From the NCBI GenBank assembly GCA_000002445.1, contig CH464491.1:2656001-2720000 (forward strand): a stretch of DNA of 64,000 nt. The letters run 5' to 3'. Shown piece after piece: positions 1 to 64,000 of the stretch. Position numbers and translations under genes: made by a program. The notes under the pieces were generated by a model. The model was not told where the DNA came from. It was given only the letters and a program-made list of their open reading frames with translations, and did no database searches. This stretch comes from Trypanosoma brucei. Its lineage: Eukaryota. Numbering within the stretch: position 1 is the stretch's first letter; each line of letters starts with the position of its first letter.

Positions 1-210
1 CCCGGAATTGAGCAAAGGCTACGCCGTGAAGTGTCAGCGCTACCTGCAAGCGCGGAGTGTGAGGCGAATTGTGTGGCTTTCCGGGACCGTGACTTGGCCG
101 CGTGGATCGGCGGGTCTGTTGTTGCATCAATGCCAACATTTCCACATATGTGCCTGTCACGCAAGGACTACTTAGAAAAAGGTGCTACCGTCGTTCACGA
201 GAGGATTTAG
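1..210 (+). CDS. 3' end of an actin-related/actin-like protein (partial, runs in from upstream of the window; stop at 208-210)
   Basis: Frame-1 translation PGIEQRLRREVSALPASAECEANCVAFRDRDLAAWIGGSVVASMPTFPHMCLSRKDYLEKGATVVHERI* matches the conserved actin C-terminus pattern (..WIGGS..AS..TF..M..S...Y.E.G...VH..). It is not in the ORF track because it lacks a start in the window. Confidence 0.65.
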   Translation, partial: PGIEQRLRREVSALPASAECEANCVAFRDRDLAAWIGGSVVASMPTFPHMCLSRKDYLEKGATVVHERI

Positions 211-439
211 AACCGTGTCGGGTTGGACAACAGGGTCATGTACATCAATGGAAAGATGTGTAGGGAGATGTGAGTATGACGGGTTTAGGAATCAAAAAAA
301 GGGAACTACCCTGGAGGTTGAGCTTGGGTCCACACATTCTCCAACATGTGGAGGGAGTGCAACTAATGACGACATGGAATATGTTGCTGGCAAAAGTAAC
401 CTGAATGCCCTCTACATTCACTTCTTAAGCATTCTAACC

Positions 440-539
440 TACTATTTTTTTTTCCATACTTTTACCCTGACTATTCCTAACGACTGCTGTCGTTCCTGTG
501 CTTGAGCACTTGCTCTGTTTGTCTTTCCCATGTCCCAGA
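440..539 (+). promoter_or_regulatory. Polypyrimidine tract plus AG acceptor(s): candidate spliced-leader trans-splicing/polyadenylation signal region upstream of the 530..3127 gene
   Basis: ttctaacctactatttttttttccatacttttaccctgactattcctaacgactgctgtcgttcctgtgctt...ctgtttgtctttcccatgtcccagag. Confidence 0.45.
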
Positions 540-3127
540 GCCGTCATCTCAATAATTTTTTGTGCCTCAAAGGGAAGTTGTTAGAGGGCCGGTGTTTGTG
601 TGCGCGTGGGAATCCAGAGTGTGCCCTTTTTTCGTTAAGACGCTCCAAGCGCCTGACCACATCGTGCATTTGTGCGTGTGACGAGAGGTTTGCTTTGACT
701 GAGGCTGTGGCTGTGGAAATGTCCCTCAACCGCAAGTATAGCAGTGCGAAGGACCGTGGGCCCACTATTGTTATCCCTAACATACCAAAAATTACTGACA
801 TACGGTCTCGTGGGAAGCTTATGTGTGAGTATGAGAAATATGAAGCGGAGTTATTCAAGCACCACCTTGGCCCGCCGGACACAACGTGCACAATGAGCGT
901 CAAGCAGGCTCCTACGGATTTCGATAGACGCGTCCCGGGGATGGATGAGCCAACAGCAGCCGATCTCCTCCACGAAAGACGCAAGACTCGAGGTGGGGCC
1001 AGGTGGGGATTGGAGAAAAGATTTGGAGCACCCGTTTTCGCAGCAGGTGGCACTGGGGGAAACACTAGCACAAAGCAACAAGCTGCTGGTAGGCATGGGA
1101 GTGTGCCATACTCTGCAGCGGATGGAGGAAATAGTAGGGGGGCACTACCCGCGGTACCATCGGTGACACCCCTAGATGTTTCTACTAATAATCCTCCCAA
1201 TCAGCAGGGCACTGCTGGTAATAACCGAGATAATACGTCAACGTACTCACCATTGTCAATACGCGCGCCTGAAGAGGACCCTGAGGATGTGCTTTCTTCA
1301 TCAGCGAGAAGGAGGGGAACAAAAGGACAAAGGGTTTCGCTTCAGGTACCGCGGCGACCACCACAAGGTGCTGATCCTACGGTGAAAATCGAGGAAGCGG
1401 AGGGGAAGGAGCCTTTAGGCCGTACGCAAGAGGGGAAGTCCAAAGGGGGCCGGCGGTTTCGTAGTTTGCCGAGACGGGCACCGCTTCGTGTGCAGTCTCC
1501 TTTGTTTGATACAGAGTTTTTGGCTCCTGGAGGTTGTAATTGGACTGTGTGTACGGGACAGGACTACTCTTCGTGGAACGCTGAGCATTGCGCGGAGGTT
1601 TTACGTGTCCTCCTGAAACCCCCACCGGAGTATGGTGAATCCTTCAAAGTAGACATGAGCCACACAGACCTTCGCTGGATGTGGAACGGACGTATGCCCA
1701 AGAACTTCACATCATTGCAGTCATGGCGAGTAGAAGAAGTGAAGGGCAGAGTTGTTCCTGTTGTCAATTCACCGCGCTCCGCTCTTGTAATGCTGCGCTG
1801 TGGTATCACAGTTCCAGACTTGTTAGTTCACGAGATAGGGGATGACGCTCCACTTCTTCCAACGGACCCTGAGGACCGTACAATGGTGAAGAGTATTCGT
1901 ATGAAGCAACATAAAGCATCAGTTATATCAATCTTGGAGCAGGTGCGAAATGAGTACTGCTCGTTATGTTGCGCAGTAAGCCTCCCGGATCTAGTTGAGG
2001 CGTTTCGTAGGAAGCGGCAGGTCAATATTGAGGTGGCTAAGTCTGCAATGATACGGGATGCTCTGGAGAAGCAGAAGCGCTTGTTTGAGTGTGCCGAGAG
2101 GAAGTTAGAGGTTGAGGCTAACCGTGCAAAGAACTTACAAGAGCGGGAGCGATTGATAGAACTCCGGAACGAACGACTACAGGAAATGATGATGGAGAAG
2201 GTACGACGCAAGAGGGAAGAGGATCTCATCGCGCAGCAAAACGCTGCTGCTCGAATCAAGCTTCAGCAAGAACGTAATGCCGAACGGGAGAAGGAATATC
2301 AGCGGGAGTTGCAGGAACGGCTTGAACGCGCCGAGGAACGGACCGCCAGGCAGCAGGCTGCGCGGGACCACCTGTTGGAACAGCGTCGTATTCGGCGGAA
2401 GAAAAATGCTGAGGAGCGGCAGGCACGAATAGAACGTATGGCAGAGATGCAGGAGCAGCAAAGTGAAATACTCAGGCGGAAGTATGAGGAGAGGGATGCA
2501 AAAGTACAGCTTGTGCAAGAGGAACGAGAACGCAAACAACGGGAGGCACAAGAATTACTTGCCGCGAGGGCCGCCAAATCGCAAGAGTTGAGGGAGCAGG
2601 CGCGTCAGCGAGCCCTGCTGCGCGAAGAAGAGGTGCGCCAGGCCGCGCTTGGACAGCAACAAGAGGTGGAGAACCGTCTGCGGCAGCTCACTAAGCAACG
2701 GGAGGAGGAGGTTGCGGAGCGTGCGAAGAAAGAGGCCGAGAAGCGAGAGCGTTTGAAGGGCGTGCTTACGTTGACCGCAGAGAAGCAAATCAGTCTAAAG
2801 GAGGTATCTTTGAAGAAGCAGGAAAAATTCAAGGAACGCCATGATGAGATTCAGCGCCACCAGGCGGAAGAAATCATGCTTAAACGCGAGCGTGAGCGAG
2901 ATCTCATGGAGGCAAAAGCCTTTGCCGTGCTTCAAAAGAAACGTGTCGCTGAATTTAACAAAGTAGAGGTGGTATTGCAACTAATTGCTAAGCGTGAGGC
3001 AACCGAAGCTCTCGAAACTCAGCGTGAGATGCTCCTCCGCGAGAACTTTAAGAATCATGCAACCTTGACACAACACAGGAAATCGTTGAAGGAGGATATT
3101 GCTAGAAAAAAGTCACTACAGGGATAA
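530..3127 (+). CDS. Hypothetical protein with very long E/R/K/Q-rich charged coiled-coil C-terminal half (trichohyalin/MAP7-like low complexity). The likely true start is the in-frame ATG at 719 (MSLNRKYSS..).
   Basis: 865-aa ORF. The polypyrimidine tract at about 440-536 ends in AG dinucleotides at 536-539, so the first in-frame downstream ATG is 719. Residues from about 500 onward are near-pure ER/EK/Q heptad-like repeats. The minus-strand 'ORFs' overlapping it are antisense shadows of this repetitive coding bias. Confidence 0.6.
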   Translation: MSQSRHLNNFLCLKGKLLEGRCLCARGNPECALFSLRRSKRLTTSCICACDERFALTEAVAVEMSLNRKYSSAKDRGPTIVIPNIPKITDIRSRGKLMCEYEKYEAELFKHHLGPPDTTCTMSVKQAPTDFDRRVPGMDEPTAADLLHERRKTRGGARWGLEKRFGAPVFAAGGTGGNTSTKQQAAGRHGSVPYSAADGGNSRGALPAVPSVTPLDVSTNNPPNQQGTAGNNRDNTSTYSPLSIRAPEEDPEDVLSSSARRRGTKGQRVSLQVPRRPPQGADPTVKIEEAEGKEPLGRTQEGKSKGGRRFRSLPRRAPLRVQSPLFDTEFLAPGGCNWTVCTGQDYSSWNAEHCAEVLRVLLKPPPEYGESFKVDMSHTDLRWMWNGRMPKNFTSLQSWRVEEVKGRVVPVVNSPRSALVMLRCGITVPDLLVHEIGDDAPLLPTDPEDRTMVKSIRMKQHKASVISILEQVRNEYCSLCCAVSLPDLVEAFRRKRQVNIEVAKSAMIRDALEKQKRLFECAERKLEVEANRAKNLQERERLIELRNERLQEMMMEKVRRKREEDLIAQQNAAARIKLQQERNAEREKEYQRELQERLERAEERTARQQAARDHLLEQRRIRRKKNAEERQARIERMAEMQEQQSEILRRKYEERDAKVQLVQEERERKQREAQELLAARAAKSQELREQARQRALLREEEVRQAALGQQQEVENRLRQLTKQREEEVAERAKKEAEKRERLKGVLTLTAEKQISLKEVSLKKQEKFKERHDEIQRHQAEEIMLKRERERDLMEAKAFAVLQKKRVAEFNKVEVVLQLIAKREATEALETQREMLLRENFKNHATLTQHRKSLKEDIARKKSLQG

Positions 3128-3815
3128 ACCGGGCCAGTCAGCAACAGCAACAAAAAGTGGTAATACGCCGGCTAGCGGATAGGAAGGTGTGGCTGTGGTA
3201 CCAATCCCTGTTCTGGAGCGGAAGGGTCTCCAAACTCTGATGCTTGTCGATCACGATGAATGGTGTAGTATTTGTTATGTAATTAGAAAGCAAGGAAGGA
3301 TGAAGGGAGAAGACATATATTAAAAGTTTTTTTTTTGTGTGTTAGGGCAGGTGTATTTTCCACTTGGTCCGCACCGAGAAGAGTGTTTTGAGCACATACC
3401 AGAGAAATGTTTGTGAAGGATATGTATATCTGTTCGTCCATTCGCTTTTACTTATTTTGTACATTTTTCTTATTTCGTGCTTATTTATTTAAAAACTCCG
3501 TCGTACCCAGCGTTTCAAGTTCTCCATTGGTCGATGTCGGCTACGAGTAACGCTTAGAGGGCTATTTGATGCTGTTCTCCTCTCTCCGCAGTCTTTGCTG
3601 TTTGCAGGACTGGACTTGATTACCTTTTGAAGGACGTGCTGCGGAGGCCTTGAATCCGCCGCGGGTAAACCGTTGCTGTGGAATATTGTGCGTAGGAGTC
3701 GTGAAGGTAAACGATGTACATCGCGGTGTTTTTATCCTTGTGTATTATTTATTTTCTTAGATTGAGGTTACAAGCAATCTCTCACAGGTGGAGAGCATAG
3801 TTTCACAGTACTACA

Positions 3816-4790
3816 ATGACAGACATGGAACTTGTGGAAGCTTTAAATGCAACGGAGGTGCCTATTGCACGGGCAGTTTTTCTTATGATTTCTGCAGTTC
3901 AAGACGCAGACGCCGGTGACAACAAAACTTGGTCGTGTTGTCATCCCGACCGGAGTCCAGCTGCGTCGCCGGGCTCAACGACCGGATGGAGGTCGCTTCG
4001 TGAAAGTCCATCGGGACCTGCAGTTATTGAGGTGTGTTACAATGATGGCGCTGACAGTTTTTTGACAGTTAAATGGGTTCCTATGGACAAAACTCATTTG
4101 GTGATGATTACCCAGCGGAGTGATAGGGAACGGTCACACCAACCCCTAAACACGTCATTTTGCATTGAAGATGAACCCCTTGCCTCACTTGTTTTAGGGC
4201 AGCAAACGGGATCGGGGGCTTCAGCGGCAGCAATGTGGACTGCTGAGAGTCTCGGGTCAGCTCTTCACCGACTGCGTTGTTTGCTTCAGTCTGCAATCGG
4301 CAATACCGGTCGTGGTTCCGAGCAGAATGAGAAGTTTTCTGCAGCGCAAGACAGTGACTGTGGACGGGAATTGCCGAGCCCGCGGGAGACGCAACCTCGT
4401 CCTCTTGAATTCCACTGCGGTGGACCCGCCCCTCCTCCTTCCCCTCCCGTGCCTTCCCAAGGCAGTTTGCTATTTGCGGGAGTGGTCCCGCGTCCTCCCG
4501 GCGCCCGTTACGGCGAAGCGGATCTCATCCCCGGTGGTGGAGGTTTTGGTATGGGTGGCGGCATGATGCTCGGCCGTGAAGCCTTCCAAGGCTCGCATAT
4601 AGTCCCTGCTCGCTACAATCCAATGTTTCCGGGCGATGTCCCGCCTAGGGTGCGGCCTCCTGGTCGGTACGGTTCAACGTTTCCTGGGGAACCCGATCCT
4701 GACAACTTTTTGCCCCCAGGTGGCCCGGCTTTTAGTTCCAGTTTTGGACCCGGACGAATGAACGGTTTTGGCGGACATTTTTACCGTTGA
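3816..4790 (+). CDS. Proteasome inhibitor PI31-like protein (N-terminal globular domain plus Pro/Gly-rich C-terminal tail)
   Basis: The C-terminus ...PGEPDPDNFLPPGGPAFSSSFGPG... resembles the PI31 C-terminal motif (..GPNPDHLPPPGY..) sitting in a Pro/Gly-rich tail. This is 324 aa on the + strand in the PTU. The call rests on recalled family consensus only. Confidence 0.4.
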   Translation: MTDMELVEALNATEVPIARAVFLMISAVQDADAGDNKTWSCCHPDRSPAASPGSTTGWRSLRESPSGPAVIEVCYNDGADSFLTVKWVPMDKTHLVMITQRSDRERSHQPLNTSFCIEDEPLASLVLGQQTGSGASAAAMWTAESLGSALHRLRCLLQSAIGNTGRGSEQNEKFSAAQDSDCGRELPSPRETQPRPLEFHCGGPAPPPSPPVPSQGSLLFAGVVPRPPGARYGEADLIPGGGGFGMGGGMMLGREAFQGSHIVPARYNPMFPGDVPPRVRPPGRYGSTFPGEPDPDNFLPPGGPAFSSSFGPGRMNGFGGHFYR

Positions 4791-4946
4791 CGGTCCTGGT
4801 GAGTAGTTTTCCTTCAGTGTTGTTTTTATTGGCTTAGGTGTCTGGGCCTAGCAAACCACCACATGATTTCATTCCTTTTCTGTGTGCTCCATTCTTTGCT
4901 TCGCTGAATGTGTGGGATAGACTGATCCGTTTTCACCTCCTCACTG

Positions 4947-5828
4947 TTGGTTGTTGTACACCTCTCCACTACGTTTCCCCTCATTTCTTCAACATCATCG
5001 ATTCTTCTAGACCTAGAGATGGTGTCGTACGCCTCTGCATTGACAAAGGATGGCCGCAAACGCGCTCCGCGACCACTTTTTGGCGTTAACATTGTGAAGC
5101 CATTTCCGTGGGTGCGTGTCGTGCTGGGCCTTGGCGCAGTGGCCTTCCTTACCCGACGGGAGTACAATGCAAGGTATCAAGTATCACCCCGTGATCAGTT
5201 CCTGCGCAAGGTTGTTGTCGTGCCATACGGCGTTCTTGGTATGCAGATGACTCTACAAGGTGGCCTTGTACGGGCTGGCAGTGAGCCGGACGAAAGCACG
5301 TTTATTGTGGACCCGGCCAACTTGCGCCACATCTTCACGACGGCGGTGGGCGCAACCGGCGCCTCTGGGGCGATCTACAACATGTTAGGTCTTCGTGGTC
5401 CGTTTCCCGATGAGGTGGTGCAGGCCATTTCCCGTGTGTGTGACACCAAATTTTACAAATACGGCGAGAGGGCTAACGTCATTCACGTGGTTGACCCCGA
5501 TTTCCGTGAGGGTGCCTGGTCAGAGCGCGAGGCAGCAGTTGAGCTTTCACGTGCATACCGAAATGTGTTTCACGAGTTCGTAAGAGGTGATGGAGATGTG
5601 TTGCGTGTGCCGCCGCTATCGAGTGGTGTGCTTTCTGGCTCACTTTACAACCAGCTTCCCATCATAACACAGTCTGCGGTAGCTATGGCCTTTGAGCAGT
5701 TACATACGTTTGATCGTGAATATCTGTTGCGCCGCGACAAGCAGGTTGAGTTGTGCGTGTTTATGAACAGAGAGTGGGATATGTACCAGAATGTCTTCAA
5801 GAACTGCACGCAGCCCTCCAAATTGTAG
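4947..5828 (+). CDS. Macro-domain-like (ADP-ribose-binding/processing fold) protein. The start is possibly the downstream in-frame Met (MVSYASALTKDGRKRAP...).
   Basis: Three macro-domain-like blocks occur in the right order: TTAVGATGASGAIYNMLG (Gly-rich diphosphate loop), NVIHVVDPDF (..VIHvvGP..), and LRVPPLSSGVLSGS (..fPaiStGvyG..). Confidence 0.4.
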   Translation: MVVVHLSTTFPLISSTSSILLDLEMVSYASALTKDGRKRAPRPLFGVNIVKPFPWVRVVLGLGAVAFLTRREYNARYQVSPRDQFLRKVVVVPYGVLGMQMTLQGGLVRAGSEPDESTFIVDPANLRHIFTTAVGATGASGAIYNMLGLRGPFPDEVVQAISRVCDTKFYKYGERANVIHVVDPDFREGAWSEREAAVELSRAYRNVFHEFVRGDGDVLRVPPLSSGVLSGSLYNQLPIITQSAVAMAFEQLHTFDREYLLRRDKQVELCVFMNREWDMYQNVFKNCTQPSKL

Positions 5829-6694
5829 GGCAGGCCCAATAGGTTAGACTGTCTAGACGTCGCTGCCTGTGTTGGGCGGGTGCTGCGTTTCTGCTGATGG
5901 TCAGTTTGTGAGAGGGGAAACCATATGTTGGGTTTATTAGCAAAGCGGTGTATGCGGACTTTGCAGGACGTTAGTACTATCATTTACAACATTACTCTAG
6001 CTGTAGTTTTTAACTTTCTCTCACACGTTGTTAGTCTATTACCGTTATTATTATTTTTTTTGTGGTGGTGTTAGTTTATATTTGTTCTTAACGAGTGCTG
6101 TTTAACTGTTTTTTTTTTTAAAACCAACGAAGTGGTGTGTTTGTTGCGCACATTTGTGTGTATATATATATATATGTTTGTTCACTGTTAGCTCTGCGGG
6201 GCAGCCAAACGGAGGGTGCGGTATAGTTACTTGCCTTTCTTTGTTCCTTGTATGGGTTGACGTTGACCCGGAGCTATTACAAGTTGGTTGTGTGTCTTCT
6301 TCAGTGCAACAAAGGTATGCGTGTGTAATTATTATCTTTTTTTGGTGCGTTTATTAAAGGCATTCCTTCACTTTCTCATACACACTTCTTGCACTTTGTT
6401 GCGGTAGCCACTGCTGTCTTGTTTAGTCTGGTCCCTTGGGTGTTGACCAGAGAGAGTTGCAGTGCGCTCTTAGACACAGAGGGGGAGTTTTATCACGATA
6501 TCACCACTCTTGTCTTCACACGGTTCCATCCAGTACTGTGATAGCGGACTGGAGGCACGTGACAAATCCACACTCTTGTGCGTGTGTGCTTATCCGTGGT
6601 GTATATAGGCATACACTAATCTGGTGAAGCTTCTATTAGCCACTGGGAGCAAAGTTAAGGTTTTAGTCAGAAGGGGACATCATCTACTAGTAGT

Positions 6695-9600
6695 GTGGGT
6701 CATAGAACGCGGGTAGGTATGGAGCGAAGGAGGTTGTTGCACGATGGTCGGTGGTTTACTCCGCCAGTCCTATACGGTAGTGCGCGGCGTGGTTTGAAGA
6801 CGCTTGATGTTCGCGAGTATCGGCCGCTTGCGATGCCGATAGAGTTCCGATTTTACCAACGGTACGCAAATCATCCGAATCGGCAGTCTGGCATACAATT
6901 TCTCACCCACTACAATACCCATCAGAGGTTTCGTGTTAACAAAGACTACATTGACTACATGCACTGGGGAAAAGAGCAGGGGCAAGCTAGACTTCCACAT
7001 CGTCACCAGCGTGTAGCATTCGACTTTAACGACCAGTTGCACCCGACGCGCATTGGGACTCCAGAGGATGGTGGTAATGCCAACCACTGCTATCCCGAGG
7101 ATGGGGAAGACGGCTCATACGCATGGTTTGCTTCACAGGACCCAACGTTTGGACACCACCCCGACTTGAGTTCATCATTTGACCCTAACTATCGGGTTTT
7201 CTCGCACCCAGAGCATTGGAACAAAATGTTCACGAAGCGACGGCCAGGTGAAGGTGATATTGATCTCAGTGTGCTTCCGTCACGCAGTTTATTGGGGCCG
7301 CTAATGGCACATTCTGATACTAAAGGAATTCCATACTTTAAGGTAGACAACCGGGGACACAGTAACGGGAGAGTACCGGGTGTTAACGCTCCATTTTTTG
7401 GTGAATTTGATCAGAAGATGATGCAAGCCATGTCACGTCCACTCAACGCAAACCGCACTATCACTGGCAACGATGGGCGTTTCTCAAAGACCATTATGAT
7501 AAACGAACCCCAATGTAATCAAGCGTTGAGTGCTAAGACGGCTAGTGAGTTGAGCAAGGAGATTGACAAGGCAACGAATGCTGTGTACTCGAAGCTTAGT
7601 GTTCTTGAAGCTGCTCAGTCAGGTCTTACTGATTACTTCTGTGGGGGTCTCAACTTTGAGATTGTTGGGTTTGAGCTGCACATGGCGGCGATGTTGCGTG
7701 AGCGCGCAGCAGCCATTCTTGAGAGAAGTGGTGCTGGAGGACTGCCGAGCGCTTCATCGGCAACGCTGTCATCGTCTTCGACAACCAGAAGATGTGCTAT
7801 GCTTTTGGAGAAAGCGGACGAACGTGAAGTAAACAAGTTGCTGCGGGACGCCTCAAGGTACGAGGATCGTGTAGATGATGCCCTCCGCCAGCACGCGTCA
7901 CTCATATGGCGTGTATACACTGCGCCCCGCCCCCTTATGACGTTGACTAACGGCAAGTGCCGCGGCACTGGGTGTGGTCTATCTCTCTTCGCGAAGTATT
8001 GCGCCCTTAAGGATTCTTCAGAGTTTATATTTGATGGCCCTAACGTGGGCATTACACCGTACGGCGGTATGACGCGCCTGCTCGCGCGACCCGAAACGTC
8101 TCTCAAGTATCCGGGGTTGGCGGAGTTTGTTGTTTTGACCGGCGCTTCTCTTTTCGCTGGTGACGCACTGAGGCTGGGGTGGACTGACCTCTTCACAACT
8201 ATTCCTGATATGACTTACCACATCAAAGAATGGTTCGACACAACCGAGCATATGCACAACGATGCCGTTGCGTGGCAGCTTGGGCACTTGTTGGAGACGT
8301 GCTTCAAGATGAAAGAATCACATTCTTCCGCAATGGAGCGCGCGGCAATAACCCCTACAAGGGCGCGTTGGGTAGAGGATGCCTTTGCTGATCAACCATC
8401 AGTCAATGACATCATGAGGACCCTAACAGAAATTGAACAACTGCCATTTCAGTCGACCCACAACACAAGTGACGAGTCTCATATCACACCCTACACACTA
8501 GGGAGCGTAGCAGCTGGTGTGCAGCGATTGGGCGAACATCGCCTGCGGTACACACTTTCCCCGTGGGACATTACGCCTCCAGAAGATAGTGTGGTGTTGA
8601 AGCACACGTCGGAGATGTTCAGGGCGTACGTGTTGGAGCGACGCGGGGCGACGGATGTCGTAACTCACCGTGATGCGGAGAGGGCTGCTGCTTGGAGTCA
8701 GCAGAGGCAAAGGGAGTATGATGCTTACTGCAGTCTGAAGGAGGCGCCGCATCCGCGGCATGTGTATGCGCGTCTTGAAGGGTGTGAGGGGAAGATCGTA
8801 TCGTTTGAGTTTGTTTTCGAGATAAGTTGTAGAAGGAGTGGGCCACAAGGTACTGACGAAGTCCTCCAAGCTACCACAATTAGCCGACTGAAGAGTCGGA
8901 TATTGGATGCGCTTGGTATGCCCCGGGATCGGAACATCGATTTGGGTTGGTACCTTCCGACATTGGACACATGCCCTATTCATAGCGACGAGGAGTTGAT
9001 GCAAGTCCTGCATACGGATCCGGGCATCGAGGATCCGAAAGAAAAACTGAGGTACCCACCCATCTATTTTATTGTGAAGCGCTGTACCCTGTACTTCTCT
9101 GAGTGGGCCTATGCTGTGAAACACCAGTTGTTGCTGCAGTCTCCTTTTGCGCTCCGGGCGGCGTTTGGGTTGCTGCAGGAAGTGCGCGGGGATGGCGCGG
9201 CAGAGAATGTTATGCCGCTCGCAGAAACGCTAGGAACGGAGTTCAAGTATTTTACGCGGCTCATGCGTCGACCCGACTTTTACCGTGTAGGAGTTCATAC
9301 GGACAAATCTGTGGAGAAATGGGAAGAAATCAAGGAGGAGCGGCGGCATAATATCCACCACACTCACAGACCAACGCGTCCGCTTCCTGACTTCGAGGAG
9401 GTTTTCGAACGTGATGTTGAAATTGATGGGCATCGGTTTGTACTGCGGCCGCGCTGGAACCCTCGTACGCTACAGGATGTGGACGACTCCGACATCTTGC
9501 GGTTGCGGGCACCACTAACGTACGATATGGATTCCACGGCCGCTCTCCACGTTCCCACTCACTGCGGTAAAGCCTCCCGACTCGCTGGAATGCTGCAAGA

Positions 9601-10354
9601 CGCAGGAGGCGTCCAAGTTTTGGATGGTCTTGGCGAGGTAGACGACAAGGGGGAACCTAAAGTACCGCCGCTGCAGAGCAATGCATCTGTGCCGACAAAT
9701 GTTAGCTTTTATGAGATGGCGCGGCACCCATGGGAAGACAGGGCGTCGTCGTGGCGTCGTGACGGCTTCACTGAGGGATCACTTGAGTATTTTGAGTCCC
9801 AATACCGTTCTGCAGAGCGAGCTGTTTACGATGAAGAGGGTCGAGGCGTGCGGAATTACTGGCCTTCGCGTGATGCCGTTGAGGGTATTGCGCAAGAGGA
9901 AGAGAATGACGCACAGCTACTGCAAGAGCGCCTTTTCAACACACTTGAAACTGCAGGTACAAGCGTGGAACCATGGGCCCGTAATCTTCGGCTCAATGCA
10001 ACCACAGGAAAGTTCGGATACAAAACTGAGATTGCGACACAGGAAGAGAAGATATACGACGATGAGTATTACCGCTGGTTCATTCAACCCGGACGCCACC
10101 CGAACCCCAGTGGCCTCACCCTCAACGGCAGGAAGGGACAGTTCGAAGAAGGTCACTCTCGCGATGAAGAACTTGAGCGCATGTGGCGCAAGGTTGTTGC
10201 CGATGGAAACAACGACTTTGCTGCAACGACTTCCGGAATGCCCGTGTATGACGGGGACGCCAAAAACGCGGAAGATAGCTATGCTGCGGGTGATGATGTC
10301 GACGTGGTGACGACTGACGCCAATGTGCCGGTGGATGGGGACGATAGCAGCTGA
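6695..10354 (+). CDS. Large (1219 aa) hypothetical protein containing an internal enoyl-CoA hydratase/isomerase (crotonase-fold, HIBCH-like) domain
   Basis: The segment ..GKCRGTGCGLSLFAKYCALKDSSEFIFDGPNVGITPYGGMTRLLARPE..AEFVVLTGASLFAGDALRLGWTDLF.. follows the crotonase oxyanion-hole/CoA-binding pattern (G.G.G.GL.....D.r.a...a.f..PE...Gl.P..Ggt..L.r....a.e..LtG..i.a.eA...Gl...). Confidence 0.45.
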   Translation: MGHRTRVGMERRRLLHDGRWFTPPVLYGSARRGLKTLDVREYRPLAMPIEFRFYQRYANHPNRQSGIQFLTHYNTHQRFRVNKDYIDYMHWGKEQGQARLPHRHQRVAFDFNDQLHPTRIGTPEDGGNANHCYPEDGEDGSYAWFASQDPTFGHHPDLSSSFDPNYRVFSHPEHWNKMFTKRRPGEGDIDLSVLPSRSLLGPLMAHSDTKGIPYFKVDNRGHSNGRVPGVNAPFFGEFDQKMMQAMSRPLNANRTITGNDGRFSKTIMINEPQCNQALSAKTASELSKEIDKATNAVYSKLSVLEAAQSGLTDYFCGGLNFEIVGFELHMAAMLRERAAAILERSGAGGLPSASSATLSSSSTTRRCAMLLEKADEREVNKLLRDASRYEDRVDDALRQHASLIWRVYTAPRPLMTLTNGKCRGTGCGLSLFAKYCALKDSSEFIFDGPNVGITPYGGMTRLLARPETSLKYPGLAEFVVLTGASLFAGDALRLGWTDLFTTIPDMTYHIKEWFDTTEHMHNDAVAWQLGHLLETCFKMKESHSSAMERAAITPTRARWVEDAFADQPSVNDIMRTLTEIEQLPFQSTHNTSDESHITPYTLGSVAAGVQRLGEHRLRYTLSPWDITPPEDSVVLKHTSEMFRAYVLERRGATDVVTHRDAERAAAWSQQRQREYDAYCSLKEAPHPRHVYARLEGCEGKIVSFEFVFEISCRRSGPQGTDEVLQATTISRLKSRILDALGMPRDRNIDLGWYLPTLDTCPIHSDEELMQVLHTDPGIEDPKEKLRYPPIYFIVKRCTLYFSEWAYAVKHQLLLQSPFALRAAFGLLQEVRGDGAAENVMPLAETLGTEFKYFTRLMRRPDFYRVGVHTDKSVEKWEEIKEERRHNIHHTHRPTRPLPDFEEVFERDVEIDGHRFVLRPRWNPRTLQDVDDSDILRLRAPLTYDMDSTAALHVPTHCGKASRLAGMLQDAGGVQVLDGLGEVDDKGEPKVPPLQSNASVPTNVSFYEMARHPWEDRASSWRRDGFTEGSLEYFESQYRSAERAVYDEEGRGVRNYWPSRDAVEGIAQEEENDAQLLQERLFNTLETAGTSVEPWARNLRLNATTGKFGYKTEIATQEEKIYDDEYYRWFIQPGRHPNPSGLTLNGRKGQFEEGHSRDEELERMWRKVVADGNNDFAATTSGMPVYDGDAKNAEDSYAAGDDVDVVTTDANVPVDGDDSS

Positions 10355-10595
10355 AGAGTACAAAATGGGGGATAGTGAAGGCGGAATTATCGAAATGAGC
10401 GCACGGTAGCAAAAAAAAAGTGTGGAGGTGCGTAGGAAGATGAATGAAGGTGTCGTTAAGAGAATAGGATGGAGGGATGTGAGGCAGGCGCTTTGTGTTT
10501 GTGGATCACTGCTATAGGCACCGAGACGGAGGGGGCCGCGCGTCATGCACCAATGTGTGAGGGTGAGGAAGAGTGTGTTTACTCACGCTGCGATA

Positions 10596-10790
10596 TTCCT
10601 CCCTTCTCTGTGCGCGCTAACCTCTTCTTTAATAGCATTTCCCTGTCCACCTTTCTCTGCATTCGCGTCCAGTCTCATTTTGGTTTGGCTGTGTTACCCT
10701 TAAAGTAACCCAGCACCGTCTCTGCTGTTCCTGTCTATGTTTTTTTCCTCTTTTTTGTAAACCTTAACACATTTTTCTTTTTGCTGAATG
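10596..10790 (+). promoter_or_regulatory. Polypyrimidine-rich trans-splicing signal region upstream of eL22
   Basis: About 200 nt of C/T-rich sequence (cctcccttctctgtgcg...tttttttcctcttttttgtaaacc) ending 30 nt before the ATG. Confidence 0.45.
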
Positions 10791-10818
10791 GGTTGACGTA
10801 GGGGAGAGAAAAGAGAAT

Positions 10819-11211
10819 ATGGTTGCTGTCCGCGCAAAGGTCGGCTCTCGCGGCTTCACTCGCCAGAGGCAGCTTGCGAAGGGAAAGAAGGTGTTCAAGA
10901 TTGACTGCAGCATCCCCGCCAGCGACGGTATCTTCAGTGATGATATTCTGAGCAACTTCCAGCAGTACTTTCAGGATAATGTGAAGCTAAACGGCCGCAA
11001 GGGAAAGCTCACCTCGAAGGTACGCGTCAACATGCGTGAAAACACGCTATCCATCACGACGACTATGGCTTACCGCAAGAAGTACTTCAAATACCTGACG
11101 AAGAAGTTCCTCAAGAAAAAGGACCTCCGTGATTGGATTCGTATTCTCGCAAAGGGGAAGGACACATACCAGTTGAAGTACTTCAACATCCAGGATCAGG
11201 AAGAAGCGTAA
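10819..11211 (+). CDS. RPL22: 60S ribosomal protein eL22 (L22e)
   Basis: 130-aa protein with K..FKIDCS.P..DGI.....F.QY.Q..VK.NG..G.L...V.......I.......KYLTKKFLKK..LRDW.R.......Y.L.YFNI motifs that match eL22 along its full length. It ends with an acidic tail (DQEEA). Confidence 0.9.
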   Translation: MVAVRAKVGSRGFTRQRQLAKGKKVFKIDCSIPASDGIFSDDILSNFQQYFQDNVKLNGRKGKLTSKVRVNMRENTLSITTTMAYRKKYFKYLTKKFLKKKDLRDWIRILAKGKDTYQLKYFNIQDQEEA

Positions 11212-11813
11212 GCAGCGGAAGGATACGGGCATGTGACTCACACATTTTCATGCTCTTTTCTCGTTACTCCACAGTATGCACATATGTTTCATTTTTGATT
11301 TGTTTTACTTTTTTCTCGCCTTCTTCTTATACCATTTACTTTTGTTCCCTCAGGTAAGCAGTGGGTAGTAGAGGCAAATTCTGTATCTGCTCCCTTTTCC
11401 TGTGGGTGGCTCGGTCGCATTTCATTTCTGCTATGTGATATCATGGAGGTAACTGTTTACAAACCCTTTTTTCTTTATTTTTTCACCTATTCTGATTGTA
11501 TATACATAAAAGTATGTATTGCTAGTGCGAGGTATAGTGGTAGTGCAGAAACACAGCAAAAGTGAGGAGAGAAACAGAAGCTGTTTCCCCCATTTTTCAT
11601 TCTTTCATTAGCGAGGGTAGCGGTGTTACCACGCCTTTTTTTTGTCCCGCATTCAGCAAAGTACCCTCATCTTCACTTTGTTTTAAGTTACGCTCGAGCT
11701 TTGAACACTCGGCAATTGGTGTGGCGATCGCAGCAAAAGAAGTAGTAGTGGCTGCGACCGTCTCTCGTTAACTCGTATTAATCACGCAGTTGTCACCAAT
11801 TGTGTGATCAAAC

Positions 11814-12455
11814 ATGTTGCGGCGTACTGTATGTGTCCAACACTACAGGGCGAAGTTGGAGCTTGACCGTATCCGCAGTATGCTGCGGGGCCGCGCACGT
11901 CTTGAAAGAAAGGTTGGACTAAAGCGACTATTTTTTCTCATGCGCACACAAACGCGGTACCGTGTGGAACAGCAGGCGCACTGGGAGCGTGCAATCGTCC
12001 GGAAAAACGTCGACAGCGCCGCCCGCGAGCATGGAACGGGATGGCAGCACCTCCGCAATGAATTAGGGCGGCAAAATGTTATGCTTCTTCCTCGCTCTCA
12101 ACAGTTGTTGGCACAATATGAACCATTGGCTTTTCGCGCCGTTGTGGAACTTTGTGCTTCGCGTATTCCGCCACCGCCGCCGCCCGTTGTTGCCTCCGTT
12201 CCGGAGGAATCCTACACATTATGGCCACCGGCGAGCCATGACAATAGTGAATGTGCCTCTACAGACGGCAGCGACGCCCCTCATGGGCAGCAGCAATCGC
12301 TCTCGCACCCGGCCGCCCGTGTGGAACTTCGGTGTGGTGTCGAGCGGGTTCTTCGGCGCGGACCGTCGGGTTTGGGTAATAACGTGAACGAGCTAATCGA
12401 TGCATGGAAGGAGTTCGACGTTTCTCCCCTGAGGAAGGGGGAGGTGAACAAGTAG
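11814..12455 (+). CDS. Hypothetical protein (213 aa), Arg-rich N-terminus, Pro-rich centre
   Basis: Same-strand ORF within the PTU. No recognisable domain. Confidence 0.4.
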   Translation: MLRRTVCVQHYRAKLELDRIRSMLRGRARLERKVGLKRLFFLMRTQTRYRVEQQAHWERAIVRKNVDSAAREHGTGWQHLRNELGRQNVMLLPRSQQLLAQYEPLAFRAVVELCASRIPPPPPPVVASVPEESYTLWPPASHDNSECASTDGSDAPHGQQQSLSHPAARVELRCGVERVLRRGPSGLGNNVNELIDAWKEFDVSPLRKGEVNK

Positions 12456-12798
12456 TTGGTATAGTGGGTGAGGGAGACGGCATTAGGTGGTGACTGCGTC
12501 TAGCTTTCTTTTTTTATTTTACTTTCCTCGTATCACACGTTTCGTAACGGTATTCCCACAGACTGTGGAGGTTAGAAGCGGTGCATTGAATATAACCCGC
12601 TACTAACAGACATTTTTCACTACCGTGTTTGCATTACTTGTTCACAAGGACTTGTCGTTGTGTCGTGCGCAGGCGTTTCGTATTGTTGTCATTGTTTTTG
12701 TCCGATATTTTCACCTGTGAGAGTGCCAGCGCAGTGCATTTTCTTTCCCCTCTTTTTTTTTGCCAAAAACTGCACCAACAAACCAAAAATAAAAAATC

Positions 12799-14643
12799 GT
12801 GATTAAAAAAAAAAATTGTCACCACCTACAAATTAGATGCAGGACAGTGATGCACCTACTCGGTGATATTGTAGCGTCGAATTCGCTAAGCAGCAACGCG
12901 AGCAAAGACAATGAACCGTGCCTCATCACCTTGTGTATATATTGCCCCACTCTTTCAGGTGGGAAGGAGGAGCGGGCCATTGATAACGTCATCTTTTTTT
13001 ACCCCGCACGAACTCATCCCGACCAGCAGATGAACCAAGTAGGTTTCTGCATCGGCATGACGTGCTTAATGGAGCGCTTCATCCCCTTGTCTTCACGGGC
13101 GAAATCACCAGTGGAGGAAATACGCCTCAGCCATTCCATCATTACTCTTTGCAACCCGTTTGCAGATCTTTGGATTGCTGTTGAAACTACTCCTGCTTAT
13201 AACGCTTCTGTGGTGCTGCCGCTCGTACATCTAGGGTTTGATGCCTTCGTTCTGCGATATGGCATGGGGAGTGTTTCTGCGCTAGTGAACAATCCCCGGG
13301 AAGTGGCCTCGGGTGAGGATTGCGGTGTGGCGCGTGCCGCGTTACGAACCCACTTTGAGAAGTTTGCTACGCTACTGCAAACGTCTGTGCTAGTTGTTGA
13401 TCCTGATGCTAATCACCACACTGTCCCGAAATCTGGTGACCTGCAACCGCCGTCACAAGCAGAGTCAAGACGTTCTTCCCTTTCTTCGTCAATAATTTCA
13501 ATCGATGCGATGGGTAGCTCTAGAAGCACCTTGCATAATGTACAGCGTTGGAAGCGTCACCTGATGACGTTAGCAGCAACGGGGGGTCTGCTGACTTTTC
13601 CCGCTGTAATGCGTGCAACTCCGTCAGATGTCCAATTCATGTGTCACAGCATAGTGTTACGCCATCTTTCGTTCTTATCTTCGAGTATAAAGAGGAGGCA
13701 CACCTCTTGTTGGGGAAAAGAATGCCACGGTATTCCAAATCACACCGACTCTGAGCCAGCTGTAGAAGGTGCGGAGGAGCGCTTGCTGTGGACTAGCTGC
13801 CGTTATGCTGTGTTCATTGGCAAAACGTTGAAAGTAGTTGTATCAAACGCCCCTCAGGACATGATCTCTCAGCTCATATGTCTTTTTCTTATGGATCCCG
13901 AACTGCCAAGCTTCACCATATTTGTGGGAGAGGTCCCATTTTATTGTTGTGTGTATCGCGCTGAGAGCCTGTTGACTGTTGTAGTTTGTGACGAAGGCCT
14001 TTACGACACAATGTACACACCCCTCCTGAGTGCGTGTAAAAAGCTTACGGATTGCGTGGCAGATTGCCTAAGCAGCGGCGTGTGCGCCCCCAGCCGTGCG
14101 CCTGGGTCCAACGATGGTGGAGATGCACACCGAGTTAAGGGACATCAAAACACCCTCTCCCCCGCTGCCGGTCACAGCTCGTCTAACGCAACACCGTGCT
14201 TTGTTGATCCTTTATCTGGGGCTGGGAAGTTGCCCAATACAAAGTCAACCTTTCAGTTCACTGTGTGGTGTGACGGGGTGTTGGTCGGCTCATCACTGCA
14301 GGATTACTTTCGGAGTGTACAGTTCTCCCTGTCAGCCCCCATGCGAAAATTCATCAAATGTGTTCGCGCTGAACGTAGAGGCTCTCATGATTTTGGGGAG
14401 CACCGGGCAATCGAGTGCGCTGGTGCCCGTACCTCCGCTGACACTAATGGAGTAACTTCCGACACGAGTATAACATTGCGCGGAGCAAATGAGCTGTGGG
14501 TGTTGCTCCCGAGCTACACATGGTTGTGCGTGACAAGGGCCAGGAATCATGTGGGTGGTGTAGTGTTCTACAATGCCCCTCCTTTATCAAGTTGCTTCAA
14601 GGCTGTGGAGACAATATACGAAAATGTCTCGGTTACACTGTAG
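12799..14643 (+). CDS. CCZ1-like (longin/CHiPS-domain; putative Mon1-Ccz1 Rab7-GEF subunit) protein. The true start is possibly at an internal Met (MHLLGDIV..).
   Basis: The N-terminal block CLITLCIYCPTLSGGKEERAIDNVIFFYPARTHPDQQMNQVGFCIGMTCLMERF matches the CCZ1 N-terminal longin signature (fiYnP.....eGeE..kIlFY.P......q...vGl..a...F...F). 614 aa. Confidence 0.4.
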   Translation: MIKKKNCHHLQIRCRTVMHLLGDIVASNSLSSNASKDNEPCLITLCIYCPTLSGGKEERAIDNVIFFYPARTHPDQQMNQVGFCIGMTCLMERFIPLSSRAKSPVEEIRLSHSIITLCNPFADLWIAVETTPAYNASVVLPLVHLGFDAFVLRYGMGSVSALVNNPREVASGEDCGVARAALRTHFEKFATLLQTSVLVVDPDANHHTVPKSGDLQPPSQAESRRSSLSSSIISIDAMGSSRSTLHNVQRWKRHLMTLAATGGLLTFPAVMRATPSDVQFMCHSIVLRHLSFLSSSIKRRHTSCWGKECHGIPNHTDSEPAVEGAEERLLWTSCRYAVFIGKTLKVVVSNAPQDMISQLICLFLMDPELPSFTIFVGEVPFYCCVYRAESLLTVVVCDEGLYDTMYTPLLSACKKLTDCVADCLSSGVCAPSRAPGSNDGGDAHRVKGHQNTLSPAAGHSSSNATPCFVDPLSGAGKLPNTKSTFQFTVWCDGVLVGSSLQDYFRSVQFSLSAPMRKFIKCVRAERRGSHDFGEHRAIECAGARTSADTNGVTSDTSITLRGANELWVLLPSYTWLCVTRARNHVGGVVFYNAPPLSSCFKAVETIYENVSVTL

Positions 14644-15118
14644 GATCACGAAACAGCATTTTCTGGTTGTTAGTTGCGACCTTTTTTTCTTATTTGGCTC
14701 TCCATTTCTTTTGCTTTCGTTGCTGAGCGCACCGCCACACATTTGAAACTCCCCTCCACTGATATCAGCGCGTATTTTTACTTACTTTCATGTGCCCTGA
14801 CGAAGAAGCAACAATAAAATGGAAAGTGTAAAGCAGGGGGAGGGTGAAGCCAGATGTGCGAAGGAAAAGTAATGCTGTTTCTGTCTGCATAACTGTTTTA
14901 AACTTTTCAGAATGTTTTTAACTTTTGTATGTGCTAGTGTTAAGGTACCTTTTTCGTGATCTACTTCAGTCGTCGTTTTGTCTCCTACTGCATAATATCC
15001 CGCAAATGGCATAATGGGACAAGGGAAGGGGGCCACTGAAAGTCGAAAAAGGGGGCGAAAAAACGCTCAGGACTGCACGTAGTGCCAATATTTCCACTAA
15101 CGTTGGACAGCCGACTAC

Positions 15119-18100
15119 ATGGCACAAATGTTCCCCTCTGTGCCGGGGTATGACGGTCCGTTTAGTTTAAAGGACTTCTTGCATAACTATATCGGTTTGC
15201 AGCTGCGTTGGAGCACACCTCAGGAAAATTCCACCACTTTACCTCCCTCAAACTCGAACGTTGTCGTTGTGCCCCCGACGGGAAACTTTCATGTTGTAGT
15301 GTATGTTTCACGGTCCGCGCCTCCACCCCAGCGGTCCGTACGTTCTGTCGCGGTACTGTCTTCGTGTAGTAATAAAATGGATGGAGACCATCCGCAGCCA
15401 TCGGTGCCAACACATTTTCATGGGAGGCCGCTAACTTCCTCAGTACTGAAGCACCCCTTTTGGGACGCTCTCTTCTCGCAGATTGGGCCAACAGCTGTCA
15501 GTTTCATCGTACTCTGGGCCCCTATAGTTGTGCAATTTGAGGCGTCTGGTGGTGGCCTACAGGTGTTGGGCCCCCCTCTGAAGCGTAGCGCCTCCTGCGC
15601 GGTGAAGCGTCAGCCAGGTGCTGGCTGGTGGGAGGGAAAATTAAAGGTGTCACGGACTGAAACACTAACGCAGAATGACCCTCACTGCTTCTGTATCGAG
15701 GGGACATCATCCCCTGTGGCATTGTATCGTTTAAATGTTCCTCGCCTGCATCTTGTTGAACAGTCACCCTTGAGGAGTACCGCGGATGCTCGCCATGCCG
15801 TTACTCTCATCCTGGAACAGTTGTGGATAGAGCATCACAAATCGAGCTGCTCTCCCTCGTCCGATAGGGACATTTCTCAGCGTCTCTGCGGCGTCGCCAC
15901 AGGTTCCGCCACGAATTGCTGCGGCGATAGTTGTGTTGTCTTGGCGCAGGCTAGAAATCAAGTTAATGCCGTTTTCCCGTACACTTTGTTGCCTGTTCAC
16001 GACGACGCTGTGTCTGGTAATGGAACCGTCAAGGAGTATCTCATCCATGTGCTGCACTGTGCGCTGGGGAGCGTGTGCCGTATGAACATACGCGGGGCTG
16101 CGATAAAACATACCGAATTCTTGGAAAAACGTGGCAAATCTGTTACCAGCATTTCTCAGAAGGCGCAGACCGCCGGGCAGGAGAATAAGATGCGCGCGAT
16201 TCCTGTTGGTGAGCTGACTGTGCCGGAGCCCGTTGTGGCTTCGTATCTGGAAACTCTCTTTAACATGATGTGGTGGCGTGTCCCTCCACGTTTTGTTGGC
16301 GGTGCGGTAACTGCCGATCGGGTTAAATTTTGGGGTGAAGAAGGAACTGTGCTGACAAGGTTGCGCGAGGTTACTGTGGATTGGTTGTGCTGCGGAAGAC
16401 ATGAGGTATTTCTTTTGAGTCATTTCTTGGATGGGGTGCCCGTTTCGAGGATTCCTTGGCTACGTGGTTTCTACACGAAGGAGCCTGCACGAAAGCGGCG
16501 GTCCATGATTCAGCAGCGAGTGTTCCTGCAGCTTGTGCTCTTCCTCTATCAATGCGTGGTACCATTTTTGATCCGTCGTTCGTTCCATGTTGCTTGTACC
16601 TCTAAAAGCCCGTATATATTTTTTTTCATACCAAGGGCTGTTTGGGTACGCCTCACTCGTCGTGAAATGCGACGTGTGTGCATTCGTCGCGTAAAAAGAA
16701 TGCGCTCCGATACTTTATCAGACCCACAAATGAGGGGGCACGCGGGGTTACCGCCAATGGCGCTGGAGCGTGTGACTTCCGAAGGACTGATGCAACTGAT
16801 AGGACCCTCGTCACAGCCGGTAGGTGATGACAGTGGCGGCGTAAGCGATGTTTGCAAACTCCGTGACAGTTCCTCACCACTTTTATATTCGGATGTCCGT
16901 TTTTTAGTTGATGGTAGTAAACTGCGGCCCATCGCCCGTCCTCGGTTTGGCTGGCAGCGCTCGCTTTTGAAAGCTGCCGACGGGGTTGGGTCGTCAACGC
17001 TTGCTTCAGCCCTTGCAAAGGCGGGGAAGTATTTGGCAACGGATGGTAAAGCCATGTGGCCGTCCCCTAACTCTGCTGTTTTACGGGATGCTTTGCGGTG
17101 CCTTGATGCGGGGGTGGAGGAGCGACGTATTACAACAGGGGCAAGGCAACGCGCCATTGGATCTCACAATGATGAATATATTGAAGTGCGGTCATTTATT
17201 CAATGCGCAAGGCAGTTTTGTACCATACCCACGTTGGTACAGGGTGAAACATCAGCGGCGCTGTTGGCGGATGCTACTGCCGTAACAATGGTGCGTGGCG
17301 ACGCCGCGCGGTGTTACGACCATTTACCGCAGGAGGCAGTAGTGAATATCATGCGGGGTCTCGTCACGCACGAGACTTATTACTCACTTAAGCTGACCGT
17401 TGTTACGCTGACTACGGTCAAAAATGTTAGCAAAAAGACTAGAAGTAGTCATGCAGAAAGTCAATTATCGTCGATGAAGGAGACGAATGGTTCGACTGTC
17501 AAGCACCGGAAGCTACAGTTGAGCAAACGTGTCAAACTTGTACCCGGGAGGTACGTACAAGAAGGCGTTCTCTATGGTATTGCTCGAGGATGCATTGCTT
17601 ATGAGGAACAGTCGGTAGGCTCCGATTCCTTGGTAAGCGGCGAGGAGATAAGAAGTGTGCTGCAGAAACATCTGCAGTCGCACCTCGTGATGCTGAACGG
17701 CAAGATGTACATACAGCGTATGGGTATAAATCAAGGATCTGCTGTGGCGATGTTGCTTTGTGATCAACTTCTCGAGCGAGTTGATGCGGCCCTTTCCAGT
17801 ATTCTCTCTGAACACGAGGAACCAGCGCTGTTGCTGCGTCGCGTGGATGATGTACTGGTGGTAACACTCTCTCGTGCTGCAGCGTCACGGTGCGAAGACG
17901 CTTTACGCAGTGGTTGGTCCGAAATTGGTTTCTTCTGCCAGGAGGAGAAATTGAGAAGAGTGACTTGTGGCCAACCCGTACGCTGGTGTGGGCTCCTTTG
18001 GGATCCGGTAACCTTGGAGTTTGCAGTGGACTGGGCGCGGCTGGCCAAGATGATGCCATATCTCGCCGTGCGTCCCAGGACAGGGTGTGAGCCACTACTT

Positions 18101-18697
18101 TCCTCACTACGTTTTATCAGGATACTTCGACTTCGAACGCCGATGACGGCACTCTGCCGACAAATAAACAGTAAGTCCCGTGTGGTGCAGACGTTATACG
18201 AGATCGGTCTGCTCTGGTCCCGCTTCTTCTTGGACAAACTGAAGGCCAACGCTGCCTTTTTTAGGCCGCATGTGCGCACTATATTACAACCTCTTGCCCT
18301 TGCGACTGCTACGCTGCGTCGCCTGGTGCGGAAACATTCCTTTGACCTGCAGCGGCTGGGTTCTTTTTGCGACGTTACTGATGTTGAAGTACGACTTTGT
18401 ATTTCCGCCGCGCTCTACCATACACTCCATCAGCGGCTGGCGTTCATGATCGGCAGGATGTCGAGCGTGGGGAAGAAAAAGTTCCTGATATTAATGACGG
18501 CGGTTTTAAAACGAAAAATGGGAGAACTGGGATCTAGGATCAACAGGAATAATCAAATGGAATCTTCTCTTCCCTCTGCAGCTGATTTGTTGCTGGTGGA
18601 GGGCGGTGATGGCGTAGTTTCAAGGGGTCTTGCGGCAGTGCGTTTCAGACCTGTCGAAACTGTGCGGTTTCAGGGATGTGCGACGCGCTCTGCATGA
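15119..18697 (+). CDS. TERT: Telomerase reverse transcriptase (TERT)
   Basis: 1192-aa ORF with the RT motifs in canonical order. Motif A is AARCYDHLPQEAVVNIM (cf. GAYDTIPQDRL). Motif B' is MGINQGSAVAMLLCDQLL (QGS...S..LC). Motif C is LLLRRVDDVLVVT (LLRLVDDFLLIT). Motif E is RWCGLLWD. The size matches the roughly 1190-aa kinetoplastid TERT. Confidence 0.85.
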   Translation: MAQMFPSVPGYDGPFSLKDFLHNYIGLQLRWSTPQENSTTLPPSNSNVVVVPPTGNFHVVVYVSRSAPPPQRSVRSVAVLSSCSNKMDGDHPQPSVPTHFHGRPLTSSVLKHPFWDALFSQIGPTAVSFIVLWAPIVVQFEASGGGLQVLGPPLKRSASCAVKRQPGAGWWEGKLKVSRTETLTQNDPHCFCIEGTSSPVALYRLNVPRLHLVEQSPLRSTADARHAVTLILEQLWIEHHKSSCSPSSDRDISQRLCGVATGSATNCCGDSCVVLAQARNQVNAVFPYTLLPVHDDAVSGNGTVKEYLIHVLHCALGSVCRMNIRGAAIKHTEFLEKRGKSVTSISQKAQTAGQENKMRAIPVGELTVPEPVVASYLETLFNMMWWRVPPRFVGGAVTADRVKFWGEEGTVLTRLREVTVDWLCCGRHEVFLLSHFLDGVPVSRIPWLRGFYTKEPARKRRSMIQQRVFLQLVLFLYQCVVPFLIRRSFHVACTSKSPYIFFFIPRAVWVRLTRREMRRVCIRRVKRMRSDTLSDPQMRGHAGLPPMALERVTSEGLMQLIGPSSQPVGDDSGGVSDVCKLRDSSSPLLYSDVRFLVDGSKLRPIARPRFGWQRSLLKAADGVGSSTLASALAKAGKYLATDGKAMWPSPNSAVLRDALRCLDAGVEERRITTGARQRAIGSHNDEYIEVRSFIQCARQFCTIPTLVQGETSAALLADATAVTMVRGDAARCYDHLPQEAVVNIMRGLVTHETYYSLKLTVVTLTTVKNVSKKTRSSHAESQLSSMKETNGSTVKHRKLQLSKRVKLVPGRYVQEGVLYGIARGCIAYEEQSVGSDSLVSGEEIRSVLQKHLQSHLVMLNGKMYIQRMGINQGSAVAMLLCDQLLERVDAALSSILSEHEEPALLLRRVDDVLVVTLSRAAASRCEDALRSGWSEIGFFCQEEKLRRVTCGQPVRWCGLLWDPVTLEFAVDWARLAKMMPYLAVRPRTGCEPLLSSLRFIRILRLRTPMTALCRQINSKSRVVQTLYEIGLLWSRFFLDKLKANAAFFRPHVRTILQPLALATATLRRLVRKHSFDLQRLGSFCDVTDVEVRLCISAALYHTLHQRLAFMIGRMSSVGKKKFLILMTAVLKRKMGELGSRINRNNQMESSLPSAADLLLVEGGDGVVSRGLAAVRFRPVETVRFQGCATRSA

Positions 18698-19060
18698 AAT
18701 GCAAGCTTTTCTCCTTCACGCGCACGCACAAGCGTCTTTTTTTATTTTATTTTGTTACCAACCTACATCCTTTTGATGTTTGCAGTTAATTTTGTTGCGA
18801 CCACTTGCTGCTTCCTCGAGGCACCGGTACGATTTTGGTTTTCCCTTATTTTATTGTGCGGAAAAAAAATGTCTTTCCCTTACTTATATTCGATTTCGCT
18901 CGTGCGTGTCTCTCTCTCCGTTAGCAATTAGTACATTCCTATAAGTAGGTGGGAGGAAAACGAACTTTGAGTGAAAGGAAACCCACTAGCTACAGGAAGG
19001 GTAGAAAGTGTTGAAATATACAATAAAAAAAAGAGGTAACAGCTGGCGGAGACGCTAATA

Positions 19061-20533
19061 ATGAAGTCCAAGGATGTGGAGGATGCTGGATGCGTTGGGC
19101 AGTGGATTGACAACCGAAAACGGGCAAGTGACGATGCTGACTCTTTCGTGAAATCAGCCATGACAATAAGTCAGTCGGCGTCATCCATTGGTGCCTCCGC
19201 GCAGACCCTACGCAATTTGGACAGAGGCCGAAAAAGGAGTGAATCCTCCAAGAAATCGGCTGGCAAGAAGACCAGTAGCGCACCGTCTTTACTTCCTCAG
19301 ATAAAGGTGAAATCTGCGAAGCAGGGCAAGGCGACGGGCAGACCACCGATTTCTGCCTCAAACCCCTCAGGAGGGGCGCGGAAGGGATCATTGAAGGGGA
19401 AGGCAACTGGTTCGATTTCTCTGACGTCTCAGAGCACAGGTGGTGGCAGCGTGGGGAAAAGGGGCAAGTCCCCCAAATCAAGAGGTGGGGCGAAAGGAGG
19501 GAAAAAGCGACCTTCATCGATTGGGAGGCCCTCAAGCAGGGGATCGAAGGGGTCATCTCGGCGGGGGTCTCGTTTAAGTCGAGGCAGTGGACGCACGAGC
19601 ACGAAGGGAAAAGGGGGGCGGAATTCGAGAGGAAAGAAAGGCAAAAAGTCTAAGCGTAGCAAATCTTTTGCGGGTGCCGATAAGATCACATATGCTATTT
19701 CTTCGTTAACTTTAGCGGAAGAAGACCAGCGAAGCAATATTTGGGCAATGGAAGAGACTGAGCGTGATGCTCTCCTCCCTGATTATCACCTACTCGTTAT
19801 AAACATGCTCCGGGCCCAAGTTGTTGAAGTAAATGCGCGCCAGCAGTCCTTAAACGATGCCTTCATGTCTAGACAGGGCAATGGTCTCAACTTTTTATTG
19901 GGAGATGACCCTGCCGCAGCACTGGAGCTTTTGCGGACGCAGATACGGTTAGAAATGCAGGGGGAAGTGGAAAAGCTCGCTTCGGCAAATGCGGTACTAA
20001 GTGGCCTTCTTGAGGAAAAGAAAGCTGAGTTAGAGGAAAAAACCAACGAGGCGCAGTCACTCCAGGACAAGGTCAATCGTAGGCTTGCCCGTTTTGAAGT
20101 GGATTGTGAAGCACTTCGCACTGAGGTCCAATCTGCATTGAAGACTGAACGTTTAGATATCGATAGAATGAAGCGTGAGCTCATTCGTCGCCTAGACATG
20201 GCAACCGCTGCGCTGCGTACGCCCAAGTATGATACAGCGCTGCGCTCCATGCAGGCACTGGTGCAGAGTGTGCAGGATGAGATACAGGAGCATCATGATA
20301 ACATGAGTAAGCTGATTGTATCAATTGAGGCTCAGGACACTTTTGTTCGCAACAAAAGCGATACAATGCACAGCAACTTTCCCGTCCGCTACAGAGAAGA
20401 GCTGAGGAAATTGGACAACGACAAGCTACTGAACCTGCTGGACATCTTGTCTTTCCACGATTCTGTAGTAGAAACTGTTGGTAAGACGTTGTATGTAATA
20501 AGTAGCACAGGTTACGCTACAAATGTTTTCTAG
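19061..20533 (+). CDS. Hypothetical protein: extremely basic S/K/G/R-rich N-terminal region (residues about 50-200) followed by an alpha-helical coiled-coil C-terminal half
   Basis: The run ..KKSAGKKTSS..KGKATGS..GKRGKSPKSRGGAKGGKKRPSSIGRPSSRGSKGSSRRGSRLSRGSGRTSTKGKGGRNSRGKKGKKSKRSKS.. is followed by heptad-rich sequence (LEMQGEVEKLASANAVLSGLLEEKKAELEEK..). 490 aa. Confidence 0.5.
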   Translation: MKSKDVEDAGCVGQWIDNRKRASDDADSFVKSAMTISQSASSIGASAQTLRNLDRGRKRSESSKKSAGKKTSSAPSLLPQIKVKSAKQGKATGRPPISASNPSGGARKGSLKGKATGSISLTSQSTGGGSVGKRGKSPKSRGGAKGGKKRPSSIGRPSSRGSKGSSRRGSRLSRGSGRTSTKGKGGRNSRGKKGKKSKRSKSFAGADKITYAISSLTLAEEDQRSNIWAMEETERDALLPDYHLLVINMLRAQVVEVNARQQSLNDAFMSRQGNGLNFLLGDDPAAALELLRTQIRLEMQGEVEKLASANAVLSGLLEEKKAELEEKTNEAQSLQDKVNRRLARFEVDCEALRTEVQSALKTERLDIDRMKRELIRRLDMATAALRTPKYDTALRSMQALVQSVQDEIQEHHDNMSKLIVSIEAQDTFVRNKSDTMHSNFPVRYREELRKLDNDKLLNLLDILSFHDSVVETVGKTLYVISSTGYATNVF

Positions 20534-21186
20534 TGAGGTGGCACCCGTGTTTTTGTTTTTCATTTTATTTTCAATTTTCACTCCCTTACATTCTTTCATC
20601 CCGTCACGCTCTGCCGCACACACTCTCCTTCGTGTTATTGACTTAAGTTATCTTAGCGTATTTCGTTATACGCTGTCCTAGAGGTTTGCTTTGTAACTCC
20701 AATGTATCTTTATGCGTCATAAATTAAGGCGGGCGACGGAGAAGGTGAGGGAACACAGAGAAAGAAAGAGAGTGCGGCTCCGTCCAGTTTCCCTGGTTGG
20801 TTGATGTAGTGTTAGAGCGAAGATAGGCGTATCCTTAAGTAGCCGCATGTTTTTCTATGTCCTCTTTGTCCCCCCGCCGTGTTTGCGTGGCATGTCGGTG
20901 TTACCCTCGTGCTTAAATTTTTTGGTTGGTACTCATTCGCCCCAAGCTTTTTTCCCACTTATGTCCCTCTTCTTTCAATTTCTTTTACATATATAAACTT
21001 TCATATATATATTTCCGTCCCCCAAAGGTACAAAATACTTTTAGTTGTTGCTTCATTAGTTCCTTTCCCCGTGTTTGACAGCCAACTGGGTTGCGAGAGA
21101 CAGTTGCGCGGCAGCACATCAAGGGGCGAACACTGGTGTTCTCCCCTGAGACGAAAAAGAAAGGGGAAAAGGCAAGGGATTGATCA

Positions 21187-24093
21187 TTGCCCGAACAGAT
21201 AGGAAGCAATATGAATCCATCTGGTCCCAGTGGTCACCATGAGGAGAGGTTAAGAAGCTCTGCACCGGTGTACACCAACGTGCGTCGCGAGGCACGAAGG
21301 ATGCAGCGTGAAGCGATGGAAGTTAACGCAAGGATAAGGGAAATAGAGGCTCGTGGGCAGATGAGACACAAACAAGAGCGGGTGATGTTGCGCGCCAAGG
21401 TTGACAACATCGTAGAGGGGCTTGTTGGAGGCACCGAAGGGATCGTCCCTCCCAGTGTGCTTGACCCACCTATTGAAAGGATACCAGAACCATGCTTTTT
21501 ACGGCCTACAGAGAAAAAACAAACATGTACAGGGTCGGGAATGGCTCCAGTGAAGTTAATTTCACTCGCTTCCAGTGCCGGCCGCATGCCCGATGACGTT
21601 CGTAGTGGCCGCTATCCAGGGGGCTCACCCTCTAAAGGTGTTACGCCTAGAAACCGTGTGGACGCCTCTGAATCCAAAGCGGGTGAGCCGCCGCGAGGGT
21701 TCCCCGTCCCCTTTGAATCCTCAGGGTTCCGGTGCCCCATTCAGTGGGCGGAGATGAGCCTTCATGAGGTGTTGATAACTGCATTAGGGCCCCGCTCCGA
21801 ACGGGAAAGGAGGGGTACGGATGTGCCTCCGAACCGTTTGCTTGTTAGTGTGGCGTCGCATCTACTAAATGAAGTTCTTTCGCGTGATACACGTTATGCG
21901 ACGTTATGGCCGCTTCTTCGGGACGTTGTCTTCAAGGGACTCTTCGCTCCGACAAATTTCAAGCAATCACCTTATATGGGTGGACGTGAACCCCCCAGTT
22001 ACCCCAGTTTTGTACCAGCAGCTGACTACTTTGGCTTGCGTTTGTGGTCGGATGAGTATCTTCTGAGTCGCAGGGCGGAGTTGCATCTTTCTGATAGGGT
22101 CACTGACTTGAACAGTGCGTTGAATAGCCGTGGGGATATTTTTCAATTTGCAGTCAAGCAAATTGAAAAAGCCAGCAAAAGGAGTGCTTTTCGAGCATGG
22201 CGAGCAGTTGTGCAGCGCAACCGAATTCTCCGAGACAACGTAGTAGCATACCTGAAGCGCGTCCGTCAGAGGATGGTTGTGGAGGGTAGCTTCCTGCGAT
22301 GGCGGCGCCTTGTTGTACAAACGAAGTTAGAGGAGCTGAGAGTGTCTCTGAAGGAATCGAATGTGCGCTTCTCTATTAGCGAGAGTAATAGTAAAGAAAC
22401 AATAAGGGAGCTGGAGGAGAGACTCGAGGAAGAGCGAAAGGGGGCTGAGGTGATGAAGTTGAAAATCGAATCACTCTCCATGCAGCTAGTTGAAAAGCAG
22501 ATGCTTGATCTCCGGACGCTGGACTCCACGTTGCGAAACTACCGCGCTATGTGTGGGGACGCCAAGAAGGAGAGTAAACGGTGGGAACGTTTGGCAAAAA
22601 CATTTTCGTGCCGTTCAGGGTGCCCGGTTTTCCCAGCATCGATGAAAAGGCATGCTCACAGCCTGCGTTCCATTGAGACTTCGTGTGTTGGTCAGGGCAC
22701 GCAAGCTTACGAACGTGTTGTGGACGCGCGCTGCTCCCTCGAGTCACTTCTGGTAGCCTGGATTAACTCTTTGATGAAGGATCAAAATGACCACTCTTGG
22801 AAGGCTGTAAGGAAGATTGAACTGGGGTCTGATGCTGGTGATTTCAGTGTCAGTGCTCTCTGTAAGTTAGTGCGGACATTGGATTCTATATACAACACCA
22901 GGGGCGCAGAGCATGTGATGTGTGGTTCAGCGGCCTCGACAAATCCAAGTCGTGCGACTTCTCTGACAAAATGTATCGAACTGCTGCGGGAAGGGAATGA
23001 ATCATCAACAGTAGTTTTCCAGGAGCTTGTCCAACTTATTCACAAGCAAACAGTGGATGGTCTTTTCCCTCCATTACTCTCCCACTGTTCGTATCTTGAC
23101 ACTTTTTACACCCCTTCAACCTTTTGTCAAAAACCCCATCCAACTGCTATGCTGTGGGTGCTGGCTACGCTTTTCGTTGGGTATGCGCGTTTGGTAGCGG
23201 GTGTTCCGTCATTTGCATCGCATGATATCGAGCAGCGGCTACGGTGTCAATCTGAGGCCTCAATAGGCTGCCTTGCCTTAGGCCCCGTGCCTGAGGAGGG
23301 GGAGGTTAACAAGCAACCTGAAGGCCGGAGCCGCAGCCAGAGTATCGTCAGTTCTCACATTTTGACGACAAACACGGTCATCAAAAAATCCGCCCGTCAC
23401 AGCCGTCCGCGAAGCACGGCGTCACGTAAAGTAGCCGAAGAGGCCGCTGACGAGAAAGATCAGGCGTGTGAGAAGGCAATTGTGGACACCGCTTCTGATG
23501 TTGAGGTGTACCTCAATTGCGAGTGTGGTACGGAGGAAGAGGGAGGATACTCCAGCGATGGCGAACTGACGACAAGTGAAACTGCCACGACTCACGAAAC
23601 CGATGGACTTGAAAAAAGCACGTCAGGTGCAACGGAAAAGATGAAGCATACGCCGGGTAGCAGCAGTAAACCACAGCGTCCTGCACGGAGGTCTCAGCTT
23701 CTCCCTTCAACGAGTAAACTGTTGGTTCCAGTTGGACAGCGAGAGTTTGTTAAGTTTCACCGAGACGAGGGAAAGCGTCAACGAATGTGGATAAGTGTTT
23801 GCCGTATTGTAACGTCACTAGTGGTGAGGTTTCGTATCCTCGACGTACCGACAAGCAGCGCCGTTCCTCCGAGCTTCGCTTCACCTATGTCGTTTTCTTC
23901 GTCTCTACCACGGCTTGTTAGTGGACGACACTCATTATTTTTTAACAGTGGACGGGAGTCAAGGAGGAGCCAGTCCGGTTTGTTTCCCGTTGCCAGTAGT
24001 CCCCCAAATCCAGCCACAAAACCCAAGAGAGGGGCGTCTCAGGCACACTCTACGCTGCGGCGGTGGCTGGATAAGGCTAGGAAGGCAGAGTAG
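21187..24093 (+). CDS. Hypothetical protein (968 aa) with central coiled-coil segment and Ser/Thr-rich C-terminal region
   Basis: Long same-strand ORF preceded by a polypyrimidine tract at about 20870-21060. No domain recognised. Confidence 0.5.
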   Translation: MPEQIGSNMNPSGPSGHHEERLRSSAPVYTNVRREARRMQREAMEVNARIREIEARGQMRHKQERVMLRAKVDNIVEGLVGGTEGIVPPSVLDPPIERIPEPCFLRPTEKKQTCTGSGMAPVKLISLASSAGRMPDDVRSGRYPGGSPSKGVTPRNRVDASESKAGEPPRGFPVPFESSGFRCPIQWAEMSLHEVLITALGPRSERERRGTDVPPNRLLVSVASHLLNEVLSRDTRYATLWPLLRDVVFKGLFAPTNFKQSPYMGGREPPSYPSFVPAADYFGLRLWSDEYLLSRRAELHLSDRVTDLNSALNSRGDIFQFAVKQIEKASKRSAFRAWRAVVQRNRILRDNVVAYLKRVRQRMVVEGSFLRWRRLVVQTKLEELRVSLKESNVRFSISESNSKETIRELEERLEEERKGAEVMKLKIESLSMQLVEKQMLDLRTLDSTLRNYRAMCGDAKKESKRWERLAKTFSCRSGCPVFPASMKRHAHSLRSIETSCVGQGTQAYERVVDARCSLESLLVAWINSLMKDQNDHSWKAVRKIELGSDAGDFSVSALCKLVRTLDSIYNTRGAEHVMCGSAASTNPSRATSLTKCIELLREGNESSTVVFQELVQLIHKQTVDGLFPPLLSHCSYLDTFYTPSTFCQKPHPTAMLWVLATLFVGYARLVAGVPSFASHDIEQRLRCQSEASIGCLALGPVPEEGEVNKQPEGRSRSQSIVSSHILTTNTVIKKSARHSRPRSTASRKVAEEAADEKDQACEKAIVDTASDVEVYLNCECGTEEEGGYSSDGELTTSETATTHETDGLEKSTSGATEKMKHTPGSSSKPQRPARRSQLLPSTSKLLVPVGQREFVKFHRDEGKRQRMWISVCRIVTSLVVRFRILDVPTSSAVPPSFASPMSFSSSLPRLVSGRHSLFFNSGRESRRSQSGLFPVASSPPNPATKPKRGASQAHSTLRRWLDKARKAE

Positions 24094-24855
24094 GTGGGAG
24101 GTGTGAGTTGTTTGAAGAGGCATGCAGCGTCGCCAAAGCCAGGGGAAGTGTGGGCGCTTCCTCCACTATGTTATCTGTACCTTCGTGCTGTTAGATGTTA
24201 TATTATCACTTTATGTTTACGTCTGATCACTCTATTTCCGCATTATCGCGTTGGCTGGCCTAGGTGCCGAAAATGAGGCTCAACTTCATTTTTATGCGTG
24301 TGGGTGGGTGACGCAACAGACACAACAGATTTGACGTTTGCAACTGTTTCCCCCTTTCTCTTTCCCCCGTTATTCCTGCTTTCATTCTTTGTAGAATTCC
24401 CCCTTCCCACTTTCTGATGTTCACCTGTTGTGAATACGTGGGTATGCTTGCGTTGTGCTTCATGGTCCATGTCGCCAATCAGTTCACCCTACGGCCATGG
24501 ACTGACTCCCACAAACGCCTTTCCCTGTCCCCATGTTTGTAATTACTTCTGAATGATCTTTCTTCGTCTCCCCTCCCCTTCACGTACACACGCGCCATTG
24601 TCTCCTCGCTGTTTCTGGTTGACGTTGTGTAGTGTAATATGTTTGTGCCCGTGTTGGTGCTTGGATGGTTTGCTTTTATCTTCCTTTCTTCACCGTTTTT
24701 GGAAACACCCCAATACTCTGGAAGCGTGCCTACCTTGTGTGGTGCTCATTTCACTATTCTGAACACAATATAGAGAAGAGAAGCAGGCCCGAAAGGGAAA
24801 ATCAGGAGGGTGCTAAACGAGACAGGATAGTGTAGAAGGCACTGGTGCCACCATA

Positions 24856-25212
24856 ATGCCCCGTGGCGGCACTGACTATCTCGAGGCACTGTCAGTACCG
24901 AAACATGATGTGACGGGAGTAAAGGGGGAAGGTGTTCCACTCCGGAAGCGGTTACAACCCGTTCAGGTTACAGGGTATGACTCCACAGCCAAGATAGGGA
25001 GGAGTACCAGGCGTCAGGAACTGCGGGCAGCACTTCTTGAGGAGGAGCTGAGGGGAGGGGGTCTGTGTGGTGGCTGCCGTAGGGTGGCGCTGTGCGTTTC
25101 TGTTTTCGCACTTTTGGCGGTGCTTGCAGTGGCAGCAATGATGTACTTTCCACAAGGCAGAGAAATTCTTTTACCCCTACTGAGTCAGTTACGGGGCTAT
25201 CTGGGGGTATAG
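24856..25212 (+). CDS. Possible small tail-anchored membrane protein (118 aa). This call is speculative.
   Basis: Only + strand ORF in the roughly 1.5-kb gap between flanking genes. It is preceded by a pyrimidine-rich tract at 24540-24720. It has a single C-terminal hydrophobic helix (VALCVSVFALLAVLAVAAMMYF) after a charged coiled-coil-like stretch (RRQELRAALLEEELR). Confidence 0.25.
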   Translation: MPRGGTDYLEALSVPKHDVTGVKGEGVPLRKRLQPVQVTGYDSTAKIGRSTRRQELRAALLEEELRGGGLCGGCRRVALCVSVFALLAVLAVAAMMYFPQGREILLPLLSQLRGYLGV

Positions 25213-25595
25213 TGGTGGTGTTTGCTGCTGCGGGGTGGTGTTTTTTGTGGCCTAGTTTCCCTAGACACGTACAGTAGAGTTAAATGGGCGCGCGCATTCG
25301 TTATTTTCCAGTGGAAGGCATGATGAGACAGAAGAGAAGCAGTGGGTTCCCCTTCTTTTTGAGTCTGTTCGAAATGATGCGACTTTCTGATGTATTTTTG
25401 CTCTTCCACATTGTTTGGTGAAGAATGCCGAGGTACTCCGTTTTCTGTACCCCGCGGTGGGCATCATATACCCAATTTCGAATTATGTTTCTTAGTTTTC
25501 GCATCTCCCCCCACTTTCCACAATTCTTCAACGGACCCTTCGTCTGTTATCATCTCCCCCTCTTCCTCCCGGTGCTGCCGCTGTGAACGCACATA

Positions 25596-26771
25596 ATGTT
25601 TACCCGCCCACTCTTCAATTTTTCACCACGCCATCTGTGCCTCTTTTTAAGTGCTCACAGTTCCCCTCCAAGTCTTCGCGAACCAATGAGTCTTCGCGAG
25701 GACTGGGGTCGTCTTGTGGACGAGGTATGTAACATGGATAGCACTGAACCGCTCCCAGAAGAGTTTGTTCCCTCAGAATTCCTCCCTGGGGGTTGCGAAC
25801 TCCCTGCTGACTTGTTGCACTACCTCCGGAGCGGAGCAAATGCTTTTGAGGCTGAAACTGCTGATCTTTTTCAGCCGCAAACTTCCACTGAGGAGGGGTT
25901 TCACGCTGCACCCATTGTCAGTCGTTACGGCACGGCGGGAACCCTACGCAACCTAGTTGGTGATCGAGGCGAGAACCCGCGACTACCGAGGCACGAGGGA
26001 CCGAACTTTTACGAGGCCTATCGCGCTCACGCCGCCTTGAACGGCGAGGGAGGCGGAAGGAACAACCTCACTTCCTCTGCTTCTGCCGCTGCGGCGGCAG
26101 GAAGTGCGGGGGCTAACAATATTCTTCGTTCAATTGGGAATGGGATTCGTATCAATCCTGGATTCATGGTGCCGGAGTATCATTCGCAGAGGAACCGGAA
26201 ACTTAACTTTGTCCCCCTGATTCTCATTTCGCCTTCTGTTTCTTCTGTACTTCAGGTGATCAACATCAAAGATTTCTTGGAGGATGGTGTTTACGTTGAG
26301 CCGTCCTCACGGTTCTTGAACCCCGTAACGGGCGACATGAACGTTGAAGACGCGCCGAAGCACATCACTGTCAAACCGGGAAGCTTCCTAGATGCGGACA
26401 AGTACCGTGTAGCGTACAGAGAGTTTCGTGTTGTGAATGGACCAAAACAGGTAAAGAACTGGAACCATGTCTGTGCGTGCATCGTAGACGGCAATGAGTG
26501 GCAATTTAACCGTTGGTTTCCAGACGAAGTTCCTTCCTTGTGTGTGAGCCGACTTTTTCAGCGTGTGTGTGGTTTTTTACCTTACTTTGAGGAGGATAAA
26601 CCACCCAAGGCCCTTCAGGAGTGGCATGTTACTCCGTTGAAGTTGACACGCCGCGTTGTGAAGTCGCACACTCACATTCGCCAGGCGTCTGCCTTTTGGG
26701 AGCACTTGTACCTGTTTCTGGACACACATCCCCTCTTTAAGTTGTTCACCGTCCCGCCGGACCAGCCGTAG
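25596..26771 (+). CDS. CDC73: CDC73/parafibromin homolog (PAF1 complex subunit). The probable start is the in-frame ATG at 25686 (MSLREDWGRL..).
   Basis: The C-terminal domain NWNHVCACIVDGNEWQFNRWFPDEV......QEWHVTPLKL....SHTHIRQASAFWEHLYLFLD matches the Cdc73 C-terminal Ras-like domain signature (W.rVvAvfV.G..WQFKgWP ....W.V..L.l.......FW..L..y). AG acceptors at about 25650-25680 lie downstream of the first ATG, which favours the 25686 start. Confidence 0.55.
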   Translation: MFTRPLFNFSPRHLCLFLSAHSSPPSLREPMSLREDWGRLVDEVCNMDSTEPLPEEFVPSEFLPGGCELPADLLHYLRSGANAFEAETADLFQPQTSTEEGFHAAPIVSRYGTAGTLRNLVGDRGENPRLPRHEGPNFYEAYRAHAALNGEGGGRNNLTSSASAAAAAGSAGANNILRSIGNGIRINPGFMVPEYHSQRNRKLNFVPLILISPSVSSVLQVINIKDFLEDGVYVEPSSRFLNPVTGDMNVEDAPKHITVKPGSFLDADKYRVAYREFRVVNGPKQVKNWNHVCACIVDGNEWQFNRWFPDEVPSLCVSRLFQRVCGFLPYFEEDKPPKALQEWHVTPLKLTRRVVKSHTHIRQASAFWEHLYLFLDTHPLFKLFTVPPDQP

Positions 26772-26990
26772 CTTTTGATTTTACCCCCATCAATTGCAAT
26801 AATCGGGCTGTACTGATCAAGAGTGAGAGGGAGGCGAAGTCGCCCAACTTTTTACTTCCCCCACAGCGTGAGGAATCGGGGTCGGCTAAACCTTCAGGAA
26901 GTGGTTAATTTCCTTTTTGTTGTTTCACTGCGAATGGCTTTGTCATTTTCTTTTTTTCTTTTTTCTTTCTGATGAAAGAGATAAGGGAGC

Positions 26991-27011
26991 ATATATATAT
27001 ATATATATATT
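26991..27011. repeat. (AT)n dinucleotide microsatellite (intergenic)
   Basis: Direct reading shows atatatatatatatatatat. Similar (TA)n runs occur at 6160-6175, 34905-34929, 39980-39998, 42071-42086 and 52050-52066. Confidence 0.9.
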
Positions 27012-27577
27012 TATTTATAAAGGTGAGGGAAAGGAGCAGAGAGGGAAGGGAAGAGAGAGAGAGTGGGGATGTTTAAAAGCATGTGTATGCGCACGTAGTG
27101 TGCTTTAAAAAGAGTGATGTGATTGGCGTTGCGGTTGTGTGTGTGTGTGCATGGGAGAGGGGCGGGAGTCCGCGATGAAGAGAGAAGACAAAGTGCGTGG
27201 GGAATAATTTTATTGTCTTCCAGAATCTTTCTGTCGGAGCTGCAGTTGATTGCTGGTTCACTGTGTCCTGCCGATGGGCCTCTTGAAATATCAGTTGCGC
27301 TGATACGGTAGTTTGTAGGGGCTTACCACTTCTGTGTACGTTCCGTTGGTGAATCGGTATTCTGTTCTTTTTTTTTTGTTTTATTACTTTGACGTCTTGT
27401 GTGCATGGGTTTAGAAGCTTAGACTTAACTTCGCACAGTTCGGCGCAGACGAAGAAAATAAAAGGATTTTTTTAAAAAAGGAAAATATAAATATACGTAC
27501 ATTCACAAGAACGACGAAGGGAGCGAGGCGCACACCAGTAACTCAAGCATACTTTTCCGACTTTATCACCCGTCATT

Positions 27578-28207
27578 ATGCTTCGCCGTGTCGGCCGCAC
27601 TACGTGTTCCCCTGCAGCGTGTCAACTACGTCACACAACCATCCTTTCTGTCCGCAAGGGTGATACGGTTGTGCTACTCGGTGATCGACAGGTTACCCTT
27701 GGTGAGCGCATTGTCGCCAAATCCAGTGCATGCAAGCTGCGTCGCATTAATGATGATGTTGTCATTGGTTTCGCGGGGAGCACTGCGGACGCGATTTCTC
27801 TTATGGAGAAACTTGAGAACAAAATTGGTGAGTTCCCAAATCAGCTTACCCGTGCGGCTGTTGAGCTAGCTAAAGAGTGGCGTACTGATCGCGCACTTCG
27901 CCGGTTGGAAGCCTCACTCATTGTTTGCAGTGCTGAGGAGACTCTGGAAATTGATGGACAGGGTAATGTTATTACGCCAGAGGCTGATGGAATTGTGGCA
28001 ATTGGGTCCGGTGGAACCTTCGCGAAGGCAGCGGCACGGGCGCTCATTGATGTGGACGGTTACGATGCGGAGAAAATCGCGCGGAAAGCGATGCGCATCG
28101 CCACAGATATCGATGTTTTCAGCAACGAACACTGGGATGTTGAGGTACTCAAGCGGAAATCCGAGAAGCAGGAAGGGTCGGAAGCGTCGGCGAAAACTAG
28201 CGAGTAA
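27578..28207 (+). CDS. HslV: ATP-dependent protease subunit HslV (bacterial-type proteasome-like threonine protease, mitochondrial in kinetoplastids)
   Basis: After a short presequence (MLRRVGRTTCSPAACQLRH) comes TTILSVRKGDTVVLLGDRQVTLGERIVAKSSACKLRRINDDVVIGFAGSTADAISLMEKLE... This matches HslV with N-terminal Thr (TTI.sVR....v...GDgQvtlG.tv.K..a.KvRrl.....v.GFAG.tADAf.L.e..E) along the full 209 aa. Confidence 0.85.
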   Translation: MLRRVGRTTCSPAACQLRHTTILSVRKGDTVVLLGDRQVTLGERIVAKSSACKLRRINDDVVIGFAGSTADAISLMEKLENKIGEFPNQLTRAAVELAKEWRTDRALRRLEASLIVCSAEETLEIDGQGNVITPEADGIVAIGSGGTFAKAAARALIDVDGYDAEKIARKAMRIATDIDVFSNEHWDVEVLKRKSEKQEGSEASAKTSE

Positions 28208-29896
28208 CCGAAGTTAGTGCAGTCATGGCGGTAAATTTGATCCATCGACCGAAGGCACATGTATTTGTGCTTGCGTGTCTAGTGTTTTGAACGTTCGCTG
28301 TGATATACTCGGGCAGCGGTGTATCCGAGTAGGTGGCAGCATGCGTGGACCACGTGAGATAAGAGAGCAAAAGGAATGTGACAACTGAAGGGCCTCTGAT
28401 AGGAGGCGAGTGAAGCAGGAGAGGGCGATTCACTCCACTGCGGTATGAGTGGGTGTCCGTGTTTTGTTGTTGTTGTTGTTGATAGGGCGGCAGGTGTTGG
28501 GGGAGAAATGTTTTATGTTGTCGGGTGCCAAAATGTGGTTGTGGTTCCGCATGTGTACGTATCTGTAGCATAACCAGCATTCACTTCTTCGTGCATCTCG
28601 TCACACATGGCATTCGTGCTACAATTATTCCTTCATGCTTCTCTTGATATTCACACGCACGCGCACACACACGAGGAATTTCTCCGTTGTTGTCTTTTAT
28701 TTGTAGTTCCATTGCACTTCTTCCCCTTCTCCTTCCTCTCCGGAACGGGTTTAACCACTGGTTGAGGCTGTAGAACTCATTTCTCCTCTCACGGTATAAC
28801 GACGGCTGCAATGAGTAAACGACATCACCATCAAATTTTTTTAAAAAAAGAGAAAGGCAAAAAAAATAAATAATAATAAAGAAACTGCGCCCAGCGTTGT
28901 TCATTTCAAACAGTGCGATCTATGCAATTTCCCCCTTGGTTTCCCCCATTACTTTTGTCTTCTCTCTTCGGTTTGTCTCTTTGCTTTCCTTTTTTAATTA
29001 ATCCACCTTTGAGGTGGATATACCGCATAGAAAGAGCCCAATGCTGTCACTGTAGCAGAGATGGCGTAGGTACGAGTTTCGCGTAAGATCTTTCCTGTGT
29101 TTTTTTTACTTTTGTTTCCCGTTTTGGAAGAAACTGAAACTTAGTCACTTTAAGCACACTAGAGAGAAATGCAGAACTGGTCGTAAGTGGTGGCGGAGGA
29201 TGAAATGATGCTCTTTTTTCTGTGTGAAATCCCATCTAAACCATCAGAAAAGGGCGTCTACTTACATTTTCTTATTTTCTGTTACTCGGGTGTATTTTGT
29301 TGTTGAACTTATGCTAACGAACTGGCTGCACTTTACCGTTCCTCTTATATTTAGTGGGCGAGAGCGGTGTATTGCGTAAGTTTAGGTGACCTTCACGCTC
29401 TACGGGTCGCTGCTGTGTGGAAGCGAAGGAAACGGCAGGCTTTTAAATTTTTGTATGAACATTGAGTTGCATCAGGAATGATGTGTTTTGAGGGTCAGTT
29501 AAGGACTGTAGGGGCATAAATGAGGGTAGTGAATATATATATATTTGCCTCACATTATAAAAGGAAAGTCAAGAAATGATAGGAAGATGAATGACAAGCA
29601 GCTCTTCCACGTAGTGGTAATAGATGCATTTATGCACGTCTTTGTATGATATTTTTGCCATTCATATTGTTGTGCTTCTACGTTGTTACTATCGTTTCTT
29701 CCCTCCATTGCTTCGTGGTAAGAGTAGCATTATCTCTTTTATCGTGGTGTTTCAACATTCACATGTGTAGGTCAGAGTAAGGGTGAGTCAAATAGGAAAG
29801 GAAATAAAATAAACGAAGGAAAGAGAAAAGAACATTTTCCCCGAGAGACGAAGAGAGACGCATCAAGGGGAAACTAGTAGTAAGGAGTGAAGCCGC

Positions 29897-30523
29897 ATGG
29901 TGGAAAAGCACATGTACGACGGTTGGTCGTATGAGCGGCTCCGTCAACAACGCAACCGCGCTCACTTCCTTCTTGAGGAACCCTACCGGTTTATCACAGT
30001 TTTGCTTCATCATGGAAAGTTGTACGCCATCGATAGTCCATGTTATCACGGCTCCGGACCACTTGGCGAGGGTCAGATAGTTGATTTAGAAGATATGGAT
30101 ACTGTTGTGACATCAGGAGACGGAAAACTCGGGTCCTCACGAGTGCCTTGTTTACGCTGTCCATGGCACTCTTACCTTATTTCCATTGAAACGGGGGAAT
30201 TGGTGGAGGTGCTGTCAGTTGAAGGCACTAAAACTGGGAGAGAGAATCAAGCTGATAATGATGTTGCAGAAGAGATGCCGTCTTATCCACTTCAGCACCG
30301 CTTTGGCACTTGCGGAGGGGCCACACACGTCTCCCGGAAGGGTGTCGTTCAGCGTACTCATCAGGTGTCTCTCGATGAGGCCACTGGAATTTTAACAATT
30401 GAAGTGGAAGATGAGGAGGTGATGCGCCGACGCCCGTTGCCATCCGACAAAGTGGCGGGAGATATTAAGAACGGGGCCCTCACCATGCAAATATTTGACA
30501 TAAAGGCCAGAGGGCTTGAGTAA
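29897..30523 (+). CDS. Rieske [2Fe-2S]-domain-like protein (208 aa)
   Basis: CYH....(38 aa)...CLRCPWH: a CxH / CxxH ligand pair with a longer-than-usual spacer. Confidence 0.4.
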   Translation: MVEKHMYDGWSYERLRQQRNRAHFLLEEPYRFITVLLHHGKLYAIDSPCYHGSGPLGEGQIVDLEDMDTVVTSGDGKLGSSRVPCLRCPWHSYLISIETGELVEVLSVEGTKTGRENQADNDVAEEMPSYPLQHRFGTCGGATHVSRKGVVQRTHQVSLDEATGILTIEVEDEEVMRRRPLPSDKVAGDIKNGALTMQIFDIKARGLE

Positions 30524-31105
30524 ATGGCAAGCACTTTTCGGGAAGAGAGGCGATGTCATGTGCAACTTTCCTCTCTTTTTTTTTCTTTTTGCAGATGTGT
30601 TTGTTGTGTAAATTTTGATGTTGGGTTATGAAAGTCCGATTGCAGTGGGGGCACTACCCGACCCGCAGTCTTGGGATTACTGACTTTGTGTGTGGGTTTA
30701 TGTGCATTTGGAAAAGAAAAATAAAGGTGTATATTTTGAAGTTGAAGTTGTTTGGACTTCACTGATATCGGTTGTTTCTTCTAGCTCTTCTATTGTGGTA
30801 CTCGTGTGGGACCTATCTTTCCCTCTTTTCTTTCGGCATGTATGAAAGTGTTTTAAGACAGGGATAGTTGAGTAGCAACAGTAACACCAACCACAAATAC
30901 AGCTGCGGTGGTGGGGTATAAGAAAGACCTGAAGTTAAAAAAATAAATACCTAAAAAAAAAAGAACAAAAGGTAACTTTTCCTCCATTAAGATTTAACAA
31001 AGAAAAGGGTGACAGGGGGGGGGCAAGGGGTTAAGCAAGACGTTTGTTAAGCAAAAGGGTGTGCCGTTTGGTGGGAGGGCGTAATTAAGTGAGAGAAATA
31101 GCCAA

Positions 31106-32530
31106 ATGTGTGACGAGTTCTTTGGAGACTTGTTAGAAGAAGAGTTGGAAAATTTGGGAAAAGCTGCATTTGTCGTTGGTGTTTCCGGTTTTCTTTTGAA
31201 GCAAGCGATAGGGGCGCGTAGTTTTCTTCGTGGGGACCCCGTGCAAAACAGCATTGTTGCGCACCTTCCCCAGGGATATGACCGGAGCATCATTGCCGCT
31301 CGAGTCAGCCAACCGCTCACAAAAAGCCTAATGATCGACGCACTGGCTATTGGCGCAATAAAAGAACGGTTACGGCGTGCCACTACTCCAGGTGATAAGG
31401 TGGCTATCTTCTCTGAACTCTTTAACACAACACTCGCGGGGATTCTTAGTGCCGCCTACATTCACAGTTTGACTATCACACTTCATGTGATGAGGCACAC
31501 AATGTCTCTCTTGGTATTCGTTCTTGGAAAGCAGGAAGCAAGCAGCGGTACGCGCCGCGCTAATACTTCCTTGCTCTCCAAATTTCGTAGTTGGTGGCAT
31601 CAGGGCACACAGAATTTCATGTTGCAGACACTCTTGGAAAACATGACTCAGCAAATGGAAGCTTCACCCTTCTCGCTCATGATGGATGATGATAATATGA
31701 AGACTGAGGATGTGAAGCAGGGATTTTGTGTAGACGCGCTTCTGCGGCTCGCTGTTCCTCGGGTTGTGGATACTGCACTCCATGTAGTGAATACCACGTT
31801 GGAGGGCAGAGATTCACAACTTTTTAACCTGACGGGAAGCGTGACCGAGGGCGAGATGCGTGATCTACTGCAAACATTGTGCGCAAAATTTGTTTCACGT
31901 GCCACACTCTCGGATTGGCTCACACCACCTTCTGAGGAATTAAAAGACTCGGATGGTGGCGTCTTAAACACCTCACCTCCTCCACAAGGTATGGGGGACG
32001 GAGAGTCTGGTGGTGAAAGTCCGGGTGGAAGGGACAAGGCAATGAGCAATGGGGATTCTTTAATGTCTAATGACGAGCAAAGCGAAGATCGGTTGGGACT
32101 TGGTGGTGGTGGTGGTGGTGGCATGCCACTCCAAGGGGTGTTCCCACCGCTTAGCGCCAATTTTTTTCCTATGGCTAATGGAGCCGCCCACGCTGAGGAA
32201 ATGCACACTGCTCACAGGAACCGGCTGATACATGAGAAACTGAGGCGAGAGCGGGCGGCTGGGTTCTTCCGCGAAATTGTTCACAGTGTATCACTCAGCG
32301 AATTATGTATTGCGTACACTGAAGAGTTGCTGGGGGCCGCAGTCGCGGTTACCACGGACTTTTCTTCCCTTCGACCAGAGGGAGATTCGACCGTCGCTGT
32401 ACGTGTGCCTCAAATGCTACCGTTGCTAGAGAAGCAGCGGCTGGATATGTTTGATTGTGACTTCCAAGTGCAGCCGTACGTGCGACTGCTGTGTGAGGAG
32501 ACGATTAGAGTTACATGCCGCGATTTATAA
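31106..32530 (+). CDS. Hypothetical protein (474 aa) with N-proximal hydrophobic segment, acidic/Ser-rich middle and a poly-Gly run. Tentatively the divergent kinetoplastid peroxin PEX3. This rests on position and memory only.
   Basis: ORF with hydrophobic AAFVVGVSGFLLKQAIGA near the N-terminus. A (GGT)8 tract encodes GGGGGGG. From memory, the divergent trypanosomatid PEX3 (about 52 kDa) lies near TERT/CDC73/HslV on chromosome 11. I cannot verify this here. Confidence 0.3.
   Translation: MCDEFFGDLLEEELENLGKAAFVVGVSGFLLKQAIGARSFLRGDPVQNSIVAHLPQGYDRSIIAARVSQPLTKSLMIDALAIGAIKERLRRATTPGDKVAIFSELFNTTLAGILSAAYIHSLTITLHVMRHTMSLLVFVLGKQEASSGTRRANTSLLSKFRSWWHQGTQNFMLQTLLENMTQQMEASPFSLMMDDDNMKTEDVKQGFCVDALLRLAVPRVVDTALHVVNTTLEGRDSQLFNLTGSVTEGEMRDLLQTLCAKFVSRATLSDWLTPPSEELKDSDGGVLNTSPPPQGMGDGESGGESPGGRDKAMSNGDSLMSNDEQSEDRLGLGGGGGGGMPLQGVFPPLSANFFPMANGAAHAEEMHTAHRNRLIHEKLRRERAAGFFREIVHSVSLSELCIAYTEELLGAAVAVTTDFSSLRPEGDSTVAVRVPQMLPLLEKQRLDMFDCDFQVQPYVRLLCEETIRVTCRDL
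32099..32122 (+). repeat. (GGT)8 trinucleotide repeat inside the 31106..32530 CDS, encoding poly-Gly
   Basis: cttggtggtggtggtggtggtggtggc, translated LGGGGGGGM. Confidence 0.9.
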
Positions 32531-33063
32531 GGCATCTCATGGTGAGTAGGCACCTCGTTTCATTTTGTGCTCTCTCCCTTGTACGTCATATTGACGTCAG
32601 ACACAGGAAGAGATACGCGCTGCATGGAACTGAGTAGCGGGTGAGGGAGGCACCCACGTCCATCATCTCAATTTTGGCGCGCATTGTTTGGGTGGTTGGC
32701 ATAAAGAGGTGTGTTGGAGAGTGAGTGTGTGTGAATGTGGGTGCGCGTGTGTGTCGAGGGGCATCAGACAGAAGAAAGGTAACATATTCTGTTACACGCG
32801 TGGTGCGGTTTGTTGATATCCCTTCCTTCATTTCCTAAATGTTTGTTTAACATTAGTGAAGGAGGAAAATAAAGTCTCATTTCGCTTCGTCGCCGATGCG
32901 GCCACACACACACTTTGTTACGATGAAAGTCACTGACCACACGCCTTCCCTTCGCGTGACCACAGCCCCGACTTCTGCGGTGCTGTTCGGCCAATGAAAC
33001 CCAGCGGTTCTTTACCTGCCCTATCATTTCCCCAATCCCCACTTTCTGAAAGAAGTGTAGTTC

Positions 33064-33861
33064 ATGGATAGCAAACAACGAATATGGGATTCGCTGCGCA
33101 ACGATGCCAGACAGGCCGACAATCTCATTGAGCGGAAATTAGCCGCCTTGGAGGATATTGCCCGGCGTGTTGATGATGAGACGAGCGGTGTTTCGTTTGG
33201 AGCTAAAGGCACGGCTCCTACGACAGGTTTCAACCAGTATAACAACCCCTCATCATCTAGCAGCACTACATTCGGCAATACCGCTGTTGTACACTTCCCT
33301 TCAGAATCTCACGTGAGGAGCGTCCAGCGTGAGTTTGAGCACAGTCAGTCGGAGGTGGAGGTTGTGCTGCAGCGGTTTGAGACACTGCTGGAAACTATGG
33401 CGGAAACTGCGCGTGAGCTCCCACTGGAGTCAGCCGCCATGACTCACATGGAGCGGTTTCAACAGCTAGCGGTTGAGAAGCGCCGGACCCTTTTCCGCGT
33501 CGCCGCCGACTTCAAGCGCCGTTGTGAACGCGTTGAGCTGCTTCCGAATATAAGTCGCGAGCTTGATGTTCACCGTGAGGACGTAGGTACGCAGTTACTG
33601 CTCAAGGAACAGGAGTCGCTGCGCCACACACAGCGGATGCTTAACAACATCATCGATCGAGGAGAGCAGGCCCATCTGCAACTCCGTGAGCAGCGGGACA
33701 CTTTCTCTAGCGTTAGCGATAGATTGCTGGAGATCACGCAGCGTGTCCCGTTTGTCAAAAATGTGCTGAATAGGATCGATAGTAGGCGACGCAGGGAGGC
33801 CGTTATTGTTGGTGCATTGATTGGTTTGTGCATGACAATTTTCGTGTTGTTTTTATTCTAA
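33064..33861 (+). CDS. Golgi Qb-SNARE GS28/Gos1 (GOSR1)-like tail-anchored protein
   Basis: The C-terminus ..RDTFSSVSDRLLEITQRVPFVKNVLNRIDSRRRREAVIVGALIGLCMTIFVLFLF* has a SNARE heptad motif plus the P.VK.l...I..RkRRd.lILG.viGiC tail-anchor pattern characteristic of GS28. The N-terminal part is coiled coil. Confidence 0.55.
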   Translation: MDSKQRIWDSLRNDARQADNLIERKLAALEDIARRVDDETSGVSFGAKGTAPTTGFNQYNNPSSSSSTTFGNTAVVHFPSESHVRSVQREFEHSQSEVEVVLQRFETLLETMAETARELPLESAAMTHMERFQQLAVEKRRTLFRVAADFKRRCERVELLPNISRELDVHREDVGTQLLLKEQESLRHTQRMLNNIIDRGEQAHLQLREQRDTFSSVSDRLLEITQRVPFVKNVLNRIDSRRRREAVIVGALIGLCMTIFVLFLF

Positions 33862-34023
33862 ATGCTCTCCTTTTACCACCTTTCTACTTTCTCCTCCGTG
33901 TTTTTATTTTGATACTCTATGAGATGACTATGTTGGGCAAGTTGGGGACACCAGTGGTTGTGTTTTGATTGGGATGTGTCTTCTTACCGTTCCTATGGGC
34001 CACATGTTGAAAGCGCGCCGTGA

Positions 34024-34043
34024 ATGTGTGTGTGTGTGTGTGT
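34024..34043. repeat. (GT)n microsatellite. Related (CT)5(GT)9 at 50683-50712 and (GTT)n at 28465-28480 and 59118-59135.
   Basis: Direct reading (gtgtgtgtgtgtgtgtgtgg). Confidence 0.85.
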
Positions 34044-35316
34044 GGTGACCGTTTCGGTTGTCGATTTCTTTTGTATTGCTTTTTTATGCGGTAGGAGGGC
34101 TAATAAGTCTCGTTTGTTGTGTACATGTGCGCCTGAAATAGGAACGAGCGCATACCTGGCCAACCTCATTGAGATATATTGATCAAATTCCTTACTTCCT
34201 TCTTCGTTTACATGTTCGTGCGTCTGTGTGTAGGGGGAGAGTAACACAACGAACAAATGATAGCAAGTCGGTGTCCCTGTCGGGCTAATGTCCCTCTTTG
34301 TGTATCATCATCCCGCAGTACCCTTTTATTGTTATTGTTATAATTTTTTTGTTGTCGCACCCCTCCTTCACAACGAACCGCTGAGCGTTAACTTATTCTT
34401 TTCTTCACCGCGTTTCTCCTATATTTCCCACACGTCACCTCCGCGTAGGTTGTATATTTATACATCCGTTTTCCTCTTTGCTGTTGAACAACAACAGCAA
34501 CCACCTGCGTGTTTTTGCCATTTTTGTAAGGTGAACTCATCGTTGGTGCCTCTCTTACCTCTTATTTTGTACTTTCCCGCATCAGAAGTAACAGAAGTAA
34601 ATTCGAGCGCGGCTGATCGGTAAAGGGCAGCGAAGAAAGATAAGAGGGAGGAGGGGAAAGAGGAGAAAACAAAAACTAGGTCATAGACCGAATTAATACC
34701 ACTAGTTAAAGACTTTAAAGGGGTAAAAGAGAAAAAGAAAGGAAAAAAAAACAGTAGAAAAGCCAAGGCAAAGGAAGAATATTTAATAAAAGAGCGCAAA
34801 AGCACAAAAAGTGGGGGTGAAACAGCGAGAAAGGAAATAAAAGGCGGTCCCTTAATTGTACAAAGTGGCCGCTCTAGGTGGTACAGACACGAATAAGTAA
34901 TACACATATACATATATATATATATATATTCTTACGTGTATTCGTGTATATAGCACTTGTAAGGTTCATTGCAAAGGTTAGGTGAAGCTTCAAGAAGAAA
35001 GCAACAAGGGGGAAAAGAGAGTAACAAAGAGGTTGAGAGAGGAAGAAAGGACACAAGGAGGGTTTTGACGGAAGAAAGAAGTCAAAGCAATACAGATATA
35101 TAAGGAGAAGGAAGGAGCCGTATAATCCACGTACACAAACTCATACACACAGCGTATAGTGAGAAAAAGCAATTTCTCGGAGAAAGGAAGCACGACTGGA
35201 AACGGGACCGAGTGCACAGGTGTACGTTTAGGTTGGGAGGGTGAAAGGAGACAAGTGGCTAGCATTTCATCAACGGTGCTTAGCGTAACCAGTTACGCAT
35301 TGTCAACAGTGGATTA

Positions 35317-38300
35317 ATGACCTCTCGCATTGAGAAGAGTGTTCGTGGTAAAGGAGCGGTGAAACTACGAGGGTTCCTGAAATCGAAGGAACAACTTTTT
35401 GCTACCAAACTGAGTAGCCCCCGCGTCGAATGCAGGGCAGGAAATGAGGAAAAGGGCGCTATGGGAGAAAAAGATGTGACTGGTGGGAGGCACGTGCACG
35501 GTGTTGTTGCGCCTCATCGCACTCTCGATACTGGCACCGCGTCCGTCCCTCTCCCAGCTAACCTCCCACCCGATGGTAAGGGAAAGAAGCTGCTGAATCC
35601 TCTGCGGAAGAAGTTACTGAGAGACCTTTCTGCTGACGAGGGCGGCTCGTTGCAGCATCTGCCGGCGAAACCCACTGGGCACAAGGAACTGGGTGCAATA
35701 AGAATCGCTACTGCAGACGTGTTCCCCGCTGGTGAGGCGCCTCACCGTCCTGCTGCACTATCGTCAGCTGTGTTATCCTCGCCCATGCAGGGTTTGAAGA
35801 CAGCTGCAGGTAAGTTGAACCCACCGGTAGGTATAGGACGCAAGAAGCGCCAACAGAAGTTGCAAAAGGCACAACTCGCGTCTACCGTTCGAGTAGAACG
35901 ACTCAGGAGTGACGGCACTTCCAGATGCGGGAAGAAAGGTAGCGTCAAGGTTCCCTCCGAGTGCTCCAGTCTTAATTCTAGCATCACATGTACAGTTAAC
36001 ACAAATGATTGCGCGGAACTGGACAGAGAGAGTGGTGTAGACGACATCGACGATCCAAACGATGACAACGCACAAGAACTATCTGCTAATGAGTTAGGTG
36101 ACGAGCTAGCGCCTTATGATGAGGTGGATGAAGAGGAGGCAGTGCAGCGGTACATGGGAAGCCACAGAGCCTCAACTTCGCCGAAAAAGACGGAGGACAG
36201 CGTCTCACTCAATCGGTGCCTCAGCGATCCATCGCTGTCAAACACATTGTGTGACGCACGTGCTGCACCGCTGGATCGTCCCAACAGCGCAATCGGAAGT
36301 TGTGCTGCTCCAGAAGATTTGCAACGGTCACTCGATGAAAAAATGGAAGAAAGTTCCCGGCGGCCATCCACTGCCGGTCAGCTGGGGGAGGGCACCAGTA
36401 GTTTCGGCACGCAAAAGGCTTCAGAACTCTTCAATGACAGCCTTTGCCGCTCCCTGAGTTTGTATGACGCGTTTTTCCTCAATGAAGACGGGACTACTTG
36501 GCTTGTTGATGACCGTGTTCTCGCTAGATGCCTAAATTATATCGGGCTTATGGATTACGAGCACGAGCTCCACGGACTGCGGCGCACTACAGGGAACAAC
36601 TTGAGTGCTTCTGCATGGGCGCAGCTTTCGTCCCCTGTGAAACGCAATGTGATGCCATCGTCTGTGGCATCTGCGGCGCCGCCGCTTCGGTGCACTACTT
36701 CTCCCAACTTTGTGAACAGTAGCAATTCTTTTTCGGTGGGGCAGAGTAAGCTGTGCAAAGCTCCAGAGTCGCGAGGAGGCCGTCCTGATTTTCCTACCCT
36801 CTTCCTTGACATCGACGAGACAATGAGATGGCTCTCTGGACAGGAATATGTCATAGGAACCATCCTAGCATGTTGTACGCGCGACAGCGATGCCTCTGAA
36901 GACGGGAATGTTCAGCCGTACTTGTCCCCTGCAGTTCATCCCATAAAGCAAATTGCCACAATTGTACGGGAATGTTACCCCCATTGGGGTAGCACAGTCC
37001 GTTTTGCGGACGCATGGGAGAAGCAGGTTGTCCTTGTTCTTGGTACATCCTCACCATCGCATCAGTTACTGTTCCCGTTTCCGGAGGAGGGCATATTCTT
37101 CTCGTCCGACATGGAGGGTGGAAATATTGCTCGCGTGGAACGTATGCCCGAGTCAACACTACTGCATCTACAGCAATATCCACAGCAGCCGAATGGGATC
37201 GGCTTTTCATTGTGGATGGAACCTGAACCCGGATGCGGGCAAAGGTTGTGGTTTCGTTTTGCTTTCGCCGGCGTCAAACCTCATACGTCGGTGACTTTGC
37301 GATTAGTTAACATTCAACCCACCACAAAACTATATGGTCGGAATGGCATGCGACCTGTGTGGAGGGCAGGGAATTGCCTCCGGCAGTGGGTGCCAGTAGC
37401 GCAGTGCTCATATCGCACAACAAATGACGAGGCTGATGGGGAACTGACGTTTGTCATAACACCCCGTACAAATGATGTCATTCATGTGGCGTTCTGCGTT
37501 CCCTACACATATGCTGATTTACTCTGCCACATTACCCACTGGCATAACTTGGTTAAAAATAGTACGTGCGATATTTGGTTTGAAGAGCGTGTGTTGTGTT
37601 ACACGCAGGATGGTCGCAAACTGCACATGCTTATCATAACGAGTTCCTCTACGAAAACTAATCAGCGGCACCGGAGCAAGCGGAAAGTGGAAGGCAGCAA
37701 CAGCGCCAATAATGGAGCTTGCGGCCCTACAGCCTGCAATGCCAACTCCAATGGCGGTGGCGGTAACCCGTCTCGTAAGCCCATTGTTGGACCATACTCT
37801 CAGTTCGAGAAGGGTAAGAAGGTCGTGCTGGTGAGTGGCCGCGTGCATCCCGGGGAAACAACAGCATCCCATGGTGTTCATGGCGCAATTTCCTTCCTTC
37901 TTTCCCGCGACCCACTAGCGGCAAAGCTACGGGACAATTTTATCTTTTATATTGTACCTATGTTAAACCCCGACGGTGTCTCCAGGGGTCACACTCGGCT
38001 TGACCAGAACGGATTTAACCTTAATCGCTGTTATAACAGGCCGATTCCTCAGACACAACCCACTGTGAGCGCCCTCCGCAAGGTGTTCGACCATCTGCGC
38101 CAAGTGTTTGACGACCGCTTCTTCATGTATTTGGACTTTCATTCGCACGTTTCGCAGTCTAGCTGTTTCGCCTTCGGTAATTGCCTCCCGGCGACGGTGC
38201 AGCACTGGAATATGCTCTTTCCAAAGATCATCAGTTTACACGCGAAGGAGCTCTTTGGGTACTCGATCTGCCGATTCGGACGCGGCCACATGTTGAGTAA

Positions 38301-38895
38301 GGAGGGAAGTTCGCGCGTGCTTTTTGGCGCCGGCCTCATCCACTCCTACACCATTGAACTCACGTATTTCACAAACAACCGGCTGTACATTGACGGTCTG
38401 TTGGCTGGCGGCACGTCCAACATTATGGATGGAGAATCGTGGGAGGACCGATACACCCATACACAGATCGTGCCGCAGCGCAGCCCCGTCGCCCACAACG
38501 CCAGCACTGTTACACCCCTTAATGAACAGGGTACGGCAGTTGGAGCCGTCAAAAGTAGCAAGTGCGTCCGTAGCAACTCACAACAGAAGAGGCTAAAGAA
38601 GCGTGATGTCACCAAGATCCCCAGTGACTGTGGTAATGGCAAACCAGAACTGTTGAGGCAGATTAGGGTACCGTGCATTCTGGCGCAAAGCGCTGAAGTC
38701 GGTCGTTCGTGCATGCTTTCTTTGCTCGACTACTGCTCTGTCGATAACTACATATCACCACAGTTTGCAGCGTATGGAGGGATGGAGCGAATGCTGCGGG
38801 ATGTCAAACGCCACATGGGTTCACCGACCGCCGCGAAGCCGGGGTCATGCAGACTGCAGTTCATTTACAAGCAACAGCAACAACTGCAGCAATAA
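35317..38895 (+). CDS. Cytosolic carboxypeptidase (M14 family, CCP/Nna1-like; candidate tubulin deglutamylase) with roughly 800-aa N-terminal extension
   Basis: VLVSGRVHPGETTASHGVHGAISFLLSRDPLAAKLRDNFIFYIVPMLNPDGV closely matches the CCP catalytic core (V.lSARVHPGEtnaSw...G...yL.s..p.A..LRe..iFkIvPMLNPDGV). It includes the Zn-ligand HxxE and the downstream DFHSH. Confidence 0.8.
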   Translation: MTSRIEKSVRGKGAVKLRGFLKSKEQLFATKLSSPRVECRAGNEEKGAMGEKDVTGGRHVHGVVAPHRTLDTGTASVPLPANLPPDGKGKKLLNPLRKKLLRDLSADEGGSLQHLPAKPTGHKELGAIRIATADVFPAGEAPHRPAALSSAVLSSPMQGLKTAAGKLNPPVGIGRKKRQQKLQKAQLASTVRVERLRSDGTSRCGKKGSVKVPSECSSLNSSITCTVNTNDCAELDRESGVDDIDDPNDDNAQELSANELGDELAPYDEVDEEEAVQRYMGSHRASTSPKKTEDSVSLNRCLSDPSLSNTLCDARAAPLDRPNSAIGSCAAPEDLQRSLDEKMEESSRRPSTAGQLGEGTSSFGTQKASELFNDSLCRSLSLYDAFFLNEDGTTWLVDDRVLARCLNYIGLMDYEHELHGLRRTTGNNLSASAWAQLSSPVKRNVMPSSVASAAPPLRCTTSPNFVNSSNSFSVGQSKLCKAPESRGGRPDFPTLFLDIDETMRWLSGQEYVIGTILACCTRDSDASEDGNVQPYLSPAVHPIKQIATIVRECYPHWGSTVRFADAWEKQVVLVLGTSSPSHQLLFPFPEEGIFFSSDMEGGNIARVERMPESTLLHLQQYPQQPNGIGFSLWMEPEPGCGQRLWFRFAFAGVKPHTSVTLRLVNIQPTTKLYGRNGMRPVWRAGNCLRQWVPVAQCSYRTTNDEADGELTFVITPRTNDVIHVAFCVPYTYADLLCHITHWHNLVKNSTCDIWFEERVLCYTQDGRKLHMLIITSSSTKTNQRHRSKRKVEGSNSANNGACGPTACNANSNGGGGNPSRKPIVGPYSQFEKGKKVVLVSGRVHPGETTASHGVHGAISFLLSRDPLAAKLRDNFIFYIVPMLNPDGVSRGHTRLDQNGFNLNRCYNRPIPQTQPTVSALRKVFDHLRQVFDDRFFMYLDFHSHVSQSSCFAFGNCLPATVQHWNMLFPKIISLHAKELFGYSICRFGRGHMLSKEGSSRVLFGAGLIHSYTIELTYFTNNRLYIDGLLAGGTSNIMDGESWEDRYTHTQIVPQRSPVAHNASTVTPLNEQGTAVGAVKSSKCVRSNSQQKRLKKRDVTKIPSDCGNGKPELLRQIRVPCILAQSAEVGRSCMLSLLDYCSVDNYISPQFAAYGGMERMLRDVKRHMGSPTAAKPGSCRLQFIYKQQQQLQQ

Positions 38896-39299
38896 GAATA
38901 GTGCAACGAGAAGTGTGGATAGGGGGAAGGGAAAGATAGCGGGTGTGGGAGACGATAGGAACGGAAAGACTGTGCTCGTAAAGAGAGTTGGAGAGAGATA
39001 TCGGTTTTGTTGCTACTGAGAGGGAGGAAAGGATGGTTGATTTACTTGTATATGGTCCATTGACACTGTTTCCTCCCATTCTTTTTTACCTTGTTTGTAT
39101 TATTTCCAAGTTTCACGCTGTTTCCCTCTAATTAAATTACATTCTTCTGCAGTTGTTGACATTCGTCCTTTTTAACAACGACAGATAATCGGGCGCCTGC
39201 CTGTTTATACCCTTCGACAGCGCCTTCTCTTCCCACCAAGCTGGTATTTAGTTTCATCTACTTGGCGTTGCGGTAGTTGGACCGCTTCACATGTACGCG

Positions 39300-39800
39300 T
39301 TCAAATGTATATTTATGAATATTTATAGTTTCCTCCCCCACCCGCCCTGCACTCCCCCTCATGTTGCCCATCTTCTTGGGGCGCGTCCACTCACATGTGG
39401 TTTCTGTATGCGTATATTGGTGGTGGTGTTTTACGGCAAGAGGGGATTCCTCTCTTCCCCTCCTCGTACACCCTTTCCCTTTTTTTTGTGTTTTCATCCG
39501 TTCGTCTATTCAAGTTCTTTCCTTTTTTGTCCTTTTTTTCTTTTTTGCTTCAACAGTTAACAACGACTTTTTTTCATTTTTCACCATCCTCTTTCTATCC
39601 ATCTCCTGTTATTCCATTTCTTTGTTCGTTCACGTCGGTGTGCTTCACTTTTTGTGTAATTTTCCTTTTCTTTGTTTTTGTGCTAGATTGTTCCTGCTTT
39701 TTTGTACCTACTCTATTGCACAGTAGCTTAATCACTTTTTTCTCGTTCTCTTTCCCTTTTATTTTCCACGTTTCTTTTTACCACATATCTGTTTCCGTTG
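39300..39800 (+). promoter_or_regulatory. Unusually long (about 500 bp) C/T-rich tract (intergenic processing signal region) upstream of the NASP-like gene
   Basis: Near-continuous pyrimidine runs (tttcctcccccacccgccctgcactccccctc ... ttttcatccgttcgtctattcaagttctttccttttttgtcctttttttcttttttgcttc ...). It produces several spurious Phe/Leu/Ser-rich ORFs in the track (39291..39560, 39361..39726, 39395..40024). Confidence 0.4.
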
Positions 39801-40096
39801 TTGCCGCGCCGCTGGGCAGCAAACAAAGTGGGGGAGATTACTTCTCTTGTTTATTTGTTGTGCGTGCGACTCCATACACGCTGCCGAAGGGTGAAAAAAC
39901 AGTGATTGTAGGCGTAGGACAGTGCGGACGGAAACGGAGAAAGGTTGAGACCCCCGAAGTGCGACGCAACAGCGATCGGTATATATATATATATATATTT
40001 GGAGGGGGAGAAGAGTTAAGGTAATTAGACAGTGGTACTCCCAACGGAAGTTGAGGGTGGGGGGGGACATTTCCCGCGCAAGAAAACAGAAGGTGT

Positions 40097-41347
40097 GTGT
40101 TTCGTGTTTTTATGAGCCACCCACAGCAGCAGCAGCGGGTGGCGGAGGCCGCGGTGAGGAATGACCAGGGAGAGCAGCAGTTGACGGGTGTAAAGCCCGG
40201 GGAGAAGCAAGCTTCGAGGCAAGCGGAGGGCACCGAGGCATCTTCCTCAGAGAGCAACTGCAGCAGTGAAAGCTCTGAGGAAATCGTTCCTTTTAATAGT
40301 GAAGAAGAGGCCGTAGCAATGCGTGCTGTTGGGCTAGAACTGTTCAACAAGCACAACTATGAGGAGGCCCTTGACGTTCAGTACCGTATTGTACGCTATT
40401 TTGAGAACAAATACGGTGCGACATACCCCGAATGTGGCATATACTTCCTTGACTACGGCCTCTCGCAGCTGCGCATGATACAGTCCGCCAGCAGTATGGA
40501 GGCAGCTCTTGACCCCCTTGATCACGACGCCCTCGAGGCGTGTTTTACAAACCTCGATGTGGCTCGTGTATGTTTTCAAAAACAGGAGCGGAGCCGCGGT
40601 GAGAATGATGTTGAGGTTCAGCTGCGTCTGGCCGAGGTCCACAACGCGATTGCACAGGTTCAGGTTGAACGTGAAGCATATGAAGAGGCTCTCAAGGAAT
40701 ATGAAAGTGAACTGTTCATTTACAGGTATCTTGAGCAGGAGATCCCTGCGTCTTTACCCTATGGACGACTTGCCGCAGTACTCTATGAGATAGCCGACTG
40801 TTATATGAAGGAAGGTGACTTTGAAGGTGCGGAGGAGCGGTTCATCAAGGCGATCGAAGAAATCGAGAAATTTCCCGAAGGCAAAGTTGATCCAAAACTC
40901 GTAGAGCAGATGCGGGAGCTTCTTGAAGATGCCCGGGAGATGAAGGATGGTCGCTTTAAGGAAATACAGGAGTTCATCCAAGAGCAGTTCGCAGTGAATG
41001 AAACGGAGCGGCTGCCCACAGCGCACGAGTTCTATGGTGACGTGGATGAACAGCAGCATCCCTTTGTCTCGCGGCTCCCTAATGATGGGGAGTGTTCCGC
41101 CCTGTCGATGCCGCAGTCTAACACGAACCCTGTGCAATGGAGTGAGCACAGCAACAGTATGTCACTTTCATTGTTTCCTTCGCAAGTAAATGGTCGTTCG
41201 TCGGAGGCATCTAATAGTCAACCCGTGCAACATGTAGTCGCAAGAAGGAAGCCTAAACCTCTACAGAAGCAGAAGGCGCTGGAAGTAGAGAGCAGCGGTA
41301 ACGTCAGTACGGGCTCCGATATGAAGCGCTTCAGGGCGGAATCATGA
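40097..41347 (+). CDS. NASP/SHNi-TPR family histone H3-H4 chaperone-like protein
   Basis: KYGATYPECGIYFLDYGLSQL matches NASP TPR1 (KYGEt..ECgeaFffYGksLL). LDVARVCFQK...LRLAEVHNAIAQVQVEREAYEEALKEYESEL matches (LevARviF.rq....l.LAEVhlkLGEVsvEsEnY..A.eeFq.CL). LAAVLYEIADCYMKEGDFEGAEERFIKAIEEIEK is an interrupted TPR. An acidic Ser-rich stretch precedes the TPRs. Confidence 0.5.
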   Translation: MFRVFMSHPQQQQRVAEAAVRNDQGEQQLTGVKPGEKQASRQAEGTEASSSESNCSSESSEEIVPFNSEEEAVAMRAVGLELFNKHNYEEALDVQYRIVRYFENKYGATYPECGIYFLDYGLSQLRMIQSASSMEAALDPLDHDALEACFTNLDVARVCFQKQERSRGENDVEVQLRLAEVHNAIAQVQVEREAYEEALKEYESELFIYRYLEQEIPASLPYGRLAAVLYEIADCYMKEGDFEGAEERFIKAIEEIEKFPEGKVDPKLVEQMRELLEDAREMKDGRFKEIQEFIQEQFAVNETERLPTAHEFYGDVDEQQHPFVSRLPNDGECSALSMPQSNTNPVQWSEHSNSMSLSLFPSQVNGRSSEASNSQPVQHVVARRKPKPLQKQKALEVESSGNVSTGSDMKRFRAES

Positions 41348-42548
41348 GCAAGCAGCCCGCAGTTGCTCGAATCAACGGGCGTCCGATGTCGAAGCATCTC
41401 TTTCTTTTTTTTTTTTACAAAAAAACCTATACAAGCATACATGAATTCAGGACGTGTGTGTTTAGTGCTTTATTTTATTGAAGAATGCTGTGTGCGTATT
41501 GTTAGACTATTTCAAGCAATGGTGACGTATGGGAGACGAGTAGTGTTGACTCCGGAAACTAGTGAAACCCCGTGCGTTGTAACAGACGGATGCTTTTTGC
41601 ACTTCCACTTATATTTTTTTCACTCGCGCAGAGGGCGGTGGCGGCGGTAGAACGTCTGTGGTAGGGCAATCGGCTTCAAAAAACATTAGCGAGCTGGCAA
41701 ACAGCTTTTAATACCTTCCTTGAGCACCTTTCCTGATATATACCTGTTCATCAAATTACAAAAAAAAAAAAGAAAACACCGATGGAAACTTTCGAGTGAT
41801 GAGTATTCCCGAAAAGTGTGTACGAGATGCCCTCTCTTTACAGCAACCCAACACACTTTTCGGGAATTGGGATTACTACAACATTATCGCTATGCCGCGC
41901 AGCGGGATCGGTTGGACCACGCCTGAAGACCCATCTCTTCTCCCGGTTCTGATACTCTTCGTCCCCACTAGACAGGGCCGACGCTTGCCAGGGAGAATTG
42001 CCCGCTGTCCCTGGTGGGTTTGTGCATGCATTGCAACGCATAGCAGCCGCATAGAGATTAATTTGTGAGGTATATATATATATATACATGCTTGTGCAGG
42101 AGGACGAGATAATGATTGGCCAGGGAGGTGTGCATGGTTGTACTGGGGAGAACATTAATCCAGCACCTCCTCCATCTTTCTTCCTCATTACTATTATTAT
42201 TGTAACTGTCATTATTGTTGTCTTTTGGTGTTTGATCACGTGAAGAAGCCGTAATCACTGCAGCGCCGAGTACAATGTCGCCCTTACCCACCCCGTCTTC
42301 CTTACTTCTTTGACAGGTACGTTCCAATAGTTATTTCTGTTTGGGCGGGAGTTAAAGGAGATCATATATATTTCTTTCTGTTTAACCAGGGAATAAACGC
42401 CATTAATTATCGCGGTCCCCAAGCACGTTAGTAACGGTAAGCGGAAAGAACATGCATGGGTGGAAGCACTTGGTTTTGATACGAACACACAAACTTCCCA
42501 CGGCTCTCTGGTACTGCATTTCCAATTTCACATGAACTCTCACCTAAG

Positions 42549-43811
42549 TTGCGGGCAAACGCAGAGAAACCCACGGAGAAAGAGGGAAGTGTTAGATCAC
42601 TTTACAACAACATGATACATCTCCCAACATCAACTACACCCACCGGTGACGGAACTACGAGCTGGTTCACTCTTACGGACTCGCATTGTCACCTTAAGTT
42701 GGATATCAACACAAGGAGGAGCACTTCACCAGCAAGCTCGGGACATGTGCCGTTTGTATGTGGTATCAAGCGGGCTGTTATATGTGGTACTCACCCCGAT
42801 ATCGACTGGGGCCTCATTGAGGATGTTGCAACATCACCTCCAACATTGGAGGTGCAATCGGCTTCCGAATCTGAGGAATCATGGAGCGGTGCTATCATCC
42901 CCGGTTTCGGCATTCACCCGTGGTTCGTCCCATATGCTGAAGAGGGGAAGGAAGGGACCGCGTGCGTAACTAATGGAAAGGAGGAGAGAGAAGAGGGATC
43001 GACTAGCGCTTGCAGGTGCTGCTGCCATGCTAATGCCACTTCGACAAATGTGGTGCGCCGAAGCCCGAGGGAGCTGCTAGATCTCTTGGAAAGGGCCCTG
43101 GAGCGATTCCCGCAGGCTATCGTTGGTGAGATCGGCCTGGACAAACTGCGCGGCCCACCTGAACCTGTACAGCTGGAGCTATTTTTGGGACAGATGAAAC
43201 TCGCCGCCCGCTACGGGCGCCCGGTATCGGTGCATTGTGTGCGTAGCTTCGGCACCATGTTGTCGGCGTTGCAGCAGCTTGCCTTCGAAGACACACCACC
43301 GTCGATTGTGCTCCATGGCTTCACGGGATCGCTCGACTTCGTACGATCGGCCATAAAAATTCAGAAGAGGGGACCTTTTGTCATCGGTACAGGTTCACGT
43401 TCGAAGCCCAAGGCGCGGCCGCTCCGCATTTTCTTTGGTGTGGGTGCCGCAACAAGTTTTCGGGTGAAAGGTTTTGTGGATAAGGTACTGCCTTTCCTGC
43501 TTAAGGAGGGGCGTGCGTTACTGGAAACGGATGCCCATCATATATTTGCCCGCAGCAATGATACAACTCCCACATTTGTACCTTCGCCAGGTCGGTCCCC
43601 ACGAGTTCCTTCAGCTTCAGGAGGCGGTGTGGAGCGTCATGAACAACGAAGATGCGTGCAGAGGTTGGAGGTGCTTGGGTGTGAACAACTGGGGCAACTC
43701 CTTTGGTTGGCAAGTGATGGTGATATCAGGGTGGCGAGGGATATAGTGGAAGGTTGTGAGAGGACTTGCAAGGACGTCTTCTCGTTTGCGGGTGTGTTAC
43801 CTGGTGTTTAG
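42549..43811 (+). CDS. TatD-related metal-dependent deoxyribonuclease/hydrolase
   Basis: DSHCHL (metal-binding His pair) near the N-terminus, GEIGLDKLRG (TatD signature GEiGLD) and VSVHCVRS.. (second His). These are in the order expected for the TIM-barrel TatD family, with inserts. Confidence 0.65.
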   Translation: MRANAEKPTEKEGSVRSLYNNMIHLPTSTTPTGDGTTSWFTLTDSHCHLKLDINTRRSTSPASSGHVPFVCGIKRAVICGTHPDIDWGLIEDVATSPPTLEVQSASESEESWSGAIIPGFGIHPWFVPYAEEGKEGTACVTNGKEEREEGSTSACRCCCHANATSTNVVRRSPRELLDLLERALERFPQAIVGEIGLDKLRGPPEPVQLELFLGQMKLAARYGRPVSVHCVRSFGTMLSALQQLAFEDTPPSIVLHGFTGSLDFVRSAIKIQKRGPFVIGTGSRSKPKARPLRIFFGVGAATSFRVKGFVDKVLPFLLKEGRALLETDAHHIFARSNDTTPTFVPSPGRSPRVPSASGGGVERHEQRRCVQRLEVLGCEQLGQLLWLASDGDIRVARDIVEGCERTCKDVFSFAGVLPGV

Positions 43812-44226
43812 TGGAAGTTTTTTCAATTGCCTTCACCCGTTGTGTGCAATCATGCATACGTATGTATGTGTTCGTATGCTCTTTTAGCCTTGTCAGTCTT
43901 CTGCTGCCCACACCAATCGTACACTTCATCGCGGGGGAGGGTTCTTTTCCCTCCCAATCCGTGCGAGGAGTGTCGTGTATTCAAGTGCGCCAACGAGTTT
44001 CGAACAACTTTAGTCGTTTCTGGTCTCATGCGGCGGAAATGAGGGAAAAGGGGGGACGAAGCATTCTTCTCTTTTGTTCTGTCCTGTGCGGGTGCGTGAA
44101 TACCTGCCTACAGGAGTGCATTCTGAGCTGCCTTCTACTTTTTTTTTCTTTTGGTCCTTTTAGTGTACTCTGTCACTTTGAAATTAAGGAGAAATTAGGA
44201 GAAAAGCAAAAGGTTGTGCTTGCAAA

Positions 44227-46167
44227 ATGTTCTTCTGGGGTTCGTACAACTTTTTTGAACCCCGACAGGCGGACCCCCCTAATCGGCCGCCGCTGCGTTA
44301 CCCCGTATATGTGCCCCCGTCGCTTTCCATGATGGCTGACGCTGGGATTGCAGAGCCCGAGAAAATTTTAAAAACTGAACAGGACGACATCCAAAGCACA
44401 TTGCAACATGTGGACAACCATCGTATCGTCGTGAAGCTGATTGGTTGTGGCCAAAAACATTTGGTGGGGCTTATGGGCCTGGCCCCCAAATCAAGCATGG
44501 GTTCTGCTTTGCCGCGTAGGGAAGGTGCCGTCACATCTGATATCGGTTCGAATGTGACATATGCACTGTATGGCATGGGAAGCAATCACAGTGGCCAGTT
44601 GGGCCATCGCCTGCCAACGTACAGCACCACATTGGTAAAACTCCAATTTGAGGAGTTGTTGCCACCAGGAGTCACCGTTTCTAGCATTGCCTGTGGTGAT
44701 AAATACACAGTTGTTTCTACTTCCGATGGGCTTGCGTTCGCCGCCGGAGATAACAGCTTTAGTCAACTTGGTACAGTGGGAAAAGGGCTTGGTTTTGCTC
44801 CTGTTCGTGGTATACATAACATTAAGCGAGTCTTCGCCGGTGGTAACGCAACCTTCGCCCTAGATGGTAACGGCCAACTCTTCTCATGGGGTGAAGCACA
44901 GTACGGACACCTGTGCCATGGAGACAACGGCCAGCGGTTGGATGTAAAAACACTGAAAACTGTGAACACCAATGTTTCCGTGCCTACAAGGATCGAATGG
45001 TTCGTCCGCCGTCACGTTACTATTGTGGATGTGTCAGTATCCCGAAGTCACGTGGTGTGCCGTAGCGGCGATGAAGTGTACACGTGTGGTGATGGTACAT
45101 ATGGAAAGCTGTGCTCAGGGAGTTTCGAATCGTCGTACTTACCTGTGCGTGTCAAATTTCCAGAGCGTACCCACCCTGAGCGTGTCTGTGCCATTGCTGC
45201 TGGGGATGATCATACGCTAATTCTTCGCGAATCAAGTGCCGTTGGTGCCGTTGTTTATTACTTCGGCAAAGCAAAAAACGGTGATGGGCAGTTGATCCCA
45301 GACATCATATCTTTGCCATCAAACGTTCAAAATATATTCGCTGGGCGAGGAACGTTTTCTGCGGCAACAACGAGTGATGGGCTTTTGTACGTATGGGGAA
45401 AGCAAGTGTACACTGGCTTGTCAAACGGTACTTCAGGTAAGGCTTCTCGCAGTTACCCGTGTAGCGTTGTGGCTTTAGAATCACATAACATTACCAGCGT
45501 CGCCGCAGGCGCCACGTTTGTAGTGGCGACCGGTGGTGAAAGGCGTGCCTGTGAAGGCATCGCCAACGAAGGGGAAAGATGGGATATAGTGATTCCACAC
45601 GACGATAGAACTGAGTCAGGGTATGGCGATTCCTTCAGCTCGAGATACGAAAGTGCGGTTCAGGCGTTTCTCACACAGTACCTTGGTCCATCAGTCGCTG
45701 GAGCATATATATCTGGCATTCCAGAAGCTCCGTTGGCGACCAATCCGAACGCCAACAGGTTTAAACCCATCGGTGCACACTCCCTAACCGTAGGACAAAA
45801 GGTGCGGTTGTGGATGACAGACGTGTACGCATTAGCCTCCATAACGAAAGTGTTTGGACGCAAGGAGCAATCAAATCACGTTGATATCAGCGGCAAGACC
45901 AACGAAGAAGAAAGAGATCATCAACAACACCTTCAAATAAAGAATGAAGAGGAAGAGAAGGAAAATTTAGGGCTCTCAGAGGTCAGTGGCTCGGCCGATG
46001 CACCGGGTTATCGCTTCTGTATTGAGTGGCAAAGGGATGATTGGAGAGACGAGGAAGTTACGTTGTACTCTGACGATGAAACTTTAGAGGAAACAAACCC
46101 CAACAGATGGCAGCCACTGTGGTTCCTCTACGACGAAACAGCTGGAAACTATGTCGTCGGAAAATGA
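44227..46167 (+). CDS. RCC1-repeat (regulator of chromosome condensation-like beta-propeller) protein, 646 aa
   Basis: Repeated blades each ending in the G..GQLG motif: YALYGMGSNHSGQLGH, FAAGDNSFSQLG, LFSWGEAQYGHLCHG, VYTCGDGTYGKLC, YYFGKAKNGDGQL, LYVWGKQVYTGL. Confidence 0.7.
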   Translation: MFFWGSYNFFEPRQADPPNRPPLRYPVYVPPSLSMMADAGIAEPEKILKTEQDDIQSTLQHVDNHRIVVKLIGCGQKHLVGLMGLAPKSSMGSALPRREGAVTSDIGSNVTYALYGMGSNHSGQLGHRLPTYSTTLVKLQFEELLPPGVTVSSIACGDKYTVVSTSDGLAFAAGDNSFSQLGTVGKGLGFAPVRGIHNIKRVFAGGNATFALDGNGQLFSWGEAQYGHLCHGDNGQRLDVKTLKTVNTNVSVPTRIEWFVRRHVTIVDVSVSRSHVVCRSGDEVYTCGDGTYGKLCSGSFESSYLPVRVKFPERTHPERVCAIAAGDDHTLILRESSAVGAVVYYFGKAKNGDGQLIPDIISLPSNVQNIFAGRGTFSAATTSDGLLYVWGKQVYTGLSNGTSGKASRSYPCSVVALESHNITSVAAGATFVVATGGERRACEGIANEGERWDIVIPHDDRTESGYGDSFSSRYESAVQAFLTQYLGPSVAGAYISGIPEAPLATNPNANRFKPIGAHSLTVGQKVRLWMTDVYALASITKVFGRKEQSNHVDISGKTNEEERDHQQHLQIKNEEEEKENLGLSEVSGSADAPGYRFCIEWQRDDWRDEEVTLYSDDETLEETNPNRWQPLWFLYDETAGNYVVGK

Positions 46168-46617
46168 AATGGTAGGTGATACACAAAAGCTCGTTGGAAT
46201 AGAAAGCTGTGTACAACTGAATATATATTTTTTAAATCATAAAAAAGGGATGAACAAAGCCCCATCGAACAAGGTCGATGCGACACATATCATAAGGCAC
46301 ACAAAGAAGAATACGAAACAGCTATTACAGTAAACTGAGCGACAGAAGAAATTACAAAAAAATATTAAAAACTATAAAAAACCTGCGGAAAGAAGCTAAC
46401 TGACATACTTACGAAAAACCATTAAAATAATACGCAAGAACAAAAAAATAATTCAACTTCATCCCCTATCAAAAAAAAAAAAGAACACACAAACGAAAGG
46501 TAAATTAAAAATAAAACGGAAAAATAAAAAAAAAGATAGGTCGATATGACAGATGCGGCGTGAAGCTCTGCCACTGGTGCATCAGTAGCTCGGCATTACT
46601 GTGTTCGATGCTCTGCG

Positions 46618-46712
46618 CTCAGTGGACATGATGCTCCGCCGCCCATATATCCCGTTATGTATATCCTGTGTGCGCTCTAGTTCCGTTGGGACCCTGAAGA
46701 GTAAGCACACTA
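46618..46712 (+). ncRNA. Second C/D-box-like snoRNA candidate (C box variant AUGAUGC at 46628-46634; D box CUGA at 46694-46697). It is repeated at about 47440-47534.
   Basis: ..gtggacATGATGCtccgcc...(about 60 nt)...gggacccCTGAagagtaag. The C box deviates at the last position and the terminal stem is weak, so this is tentative. Confidence 0.35.
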
Positions 46713-46761
46713 AACCATGCATTATACATGACCATACCCCATATATACACAATTGTAAAGC

Positions 46762-46828
46762 TCTTTTATGTAGTGTGCGTACCACGAAAGTAGCAGGTAC
46801 TGCACACGAAACTGGAGAGCGAGACTCT
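46762..46828 (+). ncRNA. Possible single-hairpin H/ACA-like snoRNA (kinetoplastid AGA-box type). It is repeated at about 47584-47650.
   Basis: An imperfect inverted repeat GTGTGCGTACC (46774-46784) / GGTAC(T)GCACAC (46796-46807) with a 11-nt loop is followed by AGA triplets (46816-46818, 46822-46824). This is weak and based on structure only. Confidence 0.25.
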
Positions 46829-46859
46829 TCATTTCGACTATGGACCATATGGTTGTAGC

Positions 46860-46942
46860 CGTTGAATGATGACTGACAAAACATCACAGACTTTGATGAC
46901 CCCATGAACAAGAAAAATTGTCGCCCCAGACTGATTTTCACT
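46860..46942 (+). ncRNA. C/D-box snoRNA candidate (copy 1)
   Basis: ccGTTGAaTGATGActgac..(C box UGAUGA at 46867-46872) ...cttTGATGAcc (C' box at 46894-46899) ...ccccagaCTGAttttca (D box CUGA at 46931-46934). The 5' UGAA and 3' UUCA can pair as a 4-bp terminal stem flanking the C and D boxes. Length is about 80 nt. It lies on the same strand as the PTU, typical of kinetoplastid C/D snoRNAs. Confidence 0.6.
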
Positions 46943-47681
46943 CCCACCCCTGTATACTGACACTGGCACTTTCCTGCCGCTGTCACTGTCGCTGTTTTCG
47001 TTCATACTCTCAAATACTCTCACATTCACACACTCTTTCTCCTTCCCCTCCTTTTGACCCTCTTTGTTGTTGCCACCGTGAAGTGATTGACACCTAGGCC
47101 GATGTAAAGCCGTCGCAGATGGACGTCGATATCTTGTGAAAACAGTACTATTTTATGCCCTGACTGATCGCCGTGGCCGCCCCACTCACTACGTTTGTTG
47201 TGTAGTGTACATCCCTCTCATTTTGCTCCGTCCCCCCTCCCTCTCCTTCTGTTTCCCTTTTCTCCCCTCTTCCTTTCAGTTGGCACCGCGACAAGGTCAG
47301 CCTGAGGGCACACCTTCAGTGTGTGTACGGCCTCGGGAGGGCGTATATCCGCTCGAGTCGCAGAGCGAGGGAAATGGTGGCGTGAAGCTCTGCCACTGGT
47401 GCATCAGTAGCTCGGCATTACTGTGTTCGATGCTCTGCGCTCAGTGGACATGATGCTCCGCCGCCCATATATCCCGTTATGTATATCCTGTGTGCGCTCT
47501 AGTTCCGTTGGGACCCTGAAGAGTAAGCACACTAAACCATGCATTATACATGACCATACCCCATATATACACAATTGTAAAGCTCTTTTATGTAGTGTGC
47601 GTACCACGAAAGTAGCAGGTACTGCACACGAAACTGGAGAGCGAGACTCTTCATTTCGACTATGGACCATATGGTTGTAAC

Positions 47682-47764
47682 CGTTGAATGATGACTGACA
47701 AAACATCACAGACTTTGATGACCCCATGAACAAGAAAAATTGTCGCCCCAGACTGATTTTCACT
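47682..47764 (+). ncRNA. C/D-box snoRNA candidate (copy 2 of the 46860-46942 element, with one SNP upstream of the C box)
   Basis: Same C (47689-47694), C' and D boxes, displaced by exactly 822 bp. Confidence 0.6.
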
Positions 47765-48722
47765 CCCACCCCTGTATACTGACACTGGCACTTTCCTGCC
47801 GCTGTCACTGTCGCTGTTTTCGTTCATGCCCTCAAATACTCTCACATACTCACACATTCACACACTCTTTCTCCTTCCCCTCCTTTTGACCCTCTTTGTT
47901 GTTGCCACCGTGAAGTGATTGACACCTAGGCCGATGTAAAGCCGTCGCAGATGGACGTTGATATCTTGTGAAAACAGTACTATTTTATGCCCTGACTGAT
48001 CGCCGTGGCCGCCCCACTCACTACGTTTGTTGTGTAGTGTACATCCCTCTCATTTTGCTCCGTCCCCCCTCCCTCTCCTTCTGTTTCCCTTTCCTCCCCT
48101 CTTTCTTTAAGTTGGCACCGCGACAGTTTATTTTGAGTTTTTGCCCTTTATGGTTTATCTCTATGAAAACTGTCGAAGATTAAGGGAAATAATGGCGTGA
48201 AGCTCTGCTGCTCGTGCATCAGTAGCTCGGCGTAATTTTGTTTGATGCTCTGCGCAATGTATACTCTTTGTTGAACTGTATTTTTGTTTACTTTTTGACT
48301 CTGAGTTTTTACTTGTGATTGTGATGCTCAAACCCTTTTTTTTCGCCTGATGCGCTGTATGTAATGGACTTGATGCTTATCTCTTTCGGACAATGATGAC
48401 GCATGTTGTAGTGTGACGCTCGATGATTTAATCGTGTGATGCTCCTCTGCACTGCCCTTTGTTGTTTGTTAAGGTGGTCGATGCTCAGTCCTATAGCACA
48501 TGATGCTCTGCCGTTGTTATACTCGCTATGCACGAAGTTGGTACTCTAGTCTGTTTGACCTTGATGAGTTGCCTGCTTTGGTATGTTGCATCGCACATAA
48601 TTCCCAGTGCATCTTATGTGGAAACTGTACTTGCGTTAATCTACCTATTTTTTATTTGTCACTTTTTTTGTACATTTTCCCCTTCTTTTTTTAACTCTTG
48701 ATCATGGACGTGAAAAGTTAGG

Positions 48723-49700
48723 TTGGTTACTGGCTGTGCTATTTCTTTTTTTTTTACTTTGTTGGTGGTGCTTGTTTGTGATATCATGACGGTGTTGTCA
48801 CGGGTGCTTCTGGGTGCAGCGGTGGGAAGTGTGAGTGCGGCATTTAACATAGCGTGGTGTGATTCATCATTGCAAAGCGGTTCTGTGCTTTCTGTAAACA
48901 GTTTACTGCCTGTGGATGAAATTATTAGAGCGGATGGAAAGAACGCCAGTCTTAAGTCTTGGGGTGTTCCGTGGGTTGAGGATTGGGACTGTCTTGAGGC
49001 GAAGGACGGAGCGGCGGGAAAAAGTTCGGGGCATAAACGCCAGCTGATTTTGATACGTCACGGGCAATACCAAAATGAGAAGAGTAGTGATGACCGGCAA
49101 CGCACTCTTACTCAACTTGGGGAGGAACAGGCGAGACTCACCGGAAGGTATTTGTGGCAGGCGTTTCAGCAGAAACGTTTGGTGAAGGAACTGGGTAGTG
49201 AACCGGCGCTTGGGGTTGATAACTTCATGGGCGGGTTGTTGCGTTTCCATGAGCCGAAAGAAATCTACGTCTCGGATATGACTCGTGCTCAGCAAACTGT
49301 CAAACTCATAACGGAAGCTTTTCCCTACCACATACGTGCGCGAGTAAAAACTGATCCCATTCTTAGGGAGCGGTATCCCTGTGACCCTCAGCCGCCGCAT
49401 AAGCACCGATCTGCAGCGCACAGCGACATGTTAGCGGTGGAGGAGGTGTTCAAAAAATATTTTCATAGACCCTTAAAGGACGAGTCGTCTGTCGAGGTTA
49501 TTGTGGGACACGCCAATGTCATTCGGTATTTGGTGTGCCGCGCACTGCAGTTGCCCCCAGAAGCGTGGCTGCGCATTTCGCTTCCCCACTGTAGCATCAC
49601 AAGTCTCGTGATTGGTGCAAACGGTCACGTCAGTTTATCTTCGCTTGGGTCGGCAGGGCACCTGCCCGTCGACATGGTCACAACTCATAACGTTCCGTAA
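48723..49700 (+). CDS. PGAM5-like histidine-phosphatase-family (phosphoglycerate mutase fold) Ser/Thr phosphatase with N-terminal membrane anchor
   Basis: N-terminal hydrophobic segment (AISFFFTLLVVLVCDIMTVLSRVLLGAAVG). WVEDWDCLE resembles the PGAM5 WDxNWD motif. LILIRHGQY is the catalytic RHG motif. C-terminal GHANVIRY is the second His. Confidence 0.6.
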   Translation: MVTGCAISFFFTLLVVLVCDIMTVLSRVLLGAAVGSVSAAFNIAWCDSSLQSGSVLSVNSLLPVDEIIRADGKNASLKSWGVPWVEDWDCLEAKDGAAGKSSGHKRQLILIRHGQYQNEKSSDDRQRTLTQLGEEQARLTGRYLWQAFQQKRLVKELGSEPALGVDNFMGGLLRFHEPKEIYVSDMTRAQQTVKLITEAFPYHIRARVKTDPILRERYPCDPQPPHKHRSAAHSDMLAVEEVFKKYFHRPLKDESSVEVIVGHANVIRYLVCRALQLPPEAWLRISLPHCSITSLVIGANGHVSLSSLGSAGHLPVDMVTTHNVP

Positions 49701-50954
49701 TTTGTTTTAAAAGCGGTGAAAGGGGGAGGGGTCGCCGCGGAAATAATACTAAGGGCGGGACCTTTTCTGTTTTCCTTCTTTTTTCCTTACTTGGGTGTGC
49801 GTCAGATGAAATAAGGAAAAAAAACTGAAGGAGAAGGACGGTCAGGTCGGTGTCGTTCAGCTTTGCGCGAAGGCTTGTGCCGGCAGTTTATGTCTCTAAG
49901 ACTCAGGTGATGTGTTTTCCTGCATCTCTCACCCAAAGCACACACACACTTACGTGCGCATGGTTTTCCTCTCTTTATGTCTCTATTTGTTTGCGTCCCC
50001 TTTAGTGGTGTAAAAAGCGAGGAGATCCTTCGGCTCTCATCCTTTTAGCTTCTTTCTCCCCTTCGTTTTGTTTCTTTCTTTAATCCCTCGTTCACCTCTT
50101 TGCTTATTCAAGGTATTTTTGTGGGGGTTACCGTTTTCAGCTAAGACAGATAAGTGTATTTTCGTTAGTGTCTTTTTTTTTTTTTGCAAGCCACTGCATA
50201 GTAAGCCCTTTTGTTGTTTTTAAATCTCCCCACTCAAGGCCCTCATGAACAATCCCACCGGTGAGTGTACTCATTTAGTCTCGTGCGTGGACCTAGGAGC
50301 GCCAAGATTTCATTCACTTGAGATAGGGGTGACAGCCAGAGGCAGGAAAAAAATACAGCAACAACGAAAGTTGTGGAAGTGTGGACGTGATGAAGAAAAA
50401 TTATTTACTTCTGTTTGGAGAGGGTTCAGGAACACTCTCCATGACGTTACCATAATTAATCCATTCTCTGATCACGTTCAGTCGCTTCTTCTTTCCTCCC
50501 CCTTTCCGCGTCCCCTGTGTTAGTTACAACATTTAACGTGATGAAAAACCTTTCATGCTGTGTGACGTACTCCCTTATGAGGGCAGGCACAAGCTGCTTG
50601 CGGCCTAGTGTCATGCAATTGATTATAGACGGCATTCTGAAAAAGTAACTTACTCTCTCTCCCCTCCTTTTGTTTACCTCCTCTCTCTCTCTGTGTGTGT
50701 GTGTGTGTGTCTGACCTCTTTTTTTTTTCTGTTCTGAGAGTGTATCTGTTTGCCTCCACCATAACGGGTACTACACATAACAACTACTTTGACAAACAAA
50801 GTTTGATTTACCTATCTTATTTATCTTGTTTCACATGGCACTGCGCATCATTTTATCTGCATTCGAAGAATCTGTATTATGTGCTCTCTCGCTTCTACTT
50901 TTCACGCCTCTCGTTCCTGTTTCTATTTCATTCACATATTTATCTTGAAGAAAG

Positions 50955-51989
50955 GTGCTCGTGGACCAAATGGACGTGGGGTATTACGTTCCCCCTCGGT
51001 GCACCAGGCTTGTTTCCTCAGTCATGGATGCATTCGTTGGTGCCTCCGAGAGGCAGTTTAAGGAGATTGATGCCGCCTGTAAAATACAATCGTTGTACCG
51101 AATGTGGCGTGAGCGTTGTGCATACCGGCGTATTCGCAATGCCGCCCTAAACGTACAAAGATTGTACCGTGGCCACCTAGATCGCAGACGTGTGTTGGAG
51201 ACGCGGGCTCTGAATGCTGCCCTCCACGAGGGATCAGTCTACGAATATTACGCTTCTCTTATACAGGCTTGCTTCCGTGGTTACTATGTGCGTCGGTACG
51301 TGGACAACTTCTATGCAAGGAGAAGTTACGTTCAAATGACAGTAAAGGCATCTGACGCTGTGCGGGAGGCGGCGGAGGTGCAGTTGAAGGAGCAGCAGGA
51401 GCGTGAGGCGGCGGAGAAGATAAGAAGGAGAGATCTTAGGTACAAGAGGGCCACAGAGAAATTGCACTACATAACTTCCACTTTGAATTGTGGAGGGATA
51501 TACAAGCGTCCCACGGATATCTCCTCGGCGACAACAATATATGGAACGTGCGTGGAGGATGACATTCGGAATGGGTCGAAGGCCGTTCGTCGCCCACAGC
51601 TGGAAACGACAGTGCGCAATAGGCTGAAGATGGCCTCCGTGTCGGCCAGGAAGGAGAGAGGAGAGTGGGGCAGAAGACCACCCGCGTCTCAGGACCTTCA
51701 GCAAGCAGGAGGAGACACGGGTGAAAAGACGGATAGCATGATGTATTTTACTGTAACATCAGGCGCATGGAACCGTAGCGGCGTGAAGGGGTGTAGCCTT
51801 CCGCCCATTCGCGGTCCAGATGAAGTGGACGCGGTGAAATGTAACGTGGTGTCGCATTGTTGCATTGAGGACTTTCTGTCCACGTACGATGAAGAAAAGT
51901 TGAAGATAGAGCGTTCAGTAGACAAGAAAGAGATTGAGTTGGCACACAAAAAGCAGCGATTCACTGTCTCAGCCTCCGCTTCTCTATAG
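50955..51989 (+). CDS. IQ-motif (calmodulin-binding) containing protein, 344 aa
   Basis: Consecutive IQ-like motifs: AACKIQSLYRMWRERCAYRRIRNAALNVQRLYRGHLDRRRV and LIQACFRGYYVRRYV. Confidence 0.5.
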   Translation: MLVDQMDVGYYVPPRCTRLVSSVMDAFVGASERQFKEIDAACKIQSLYRMWRERCAYRRIRNAALNVQRLYRGHLDRRRVLETRALNAALHEGSVYEYYASLIQACFRGYYVRRYVDNFYARRSYVQMTVKASDAVREAAEVQLKEQQEREAAEKIRRRDLRYKRATEKLHYITSTLNCGGIYKRPTDISSATTIYGTCVEDDIRNGSKAVRRPQLETTVRNRLKMASVSARKERGEWGRRPPASQDLQQAGGDTGEKTDSMMYFTVTSGAWNRSGVKGCSLPPIRGPDEVDAVKCNVVSHCCIEDFLSTYDEEKLKIERSVDKKEIELAHKKQRFTVSASASL

Positions 51990-52456
51990 CCATGAGTCGG
52001 CCCAGTCGCACGAATGTGGTAGCCTATCTCTGTTGATGCAAATTCCAAATATATATATATATATTTATATATGCTCCTTTACATGTAGCCTTTTGCTATG
52101 AGGGATTTTGGATTGCATCCACGCTCAGGTACGCACTTAAGAATGTATGTAGAGGGAATGGTGTGAAGGGAAGCAATGGCAGGGAAACACGGTTGGACAC
52201 AGTCCGCTTCTTTATATCACTGTCCTCATGTTTATGCAGTATTCCCCCTGACGTAGCAGTCCACAATGTGCAAAGGTGTTGCGTGTGTGTTTTGTCGTAT
52301 GGGGCCCTCGTTGGTTCCACCACTCGTGTAGGATCATTTCCCTTCGTTGCACCCTCCCTTTCATGATTGTTTTTGTTCATAGTCTGTTCAGTTGGTTCCC
52401 TAGCAGAAGAATACTTTCTTTACTGTAGTTCCGTGTGGCTGTCTTCCTTTTGAATC

Positions 52457-53842
52457 ATGGCCACGACTGGGTATACTCTTACGGAGCGGGTTGAGGGGAT
52501 CGCTTTTGGAAAGTCAGCGCTCCCCGCGCCACCGCCACCGGAGAAGTTTTTGGATATTTTCTCAACCTTGGAGGATCAATTCAGGGACACGTGTAAGGGT
52601 GTTGGTTTTCTTTTCGGCGCTGACTCGGTCACTTCCAATAGCAATAGTGTTCTTGTCTCAAACGGGTGGCCACCCTACGCCCGCATCGCAAGTAGCTTCG
52701 CTGCGGCTGCGGCACATTCAGAACTCGGTAAAGTGTTGCGCTGGTTCGCCAAAGCTGTTGTGGGTCTATTTGTCAACGGTGTGAAGAGTGGTGTGGGATT
52801 CCCACAGCAGTGGGACGAGTACGTACGGCAACAAGCCGACTTAATGGAGTATAGGTTCGAACTCCAGGGCTTTGGGGTACTCTTCACGTATATACTTTGC
52901 CAGTTAGCCGCCGTTGAGAGTGCAGTGAGCGAAGGCGGCGTGAGTGGAGAGTATAGTCCCTCCGAAGGCGCAATCGTTGCCGACGTCCATTTACCTGATT
53001 TGGGTGCAGCGGCGTGCTATCCAGAGACAAAACAGTCGGGGAAGTTACGGCCGGCGGACGGCTGCAAAGAGGCGGCCTGTGCTTCAAGAGTAAATCAACT
53101 TGTACCTAGGAAGAGAGACAAGCTGACTACGGCGGTAGGAAATGCCAGTGGCCCTCTGAGCCCGCTACAACCGCCAGCCCGCCACTCTTCTGCTACGGTG
53201 AGCAGGACGTTGGAACGAAAAACAGCTATGCCTCCGGCTGTCGTTTCCCTAGGGGATGGTAATGTTAACGGTTCGTTGATTCTGGGCCCAAGTAAGTCTT
53301 TGTTGAGCCCCGCACGTGGGCATATGGGTATAGATCCGCTTTACCCCCAGCAGTTACGGCAGCGGTCGCGCCCCCGTAGCGACACCCCCCCAGGATGTGT
53401 GCCGCAACCCAAGCAAGGTGGCCCCACACCTGTTAGTAGGAGTGTCCCTCGTTTGTCTTACAGTGCCCTGCAGGTTCGTTCCTGCAGCCCCAGGGATGAT
53501 GTGGGCGACAGCGGCTTGTACGTGGGCGCTCCCCCACCCACGAGCAACGATGTTTCGGGCTTGGATGATCCCTCCAGTCATGTCTTCAGGCGGCGAAGGG
53601 AAGCGAATAAGCTGTTAGGAGACGGCGACTGTGGTGAACAGAATGGCATTAGGTTCAGCATCGGGAAGGCGAGCCGTGTTCCACCCACCACGTCGCTTTC
53701 TCCGATAGAAGTTCAGGAAAGAATGAGGGCAAGTGATCTAGCGAAACAGTATGGCGTGAAGAGCATCACTAACTATGCGGAAAGGGATGTCGAAAACTTC
53801 AAGGAACAAATGAAAGCGTTGAGAAAGCTGTGGGAGGAATGA
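52457..53842 (+). CDS. Hypothetical protein (461 aa), Pro/Ser-rich C-terminal half
   Basis: Same-strand ORF in the PTU. No recognisable domain. Confidence 0.45.
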   Translation: MATTGYTLTERVEGIAFGKSALPAPPPPEKFLDIFSTLEDQFRDTCKGVGFLFGADSVTSNSNSVLVSNGWPPYARIASSFAAAAAHSELGKVLRWFAKAVVGLFVNGVKSGVGFPQQWDEYVRQQADLMEYRFELQGFGVLFTYILCQLAAVESAVSEGGVSGEYSPSEGAIVADVHLPDLGAAACYPETKQSGKLRPADGCKEAACASRVNQLVPRKRDKLTTAVGNASGPLSPLQPPARHSSATVSRTLERKTAMPPAVVSLGDGNVNGSLILGPSKSLLSPARGHMGIDPLYPQQLRQRSRPRSDTPPGCVPQPKQGGPTPVSRSVPRLSYSALQVRSCSPRDDVGDSGLYVGAPPPTSNDVSGLDDPSSHVFRRRREANKLLGDGDCGEQNGIRFSIGKASRVPPTTSLSPIEVQERMRASDLAKQYGVKSITNYAERDVENFKEQMKALRKLWEE

Positions 53843-54936
53843 GAACCACGCCTTTCAAGAGGCGGGAAATGTACTTTAAAAATTGCGTCGAGGGTGCATT
53901 TATTGGTTTACGGGCGCGCATAAGCGTGCTGCCGTCATTTGCACTAGAGGCGTTTCGTGGGTATGTACGTATGCAGTGTATGTCGAATACTTCCTTTTGC
54001 CACCTTATCTTCAGTGATGGCAATTTTCTACTTCGATACTATCTATTTGTTTATTTGTTTATCTGTTTTTTTTTTTTGAACTTACCTTTCCTTACTACAT
54101 GTGTCTTAAAACTCCACTTTCTTGTTTTGTGGTGTGTATGCGTGAGGGAAGAGGAGGAGGAAACTGAGAAGGAGGGATGGTGGGGGTACCTCTTTGGGCA
54201 GGCTTCTCAGCTCCCTGCTGGTGCCGGATGCAATTATTAAGTCAGAGGGTTCAGCTCTGCCTGGTTATGTGTTTGTGGGTGGATGTTGTGTCTAAAAGTA
54301 CTCATATACTCAGATGTGCACACAAATGAGGACGCTCACAATGACAAAACCGTTTAAGCGGGTTTGTTTTTATATACGAACGGGGAAAGGATATTTCCCG
54401 ATAGGTTAGATATTGTTTCCAAGAATAGCTGACTAAAGGACTAAAGTTTTCGTTGGAAAAAAAAAAAGACGTACCTGTGGTGCCTAGACAAAAGGCGAAC
54501 CATCTCTGCAGTTTCTACTTTCTTCTTCTTCCCACGAACAGCTTGCCTTCATGCCTTGCAGGCGATCACCTGTGTATCCCTTTTATGAATGCACGTGGAT
54601 GTGTATATGTGTGCAAAATCACCGTGGACAATCGGACTGTTGCCTGATTACAGTGGGTTACTGTGCTTCTCCTTAATTATTGTTCGTGCTACTTCCTCGC
54701 GCCTTCTTCACACCTAACCCGTGTGCGCGCCTTCTTTTTTTTTTTTTAGCATGACAAGGTGTCAAATTCAGGGGAGTATTTTGTAAATTTCCTTTTGAAG
54801 AGGAAAAAGTGAGGGGTAAACAACTTCTAAATTCGTAGAAGGCAAACATAGAAGTAACACAAAAGAGTGAAGGGTCGAAATATAGTAAGTGGAGCTTAAC
54901 TAATTAGAAACACCACAGTTAGGATCAGGGACAGGG

Positions 54937-57900
54937 ATGCCCGCATACACTGGCCTCAACGGCCGTCCGATACCTCCGGGAGCGAAGAGGAGGCGGCACA
55001 TCACATCTGCCTTGTTCAAAACACCACTCTTGTTGGTACCAGCAATATTTATGATGATCCTCTTGTATTATTCCATGCGGTCCGGGCGTGGACATCGCAG
55101 AGGTCTACCCGTCCCTTTTTATGATTCTCAAGAGACTACCACTTCGCTAGATGATTGGAAAAAGGACCGTTCCTCTTCAGGTATTCCTGGACTGCCACCA
55201 ATGTCAGATGAGGGAAGGTCCGTTATCATTGTCCCCTGTACCGCGTCTGGATCTATAAATAGTAAACTCGACGGTCAACAGCAAGTGACCACTGAAGTTC
55301 AGTTCTACCGCACGCGGTGCCAACCGGTCGTAGTTGGGAAAAATGATGAACGCACGGTGAAGGAAAAAGGTGGATGTAGCGATGATGTGCGCCCCATTGT
55401 GAGCATAATTCCACAGGGTTCAGAAAAGTTGTATTTCCCCAAGGAGGTTCTTCTCGAGGAGATGGAGGAGGAAGAGCAGGGACCTCAAGACACCGTTGGG
55501 AGGTTCCCACAACGTATGGAGAAGGTGTTGTCGGAAGACGGGACGAATGGTTTCTGGTTGAGTACCTCTTCCTCAGGGCCACCGATTATGCGCTGTGCCT
55601 CTCGTGCTCTTGTTGAGCCATTTTTTAGCGCTCCACTAAATCCTCAGCCAAACTGGATATGGGGCTCAAGTGGTTTTGTTGTTAGTGTCCTTCTGTATAC
55701 CATTGCCCGCGACGTAGGCAAGGGCGTGGTAGAGGGCTCGTTCACATTTCGTTCGCGAGAGAAAATTCATTTCTACGGTTTACCCCTTCGAAAGAAGCCG
55801 AGCGCAGGTTGGATCGAGGCAGACGACGACGAACTAGACGACGAAGCGGTTACAGGAGGAACTCTTCCCAGTGGAACTGTGCCACTAGTCTACGCTTTTG
55901 GGGAGCGAAGTGTCGTCGGTATTCTGTGGCTGAATGGCTCCCCTTCGCATGCTTACACTACCGACACCGCAGATAGTAAGTCTAGTGGGATGCGAGAGCA
56001 AACCGTCCACTTCGCCAGTGCCACAGGTGCCACCCGTGTCTTCCTCCTCCCCGGGCCCACGCTGGAGGATGTGCTTCTGCAGTACTATACGCTAACTGGT
56101 TTCCCCGTATTTCCACCTCTATTCGCTCTGGGTTACCACCATCATTCTGTGAGATACAGACATGCGGATGATATATTACATGTGAATCATATGAGTCTGA
56201 GCTTACGTTTACCTATCGACACAGTGGGAATGAATTTGGGTGCTGTTGCCGCTGACGATATCTTTGCGTGGCCGCGAAGGCGTATTGCAGACTCGTTGGA
56301 GGTTCAGACGCGGTTGTGGCGGGACGGTGGGCACATTATTGTGCTGGCGGTAACACCAACTGTAGTACCCAGCTCTGGTTCAGCGGCATACATAGAGGGA
56401 AAAGAAAAGGGGTACTTTATTTTCTCGCCGCTAAAGGAGGGTGCCGCATTTGTTCACCTAGTTTCGGGTATAGCGAAGGTGTGGATCGACTTCTTGAACC
56501 CTCGCGCAAGGCAATGGTACTCTGAGATGATGGAATTTACACGTTTTGTTGGCTCCACAAATCTCACCCACTTCTCTCTAGTGGATAATGAGCCGATGCT
56601 ACCCAGAGTTCTTGGTGGAACCGATGGCGTAACTCTACCGTCATCAGCGCTACATTACCGGGGTGTGCGTCACAGGCAAGTCCGAAACGTCTACGGTATG
56701 TTACACTCTATGGCCGCATACGATGGGCAACTAAGTCGTACAAATAATGAATATCGGCCCTTCGTTGTCACGCAGTCGTACTTCGCGGGTTCGCAACGCT
56801 ACGCTGCGGTGCGGTTGCGTTACCGTCACAGGAGGGATAATGATCTCACCCTTTCATGGGCGCGGCTAAGGGAAACGGTGGAATTGTGCATCTTACATAG
56901 CATCTCAGGCCTTCCTTTTGTTGGGCCTGATATTAATGTCCCCGTGCCCAACTCCTTCTGGGGAAAGAAAAATTTTGACGAACTACAGGTGCGGTGGTAT
57001 CAGCTTAGTGCGTTCCTTCCATTGTTCAGGAGCGACATGGATGTGCGGCCGCGGCACGCTACGATACTTGAGTTCCCTAAACGTACCATCTTTCGTATTC
57101 GCGAGGCTGTTCTATTCCGGTACACTCTTTTGCCCTACTACTATACGCTGTTCTGGAGGTCACATCTATACGGGGAACCCATCCTTCGCCCAGTATTTCT
57201 TCCGTATGAGAAACGGGGCCCACCCCCGGAGAAAGGAGTGGCAATGTCGAAGGAATCTTTCTTTGTGGGCCCAGACCTTTTTGTGGCTCCGGTGCTGTCC
57301 GCTGTGGGGGAGGAAACCGCGTGGCGGAAGGAACCGCACCATAGGATACGTCTTCCACCCAATGACCTCTACTACGACTACTGGACTGGTGCTCTTCAGT
57401 ACCAAGGAGGATTGGTGAAGGAACCCGCATGCATACGCTTCGATAAAAACCCACCATTTGCCGAAGCGAAGCATGTGGCACCGTTGTTTCTGCGAGTAGG
57501 TTCAATTCTCCCAACCTTCACTCAGACACGAACAATGCGTAGTTCCCATGATCCGGCAAACTACACGCTTACTATTGCACTCCCGCAGCTGACGTCGGAA
57601 CTGTTATGGGCAAGTGAGCCCGTGAACTCCAGCGACGGTAGGTTGCTTGCTGAAGGCGAGTTGTTCGTGGATGGTGGCGACAACTACGTAGACTACAACA
57701 ATCATTCCACAATACGCAGTGACTTCTGTGCCCTTCGGTTGGAGTGCCGGTTATTTCCTCACTCGTACCGTATGGAAGTGCGATTGAAAGCGACGGTTAA
57801 CTCGTCGTGCGGTAAAGCTGTAGAGGCGCTGAAGGCTAATTTGGTGGAGCTGGATGACCCTAATGTATATGTTATTGATCGGCTGCGGTTATTGTTTGCG

Positions 57901-58104
57901 TCACCAAGCGAGAGTAGGTTTTTGGTGAGGGGTTTGCCCGCGGCCAGCGAAAACGGTCGACAGGAGCAGATGCAATGGAAGGTGTCCTACGGGGAGATTG
58001 ATGATAACGTGGTGGAAGTGCATAATTTCTTTGTGCAGCTGTCGGATTCTCTTTCTAACGAGAGTACAACTCATGTGATCGCTGCATTCGATTTGAGGTT
58101 ATGA
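54937..58104 (+). CDS. Glycoside hydrolase family 31 (alpha-glucosidase / glucosidase-II-alpha-like) with N-terminal signal-anchor
   Basis: N-terminal basic stretch then TM (LLLVPAIFMMILLYY). GH31 blocks: KVWIDFLNP (cf. nucleophile motif G.W.DMNE), RPFVVTQSYFAGSQRYAAV (cf. RPFvLsRStFAGsQRYgA.W), HSISGLPFVGPDINVP (cf. acid/base region ..G.pF.GADIcGF). Confidence 0.7.
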   Translation: MPAYTGLNGRPIPPGAKRRRHITSALFKTPLLLVPAIFMMILLYYSMRSGRGHRRGLPVPFYDSQETTTSLDDWKKDRSSSGIPGLPPMSDEGRSVIIVPCTASGSINSKLDGQQQVTTEVQFYRTRCQPVVVGKNDERTVKEKGGCSDDVRPIVSIIPQGSEKLYFPKEVLLEEMEEEEQGPQDTVGRFPQRMEKVLSEDGTNGFWLSTSSSGPPIMRCASRALVEPFFSAPLNPQPNWIWGSSGFVVSVLLYTIARDVGKGVVEGSFTFRSREKIHFYGLPLRKKPSAGWIEADDDELDDEAVTGGTLPSGTVPLVYAFGERSVVGILWLNGSPSHAYTTDTADSKSSGMREQTVHFASATGATRVFLLPGPTLEDVLLQYYTLTGFPVFPPLFALGYHHHSVRYRHADDILHVNHMSLSLRLPIDTVGMNLGAVAADDIFAWPRRRIADSLEVQTRLWRDGGHIIVLAVTPTVVPSSGSAAYIEGKEKGYFIFSPLKEGAAFVHLVSGIAKVWIDFLNPRARQWYSEMMEFTRFVGSTNLTHFSLVDNEPMLPRVLGGTDGVTLPSSALHYRGVRHRQVRNVYGMLHSMAAYDGQLSRTNNEYRPFVVTQSYFAGSQRYAAVRLRYRHRRDNDLTLSWARLRETVELCILHSISGLPFVGPDINVPVPNSFWGKKNFDELQVRWYQLSAFLPLFRSDMDVRPRHATILEFPKRTIFRIREAVLFRYTLLPYYYTLFWRSHLYGEPILRPVFLPYEKRGPPPEKGVAMSKESFFVGPDLFVAPVLSAVGEETAWRKEPHHRIRLPPNDLYYDYWTGALQYQGGLVKEPACIRFDKNPPFAEAKHVAPLFLRVGSILPTFTQTRTMRSSHDPANYTLTIALPQLTSELLWASEPVNSSDGRLLAEGELFVDGGDNYVDYNNHSTIRSDFCALRLECRLFPHSYRMEVRLKATVNSSCGKAVEALKANLVELDDPNVYVIDRLRLLFASPSESRFLVRGLPAASENGRQEQMQWKVSYGEIDDNVVEVHNFFVQLSDSLSNESTTHVIAAFDLRL

Positions 58105-60036
58105 GCGATTGTGCCAAGCAAATAGGAATGGGCAAGTTTTCCTTAAAATCAAATGCCGCCAACAACTAGGAACTGAAATGAGTAAAGCCATCAGTGCCTA
58201 AACGCACATTTGTCTGATTTTCACGGTAGAACAGGGAATGCAACAAATAACGAAAAGGGAAGAAGATGAAGGAAGATCATTTGAGTGTATCTTTTTTTTT
58301 TATTTGTTGCATTTTCCACCCCATCATAAAAGTCAGACAAATGCAGTTGTGCGTGTTTGGGATAAATGTATGCTAAAGGGGGGACGTGGAAGTGGCGGCA
58401 GATGGATGCACACACAGCGCTATAAAGAGGCTCGATTTGGTTTGTTCTTTTGGCCTTTACCCCTAAAGGGAACGTTTTTACTTTTAGCTTCTAGTTACTT
58501 TTTCTTTTTTTAGTTTGTTTTCGTTTCGTTACTGGACGTTTTCTTCCACGACCAAATAAAATGAAAGGAAGAAAGTCGGCATCGTGGAGTGCGCGGGGAT
58601 GTTGTTACGAAGCGGGTGAAGTTGAGTTACTCGGCGAGAGTTTGTGGAGTTACAAATTTAGGTGAGAAATAAATGGAAAGGGATGGATATGTTTGATGTG
58701 GTTCCAATTTGTTAAAATCGCGTCCAGGCCCATTGCTTTCAATGCGGTACACGTATTTAAAAAATGGGTGTGGGTGGGTGATGCTGTTACTTTCCGTTGT
58801 TGTTTTCGCTATTCTTTTTGCAGATGACACTATATTTCCCCTCTTGTCTCGCCTCGCCACATGCTGAACTTGGACCTTACCAACCTGACTATTTGTGCCT
58901 TCTTAGTATGTGTGTATGTGTGTGTTTGTCTTTTCGGTTCGTCACCCTTCGCATTTCTGTATTGTAAACACGCACGTACGCATATTTGTGTGATATGACT
59001 GTGAAGTATGTAAGCGGACGTTTTGTTTGGGTTGTTTGTATTTTTCTGCGCACGACGTTGAACTTTTAAAAAATTGGGGTGCTTATTCATCCGCCCTATC
59101 TGTTCCACGCTTTTTAGTTTTTGTTGTTGTTGTTGTTTTGTGTGGCTCCTTCTATAGGAGCGGCAAGATAAAGGAGGGAAGGGTGAGGTAGAGGCGAAGG
59201 ATCGATCAGATTTGCCGATGGAAACATATTCCTTGTTGTTGTTTTCTATTGAGGGAGAAAGAGAGGAGGCGGACGAACAATAAGAGATTAAGCGAATAAT
59301 TTTTTTTTTAAAAAAGAGTCCGTATTCTGTTGGCGGTGGAGGAACGGGGAAGAGCTCTAGTCATCCCAGAAACCGGTATGCTTGTCATCAGCACGGTTAT
59401 TTTTCCTTCCGTCTTGTCCGAGCCGTATTTTTCCCATTTCTTTTCTTTTATGCGTTTTGGTTCGGTTATTATTATTGTTGTTGTTGTTTTGTATGTGAAA
59501 TAACTGACGAGGTCGACGCTAATTGTTCAACTTCTTGACTTCACCCGCCTGGCGTTTCCTTCGCCAACGGAGGAGGAGGAAAAGGGAAACACGTACTTAC
59601 GTAATCAAATTAACACCATTCATACAAAAACAAACAAATAGTCGTATTGTTGCACTGACATCTTTTCACTGTGATAAGGGTGTTGGTATTATGAAACCGC
59701 CACCTTCACAGCCAAAGCCGCTCCCCCGTCCCGAAACTTTACACAAACGTGTGACTACTAACCATTATTTTTCATTTATCCTATTTTTCCGGCGTTTCTC
59801 TCTTCCATTTATTTACTTTTACTTTTGCTATTGTGTACTTAGCTTGTACTCGGCAGTGAGGAACTGAAACCTCGTGCTGCACGCTTCGTAAGAGGCTGTA
59901 AGCAGAAAAGAGGAAGTGTGGTAAAGAGAGAACTACGGTTACAATAAAGACTCACCCATATTTCCCCCCTCGTATATACGTATTTATAAACACTTAACGG
60001 AATACGCGAAAAGGAATAATAATCAAATACTTTTGA

Positions 60037-61191
60037 ATGACTGAGCTATTAAGTGCAGGGGAAGTGCAACATCCATGTGGCTGGGCGTTTGCATTTCCCT
60101 TCGTGAAGCGGGTGCCCCCTGCAAAACTGGTTCGTTTGCTCGGAACAGCGACACTGTTGGATCGCATTCGTGAAAACGACCCAACGCTTCGGTCCGTTCG
60201 ATTAGACTATGAACTGCTACCACGAGAGGAAATAATGCAGGCATTGCTGGGAAACAACACAATCTCCAGCGTTGTAATTGCGCGTGTCATACCCAGGAAT
60301 TCGACAGGAACTGATTTTGCTCGCTTTCTTGAGAGTTTGTATCACCTCCCGCTGCGCAGCGTGCAAGTACAAGATGGAGAGAAGCTCCCGAGTTCATATT
60401 TGAATCACTTGCTTTACCTCGTGGAATACTGTTCTGGTGTGGGAAAGGCCTGCAAATGGACTGACGGTAAATGTTATGCTGGAGCCGACTTAAACACTGG
60501 GAATACGACCACTGAGATAAATGATGCCGAAGAGTTCAATGGGAATAACAGCCGAGAAGATGTTGACTCGGAAGTACTGGATTACAAGAGGGGCGCCGTG
60601 CTGGAATTCGTCGACTTCTCGGGGTGTCGGCTAACGGTGCGGCAGGCGCAGTGGCTTGGGGATATTTTGTTTCATCGTCGCTGCACGCTGAGGCATGTGA
60701 ATGCGTGCGAGTGTCGCCTGGGAAATGGGGGCGTGCGGGCGCTCCTTCGACGCGTAAACACGAGCCCACGATTGAAAGCCGCGAGCATTGCGGAGGGGTC
60801 AGTAGTGCCACTAGACATGATAGAGTTGCGTTGGAATGGCGTTACAGAGGATGAAAGCATACGAAATTTCGTCGATGTGGTGGAGAGGAGTCCTGACTGC
60901 TGGACTTGCATGACAGTTTATGGGAATTACATTTCTCCCCACATGTACACAAGGTGCGAGGCTCAGGTGGTCAAGGCCAAACGTCTCATGGAAGAGGAGC
61001 GCTTAAAAAGAAGGGAAATTCCCACAAATGTGGAGGTGGCCCAGCCGGACGGTCGGTTGTCTTCAGAAAAGGGAACATCCTGTTCTCCTCGACGGTATTT
61101 TGTAGATCTTCTCACATCAGTGGCGGGCGAAGTGGACTTCGTTTGCCCATCCCTACGTGCTGTTTCTTCGCTTTTGCACGAAGAACCCTGA
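60037..61191 (+). CDS. Hypothetical protein (384 aa) with Cys-containing leucine-rich (RNI-like) repeats
   Basis: ..LEFVDFSGCRLTVRQAQWLGDILFHRRCTLRHVNACECRLGNGGVRALLRRV.. has LRR/ribonuclease-inhibitor-like periodicity. Same-strand ORF. Confidence 0.4.
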   Translation: MTELLSAGEVQHPCGWAFAFPFVKRVPPAKLVRLLGTATLLDRIRENDPTLRSVRLDYELLPREEIMQALLGNNTISSVVIARVIPRNSTGTDFARFLESLYHLPLRSVQVQDGEKLPSSYLNHLLYLVEYCSGVGKACKWTDGKCYAGADLNTGNTTTEINDAEEFNGNNSREDVDSEVLDYKRGAVLEFVDFSGCRLTVRQAQWLGDILFHRRCTLRHVNACECRLGNGGVRALLRRVNTSPRLKAASIAEGSVVPLDMIELRWNGVTEDESIRNFVDVVERSPDCWTCMTVYGNYISPHMYTRCEAQVVKAKRLMEEERLKRREIPTNVEVAQPDGRLSSEKGTSCSPRRYFVDLLTSVAGEVDFVCPSLRAVSSLLHEEP

Positions 61192-62096
61192 GTTTGCGTG
61201 GTTGTGTGTGCTTTTTTTCGGACACGTGTGCCGTTTTACGGGGGCTTCCCCTTTCGTTTGTTTTCATGATGTGGACGTTTCCTTCTCCCATTAATGACTT
61301 CCTTTTTCTTCCTTTTTACCCTTAACACCACGAAAACATTATTACAAGTGTTGTTGTTCACACGATTTCACGCTCACATCATGTGGAGGATTTGATTAAA
61401 TTGTGCAGGTTTTTCGGACAAGTCAGTGAAACAAGTAATTTAGCTCCCTTCTCGCTCTCTCTTTCCCTCTTCTTCATTACATGTGGATGGTGAAACGGTG
61501 AAAGAAGAGGAAGAACAAAGGCATGGAGGTAAGGGGGAAAAGAATTAGGAAAGAAGAGGCGGAAGCATAAGTGAAAGGAGGAAGGAAATGAGGGATGTTG
61601 AGACATTAGCACAATGCACGGGGAAGTTCATGTGTGCGAAGGTTGGACTCCTTTTCTTTTTTTTTCCTTCAGAGGAGGGAATATCTTGCTTCACATAACC
61701 ATCGAAGCATCCTCTCTCTTCCCCTCTACTGTGCCTTTTGTGGTTTCTTGGTGTTGGTGTGTTGCTTTGTTTTTTTTTTTTGCCTTTCCTTTACGCGGCG
61801 CTGTATAGCTGGTAATTACATGTGTAGTAGACTACCGGGTGATGAGAAGGGAATGCGTGTACTGTACAACTTTAATTACGTATTTGTGTATGTTTACACG
61901 TGCACGCGGATACATTTTTATTTTATGCTTTTTTTTTCCTTCCCTTTTCATCCCTTCTCATCTGTGCGTCCCATGACGCGTACCAAAACTACATATGTGG
62001 TACATATGATGGACGGATTGGGAGAAGAAAATTCGGTGTGTTTTGTTACGGTGTTTTTCCCCCTTTTTTTATTTTTATTTTTTCATGGAAGGGAGT

Positions 62097-64000
62097 ATGA
62101 GTGGGAAGGGCTTTGTATCAACCCGACTGCTGCAAGCGGTACCTGCGGGGGGTGCAGTCCCAGCACCAAGATCCATTCCGTCCTTCAAACCGGTTCCGTT
62201 CAAGCGAGAAAAGTTTCTCTCTATAAAAACTCGAACTGCCGAAACGTTCTTCGGTACGCGCGACCGACTATTCCGGCGCTCTACCGCTATTGTTGAGCAG
62301 ATGAGTGATATGAGAAGGAAAGAAAACCTATCATCTTCCGTGAGTGGTAGTGGTGGAAATGTCCTCAATGGTTGTGAAGGAATATACATTGGGGCTCCCC
62401 TTACACCACAAATGACGGATGAGATTAACGCGTGGAACAGAAATCTTCAAGGTCTTGAGGGGATGCAAGGATTTGTTCTCACTGACGAGTTAGTGTACGA
62501 GGCTGTCTCTAGGAACATTCGCATGGGTGCATTCCCGCATGCGCTGAATTGGTTGGAAAAGGCTGCGCGCGAAAAGCGGCTTCCCGTGCCAACTTTAGTG
62601 CTGAAGGACCTGCGCATGTTCTTTGATTTTGTGCTTTCTGTGCTCCCCGCGAGCAACGCAACCTTCTCAACTGCAGTCGACATGCTGCTCGAGGAAACGG
62701 CTTCGACTATGTTGCCTGAAGTATCGACCGATGGGTCGCGTGGCGGGGAAAATGAAGATGAAGTCACTTGCGGTGAGGTGTGCGAAAACTCGCCAATACG
62801 ACTTGCAAGCACTTCACCTTTCGCACTCCACATTTTCAGAGAATTATTCGCGCCCGTCTGGGGTTGCCTGCTGCGTCTTGGTCTGCTTCCTACGGTTGCG
62901 TCTGCGCAAAAGGAGTGGGATCGTTTGCAGGGAAACAAGGTCTCTGACGGTGTATTGTCAGGTTTGATTGAGCGTATAGACTTTGATGGGTGCGCACCCT
63001 CCAACAGAGAGAGTAGTGGCACTAACGTGGGAAAGGTGCCTGCGGCACGGCAAGCGTATATGGAACTCCTTCTATCTCTTGCACAATGCGCTGCCGAGGC
63101 GAAAGAGGTATATGTCCTTTTACACCTTCAATCTACCTTCTGTGCATTATTTGCTGAACCAAGGGATGAGGGCCGCTCTCACCCCTCGGTTTCTTCTGAC
63201 GATTCCCGCCTTCAGCGTTGGAGGTTGCGACGGAATGTTTGGTGCAATTCGGATGATGGCAGGGAATACTTTCACCGCTTTGCGAACGATTTCCTTTCTT
63301 CTGTATATTATGGCCGCCAGCTCTACCAAAGCGAAGTCTCGCTAAATAATTGTGTTCGACATTTGTCCAGTACCGTGCCCGGGGTGCAAGGAACAGAAGA
63401 GCTGGGAGATATGCGGAACGATGGACGGGATGTTGGAGGTGCCGACGATGAACAACGGCAGCCAAACAATCCGGATGCTGACGAAGATGGCAAGTCAAGG
63501 TTGTTTACGGTGGAGGAGGCCGTGGAAAATGTATTGTGGGAGGTGATGAGCCATGAGGCGTCACTGTTCCCCGATGCACTCGCATACGCCGGACTTCTGC
63601 TTCGACGTACTGTGACTGATACAACTCTTCCTACTTCCGCAACAAACCCTCGCTTCAGTCGGGCGGAGCTTGAGTGGATGCAGCTTCATAGTGACATGTG
63701 CCGTCGCTCCCACGGTGGTGAGGACGTGACAGCCGAGTTACTGAATCTCATTCGCCCAGGTTCCACGGTAACACGAGGACTGGCACTGAATGCTACATGT
63801 CTCGAGGATAAACAGTGTCTTCTGGGACTGGTGGTTGAGACAGTTATTACGATTGCTGGGGTGTCGAGGCTAGCGGGCCCTCAACGAGGTGACCTGATTA
63901 TTAAGGCTACCACGCAGTTGCTTCTGTGTATGAGGGAGGTTGAATGTCAGGGAGGACAGCGGTTGATGCTCCCTCAGTACAGTGTAGGATGCGTAATGGT
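62097..64000 (+). CDS. Hypothetical protein, 5' part (open to the window end, at least 634 codons). Alternative start at 62301.
   Basis: Manual translation of frame 0 (62097 ≡ 0 mod 3) is stop-free from the TGA at 62007-62009 to position 64000. ATGs occur at 62085, 62097 and 62301. A T-rich polypyrimidine tract at 62010-62084 followed by AG at 62090-62095 favours 62097. It is absent from the supplied ORF track because there is no in-window stop. Confidence 0.5.
   Translation, partial: MSGKGFVSTRLLQAVPAGGAVPAPRSIPSFKPVPFKREKFLSIKTRTAETFFGTRDRLFRRSTAIVEQMSDMRRKENLSSSVSGSGGNVLNGCEGIYIGAPLTPQMTDEINAWNRNLQGLEGMQGFVLTDELVYEAVSRNIRMGAFPHALNWLEKAAREKRLPVPTLVLKDLRMFFDFVLSVLPASNATFSTAVDMLLEETASTMLPEVSTDGSRGGENEDEVTCGEVCENSPIRLASTSPFALHIFRELFAPVWGCLLRLGLLPTVASAQKEWDRLQGNKVSDGVLSGLIERIDFDGCAPSNRESSGTNVGKVPAARQAYMELLLSLAQCAAEAKEVYVLLHLQSTFCALFAEPRDEGRSHPSVSSDDSRLQRWRLRRNVWCNSDDGREYFHRFANDFLSSVYYGRQLYQSEVSLNNCVRHLSSTVPGVQGTEELGDMRNDGRDVGGADDEQRQPNNPDADEDGKSRLFTVEEAVENVLWEVMSHEASLFPDALAYAGLLLRRTVTDTTLPTSATNPRFSRAELEWMQLHSDMCRRSHGGEDVTAELLNLIRPGSTVTRGLALNATCLEDKQCLLGLVVETVITIAGVSRLAGPQRGDLIIKATTQLLLCMREVECQGGQRLMLPQYSVGCVM

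What the first reader, a model, noticed from the sequence alone, without database searches (positions are those of the whole stretch)
46555..48255. Tandemly reiterated about 822-bp unit carrying C/D-box snoRNA genes
Two near-identical 822-bp units plus the degenerate start of a third sit between the RCC1-repeat gene and the PGAM5-like gene. Each unit has at least one textbook C/D snoRNA. It has a C box UGAUGA, a C' box UGAUGA, a D box CUGA, and a 4-bp terminal stem UGAA/UUCA around the boxes. Each unit also has a second C/D-like element and a hairpin-AGA (H/ACA-like) element. The 134-aa and 85-aa ORFs the track reports here are repeated verbatim. They are almost certainly shadows of the repeat, not genes. 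Kinetoplastid snoRNAs are characteristically organised as tandem repeats of mixed C/D and H/ACA clusters processed from polycistronic precursors, and this fits that pattern. The guide (about 10-20 nt upstream of D/D', e.g. ...aaaaattgtcgccccaga|CUGA) predicts a specific rRNA 2'-O-methylation target that could be mapped.
Basis: partly seen in the sequence, partly recalled or inferred. Interest (0 to 1): 0.7.

Follow-up and report, generated by a model that had tools for sequence, protein, structure and literature searches.

The report
Known trypanosome SLA1 snoRNA gene array
This is the long-known "SLA1 locus" of Trypanosoma brucei chromosome 11, a tandem repeat encoding four very abundant small nucleolar RNAs, so it is a correct but ordinary finding; the reference sequence probably shows only 2 of a dozen or more copies.

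Summary
Two near-identical units with an 822-bp period (46557-48125) and decayed remnants lie between the RCC1-repeat gene and the PGAM5-like phosphatase gene. The window is T. brucei brucei TREU927 chromosome 11.

Each unit carries four published RNA genes on the + strand, all full-length Rfam hits (82-140 bits):
- an snR30/U17-like RNA (Rfam snoTBR17, "TB11Cs2C3");
- SLA1 (TB11Cs2H1);
- C/D snoRNA TB11Cs2C2 (snoTBR5).

These are not ordinary methylation guides. Published work gives SLA1 a role as pseudouridine-28 guide and chaperone of the spliced-leader RNA. It gives snR30, C1 and C2 roles in rRNA processing.

- Two decayed snR30 relics reach 48569.
- The C1 D-guide best matches the LSU P-loop, with the +5 position on the second G of GGGG. 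This was tested only on surrogate kinetoplastid rDNA.
- A long-read T. b. equiperdum assembly holds at least 12 units, so two copies here is probably assembly collapse.

Novelty: already known. Interest: low.

The parts
44227..46167 (+). Upstream flanking gene: RCC1-repeat protein (646 aa)
   Evidence: Exact match to XP_829097.1 of T. brucei brucei TREU927. Pfam RCC1 domains are recorded for its homologues. It is the syntenic left neighbour of the array in every Trypanosoma locus examined.
46557..47378 (+).
46557..46731 (+). 5'-truncated snR30-like copy at the left edge of the array. It has the middle and 3' hairpins but lacks the roughly 90-nt 5' domain.
   Evidence: Rfam snoTBR17 at 46614-46733, 139.8 bits. 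The sequence upstream of 46557 is A-rich and unrelated to 47287-47378. The same edge truncation is seen in the long-read array L063, which has 12 3'-motifs but only 11 5'-motifs.
46757..46827 (+). SLA1 (TB11Cs2H1), copy 1: single-hairpin AGA-box H/ACA-like RNA
   Evidence: Rfam RF01537, 82.1 bits. Hairpin fold z = -3.75. 5 of 18 pairs show compensatory changes across 4 species. The pocket strands UAUGUA and GAAACU bracket U28 of the spliced leader. The AGA box is at 46822-46824, 14 nt from the pocket and 3 nt from the end.
46863..46938 (+).
   Evidence: Rfam RF00295, 92 bits. Published probe oligos match 46863-46882 and 46917-46937. The residues U22, U32 and U35 reported as cross-linked in PMC2978370 are all U when numbered from 46863. 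The guide blocks are invariant in 5 species.
47037..47066 (+). Core of the polypyrimidine tract in the C1-C2 spacer
   Evidence: 90% pyrimidine. Its role as an RNA-processing signal is inferred.
47080..47171 (+). TB11Cs2C2 (snoTBR5), copy 1: 92-nt box C/D snoRNA
   Evidence: Rfam RF00292, 106.6 bits. The cross-linked residues U9, U16, U24, U34, U41, U47 and U53 of PMC2978370 are all U when numbered from 47080. C47127 versus T47959 is a between-repeat variant.
47217..47279 (+). Polypyrimidine tract followed by AG (47278-47279), immediately 5' of the snR30-like gene
   Evidence: 90-97% pyrimidine. A pyrimidine tract at the same position is seen in T. cruzi, T. vivax and T. grayi. Its role as a trans-splice acceptor is inferred.
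47287..47553 (+). The only full-length snR30/U17-like RNA gene ('TB11Cs2C3', Rfam snoTBR17) in the window, about 267 nt. It has a 5' hairpin (47287-47351), a middle hairpin (47376-47466) and a 3' hairpin (47476-47547). The m1-like AUAUCCU and m2 AAACCAU (47534-47540) motifs lie in the 3' hairpin, and ACA is at 47548-47550.
   Evidence: Rfam covers only 47436-47555. Cross-species conservation starts near 47287. RNAalifold gives 72 pairs, 8 of them compensatory, including 3 in the 5' hairpin.
47379..48125 (+). Repeat unit 2, conserved part, with a 10-bp insertion at 47826-47835
47579..47649 (+). SLA1 (TB11Cs2H1), copy 2
   Evidence: Rfam, 82.1 bits. Identical to copy 1.
47685..47760 (+). TB11Cs2C1 (snoTBR7), copy 2
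   Evidence: Rfam, 92 bits. Identical to copy 1.
47912..48003 (+). TB11Cs2C2 (snoTBR5), copy 2
   Evidence: Rfam, 109.1 bits.
48172..48307 (+).
   Evidence: Local alignment score 113 against a shuffled mean of 37.7. There is no Rfam hit even at E <= 1.
48430..48569 (+). Decayed snR30 relic 2
   Evidence: 65% identity to 47373-47524, z = 10.1 against shuffles. No relic of SLA1, C1 or C2 was found (z = 1.6).
48786..49700 (+). Downstream flanking gene: PGAM5-like histidine phosphatase (304 aa)
   Evidence: Pfam His_Phos_1, E = 1.6e-17. Exact match to T. brucei proteins named PGAM5 / phosphoglycerate mutase.

Best explanation
The region is the SLA1 / TB11Cs2 snoRNA gene array of Trypanosoma brucei brucei TREU927 chromosome 11. 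Each repeat unit of about 822-832 bp encodes, in cyclic order on the + strand, four RNAs. (1) An snR30/U17-like RNA of about 270 nt acts in 18S rRNA processing. (2) SLA1 is a single-hairpin AGA-box H/ACA-like RNA. Its pocket pairs around U28 of the spliced-leader RNA, and it guides pseudouridine-28 and chaperones SL RNA maturation. (3) TB11Cs2C1 is a 76-nt box C/D RNA that pairs with 18S rRNA and the 5'ETS. Its D-guide also matches the LSU P-loop. [quoted passage not shown] The genes lie in the sense orientation inside a long RNA polymerase II polycistronic unit. They are separated by polypyrimidine tracts and are cut out of trans-spliced, polyadenylated precursors. Tandem reiteration supplies the very high dosage of these RNAs. 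Shown here: the identity and boundaries of the four genes, their conservation and covariation, the synteny, the SLA1-SL pairing, C1 guide complementarity on surrogate rRNA, and the copy-number difference between assemblies. Taken from the literature: the functions, the abundance and the mode of transcription. Inferred: that the pyrimidine tracts act as processing signals, and that the two-copy representation in this reference is a collapse of an array of a dozen or more units.
For: Rfam gives full-length hits above the gathering score for all four families in both units, with E-values from 1e-16 to 1e-35. The flanking proteins are exact matches to T. brucei brucei TREU927. Published TB11Cs2C1 probe oligos match the window. 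Cross-linked U positions published for C1 and C2 are all U at the predicted numbering. PMC2978370 describes this locus as SLA1 + snR30 + TB11Cs2C1 (76 nt) + TB11Cs2C2 (92 nt) and gives the processing functions. PMC6411936 equates TB11Cs2H1 with SLA1 and TB11Cs2C3 with snR30, and ranks C2, SLA1, snR30 and C1 as numbers 1, 2, 4 and 9 in abundance. PMC9283944 covers SLA1 and pseudouridine-28. [quoted passage not shown] The same four genes occur in the same cyclic order directly after the RCC1 orthologue in T. equiperdum, T. b. gambiense, T. vivax, T. cruzi and T. grayi. Covariation supports the SLA1 hairpin (5 of 18 pairs) and the three-domain snR30-like RNA (8 of 72 pairs). The SLA1 pocket selects SL U28 with 6 + 3 bp, and the AGA box is 14 nt away. 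The SL sequence was confirmed in PMC2926603. All ORFs of 250 aa or more in the window are on the + strand. There are at least 12 units in long-read T. b. equiperdum and at least 13 in two T. cruzi assemblies with long contigs.
Against: Nothing contradicts the identification. Several uncertainties remain. The ends of the RNAs are inferred from conservation, Rfam and published lengths, not from reads mapped here. The primary locus papers (Roberts 1998, Liang 2005, Barth 2005, Hury 2009) were not available to read. Guide-target tests used rDNA from uncultured kinetoplastids, not T. brucei. On those surrogates C2 showed nothing above background, and the C1 D-guide hit is only marginally better than shuffled guides. 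No exact complement of the m1 or m2 motif exists in the surrogate SSU. The copy-number collapse is inferred from a different strain.
Confidence: 0.95

Rival explanations
1. This is an ordinary cluster of modification-guide snoRNAs. On this view the C/D RNAs simply direct 2'-O-methylation of rRNA by the +5 rule, and the AGA-box RNA directs an rRNA pseudouridine.
For: The C1 D-guide forms 11 bp (one G.U) with the LSU P-loop on both surrogate rDNAs, with +5 on the second G of GGGG. The target context is invariant in 11 of 11 kinetoplastid contigs that reach it. The review PMC6562600 labels TB11Cs2C1 '(U31)'. PMC9283944 lists TB11Cs2C1 as guide for SSU Um1899.
Against: PMC2978370 states that C1 and C2 are as abundant as U3, are 'not involved in methylation as initially proposed', and act in rRNA processing. 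It supports this with cross-links to srRNA-2 and -6, SSU and the 5'ETS, and with RNAi defects for C2. The SLA1 target is the SL RNA, not rRNA. The fourth gene is an snR30-type processing RNA. The P-loop duplex energy of -22.4 kcal/mol is only 2-3 sd better than the best hits of shuffled guides, and one of 30 shuffles beat it on L017.
Confidence: 0.2
2. TREU927 really has only two units, so the difference from the array of 12 or more units in T. b. equiperdum is a true strain difference and not an assembly collapse.
For: Three independent assemblies (TREU927, DAL972, T. equiperdum OVI) each show two units with no N gaps. The two units differ slightly from each other.
Against: Two units, one carrying each unique boundary, is the minimal representation that assemblers produce for a tandem array of near-identical units about 830 bp long. 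The only assembly of this subgenus examined that has multi-megabase contigs shows at least 12 units. T. cruzi shows the same pattern: 1 copy in one assembly and at least 13 in two assemblies with longer contigs. These RNAs are among the most abundant snoRNAs.
Confidence: 0.15
3. The repeated 134-aa and 85-aa ORFs are real, duplicated protein-coding genes.
For: They are open reading frames repeated verbatim.
Against: They have no Pfam match. They start with GTG in a eukaryote. The 134-aa ORF is antisense to the transcription unit. Both lie directly over four conserved structured RNA genes, and their duplication is fully explained by the DNA repeat.
Confidence: 0.01

Closest known systems
T. brucei SLA1 / TB11Cs2 snoRNA locus (SLA1, snR30 homologue TB11Cs2C3, TB11Cs2C1, TB11Cs2C2), as described in PMC2978370 and PMC6411936
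   Same: It is this locus. The organism, gene content, RNA lengths, gene order, probe sequences and cross-linked-U positions all match.
   Different: Nothing of substance differs. The window shows a two-unit version with a 5'-truncated snR30 copy at the left edge and two decayed snR30 relics on the right.
snR30/U17 H/ACA snoRNA of yeast and vertebrates
   Same: The 3'-terminal hairpin carries an m1-like motif (AUAUCCU) and an exact m2 motif (AAACCAU) on opposite strands. ACA directly follows the hairpin and lies 7 nt after m2. All of these are invariant in four Trypanosoma species. A role in 18S processing is reported.
   Different: The m1 motif is one nucleotide shorter than the AUAUUCCUA consensus (consensus quoted from my own knowledge). 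No clear ANANNA H box was seen. There is an extra conserved 5' hairpin domain. The RNA was first catalogued as a fibrillarin-associated 'C/D' RNA, and Rfam still types it as CD-box.
U31 (SNORD31) / yeast snR67, C/D guides for the LSU P-loop Gm (assignment from my own knowledge; the label '(U31)' is given in PMC6562600)
   Same: The C1 D-guide UGUCGCCCCAG is complementary to the P-loop CUGGGGCGGCA, with +5 on the second G.
   Different: C1 is reported mainly as a processing RNA that pairs with SSU rRNA and the 5'ETS through its D'-side block. That pairing overlaps the degenerate D' box itself.
Typical trypanosomatid reiterated snoRNA clusters, such as the neighbouring TB11Cs3 cluster
   Same: Both have mixed C/D and single-hairpin AGA-box genes on the same strand as the polycistronic unit, and both are tandemly reiterated in several species.
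   Different: Most clusters encode low-abundance modification guides. This one encodes abundant RNAs with special functions.

Membership tests
Box C/D snoRNA: TB11Cs2C1 (Rfam RF00295 snoTBR7) | Covariance-model score at or above the family's gathering threshold, over the full model length | tested here: met
   92.0 bits against a threshold of 45, model positions 1-75 of 75, in both units.
Box C/D snoRNA: TB11Cs2C1 (Rfam RF00295 snoTBR7) | C box (RUGAUGA) near the 5' end and D box (CUGA) near the 3' end | tested here: met
   AUGAUGA at 46866-46872 and CUGA at 46931-46934. Both are invariant in 5 species.
Box C/D snoRNA: TB11Cs2C1 (Rfam RF00295 snoTBR7) | Internal C' and D' boxes | tested here: inconclusive
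   C' is UGAUGA at 46894-46899 (UGACGA in T. vivax and T. cruzi). No canonical CUGA D' box lies in the right place, only CAGA/AGAC at 46887-46891.
Box C/D snoRNA: TB11Cs2C1 (Rfam RF00295 snoTBR7) | Terminal 5'/3' stem bringing the C and D boxes together | tested here: inconclusive
   UGAA/UUCA gives 4 bp in TREU927 and OVI. It becomes UGCA/UUCG in DAL972 and IVM-t1, which breaks one pair, and it is not conserved in other species.
Box C/D snoRNA: TB11Cs2C1 (Rfam RF00295 snoTBR7) | Guide of at least 10 nt upstream of D or D' that is complementary to rRNA, with the target at the 5th pair | tested here: met
   The D-guide forms 11 bp (one G.U) at positions 2-12 with the LSU P-loop, and position 5 pairs with the second G. 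This is on surrogate kinetoplastid rDNA only, and the energy is only marginally above shuffled controls.
Box C/D snoRNA: TB11Cs2C1 (Rfam RF00295 snoTBR7) | Association with fibrillarin/NOP1, NOP56/58 and SNU13, and actual methylation of the predicted site | not testable with these tools
   The literature conflicts. PMC2978370 says it is not a guide. PMC9283944 lists it for SSU Um1899.
Box C/D snoRNA: TB11Cs2C2 (Rfam RF00292 snoTBR5) | Covariance-model score above gathering, and C and D boxes present | tested here: met
   106.6 and 109.1 bits against a threshold of 44. GUGAUUGA lies near the 5' end and CUGA near the 3' end, conserved in 4 species.
Box C/D snoRNA: TB11Cs2C2 (Rfam RF00292 snoTBR5) | Complementarity to rRNA (published targets: srRNA-2 and srRNA-6) | tested here: inconclusive
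   No duplex better than the shuffled-guide background was found on the two surrogate rDNAs. T. brucei rRNA itself was not available. Published cross-links support the interaction.
Trypanosomatid single-hairpin AGA-box H/ACA-like RNA: SLA1 (Rfam RF01537 TB11Cs2H1) | Covariance-model score above gathering | tested here: met
   82.1 bits against a threshold of 40, model positions 1-70 of 70.
Trypanosomatid single-hairpin AGA-box H/ACA-like RNA: SLA1 (Rfam RF01537 TB11Cs2H1) | Single hairpin with an internal pocket, supported by covariation | tested here: met
   MFE -25.8 kcal/mol, z = -3.75. 18 consensus pairs, 5 with compensatory double changes, across 4 species.
Trypanosomatid single-hairpin AGA-box H/ACA-like RNA: SLA1 (Rfam RF01537 TB11Cs2H1) | AGA box 3 nt from the 3' end and about 14-15 nt from the pocket | tested here: met
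   AGA at 46822-46824, with 3 nt after it in the Rfam match and 14 nt from the pocket. It is invariant in 4 species. The true 3' end was not measured.
Trypanosomatid single-hairpin AGA-box H/ACA-like RNA: SLA1 (Rfam RF01537 TB11Cs2H1) | Pocket strands complementary to the sequences flanking SL RNA U28 | tested here: met
   GAAACU pairs with SL 22-27 (6 bp) and UAUGUA with SL 30-32 (3 bp). U28 is the best-scoring U in the 39-nt SL, with a total of 9 against 6 for the runner-up.
snR30/U17 H/ACA snoRNA | m1 (AUAUUCCUA) and m2 (AAACCAU) motifs on opposite strands of the internal loop of the 3'-terminal hairpin | tested here: met
   AUAUCCU (one nt shorter than consensus) and exact AAACCAU are invariant in 4 species and sit on opposite strands of the 3' hairpin in the consensus fold. 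The consensus motifs are quoted from my own knowledge of Atzorn et al. 2004, a paper cited.
snR30/U17 H/ACA snoRNA | ACA box directly after the 3' hairpin, 3 nt from the 3' end | tested here: inconclusive
   ACA at 47548-47550 directly follows the hairpin and is invariant. The 3' end was not measured.
snR30/U17 H/ACA snoRNA | Hinge H box (ANANNA) between the hairpins | tested here: not met
   The hinge reads CCCAUAUAUCCCG in T. brucei, GCGUGACUAUCCCG in T. cruzi and ACGCAGCUGUCCCG in T. vivax. No conserved ANANNA was found.
snR30/U17 H/ACA snoRNA | m1 and m2 pair with 18S rRNA; required for 18S processing; bound by Cbf5 | tested here: inconclusive
   No exact complement of either motif exists in the two surrogate SSU rRNAs. 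The function is asserted in the literature, but the primary paper was not available.
Trypanosomatid reiterated snoRNA gene cluster | Tandem head-to-tail repeats of a unit holding several C/D and H/ACA-like genes, on the sense strand of the surrounding polycistronic unit | tested here: met
Trypanosomatid reiterated snoRNA gene cluster | Transcribed as a Pol II polycistron and processed from trans-spliced, polyadenylated precursors | not testable with these tools
   This is stated in PMC3273796 and PMC6562600. Here only conserved polypyrimidine tracts followed by AG were seen.

The most novel reading that the evidence does not exclude
The roughly 270-nt 'snR30' RNA may be a composite RNP rather than a plain H/ACA RNA. 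It combines an snR30-type 3' hairpin (m1, m2, ACA) with C-box-like elements. Two UGAUGCUC motifs lie 23 nt apart in the middle hairpin and are conserved in four species, and a CUGA-like motif lies in the 3' hairpin. It was first catalogued as the fibrillarin-associated C/D RNA TBR17. It is still typed 'CD-box' in Rfam and 'C/D snoRNA' in a 2019 supplementary table, while other papers call it H/ACA. If it binds both fibrillarin-type and Cbf5-type proteins, it would be an unusual dual-class nucleolar RNA.
Probability: 0.1. Interest if true: 0.45.

Novelty: already known. Interest (0 to 1): 0.1.

Why it matters
As a discovery it adds little. The locus, its four RNAs and their functions have been studied since the 1990s, and all four are in Rfam. 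Three practical points may still be useful.

1. The TREU927, DAL972 and OVI assemblies show 2 units, where a long-read assembly of the same subgenus shows at least 12. Dosage, RNAi or knock-out design and read mapping at this locus should therefore not trust the reference copy number.
2. Rfam's snoTBR17 model covers only the 3' 119 nt of an RNA of about 270 nt, and it is typed as CD-box. Annotation pipelines will therefore mis-size and mis-class this gene.
3. The D-guide of TB11Cs2C1 fits the universally methylated LSU P-loop G by the canonical +5 rule. That bears on the unresolved question of whether this 'processing' snoRNA also methylates.

Tried and rejected
- Tandem Repeats Finder found nothing, because its longest period is 500.
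- The first exact look-up of the RCC1 protein failed, probably because the reference I gave included the stop codon. The exact look-up of the same ORF without its stop codon later succeeded.
- The primary locus papers were not held: Roberts 1998 PMC109026, Liang 2005 PMC1370750 and Hury 2009 PMC2620742. Repeat size, copy number and the '270 nt' figure could therefore not be checked against them. The abstract details of Roberts 1998 that I recalled were used only as leads.
- A literature search on the TBR names returned only diabetes papers.
- I considered that the C1 D-guide might target the 18S segment UCUGGGCGACA, which lies 11 nt downstream of the D'-side target. All 53 metagenome hits have GGG there, not the GGGG the guide needs, so that duplex would require a bulged C. 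The LSU P-loop is the better match.
- The C2 guide segments gave nothing above the shuffled-guide background on surrogate rDNA.
- Exact complements of snR30 m1 and m2 are absent from the surrogate SSU.
- No relic of SLA1, C1 or C2 was found downstream of unit 2 (z = 1.6).
- The SLA1 cluster is not at the syntenic site in Leishmania tarentolae or Leptomonas pyrrhocoris.
- In T. theileri only C1 was detected.
- Two ORFs of identical length (1192 aa) at 15119 and 35317 looked like a duplication but are unrelated.
- Bacterial-type promoter and terminator scans were not run, because they do not apply to trypanosomes.


Full report
**Observation.** The repeat is real. 46557-46856 and 47379-47678 are 100% identical with an 822-bp offset. 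47004-47293 and 47836-48125 are 98% identical with an 832-bp offset. The extra 10 bp is an insertion at 47826-47835 in a CACATACTCA-type microsatellite. After 47293/48125 the two units diverge. A third partial copy begins at about 48172. Tandem Repeats Finder missed the array only because its period limit is 500.

**What it is.** A scan against Rfam gives full-length matches far above the gathering score for four families in each unit, all on the + strand:
- snoTBR17 at 46614-46733 and 47436-47555 (139.8 bits);
- TB11Cs2H1 at 46757-46827 and 47579-47649 (82.1 bits);
- snoTBR7 at 46863-46937 and 47685-47759 (92 bits);
- snoTBR5 at 47080-47169 and 47912-48001 (107-109 bits).

The flanking RCC1-repeat protein is an exact match to XP_829097.1 of T. 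brucei brucei TREU927, on a 5.26-Mb contig. The downstream gene is the protein annotated as PGAM5 / phosphoglycerate mutase. The window is therefore chromosome 11 of the T. brucei reference.

The literature describes exactly this cluster. PMC2978370 describes TB11Cs2C2 (92 nt) in a cluster with SLA1, the snR30 homologue and TB11Cs2C1 (76 nt). PMC6411936 equates TB11Cs2H1 with SLA1 and TB11Cs2C3 with snR30. Two independent consistency checks tie the window to the published molecules. First, the Northern-probe oligos for TB11Cs2C1 in the supplement of PMC6411936 match 46863-46882 and 46917-46937. Second, every residue reported as a cross-linked U is a U when the RNAs are numbered from 46863 and 47080. 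For C1 these are U22, U32 and U35. For C2 they are U9, U16, U24, U34, U41, U47 and U53. The C/T difference between the two C2 copies (47127 versus 47959) fits the paper's remark about differences between repeats.

The Rfam TBR17 model is 119 nt. However, conservation among T. brucei, T. cruzi, T. vivax and T. grayi begins about 150 nt further upstream, near 47287, directly after a polypyrimidine tract and an AG at 47278-47279. RNAalifold on four species gives a three-domain structure of 72 pairs, 8 of which have compensatory double changes:
- a 5' hairpin at 47287-47351, with 3 of the compensatory pairs;
- a long middle hairpin at 47376-47466;
- a 3' hairpin at 47476-47547, followed at once by ACA at 47548-47550.

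The 3' hairpin carries AUAUCCU and AAACCAU on opposite strands. Both are invariant in all four species. They correspond to the m1 and m2 motifs of snR30/U17 (consensus motifs from my own knowledge). No conserved H box was seen.

It follows that the leftmost copy (46557-46731) lacks the 5' domain, because the array edge cuts the gene. Only one full-length copy is present in the window. To the right of unit 2 there are two decayed snR30-derived relics, at 48172-48307 and 48430-48569 (z = 10 against shuffles). There is no detectable relic of the other three genes.

**How the parts work.**

*SLA1.* It folds as a single hairpin (z = -3.75) with 5 of 18 pairs showing compensatory changes. Its pocket strands are GAAACU and UAUGUA. 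They pair with spliced-leader positions 22-27 (6 bp) and 30-32 (3 bp), which leaves U28 and G29 unpaired. U28 is the best-scoring U in the 39-nt leader. The AGA box lies 14 nt from the pocket and 3 nt from the end of the match. The SL sequence was confirmed in PMC2926603. This agrees with the published role of SLA1 as guide for pseudouridine-28 and, mainly, as a chaperone of SL RNA maturation.

*TB11Cs2C1.* Two blocks are invariant in five species: AACAUCACAGACUUUGA and UGUCGCCCCAG. T. brucei rRNA was not available to me. I therefore searched the metagenome collection for sequences carrying the complements of both blocks. This recovered 36 kinetoplastid-type 18S fragments and two complete rDNA units, L050 and L017. 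On both units the best duplex for the D'-side block is the 18S segment GGUCUGUGAUG. I infer that this is the SSU site where PMC2978370 mapped a cross-link (adduct at U1900). Its energy is not better than that of shuffled guides.

It forms 11 bp (one G.U) at positions 2-12 upstream of box D, and position 5 pairs with the second G of GGGG. That context is invariant in all 11 kinetoplastid contigs that reach it. The energy (-22.4 kcal/mol) is only 2-3 sd better than the best hits of shuffled guides, so the hit is suggestive and not proven. By my own knowledge this G corresponds to the universally methylated E. coli G2251, which U31/snR67 guides in other eukaryotes. The review PMC6562600 does label TB11Cs2C1 '(U31)'. 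The literature is not consistent on this RNA. [quoted passage not shown] PMC9283944 lists it as guide for SSU Um1899.

[quoted passage not shown] My surrogate rDNA test showed nothing above background. This is uninformative, given how distant the surrogates are.

**Expression context.** All ORFs of 250 aa or more in the 64-kb window are on the + strand, as are all the RNA genes. Each unit has two pyrimidine-rich tracts, at 47037-47066 and 47217-47276, which are 90-97% pyrimidine. The second is followed by AG and is conserved in position in four species. [quoted passage not shown] That the tracts seen here serve this purpose is my inference. The four RNAs rank 1st (C2), 2nd (SLA1), 4th (snR30) and 9th (C1) among all snoRNAs in the published small-RNP RNA-seq table.

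**Comparative picture and copy number.** The same four genes, in the same cyclic order, lie directly after the RCC1 orthologue in several species:

| Species / assembly | Units seen | Period |
|---|---|---|
| T. equiperdum OVI | 2 | 840 bp |
| T. b. gambiense DAL972 | 2 | 832 bp |
| T. grayi | about 1.5 | 691 bp |
| T. vivax | at least 6 | 1494 bp (unit also contains TB11Cs3H1) |
| T. cruzi | 1 in one assembly; at least 13 in two assemblies with longer contigs | about 736 bp |

The cluster was not found at this site in Leishmania tarentolae or Leptomonas. The chromosome-scale T. b. equiperdum IVM-t1 assembly, which I take to be long-read, has at least 12 units of 831-832 bp that are still running at the end of the 10-kb flank. 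Its leftmost snR30 copy is truncated in the same way as in the window. Two units, one carrying each unique boundary, is what a collapsed tandem array looks like. The window's copy number is therefore probably an under-count, although this was not tested on TREU927 reads. The window and OVI are 99.4% identical across the locus, apart from an 18-bp microsatellite expansion.

**The ORFs.** The 134-aa, 85-aa and 105-aa ORFs have no Pfam match and start with GTG. The 134-aa ORF is antisense to the transcription unit. All of them overlap the RNA genes.

**Verdict.** The locus is already known in detail, so novelty is nil and interest is low. The points worth keeping are:
- the true extent of the snR30-like gene, and its mis-sizing and mis-typing in Rfam;
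- the edge-truncated and decayed copies;
- the probable collapse of the array in the reference;
- the fit of the C1 D-guide to the P-loop G by the canonical +5 rule.

Noticed in passing
window 50236-50307, with candidates at about 50384-50476 and 50535-50645: A second snoRNA cluster (TB11Cs3) lies after the PGAM5-like gene. Rfam finds TB11Cs3H1 at 93.8 bits. By eye, two C/D-like elements follow it (GUGAUGA ... CUGA, one with a CGUGA/UCACG terminal stem). It is single-copy in the window, but it is a tandem array in Leishmania tarentolae (4 copies, 1127-bp period) and Leptomonas pyrrhocoris (5 copies, 746-bp period).
   Followed up: partly
L002 (T. vivax) 12595-21647: In T. vivax the SLA1-locus genes and TB11Cs3H1 share one 1494-bp repeat unit. 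The two clusters that the phosphatase gene separates in T. brucei are fused into one array there, and no gene is called for 10 kb after RCC1.
   Followed up: no
window 48200-48620: The motif GATGCTC occurs 5 times in 420 bp and 16 times in the whole 64-kb window, 9 of them in this locus. It is the C-box-like motif of the snR30 middle hairpin. This suggests that several partial snR30 fragments decayed in place just upstream of the PGAM5-like gene.
   Followed up: partly
window 47436-47466 and 47500-47515; alignment A5: The snR30-like RNA is classed inconsistently. Rfam types it 'CD-box', and the PMC6411936 supplement types it 'C/D snoRNA'. PMC2978370 calls it H/ACA. It has two UGAUGCUC motifs conserved in four species and a CUGA-like motif that is not conserved in T. 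grayi.
   Followed up: partly
window 46863-46866 and 46937-46940; L063 and L064: The C1 terminal stem UGAA/UUCA of TREU927 and OVI reads UGCA/UUCG in T. b. gambiense and T. b. equiperdum IVM-t1. These are two substitutions at different pair positions and are not compensatory.
   Followed up: yes
window 46873-46876: A CUGA tetranucleotide directly follows the C box of TB11Cs2C1 (UGAUGA-CUGA). In other species it reads UUGA or CCGA/AUGA, so it is probably not a functional D' box.
   Followed up: partly
window 47004-47035 and 47826-47860; L001 12795: A CACATACTCA-type microsatellite in the C1-C2 spacer accounts for the length differences between units (10 bp) and between strains (18 bp in T. equiperdum OVI).
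   Followed up: yes
L063 12581-21728: Within the long T. b. equiperdum array, 7 of 12 SLA1 copies differ from the canonical sequence. One example is GAAACU changed to GAAACC in the pocket strand, in 3 copies. Unit lengths also alternate between 831 and 832 bp. This could be real heterogeneity or long-read sequencing error.
   Followed up: no
L006 (T. theileri) 12274-13222: In T. theileri only the C1 gene is detected (two copies, 872-bp period). None of the conserved motifs of SLA1, C2 or snR30 occurs between them. The other genes are therefore either strongly diverged or located elsewhere.
   Followed up: partly
window 50655-50712: A (CT)n run followed by a (TG)n dinucleotide run lies in the spacer after the TB11Cs3 cluster.
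   Followed up: no

What the first reader, a model, noticed from the sequence alone, without database searches (positions are those of the whole stretch)
62007..64000. Long open reading frame at the window's 3' edge that the ORF track omits
Frame 0 is open from the TGA at 62007-62009 to the last base of the window (over 630 codons from the ATG at 62097; also ATGs at 62085 and 62301). It is preceded by a T-rich polypyrimidine tract and AG. The track instead reports a low-complexity 220-aa ORF (61634..62296, frame 2) that runs through the poly-T tract and is almost certainly spurious. Anyone relying on the track would miss a real gene and annotate a false one.
Basis: seen in the sequence. Interest (0 to 1): 0.5.

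Follow-up and report, generated by a model that had tools for sequence, protein, structure and literature searches.

The report
Known trypanosome gene cut by window edge
The long open frame at the window's 3' edge is a real but already catalogued Trypanosoma brucei gene (Tb927.11.10390, a probable mitochondrial protein of unknown function) that the ORF list drops only because it runs off the window, so the finding is correct but ordinary.

Summary
After the TGA at 62007-62009 the frame has no stop for 663 codons, to base 64000 (chance about 2.5e-15). The window is T. brucei TREU927 chromosome 11 (v4 2,656,001-2,720,000). The frame encodes residues 1-638 of the 774-aa 'hypothetical protein, conserved' XP_829103.1 / Q383P0 = Tb11.01.2160 = Tb927.11.10390, at 100% identity. 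A near-identical genomic contig shows the ORF closing at TAG 136 codons past the window.

Kolev et al. 2010 map the 5'-most SL site to window 62092, right after the AG at 62090/91.

The 220-aa ORF (61634..62296) is spurious. It crosses the upstream gene's poly(A) site (61984) and this acceptor, is Phe/Cys-rich, and has no homologue.

The protein is an all-alpha solenoid found only in trypanosomatids and a few unnamed relatives, with no Pfam domain. It was detected in purified mitochondria and fell 4.6-fold on ATOM40 knockdown (Peikert et al. 2017). Its molecular function is unknown. Nothing here is new, so interest is low.

The parts
61192..61984 (+). 3' UTR of the upstream gene Tb927.11.10380 / Tb11.01.2150 (CDS 60037..61191); poly(A) site at 61984
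   Evidence: Kolev 2010 Table S13 gives the Tb11.01.2150 PAS at 2717984 and a 3'UTR of 793 nt. The offset of 2,656,000 is fixed by five matching coordinates.
61985..62091 (+). 107-nt inter-mRNA spacer between the upstream poly(A) site and the splice acceptor
   Evidence: The PAS-to-SAS distance of 108 nt compares with a published median of 142 nt.
62007..62009 (+). In-frame TGA that closes the frame upstream
62054..62084 (+). Polypyrimidine tract (31 nt, two single-A interruptions) that directs trans-splicing
   Evidence: It starts 38 nt before the splice junction; the published median is 43 nt, with a median tract length of 18 nt.
62085..62087 (+). ATG used as the start in GenBank, UniProt and TriTrypDB 8.1 (774-aa model); it lies upstream of the mapped SL site, so it is not in the mature mRNA
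   Evidence: P0001 begins MEGSMSGKG. The 86.03 kDa mass equals the 774-aa model. The gene is listed in Kolev 2010 Table S1, 'misannotated start codon'.
62090..62091 (+). AG trans-splice acceptor; the first AG after the pyrimidine tract, with A (not G) at position -3
   Evidence: Transcript 5' end 2718092 = window 62092.
62092..62096 (+). Genome-encoded 5' UTR (GGAGT); 44 nt once the 39-nt spliced leader is added
62097..64000 (+). CDS of Tb927.11.10390 from the first AUG of the mRNA: codons 1-634 of 770, plus 2 nt; it continues 136 codons beyond the window to a TAG
   Evidence: The start is aligned with the annotated starts of T. congolense, T. grayi and T. rangeli.
61634..62296 (+). Spurious 220-aa ORF reported by the ORF lister: 351 nt in the upstream 3'UTR, 107 nt in the spacer, and 205 nt overlapping the real mRNA out of frame
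   Evidence: It starts at GTG, has flat GC123 of 0.43/0.43/0.47, Phe 12.3% vs 3.8%, Cys 6.4% vs 2.0%, and Asp+Glu 4.6% vs 11.4%. It has no homologue in 5.8e9 clusters.

Best explanation
Window 62092-64000 is the 5' four-fifths of the mRNA of Tb927.11.10390 (Tb11.01.2160; Q383P0). This is one more gene in the same-strand RNA polymerase II polycistron that fills the window.

How the mRNA is made (shown by published mapping): the pre-mRNA is cut out by coupled processing. The upstream mRNA (Tb927.11.10380) is polyadenylated at 61984. The 31-nt pyrimidine tract 62054-62084 directs addition of the 39-nt spliced leader at the first downstream AG (62090/91). The mature mRNA therefore starts at 62092. 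The database start ATG 62085 is excluded, and translation starts at ATG 62097, 5 nt into the exon. That gives a 770-aa protein whose last 136 codons lie beyond the window.

Why the track is wrong: the ORF list omits this frame only because it runs off the window end. The 220-aa ORF it shows instead is a chance open frame through T-rich UTR and spacer.

What the protein is: an all-alpha solenoid found only in trypanosomatids and a few unnamed relatives. It has a basic N-terminus that is acid-free once the start is corrected, followed by an invariant F-K-P-V-P-F-K..K-F-L-S motif and a conserved C-terminal ARDxG..C.LLR..RE.LF end. Shown by published work: it was detected in purified mitochondria and was depleted when the import pore ATOM40 was knocked down. 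Inferred: it is imported into the mitochondrion and acts as a non-catalytic scaffold or adaptor, most plausibly in organellar gene expression (RNA processing or ribosome assembly), where most kinetoplastid-specific helical-repeat proteins act.

Approximate confidence in each step: gene identity and reality 0.99; acceptor at 62090/91 and start at 62097 0.85; mitochondrial location 0.75; role in gene expression 0.3.
For: Identity: 100% over 638 aa to XP_829103.1 / Q383P0. The ID mapping Tb927.11.10390 = Tb11.01.2160 = Q383P0 is printed in Peikert 2017 Data 1. Window coordinates are fixed by Kolev Table S1/S13 entries that match five window ORF ends.

Coding: no stop in 663 codons, and gene-like GC1>GC3>GC2. 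There are 29 family representatives among 1.84e9 proteins, in T. congolense, T. vivax, T. cruzi, T. grayi, T. rangeli, T. melophagium, Phytomonas and Novymonas. Synteny with the upstream LRR gene is conserved. The ORF closes at TAG on L001.

Processing: transcript 5' end 2718092 and 3' end 2720541, with the gene listed among ORFs with a 'misannotated start codon'. The geometry is typical of T. brucei acceptors. Orthologues start at the residue aligned with M5, and the same layout of pyrimidine tract, AG and short spacer recurs in T. grayi and the T. cruzi clade.

Against: The SL mapping comes from one life stage (procyclic) of another strain (T. b. rhodesiense YTat1.1), and only the 5'-most site could be read. 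The tables listing all sites are truncated in the held copy, so minor or downstream sites (AG 62094/95, 62100/01) are unknown.

TargetP and MitoFates did not predict a presequence, although both were run on the MEGS-extended model. The same candidate list contains evident non-mitochondrial proteins such as nucleoside transporters, so ATOM40 dependence is not proof of location. No microscopy localisation was found in the TrypTag supplements as held.

Confidence: 0.88

Rival explanations
1. The database model is right. Translation starts at ATG 62085 (774 aa) because some mRNAs are spliced at an upstream acceptor (AG 62023/24 or 62026/27, downstream of the pyrimidine tract 61928-61959), perhaps in bloodstream forms.
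For: Those AGs and that tract exist, and no ATG in any frame lies between them and 62085. Alternative trans-splicing is common in T. brucei, as the Nilsson 2010 title and abstract state. GenBank, UniProt and TriTrypDB 8.1 all keep the 774-aa model.
Against: Kolev's table reports the 5'-most SL site, and that site is 62092. The upstream poly(A) site at 61984 is only about 40 nt from those AGs. The MEGS residues are absent from every orthologue. They also put an acidic residue at position 2 of an otherwise acid-free N-terminus.
Confidence: 0.08
2. The protein starts further downstream, at ATG 62301 (Met-69 of the 770-aa form), because the main acceptor lies inside the first codons (for example AG 62100/01).
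For: AG dinucleotides occur at 62094/95, 62100/01 and 62107/08. T. cruzi and T. vivax gene models also start at internal Mets.
Against: This would delete the most conserved block of the family (P32-R65; invariant F34, P36, P38, F39, K43, F44, L45, S46), which is kept even in the most distant members. The mapped 5' end is upstream of 62097.
Confidence: 0.03
3. The 220-aa ORF (61634..62296) is a genuine small gene and the long frame overlaps it.
For: It is 220 codons without a stop.
Against: It starts at GTG, and its first in-frame ATG is at 61820. It spans a mapped poly(A) site and a mapped splice acceptor, so no single mature mRNA contains it. Its GC is flat across codon positions. Phe and Cys are each about three-fold enriched, as expected from reading poly-T. 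It has no homologue among 5.8e9 clusters. Its last 200 nt are out of frame with a conserved CDS.
Confidence: 0.01
4. The protein is real but not mitochondrial. Its loss after ATOM40 knockdown is indirect, or it is a contaminant of the mitochondrial fraction. One automated UniRef label calls the Novymonas orthologue a 'nuclear pore complex protein'.
For: There is no TargetP or MitoFates prediction. The candidate list contains plasma-membrane transporters. Alpha-solenoids are also typical of nucleoporins and karyopherins, which appear among the weak fold hits.
Against: 94.5% of non-mitochondrial reference proteins were unaffected in that experiment, and all 11 candidates tested by microscopy were mitochondrial. 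At log2 -2.2 the effect is far beyond the -0.62 cut-off. A basic N-terminus with few or no acidic residues is conserved across the family. Nothing seen here supports the UniRef label.
Confidence: 0.2

Closest known systems
Tb927.11.10390 (Tb11.01.2160; XP_829103.1; UniProt Q383P0), 'hypothetical protein, conserved', T. brucei TREU927 chromosome 11
   Same: It is this gene: 100% identity over all 638 residues encoded in the window, with identical genomic coordinates after the 2,656,000 offset.
   Different: The public model starts 4 codons too early (ATG 62085) according to SL mapping. The window lacks the last 136 codons.
The 532 T. brucei ORFs with the splice acceptor inside the annotated ORF (Kolev et al. 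2010, Table S1)
   Same: The gene is listed there. Two other genes of this window are too: Tb11.01.1880 (window 530) and Tb11.01.1990/CDC73 (window 25596).
   Different: This case is very mild. Only 4 codons are lost, and the pyrimidine tract abuts the false ATG.
Kinetoplastid mitochondrial helical-repeat proteins (KRIPP/PPR proteins of the mitoribosome, RESC subunits, mt-SSU/LSU assembly factors)
   Different: No PPR, HEAT or other Pfam repeat is detectable. It is absent by sequence from every solved T. brucei, Leishmania or T. cruzi complex in the PDB. Designed repeat proteins and karyopherins score as well or better.

Membership tests
Trans-spliced protein-coding gene of a kinetoplastid polycistronic unit | Same-strand tandem arrangement with neighbouring genes | tested here: met
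   Twenty-six of the 31 listed ORFs of at least 200 aa, including every one over 220 aa, are on the + strand, and many carry eukaryotic Pfam domains.
Trans-spliced protein-coding gene of a kinetoplastid polycistronic unit | Polypyrimidine tract followed by an AG acceptor upstream of the start codon, without G at -3 | tested here: met
   Tract 62054-62084, AG 62090/91, A at -3. The criteria are from Kolev 2010.
Trans-spliced protein-coding gene of a kinetoplastid polycistronic unit | Spliced-leader addition and polyadenylation mapped experimentally | not testable with these tools
   Not run here, but published: 5' end 2718092 (window 62092) and 3' end 2720541, in Kolev 2010 Table S1.
Trans-spliced protein-coding gene of a kinetoplastid polycistronic unit | Protein-level conservation and expression | tested here: met
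   Orthologues at 36-48% identity in other Trypanosoma species and 29 family representatives. MS detection is published.
Tb927.11.10390 orthologue group | Full-length collinear similarity, including the N-terminal FKPVPFK..KFLS block and the C-terminal ARDxG..C.LLR..RE.LF end | tested here: met
   Alignment A1 has 92 invariant columns across 7 sequences, and the window sequence is the T. brucei member itself.
Mitochondrial importome (ATOM40-dependent proteins) | Depletion from purified mitochondria on ATOM40 knockdown (log2 <= -0.62, p < 0.05) | not testable with these tools
   Published: log2 -2.20, p = 6.2e-4, n = 4.
Mitochondrial importome (ATOM40-dependent proteins) | Predicted N-terminal presequence | tested here: inconclusive
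   The TargetP and MitoFates columns are blank for the 774-aa model. The corrected N-terminus has 4 K/R and no D/E in 35 aa, and family members are similar. No predictor was available to re-run.
Mitochondrial importome (ATOM40-dependent proteins) | Microscopic co-localisation with a mitochondrial marker | not tested
   No entry was found in the TrypTag supplements as held.
Pentatricopeptide-repeat (PPR) proteins | Tandem 35-aa PPR motifs recognised by the Pfam PPR models | tested here: not met
   No Pfam family even at E<=1 for P0001, P0003 and P0007, and none at E<=0.01 in eight of nine distant members, the ninth having only a sub-threshold Receptor_IA-2 hit.
Pentatricopeptide-repeat (PPR) proteins | PPR-type superhelical fold | tested here: inconclusive
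HEAT/ARM-type alpha-solenoids | Recognisable HEAT/ARM repeats by profile | tested here: not met
   No Pfam hit. The only similarity is generic alpha-solenoid structure.

The most novel reading that the evidence does not exclude
The Tb927.11.10390 family is an uncharacterised mitochondrial alpha-solenoid factor, restricted to trypanosomatids and a few unnamed relatives, that acts in organellar gene expression. Its T. cruzi-clade orthologues would initiate translation at a GUG codon 5 nt from the spliced-leader junction. In T. cruzi YC6 and T. c. marinkellei, GTG replaces the ATG of T. rangeli and T. brucei. In T. cruzi YC6 no in-frame ATG precedes the 45 codons that encode the family's invariant motif; T. 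c. marinkellei has two, but both lie upstream of the acceptor-like AG.
Probability: 0.25. Interest if true: 0.35.

Novelty: already known. Interest (0 to 1): 0.08.

Why it matters
For the scan, this is a calibration case with three lessons:
- ORF lists that drop frames open at a sequence end hide real genes at window edges.
- In T-rich kinetoplastid UTRs, such lists offer long chance ORFs instead.
- Bacterial start codons (GTG/TTG) are meaningless in this eukaryote.

For trypanosome biology the value is small. It is a reminder that the public model of Tb927.11.10390 still begins 4 codons upstream of the mapped splice acceptor. That matters only for N-terminal tagging designs and for presequence prediction, because the extra MEGS adds an acidic residue. 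The protein remains one of many uncharacterised mitochondrial candidates.

Tried and rejected
- **Logan contig L001 as a spliced transcript.** I hoped it would carry the spliced leader. It is unspliced genomic sequence that starts inside the pyrimidine tract, so it was useful only for the downstream 136 codons.
- **Exact-sequence look-up of P0001.** Not on record.
- **Second word-indexed homology search with the alignment.** It added no new members. The exhaustive profile search was needed.
- **PDB sequence search.** No hits.
- **Pfam on the target, orthologues and distant members.** Nothing.
- **Literature.** No paper in the library mentions the gene ID or accessions in its main text.
- **Supplements with no entry as held:** Nilsson 2010, TrypTag, the T. 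brucei complex map and the 2026 kDNA screen.
- **Old-to-new ID offset.** A strict +8240 offset from TERT would have given Tb927.11.10400. I rejected this after Peikert's table printed the mapping explicitly.
- **Rfam and tRNA scans.** Nothing lies in 61192-64000.
Full report
**1. The observation**

Translating 62007-64000 gives a TGA followed by 663 codons with no stop, up to the last base of the window. From the window's base composition, a stop is expected about once every 20 codons. A run this long has probability about 2.5e-15, or about 1.6e-11 expected anywhere in the window. Over 62097-64000 the other five frames contain 11-37 stops. In-frame ATGs are at 62085, 62097, 62301 and 62310.

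GC content by codon position is 0.60/0.46/0.50, the same pattern as nine other large ORFs of the window. The part of the 220-aa ORF upstream of 62085 is 0.40/0.37/0.43.

The ORF lister reports 61634..62296 (220 aa, GTG start) and not the long frame. Its documentation states that ORFs running off either end are not listed. Among all frames open at the two window edges, this is the only long one; the rest are at most 69 codons.

**2. What it is**

The 638 residues from ATG 62085 are 100% identical to a 774-aa 'hypothetical protein, conserved' of *Trypanosoma brucei brucei* TREU927 (XP_829103.1, EAN79991.1, UniProt Q383P0). Near-identical 774-aa copies exist in *T. b. gambiense* and *T. equiperdum*.

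Kolev et al. 2010 (PMC2936537, Table S1) list Tb11.01.2160 on Tb927_11_01_v4 with ORF 2718085..2720409. That is 2,325 nt, or 774 codons plus a stop. The window is therefore chr11 v4 2,656,001-2,720,000. The same offset reproduces the ORF ends of Tb11.01.1880 (530..3127) and Tb11.01.1990 (25596..26771), and the stop codons of Tb11.01.2110 and Tb11.01.2150.

Peikert et al. 2017 (PMC5436138) print the mapping Tb927.11.10390 = Tb11.01.2160 = Q383P0, 86.03 kDa. That mass is exactly the 774-aa model; the 770-aa form would be 85.63 kDa.

A 2,438-nt Logan contig from another *T. brucei* isolate (L001; 11 mismatches in 1,938 nt) shows the ORF running 136 codons past the window to a TAG.

The surrounding window is a single same-strand gene array. 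It includes an enoyl-CoA hydratase-like protein, TERT, CDC73, HslV, a Rieske protein, a SNARE, an M14 peptidase, TatD, an RCC1 protein, a PGAM5-like protein, an IQ protein and a GH31 hydrolase.

**3. mRNA processing and the start codon**

The last pyrimidine tract (62054-62084, 31 nt) ends at the base before the annotated ATG 62085. The first AG after it is 62090/91, inside the annotated CDS.

[quoted passage not shown] For this gene the transcript 5' end is 2718092 (window 62092), the base after that AG. The 3' end is 2720541, which gives a 132-nt 3'UTR.

ATG 62085 is not in the mRNA, the genomic 5'UTR is GGAGT, and the first AUG is 62097 (MSGKG..., 770 aa).

The geometry is typical of *T. 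brucei* acceptors:

| Feature | Here | Published (Kolev 2010) |
|---|---|---|
| Tract start to splice junction | 38 nt | median 43 nt |
| Tract length | 31 nt | median 18 nt |
| Base at position -3 | A | G excluded |
| Upstream poly(A) site to acceptor | 108 nt | median 142 nt |

Independent support comes from the orthologues. The annotated *T. congolense*, *T. grayi* and *T. rangeli* proteins start at the residue aligned with M5. The Logan gene call is 770 aa. The four extra residues (MEGS) have no counterpart elsewhere.

There are caveats. The mapping is from procyclic *T. b. rhodesiense* YTat1.1, and the tables listing all sites are truncated in the held copy. Minor sites, such as the upstream AGs 62023/24 and 62026/27 or the downstream AGs 62094/95 and 62100/01, therefore cannot be excluded.

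**4. The 220-aa ORF is spurious**

- Table S13 of Kolev et al. places the poly(A) site of the upstream gene (Tb11.01.2150 = Tb927.11.10380, CDS 60037..61191) at window 61984, for a 793-nt 3'UTR.
- The 220-aa ORF therefore consists of 351 nt of that 3'UTR, the 107-nt spacer, and 205 nt of the target mRNA read out of frame. No mature mRNA contains all of it.
- It starts at GTG.
- It has 12.3% Phe and 6.4% Cys, against 3.8% and 2.0% in the window's genes. It has 4.6% Asp+Glu against 11.4%.
- It has no homologue among 5.8 billion protein clusters.

**5. The protein**

No Pfam family matches the *T. brucei* protein, its orthologues or distant members. No PDB chain is related by sequence.

An exhaustive profile search of 1.84 billion representatives finds only 29 members. 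Those that carry names are trypanosomatid: *T. cruzi*, *T. vivax*, *Phytomonas* and *Novymonas*. All are called hypothetical except for one automated UniRef label, 'Nuclear pore complex protein', on the *Novymonas* sequence.

The alignment shows two conserved ends:
- an N-terminal block with invariant P32, F34, P36, P38, F39, K43, F44, L45, S46, K48 and R50;
- a C-terminal ARDxG..C.LLR..RE.LF end.

Experimentally, Peikert et al. detected the protein with 3 peptides (3.7% coverage) in gradient-purified procyclic mitochondria. They found it reduced to 0.218 (log2 -2.20, n=4, p=6.2e-4) after ATOM40 knockdown and listed it among 331 'new mitochondrial candidate proteins'. In that study 94.5% of non-mitochondrial reference proteins were unaffected, and all 11 candidates tested by microscopy were mitochondrial.

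Family N-termini are basic with few or no acidic residues. However, TargetP and MitoFates gave no prediction on the MEGS-extended model, and the candidate list also contains nucleoside transporters.

I therefore consider a mitochondrial location likely (about 0.75). A scaffold role in organellar gene expression is plausible (about 0.3), but that is inference only.

**6. Comparison with what is known, and verdict**

The gene, its transcript ends, its inclusion among misannotated starts and its candidate mitochondrial location are all published. Nothing in 62007-64000 is new. The track's omission is a window-edge artefact. Novelty: already known. Interest: low.

**7. Side observations**

- Start-codon calls are unstable across this family. 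*T. vivax* has 758- and 796-aa models. The *T. cruzi* models start at an internal Met that cuts the invariant motif. The *T. c. marinkellei* model runs about 135 aa upstream through TG-repeat and poly-T sequence.
- In *T. cruzi* YC6 and *T. c. marinkellei*, the codon aligned with the ATG of *T. rangeli* and *T. brucei* is GTG, 5 nt after a poly-T/AG acceptor-like site.
- In *T. cruzi* YC6 there is no in-frame ATG between the upstream stop and codon +45. Yet those 45 codons encode the invariant motif, and they differ between the two taxa by 5 synonymous and 4 non-synonymous changes with no indels. This suggests GUG initiation there, or loss of the N-terminal block. I could not test either.

Noticed in passing
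L004 1000-1203 (T. cruzi YC6) and L003 1800-1990 (T. c. marinkellei): In the T. cruzi clade, the codon aligned with the start ATG of T. rangeli and T. brucei is GTG, 5 nt after a poly-T/AG acceptor-like site. T. cruzi YC6 has no in-frame ATG from the upstream stop until codon +45, yet those codons encode the family's invariant PSFKPVPFKQEKFLS motif (5 synonymous and 4 non-synonymous differences between the two taxa, no indels). This suggests non-AUG (GUG) initiation or loss of the N-terminal block.
   Followed up: partly
L003 1439-1846 (T. c. marinkellei protein P0005, residues 1-136): The 944-aa gene model carries a low-complexity N-terminal extension (HTHTHTHT, FFFVFLFLVYF). It arises from reading upstream through TG repeats and the pyrimidine tract, the same kind of artefact as the 220-aa ORF in the window.
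   Followed up: yes
window 530..3127 and 25596..26771: Two more genes of this window are in Kolev 2010 Table S1, with the splice acceptor inside the annotated ORF: Tb11.01.1880 = Tb927.11.10120 (transcript starts at window 539) and Tb11.01.1990, the CDC73 homologue (transcript starts at window 25635). Their database start codons are probably too far upstream as well.
   Followed up: partly
window 46614-48001 and 50236-50307, + strand: There is a snoRNA cluster in the gap between the RCC1-repeat gene and the PGAM5-like gene. It has two tandem copies (822-nt period) of TBR17, TB11Cs2H1, TBR7 and TBR5, plus a single TB11Cs3H1. All are far above the Rfam gathering scores. There are no tRNAs in the window.
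   Followed up: partly
window 4947, 6695, 12799, 21187, 40097, 42549, 48723, 50955 (listed ORF starts): The ORF lister uses bacterial start codons, so eight of the large + strand ORFs are listed as starting at GTG or TTG. In this eukaryote the first in-frame ATG lies 5-24 codons further in, so the listed starts and lengths are systematically too long.
   Followed up: yes
window 15119..18697 and 35317..38895: Two ORFs of exactly 1192 aa look like a duplication in the ORF table but are unrelated. One is TERT (Telomerase_RBD) and the other is an M14 zinc carboxypeptidase-domain protein.
   Followed up: yes
protein P0016 (Novymonas esmeraldas orthologue): UniRef names this orthologue 'Nuclear pore complex protein'. 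Nothing seen here supports that: there is no Pfam domain, and fold hits are only generic solenoids. It conflicts with the mitochondrial import data for the T. brucei protein.
   Followed up: partly
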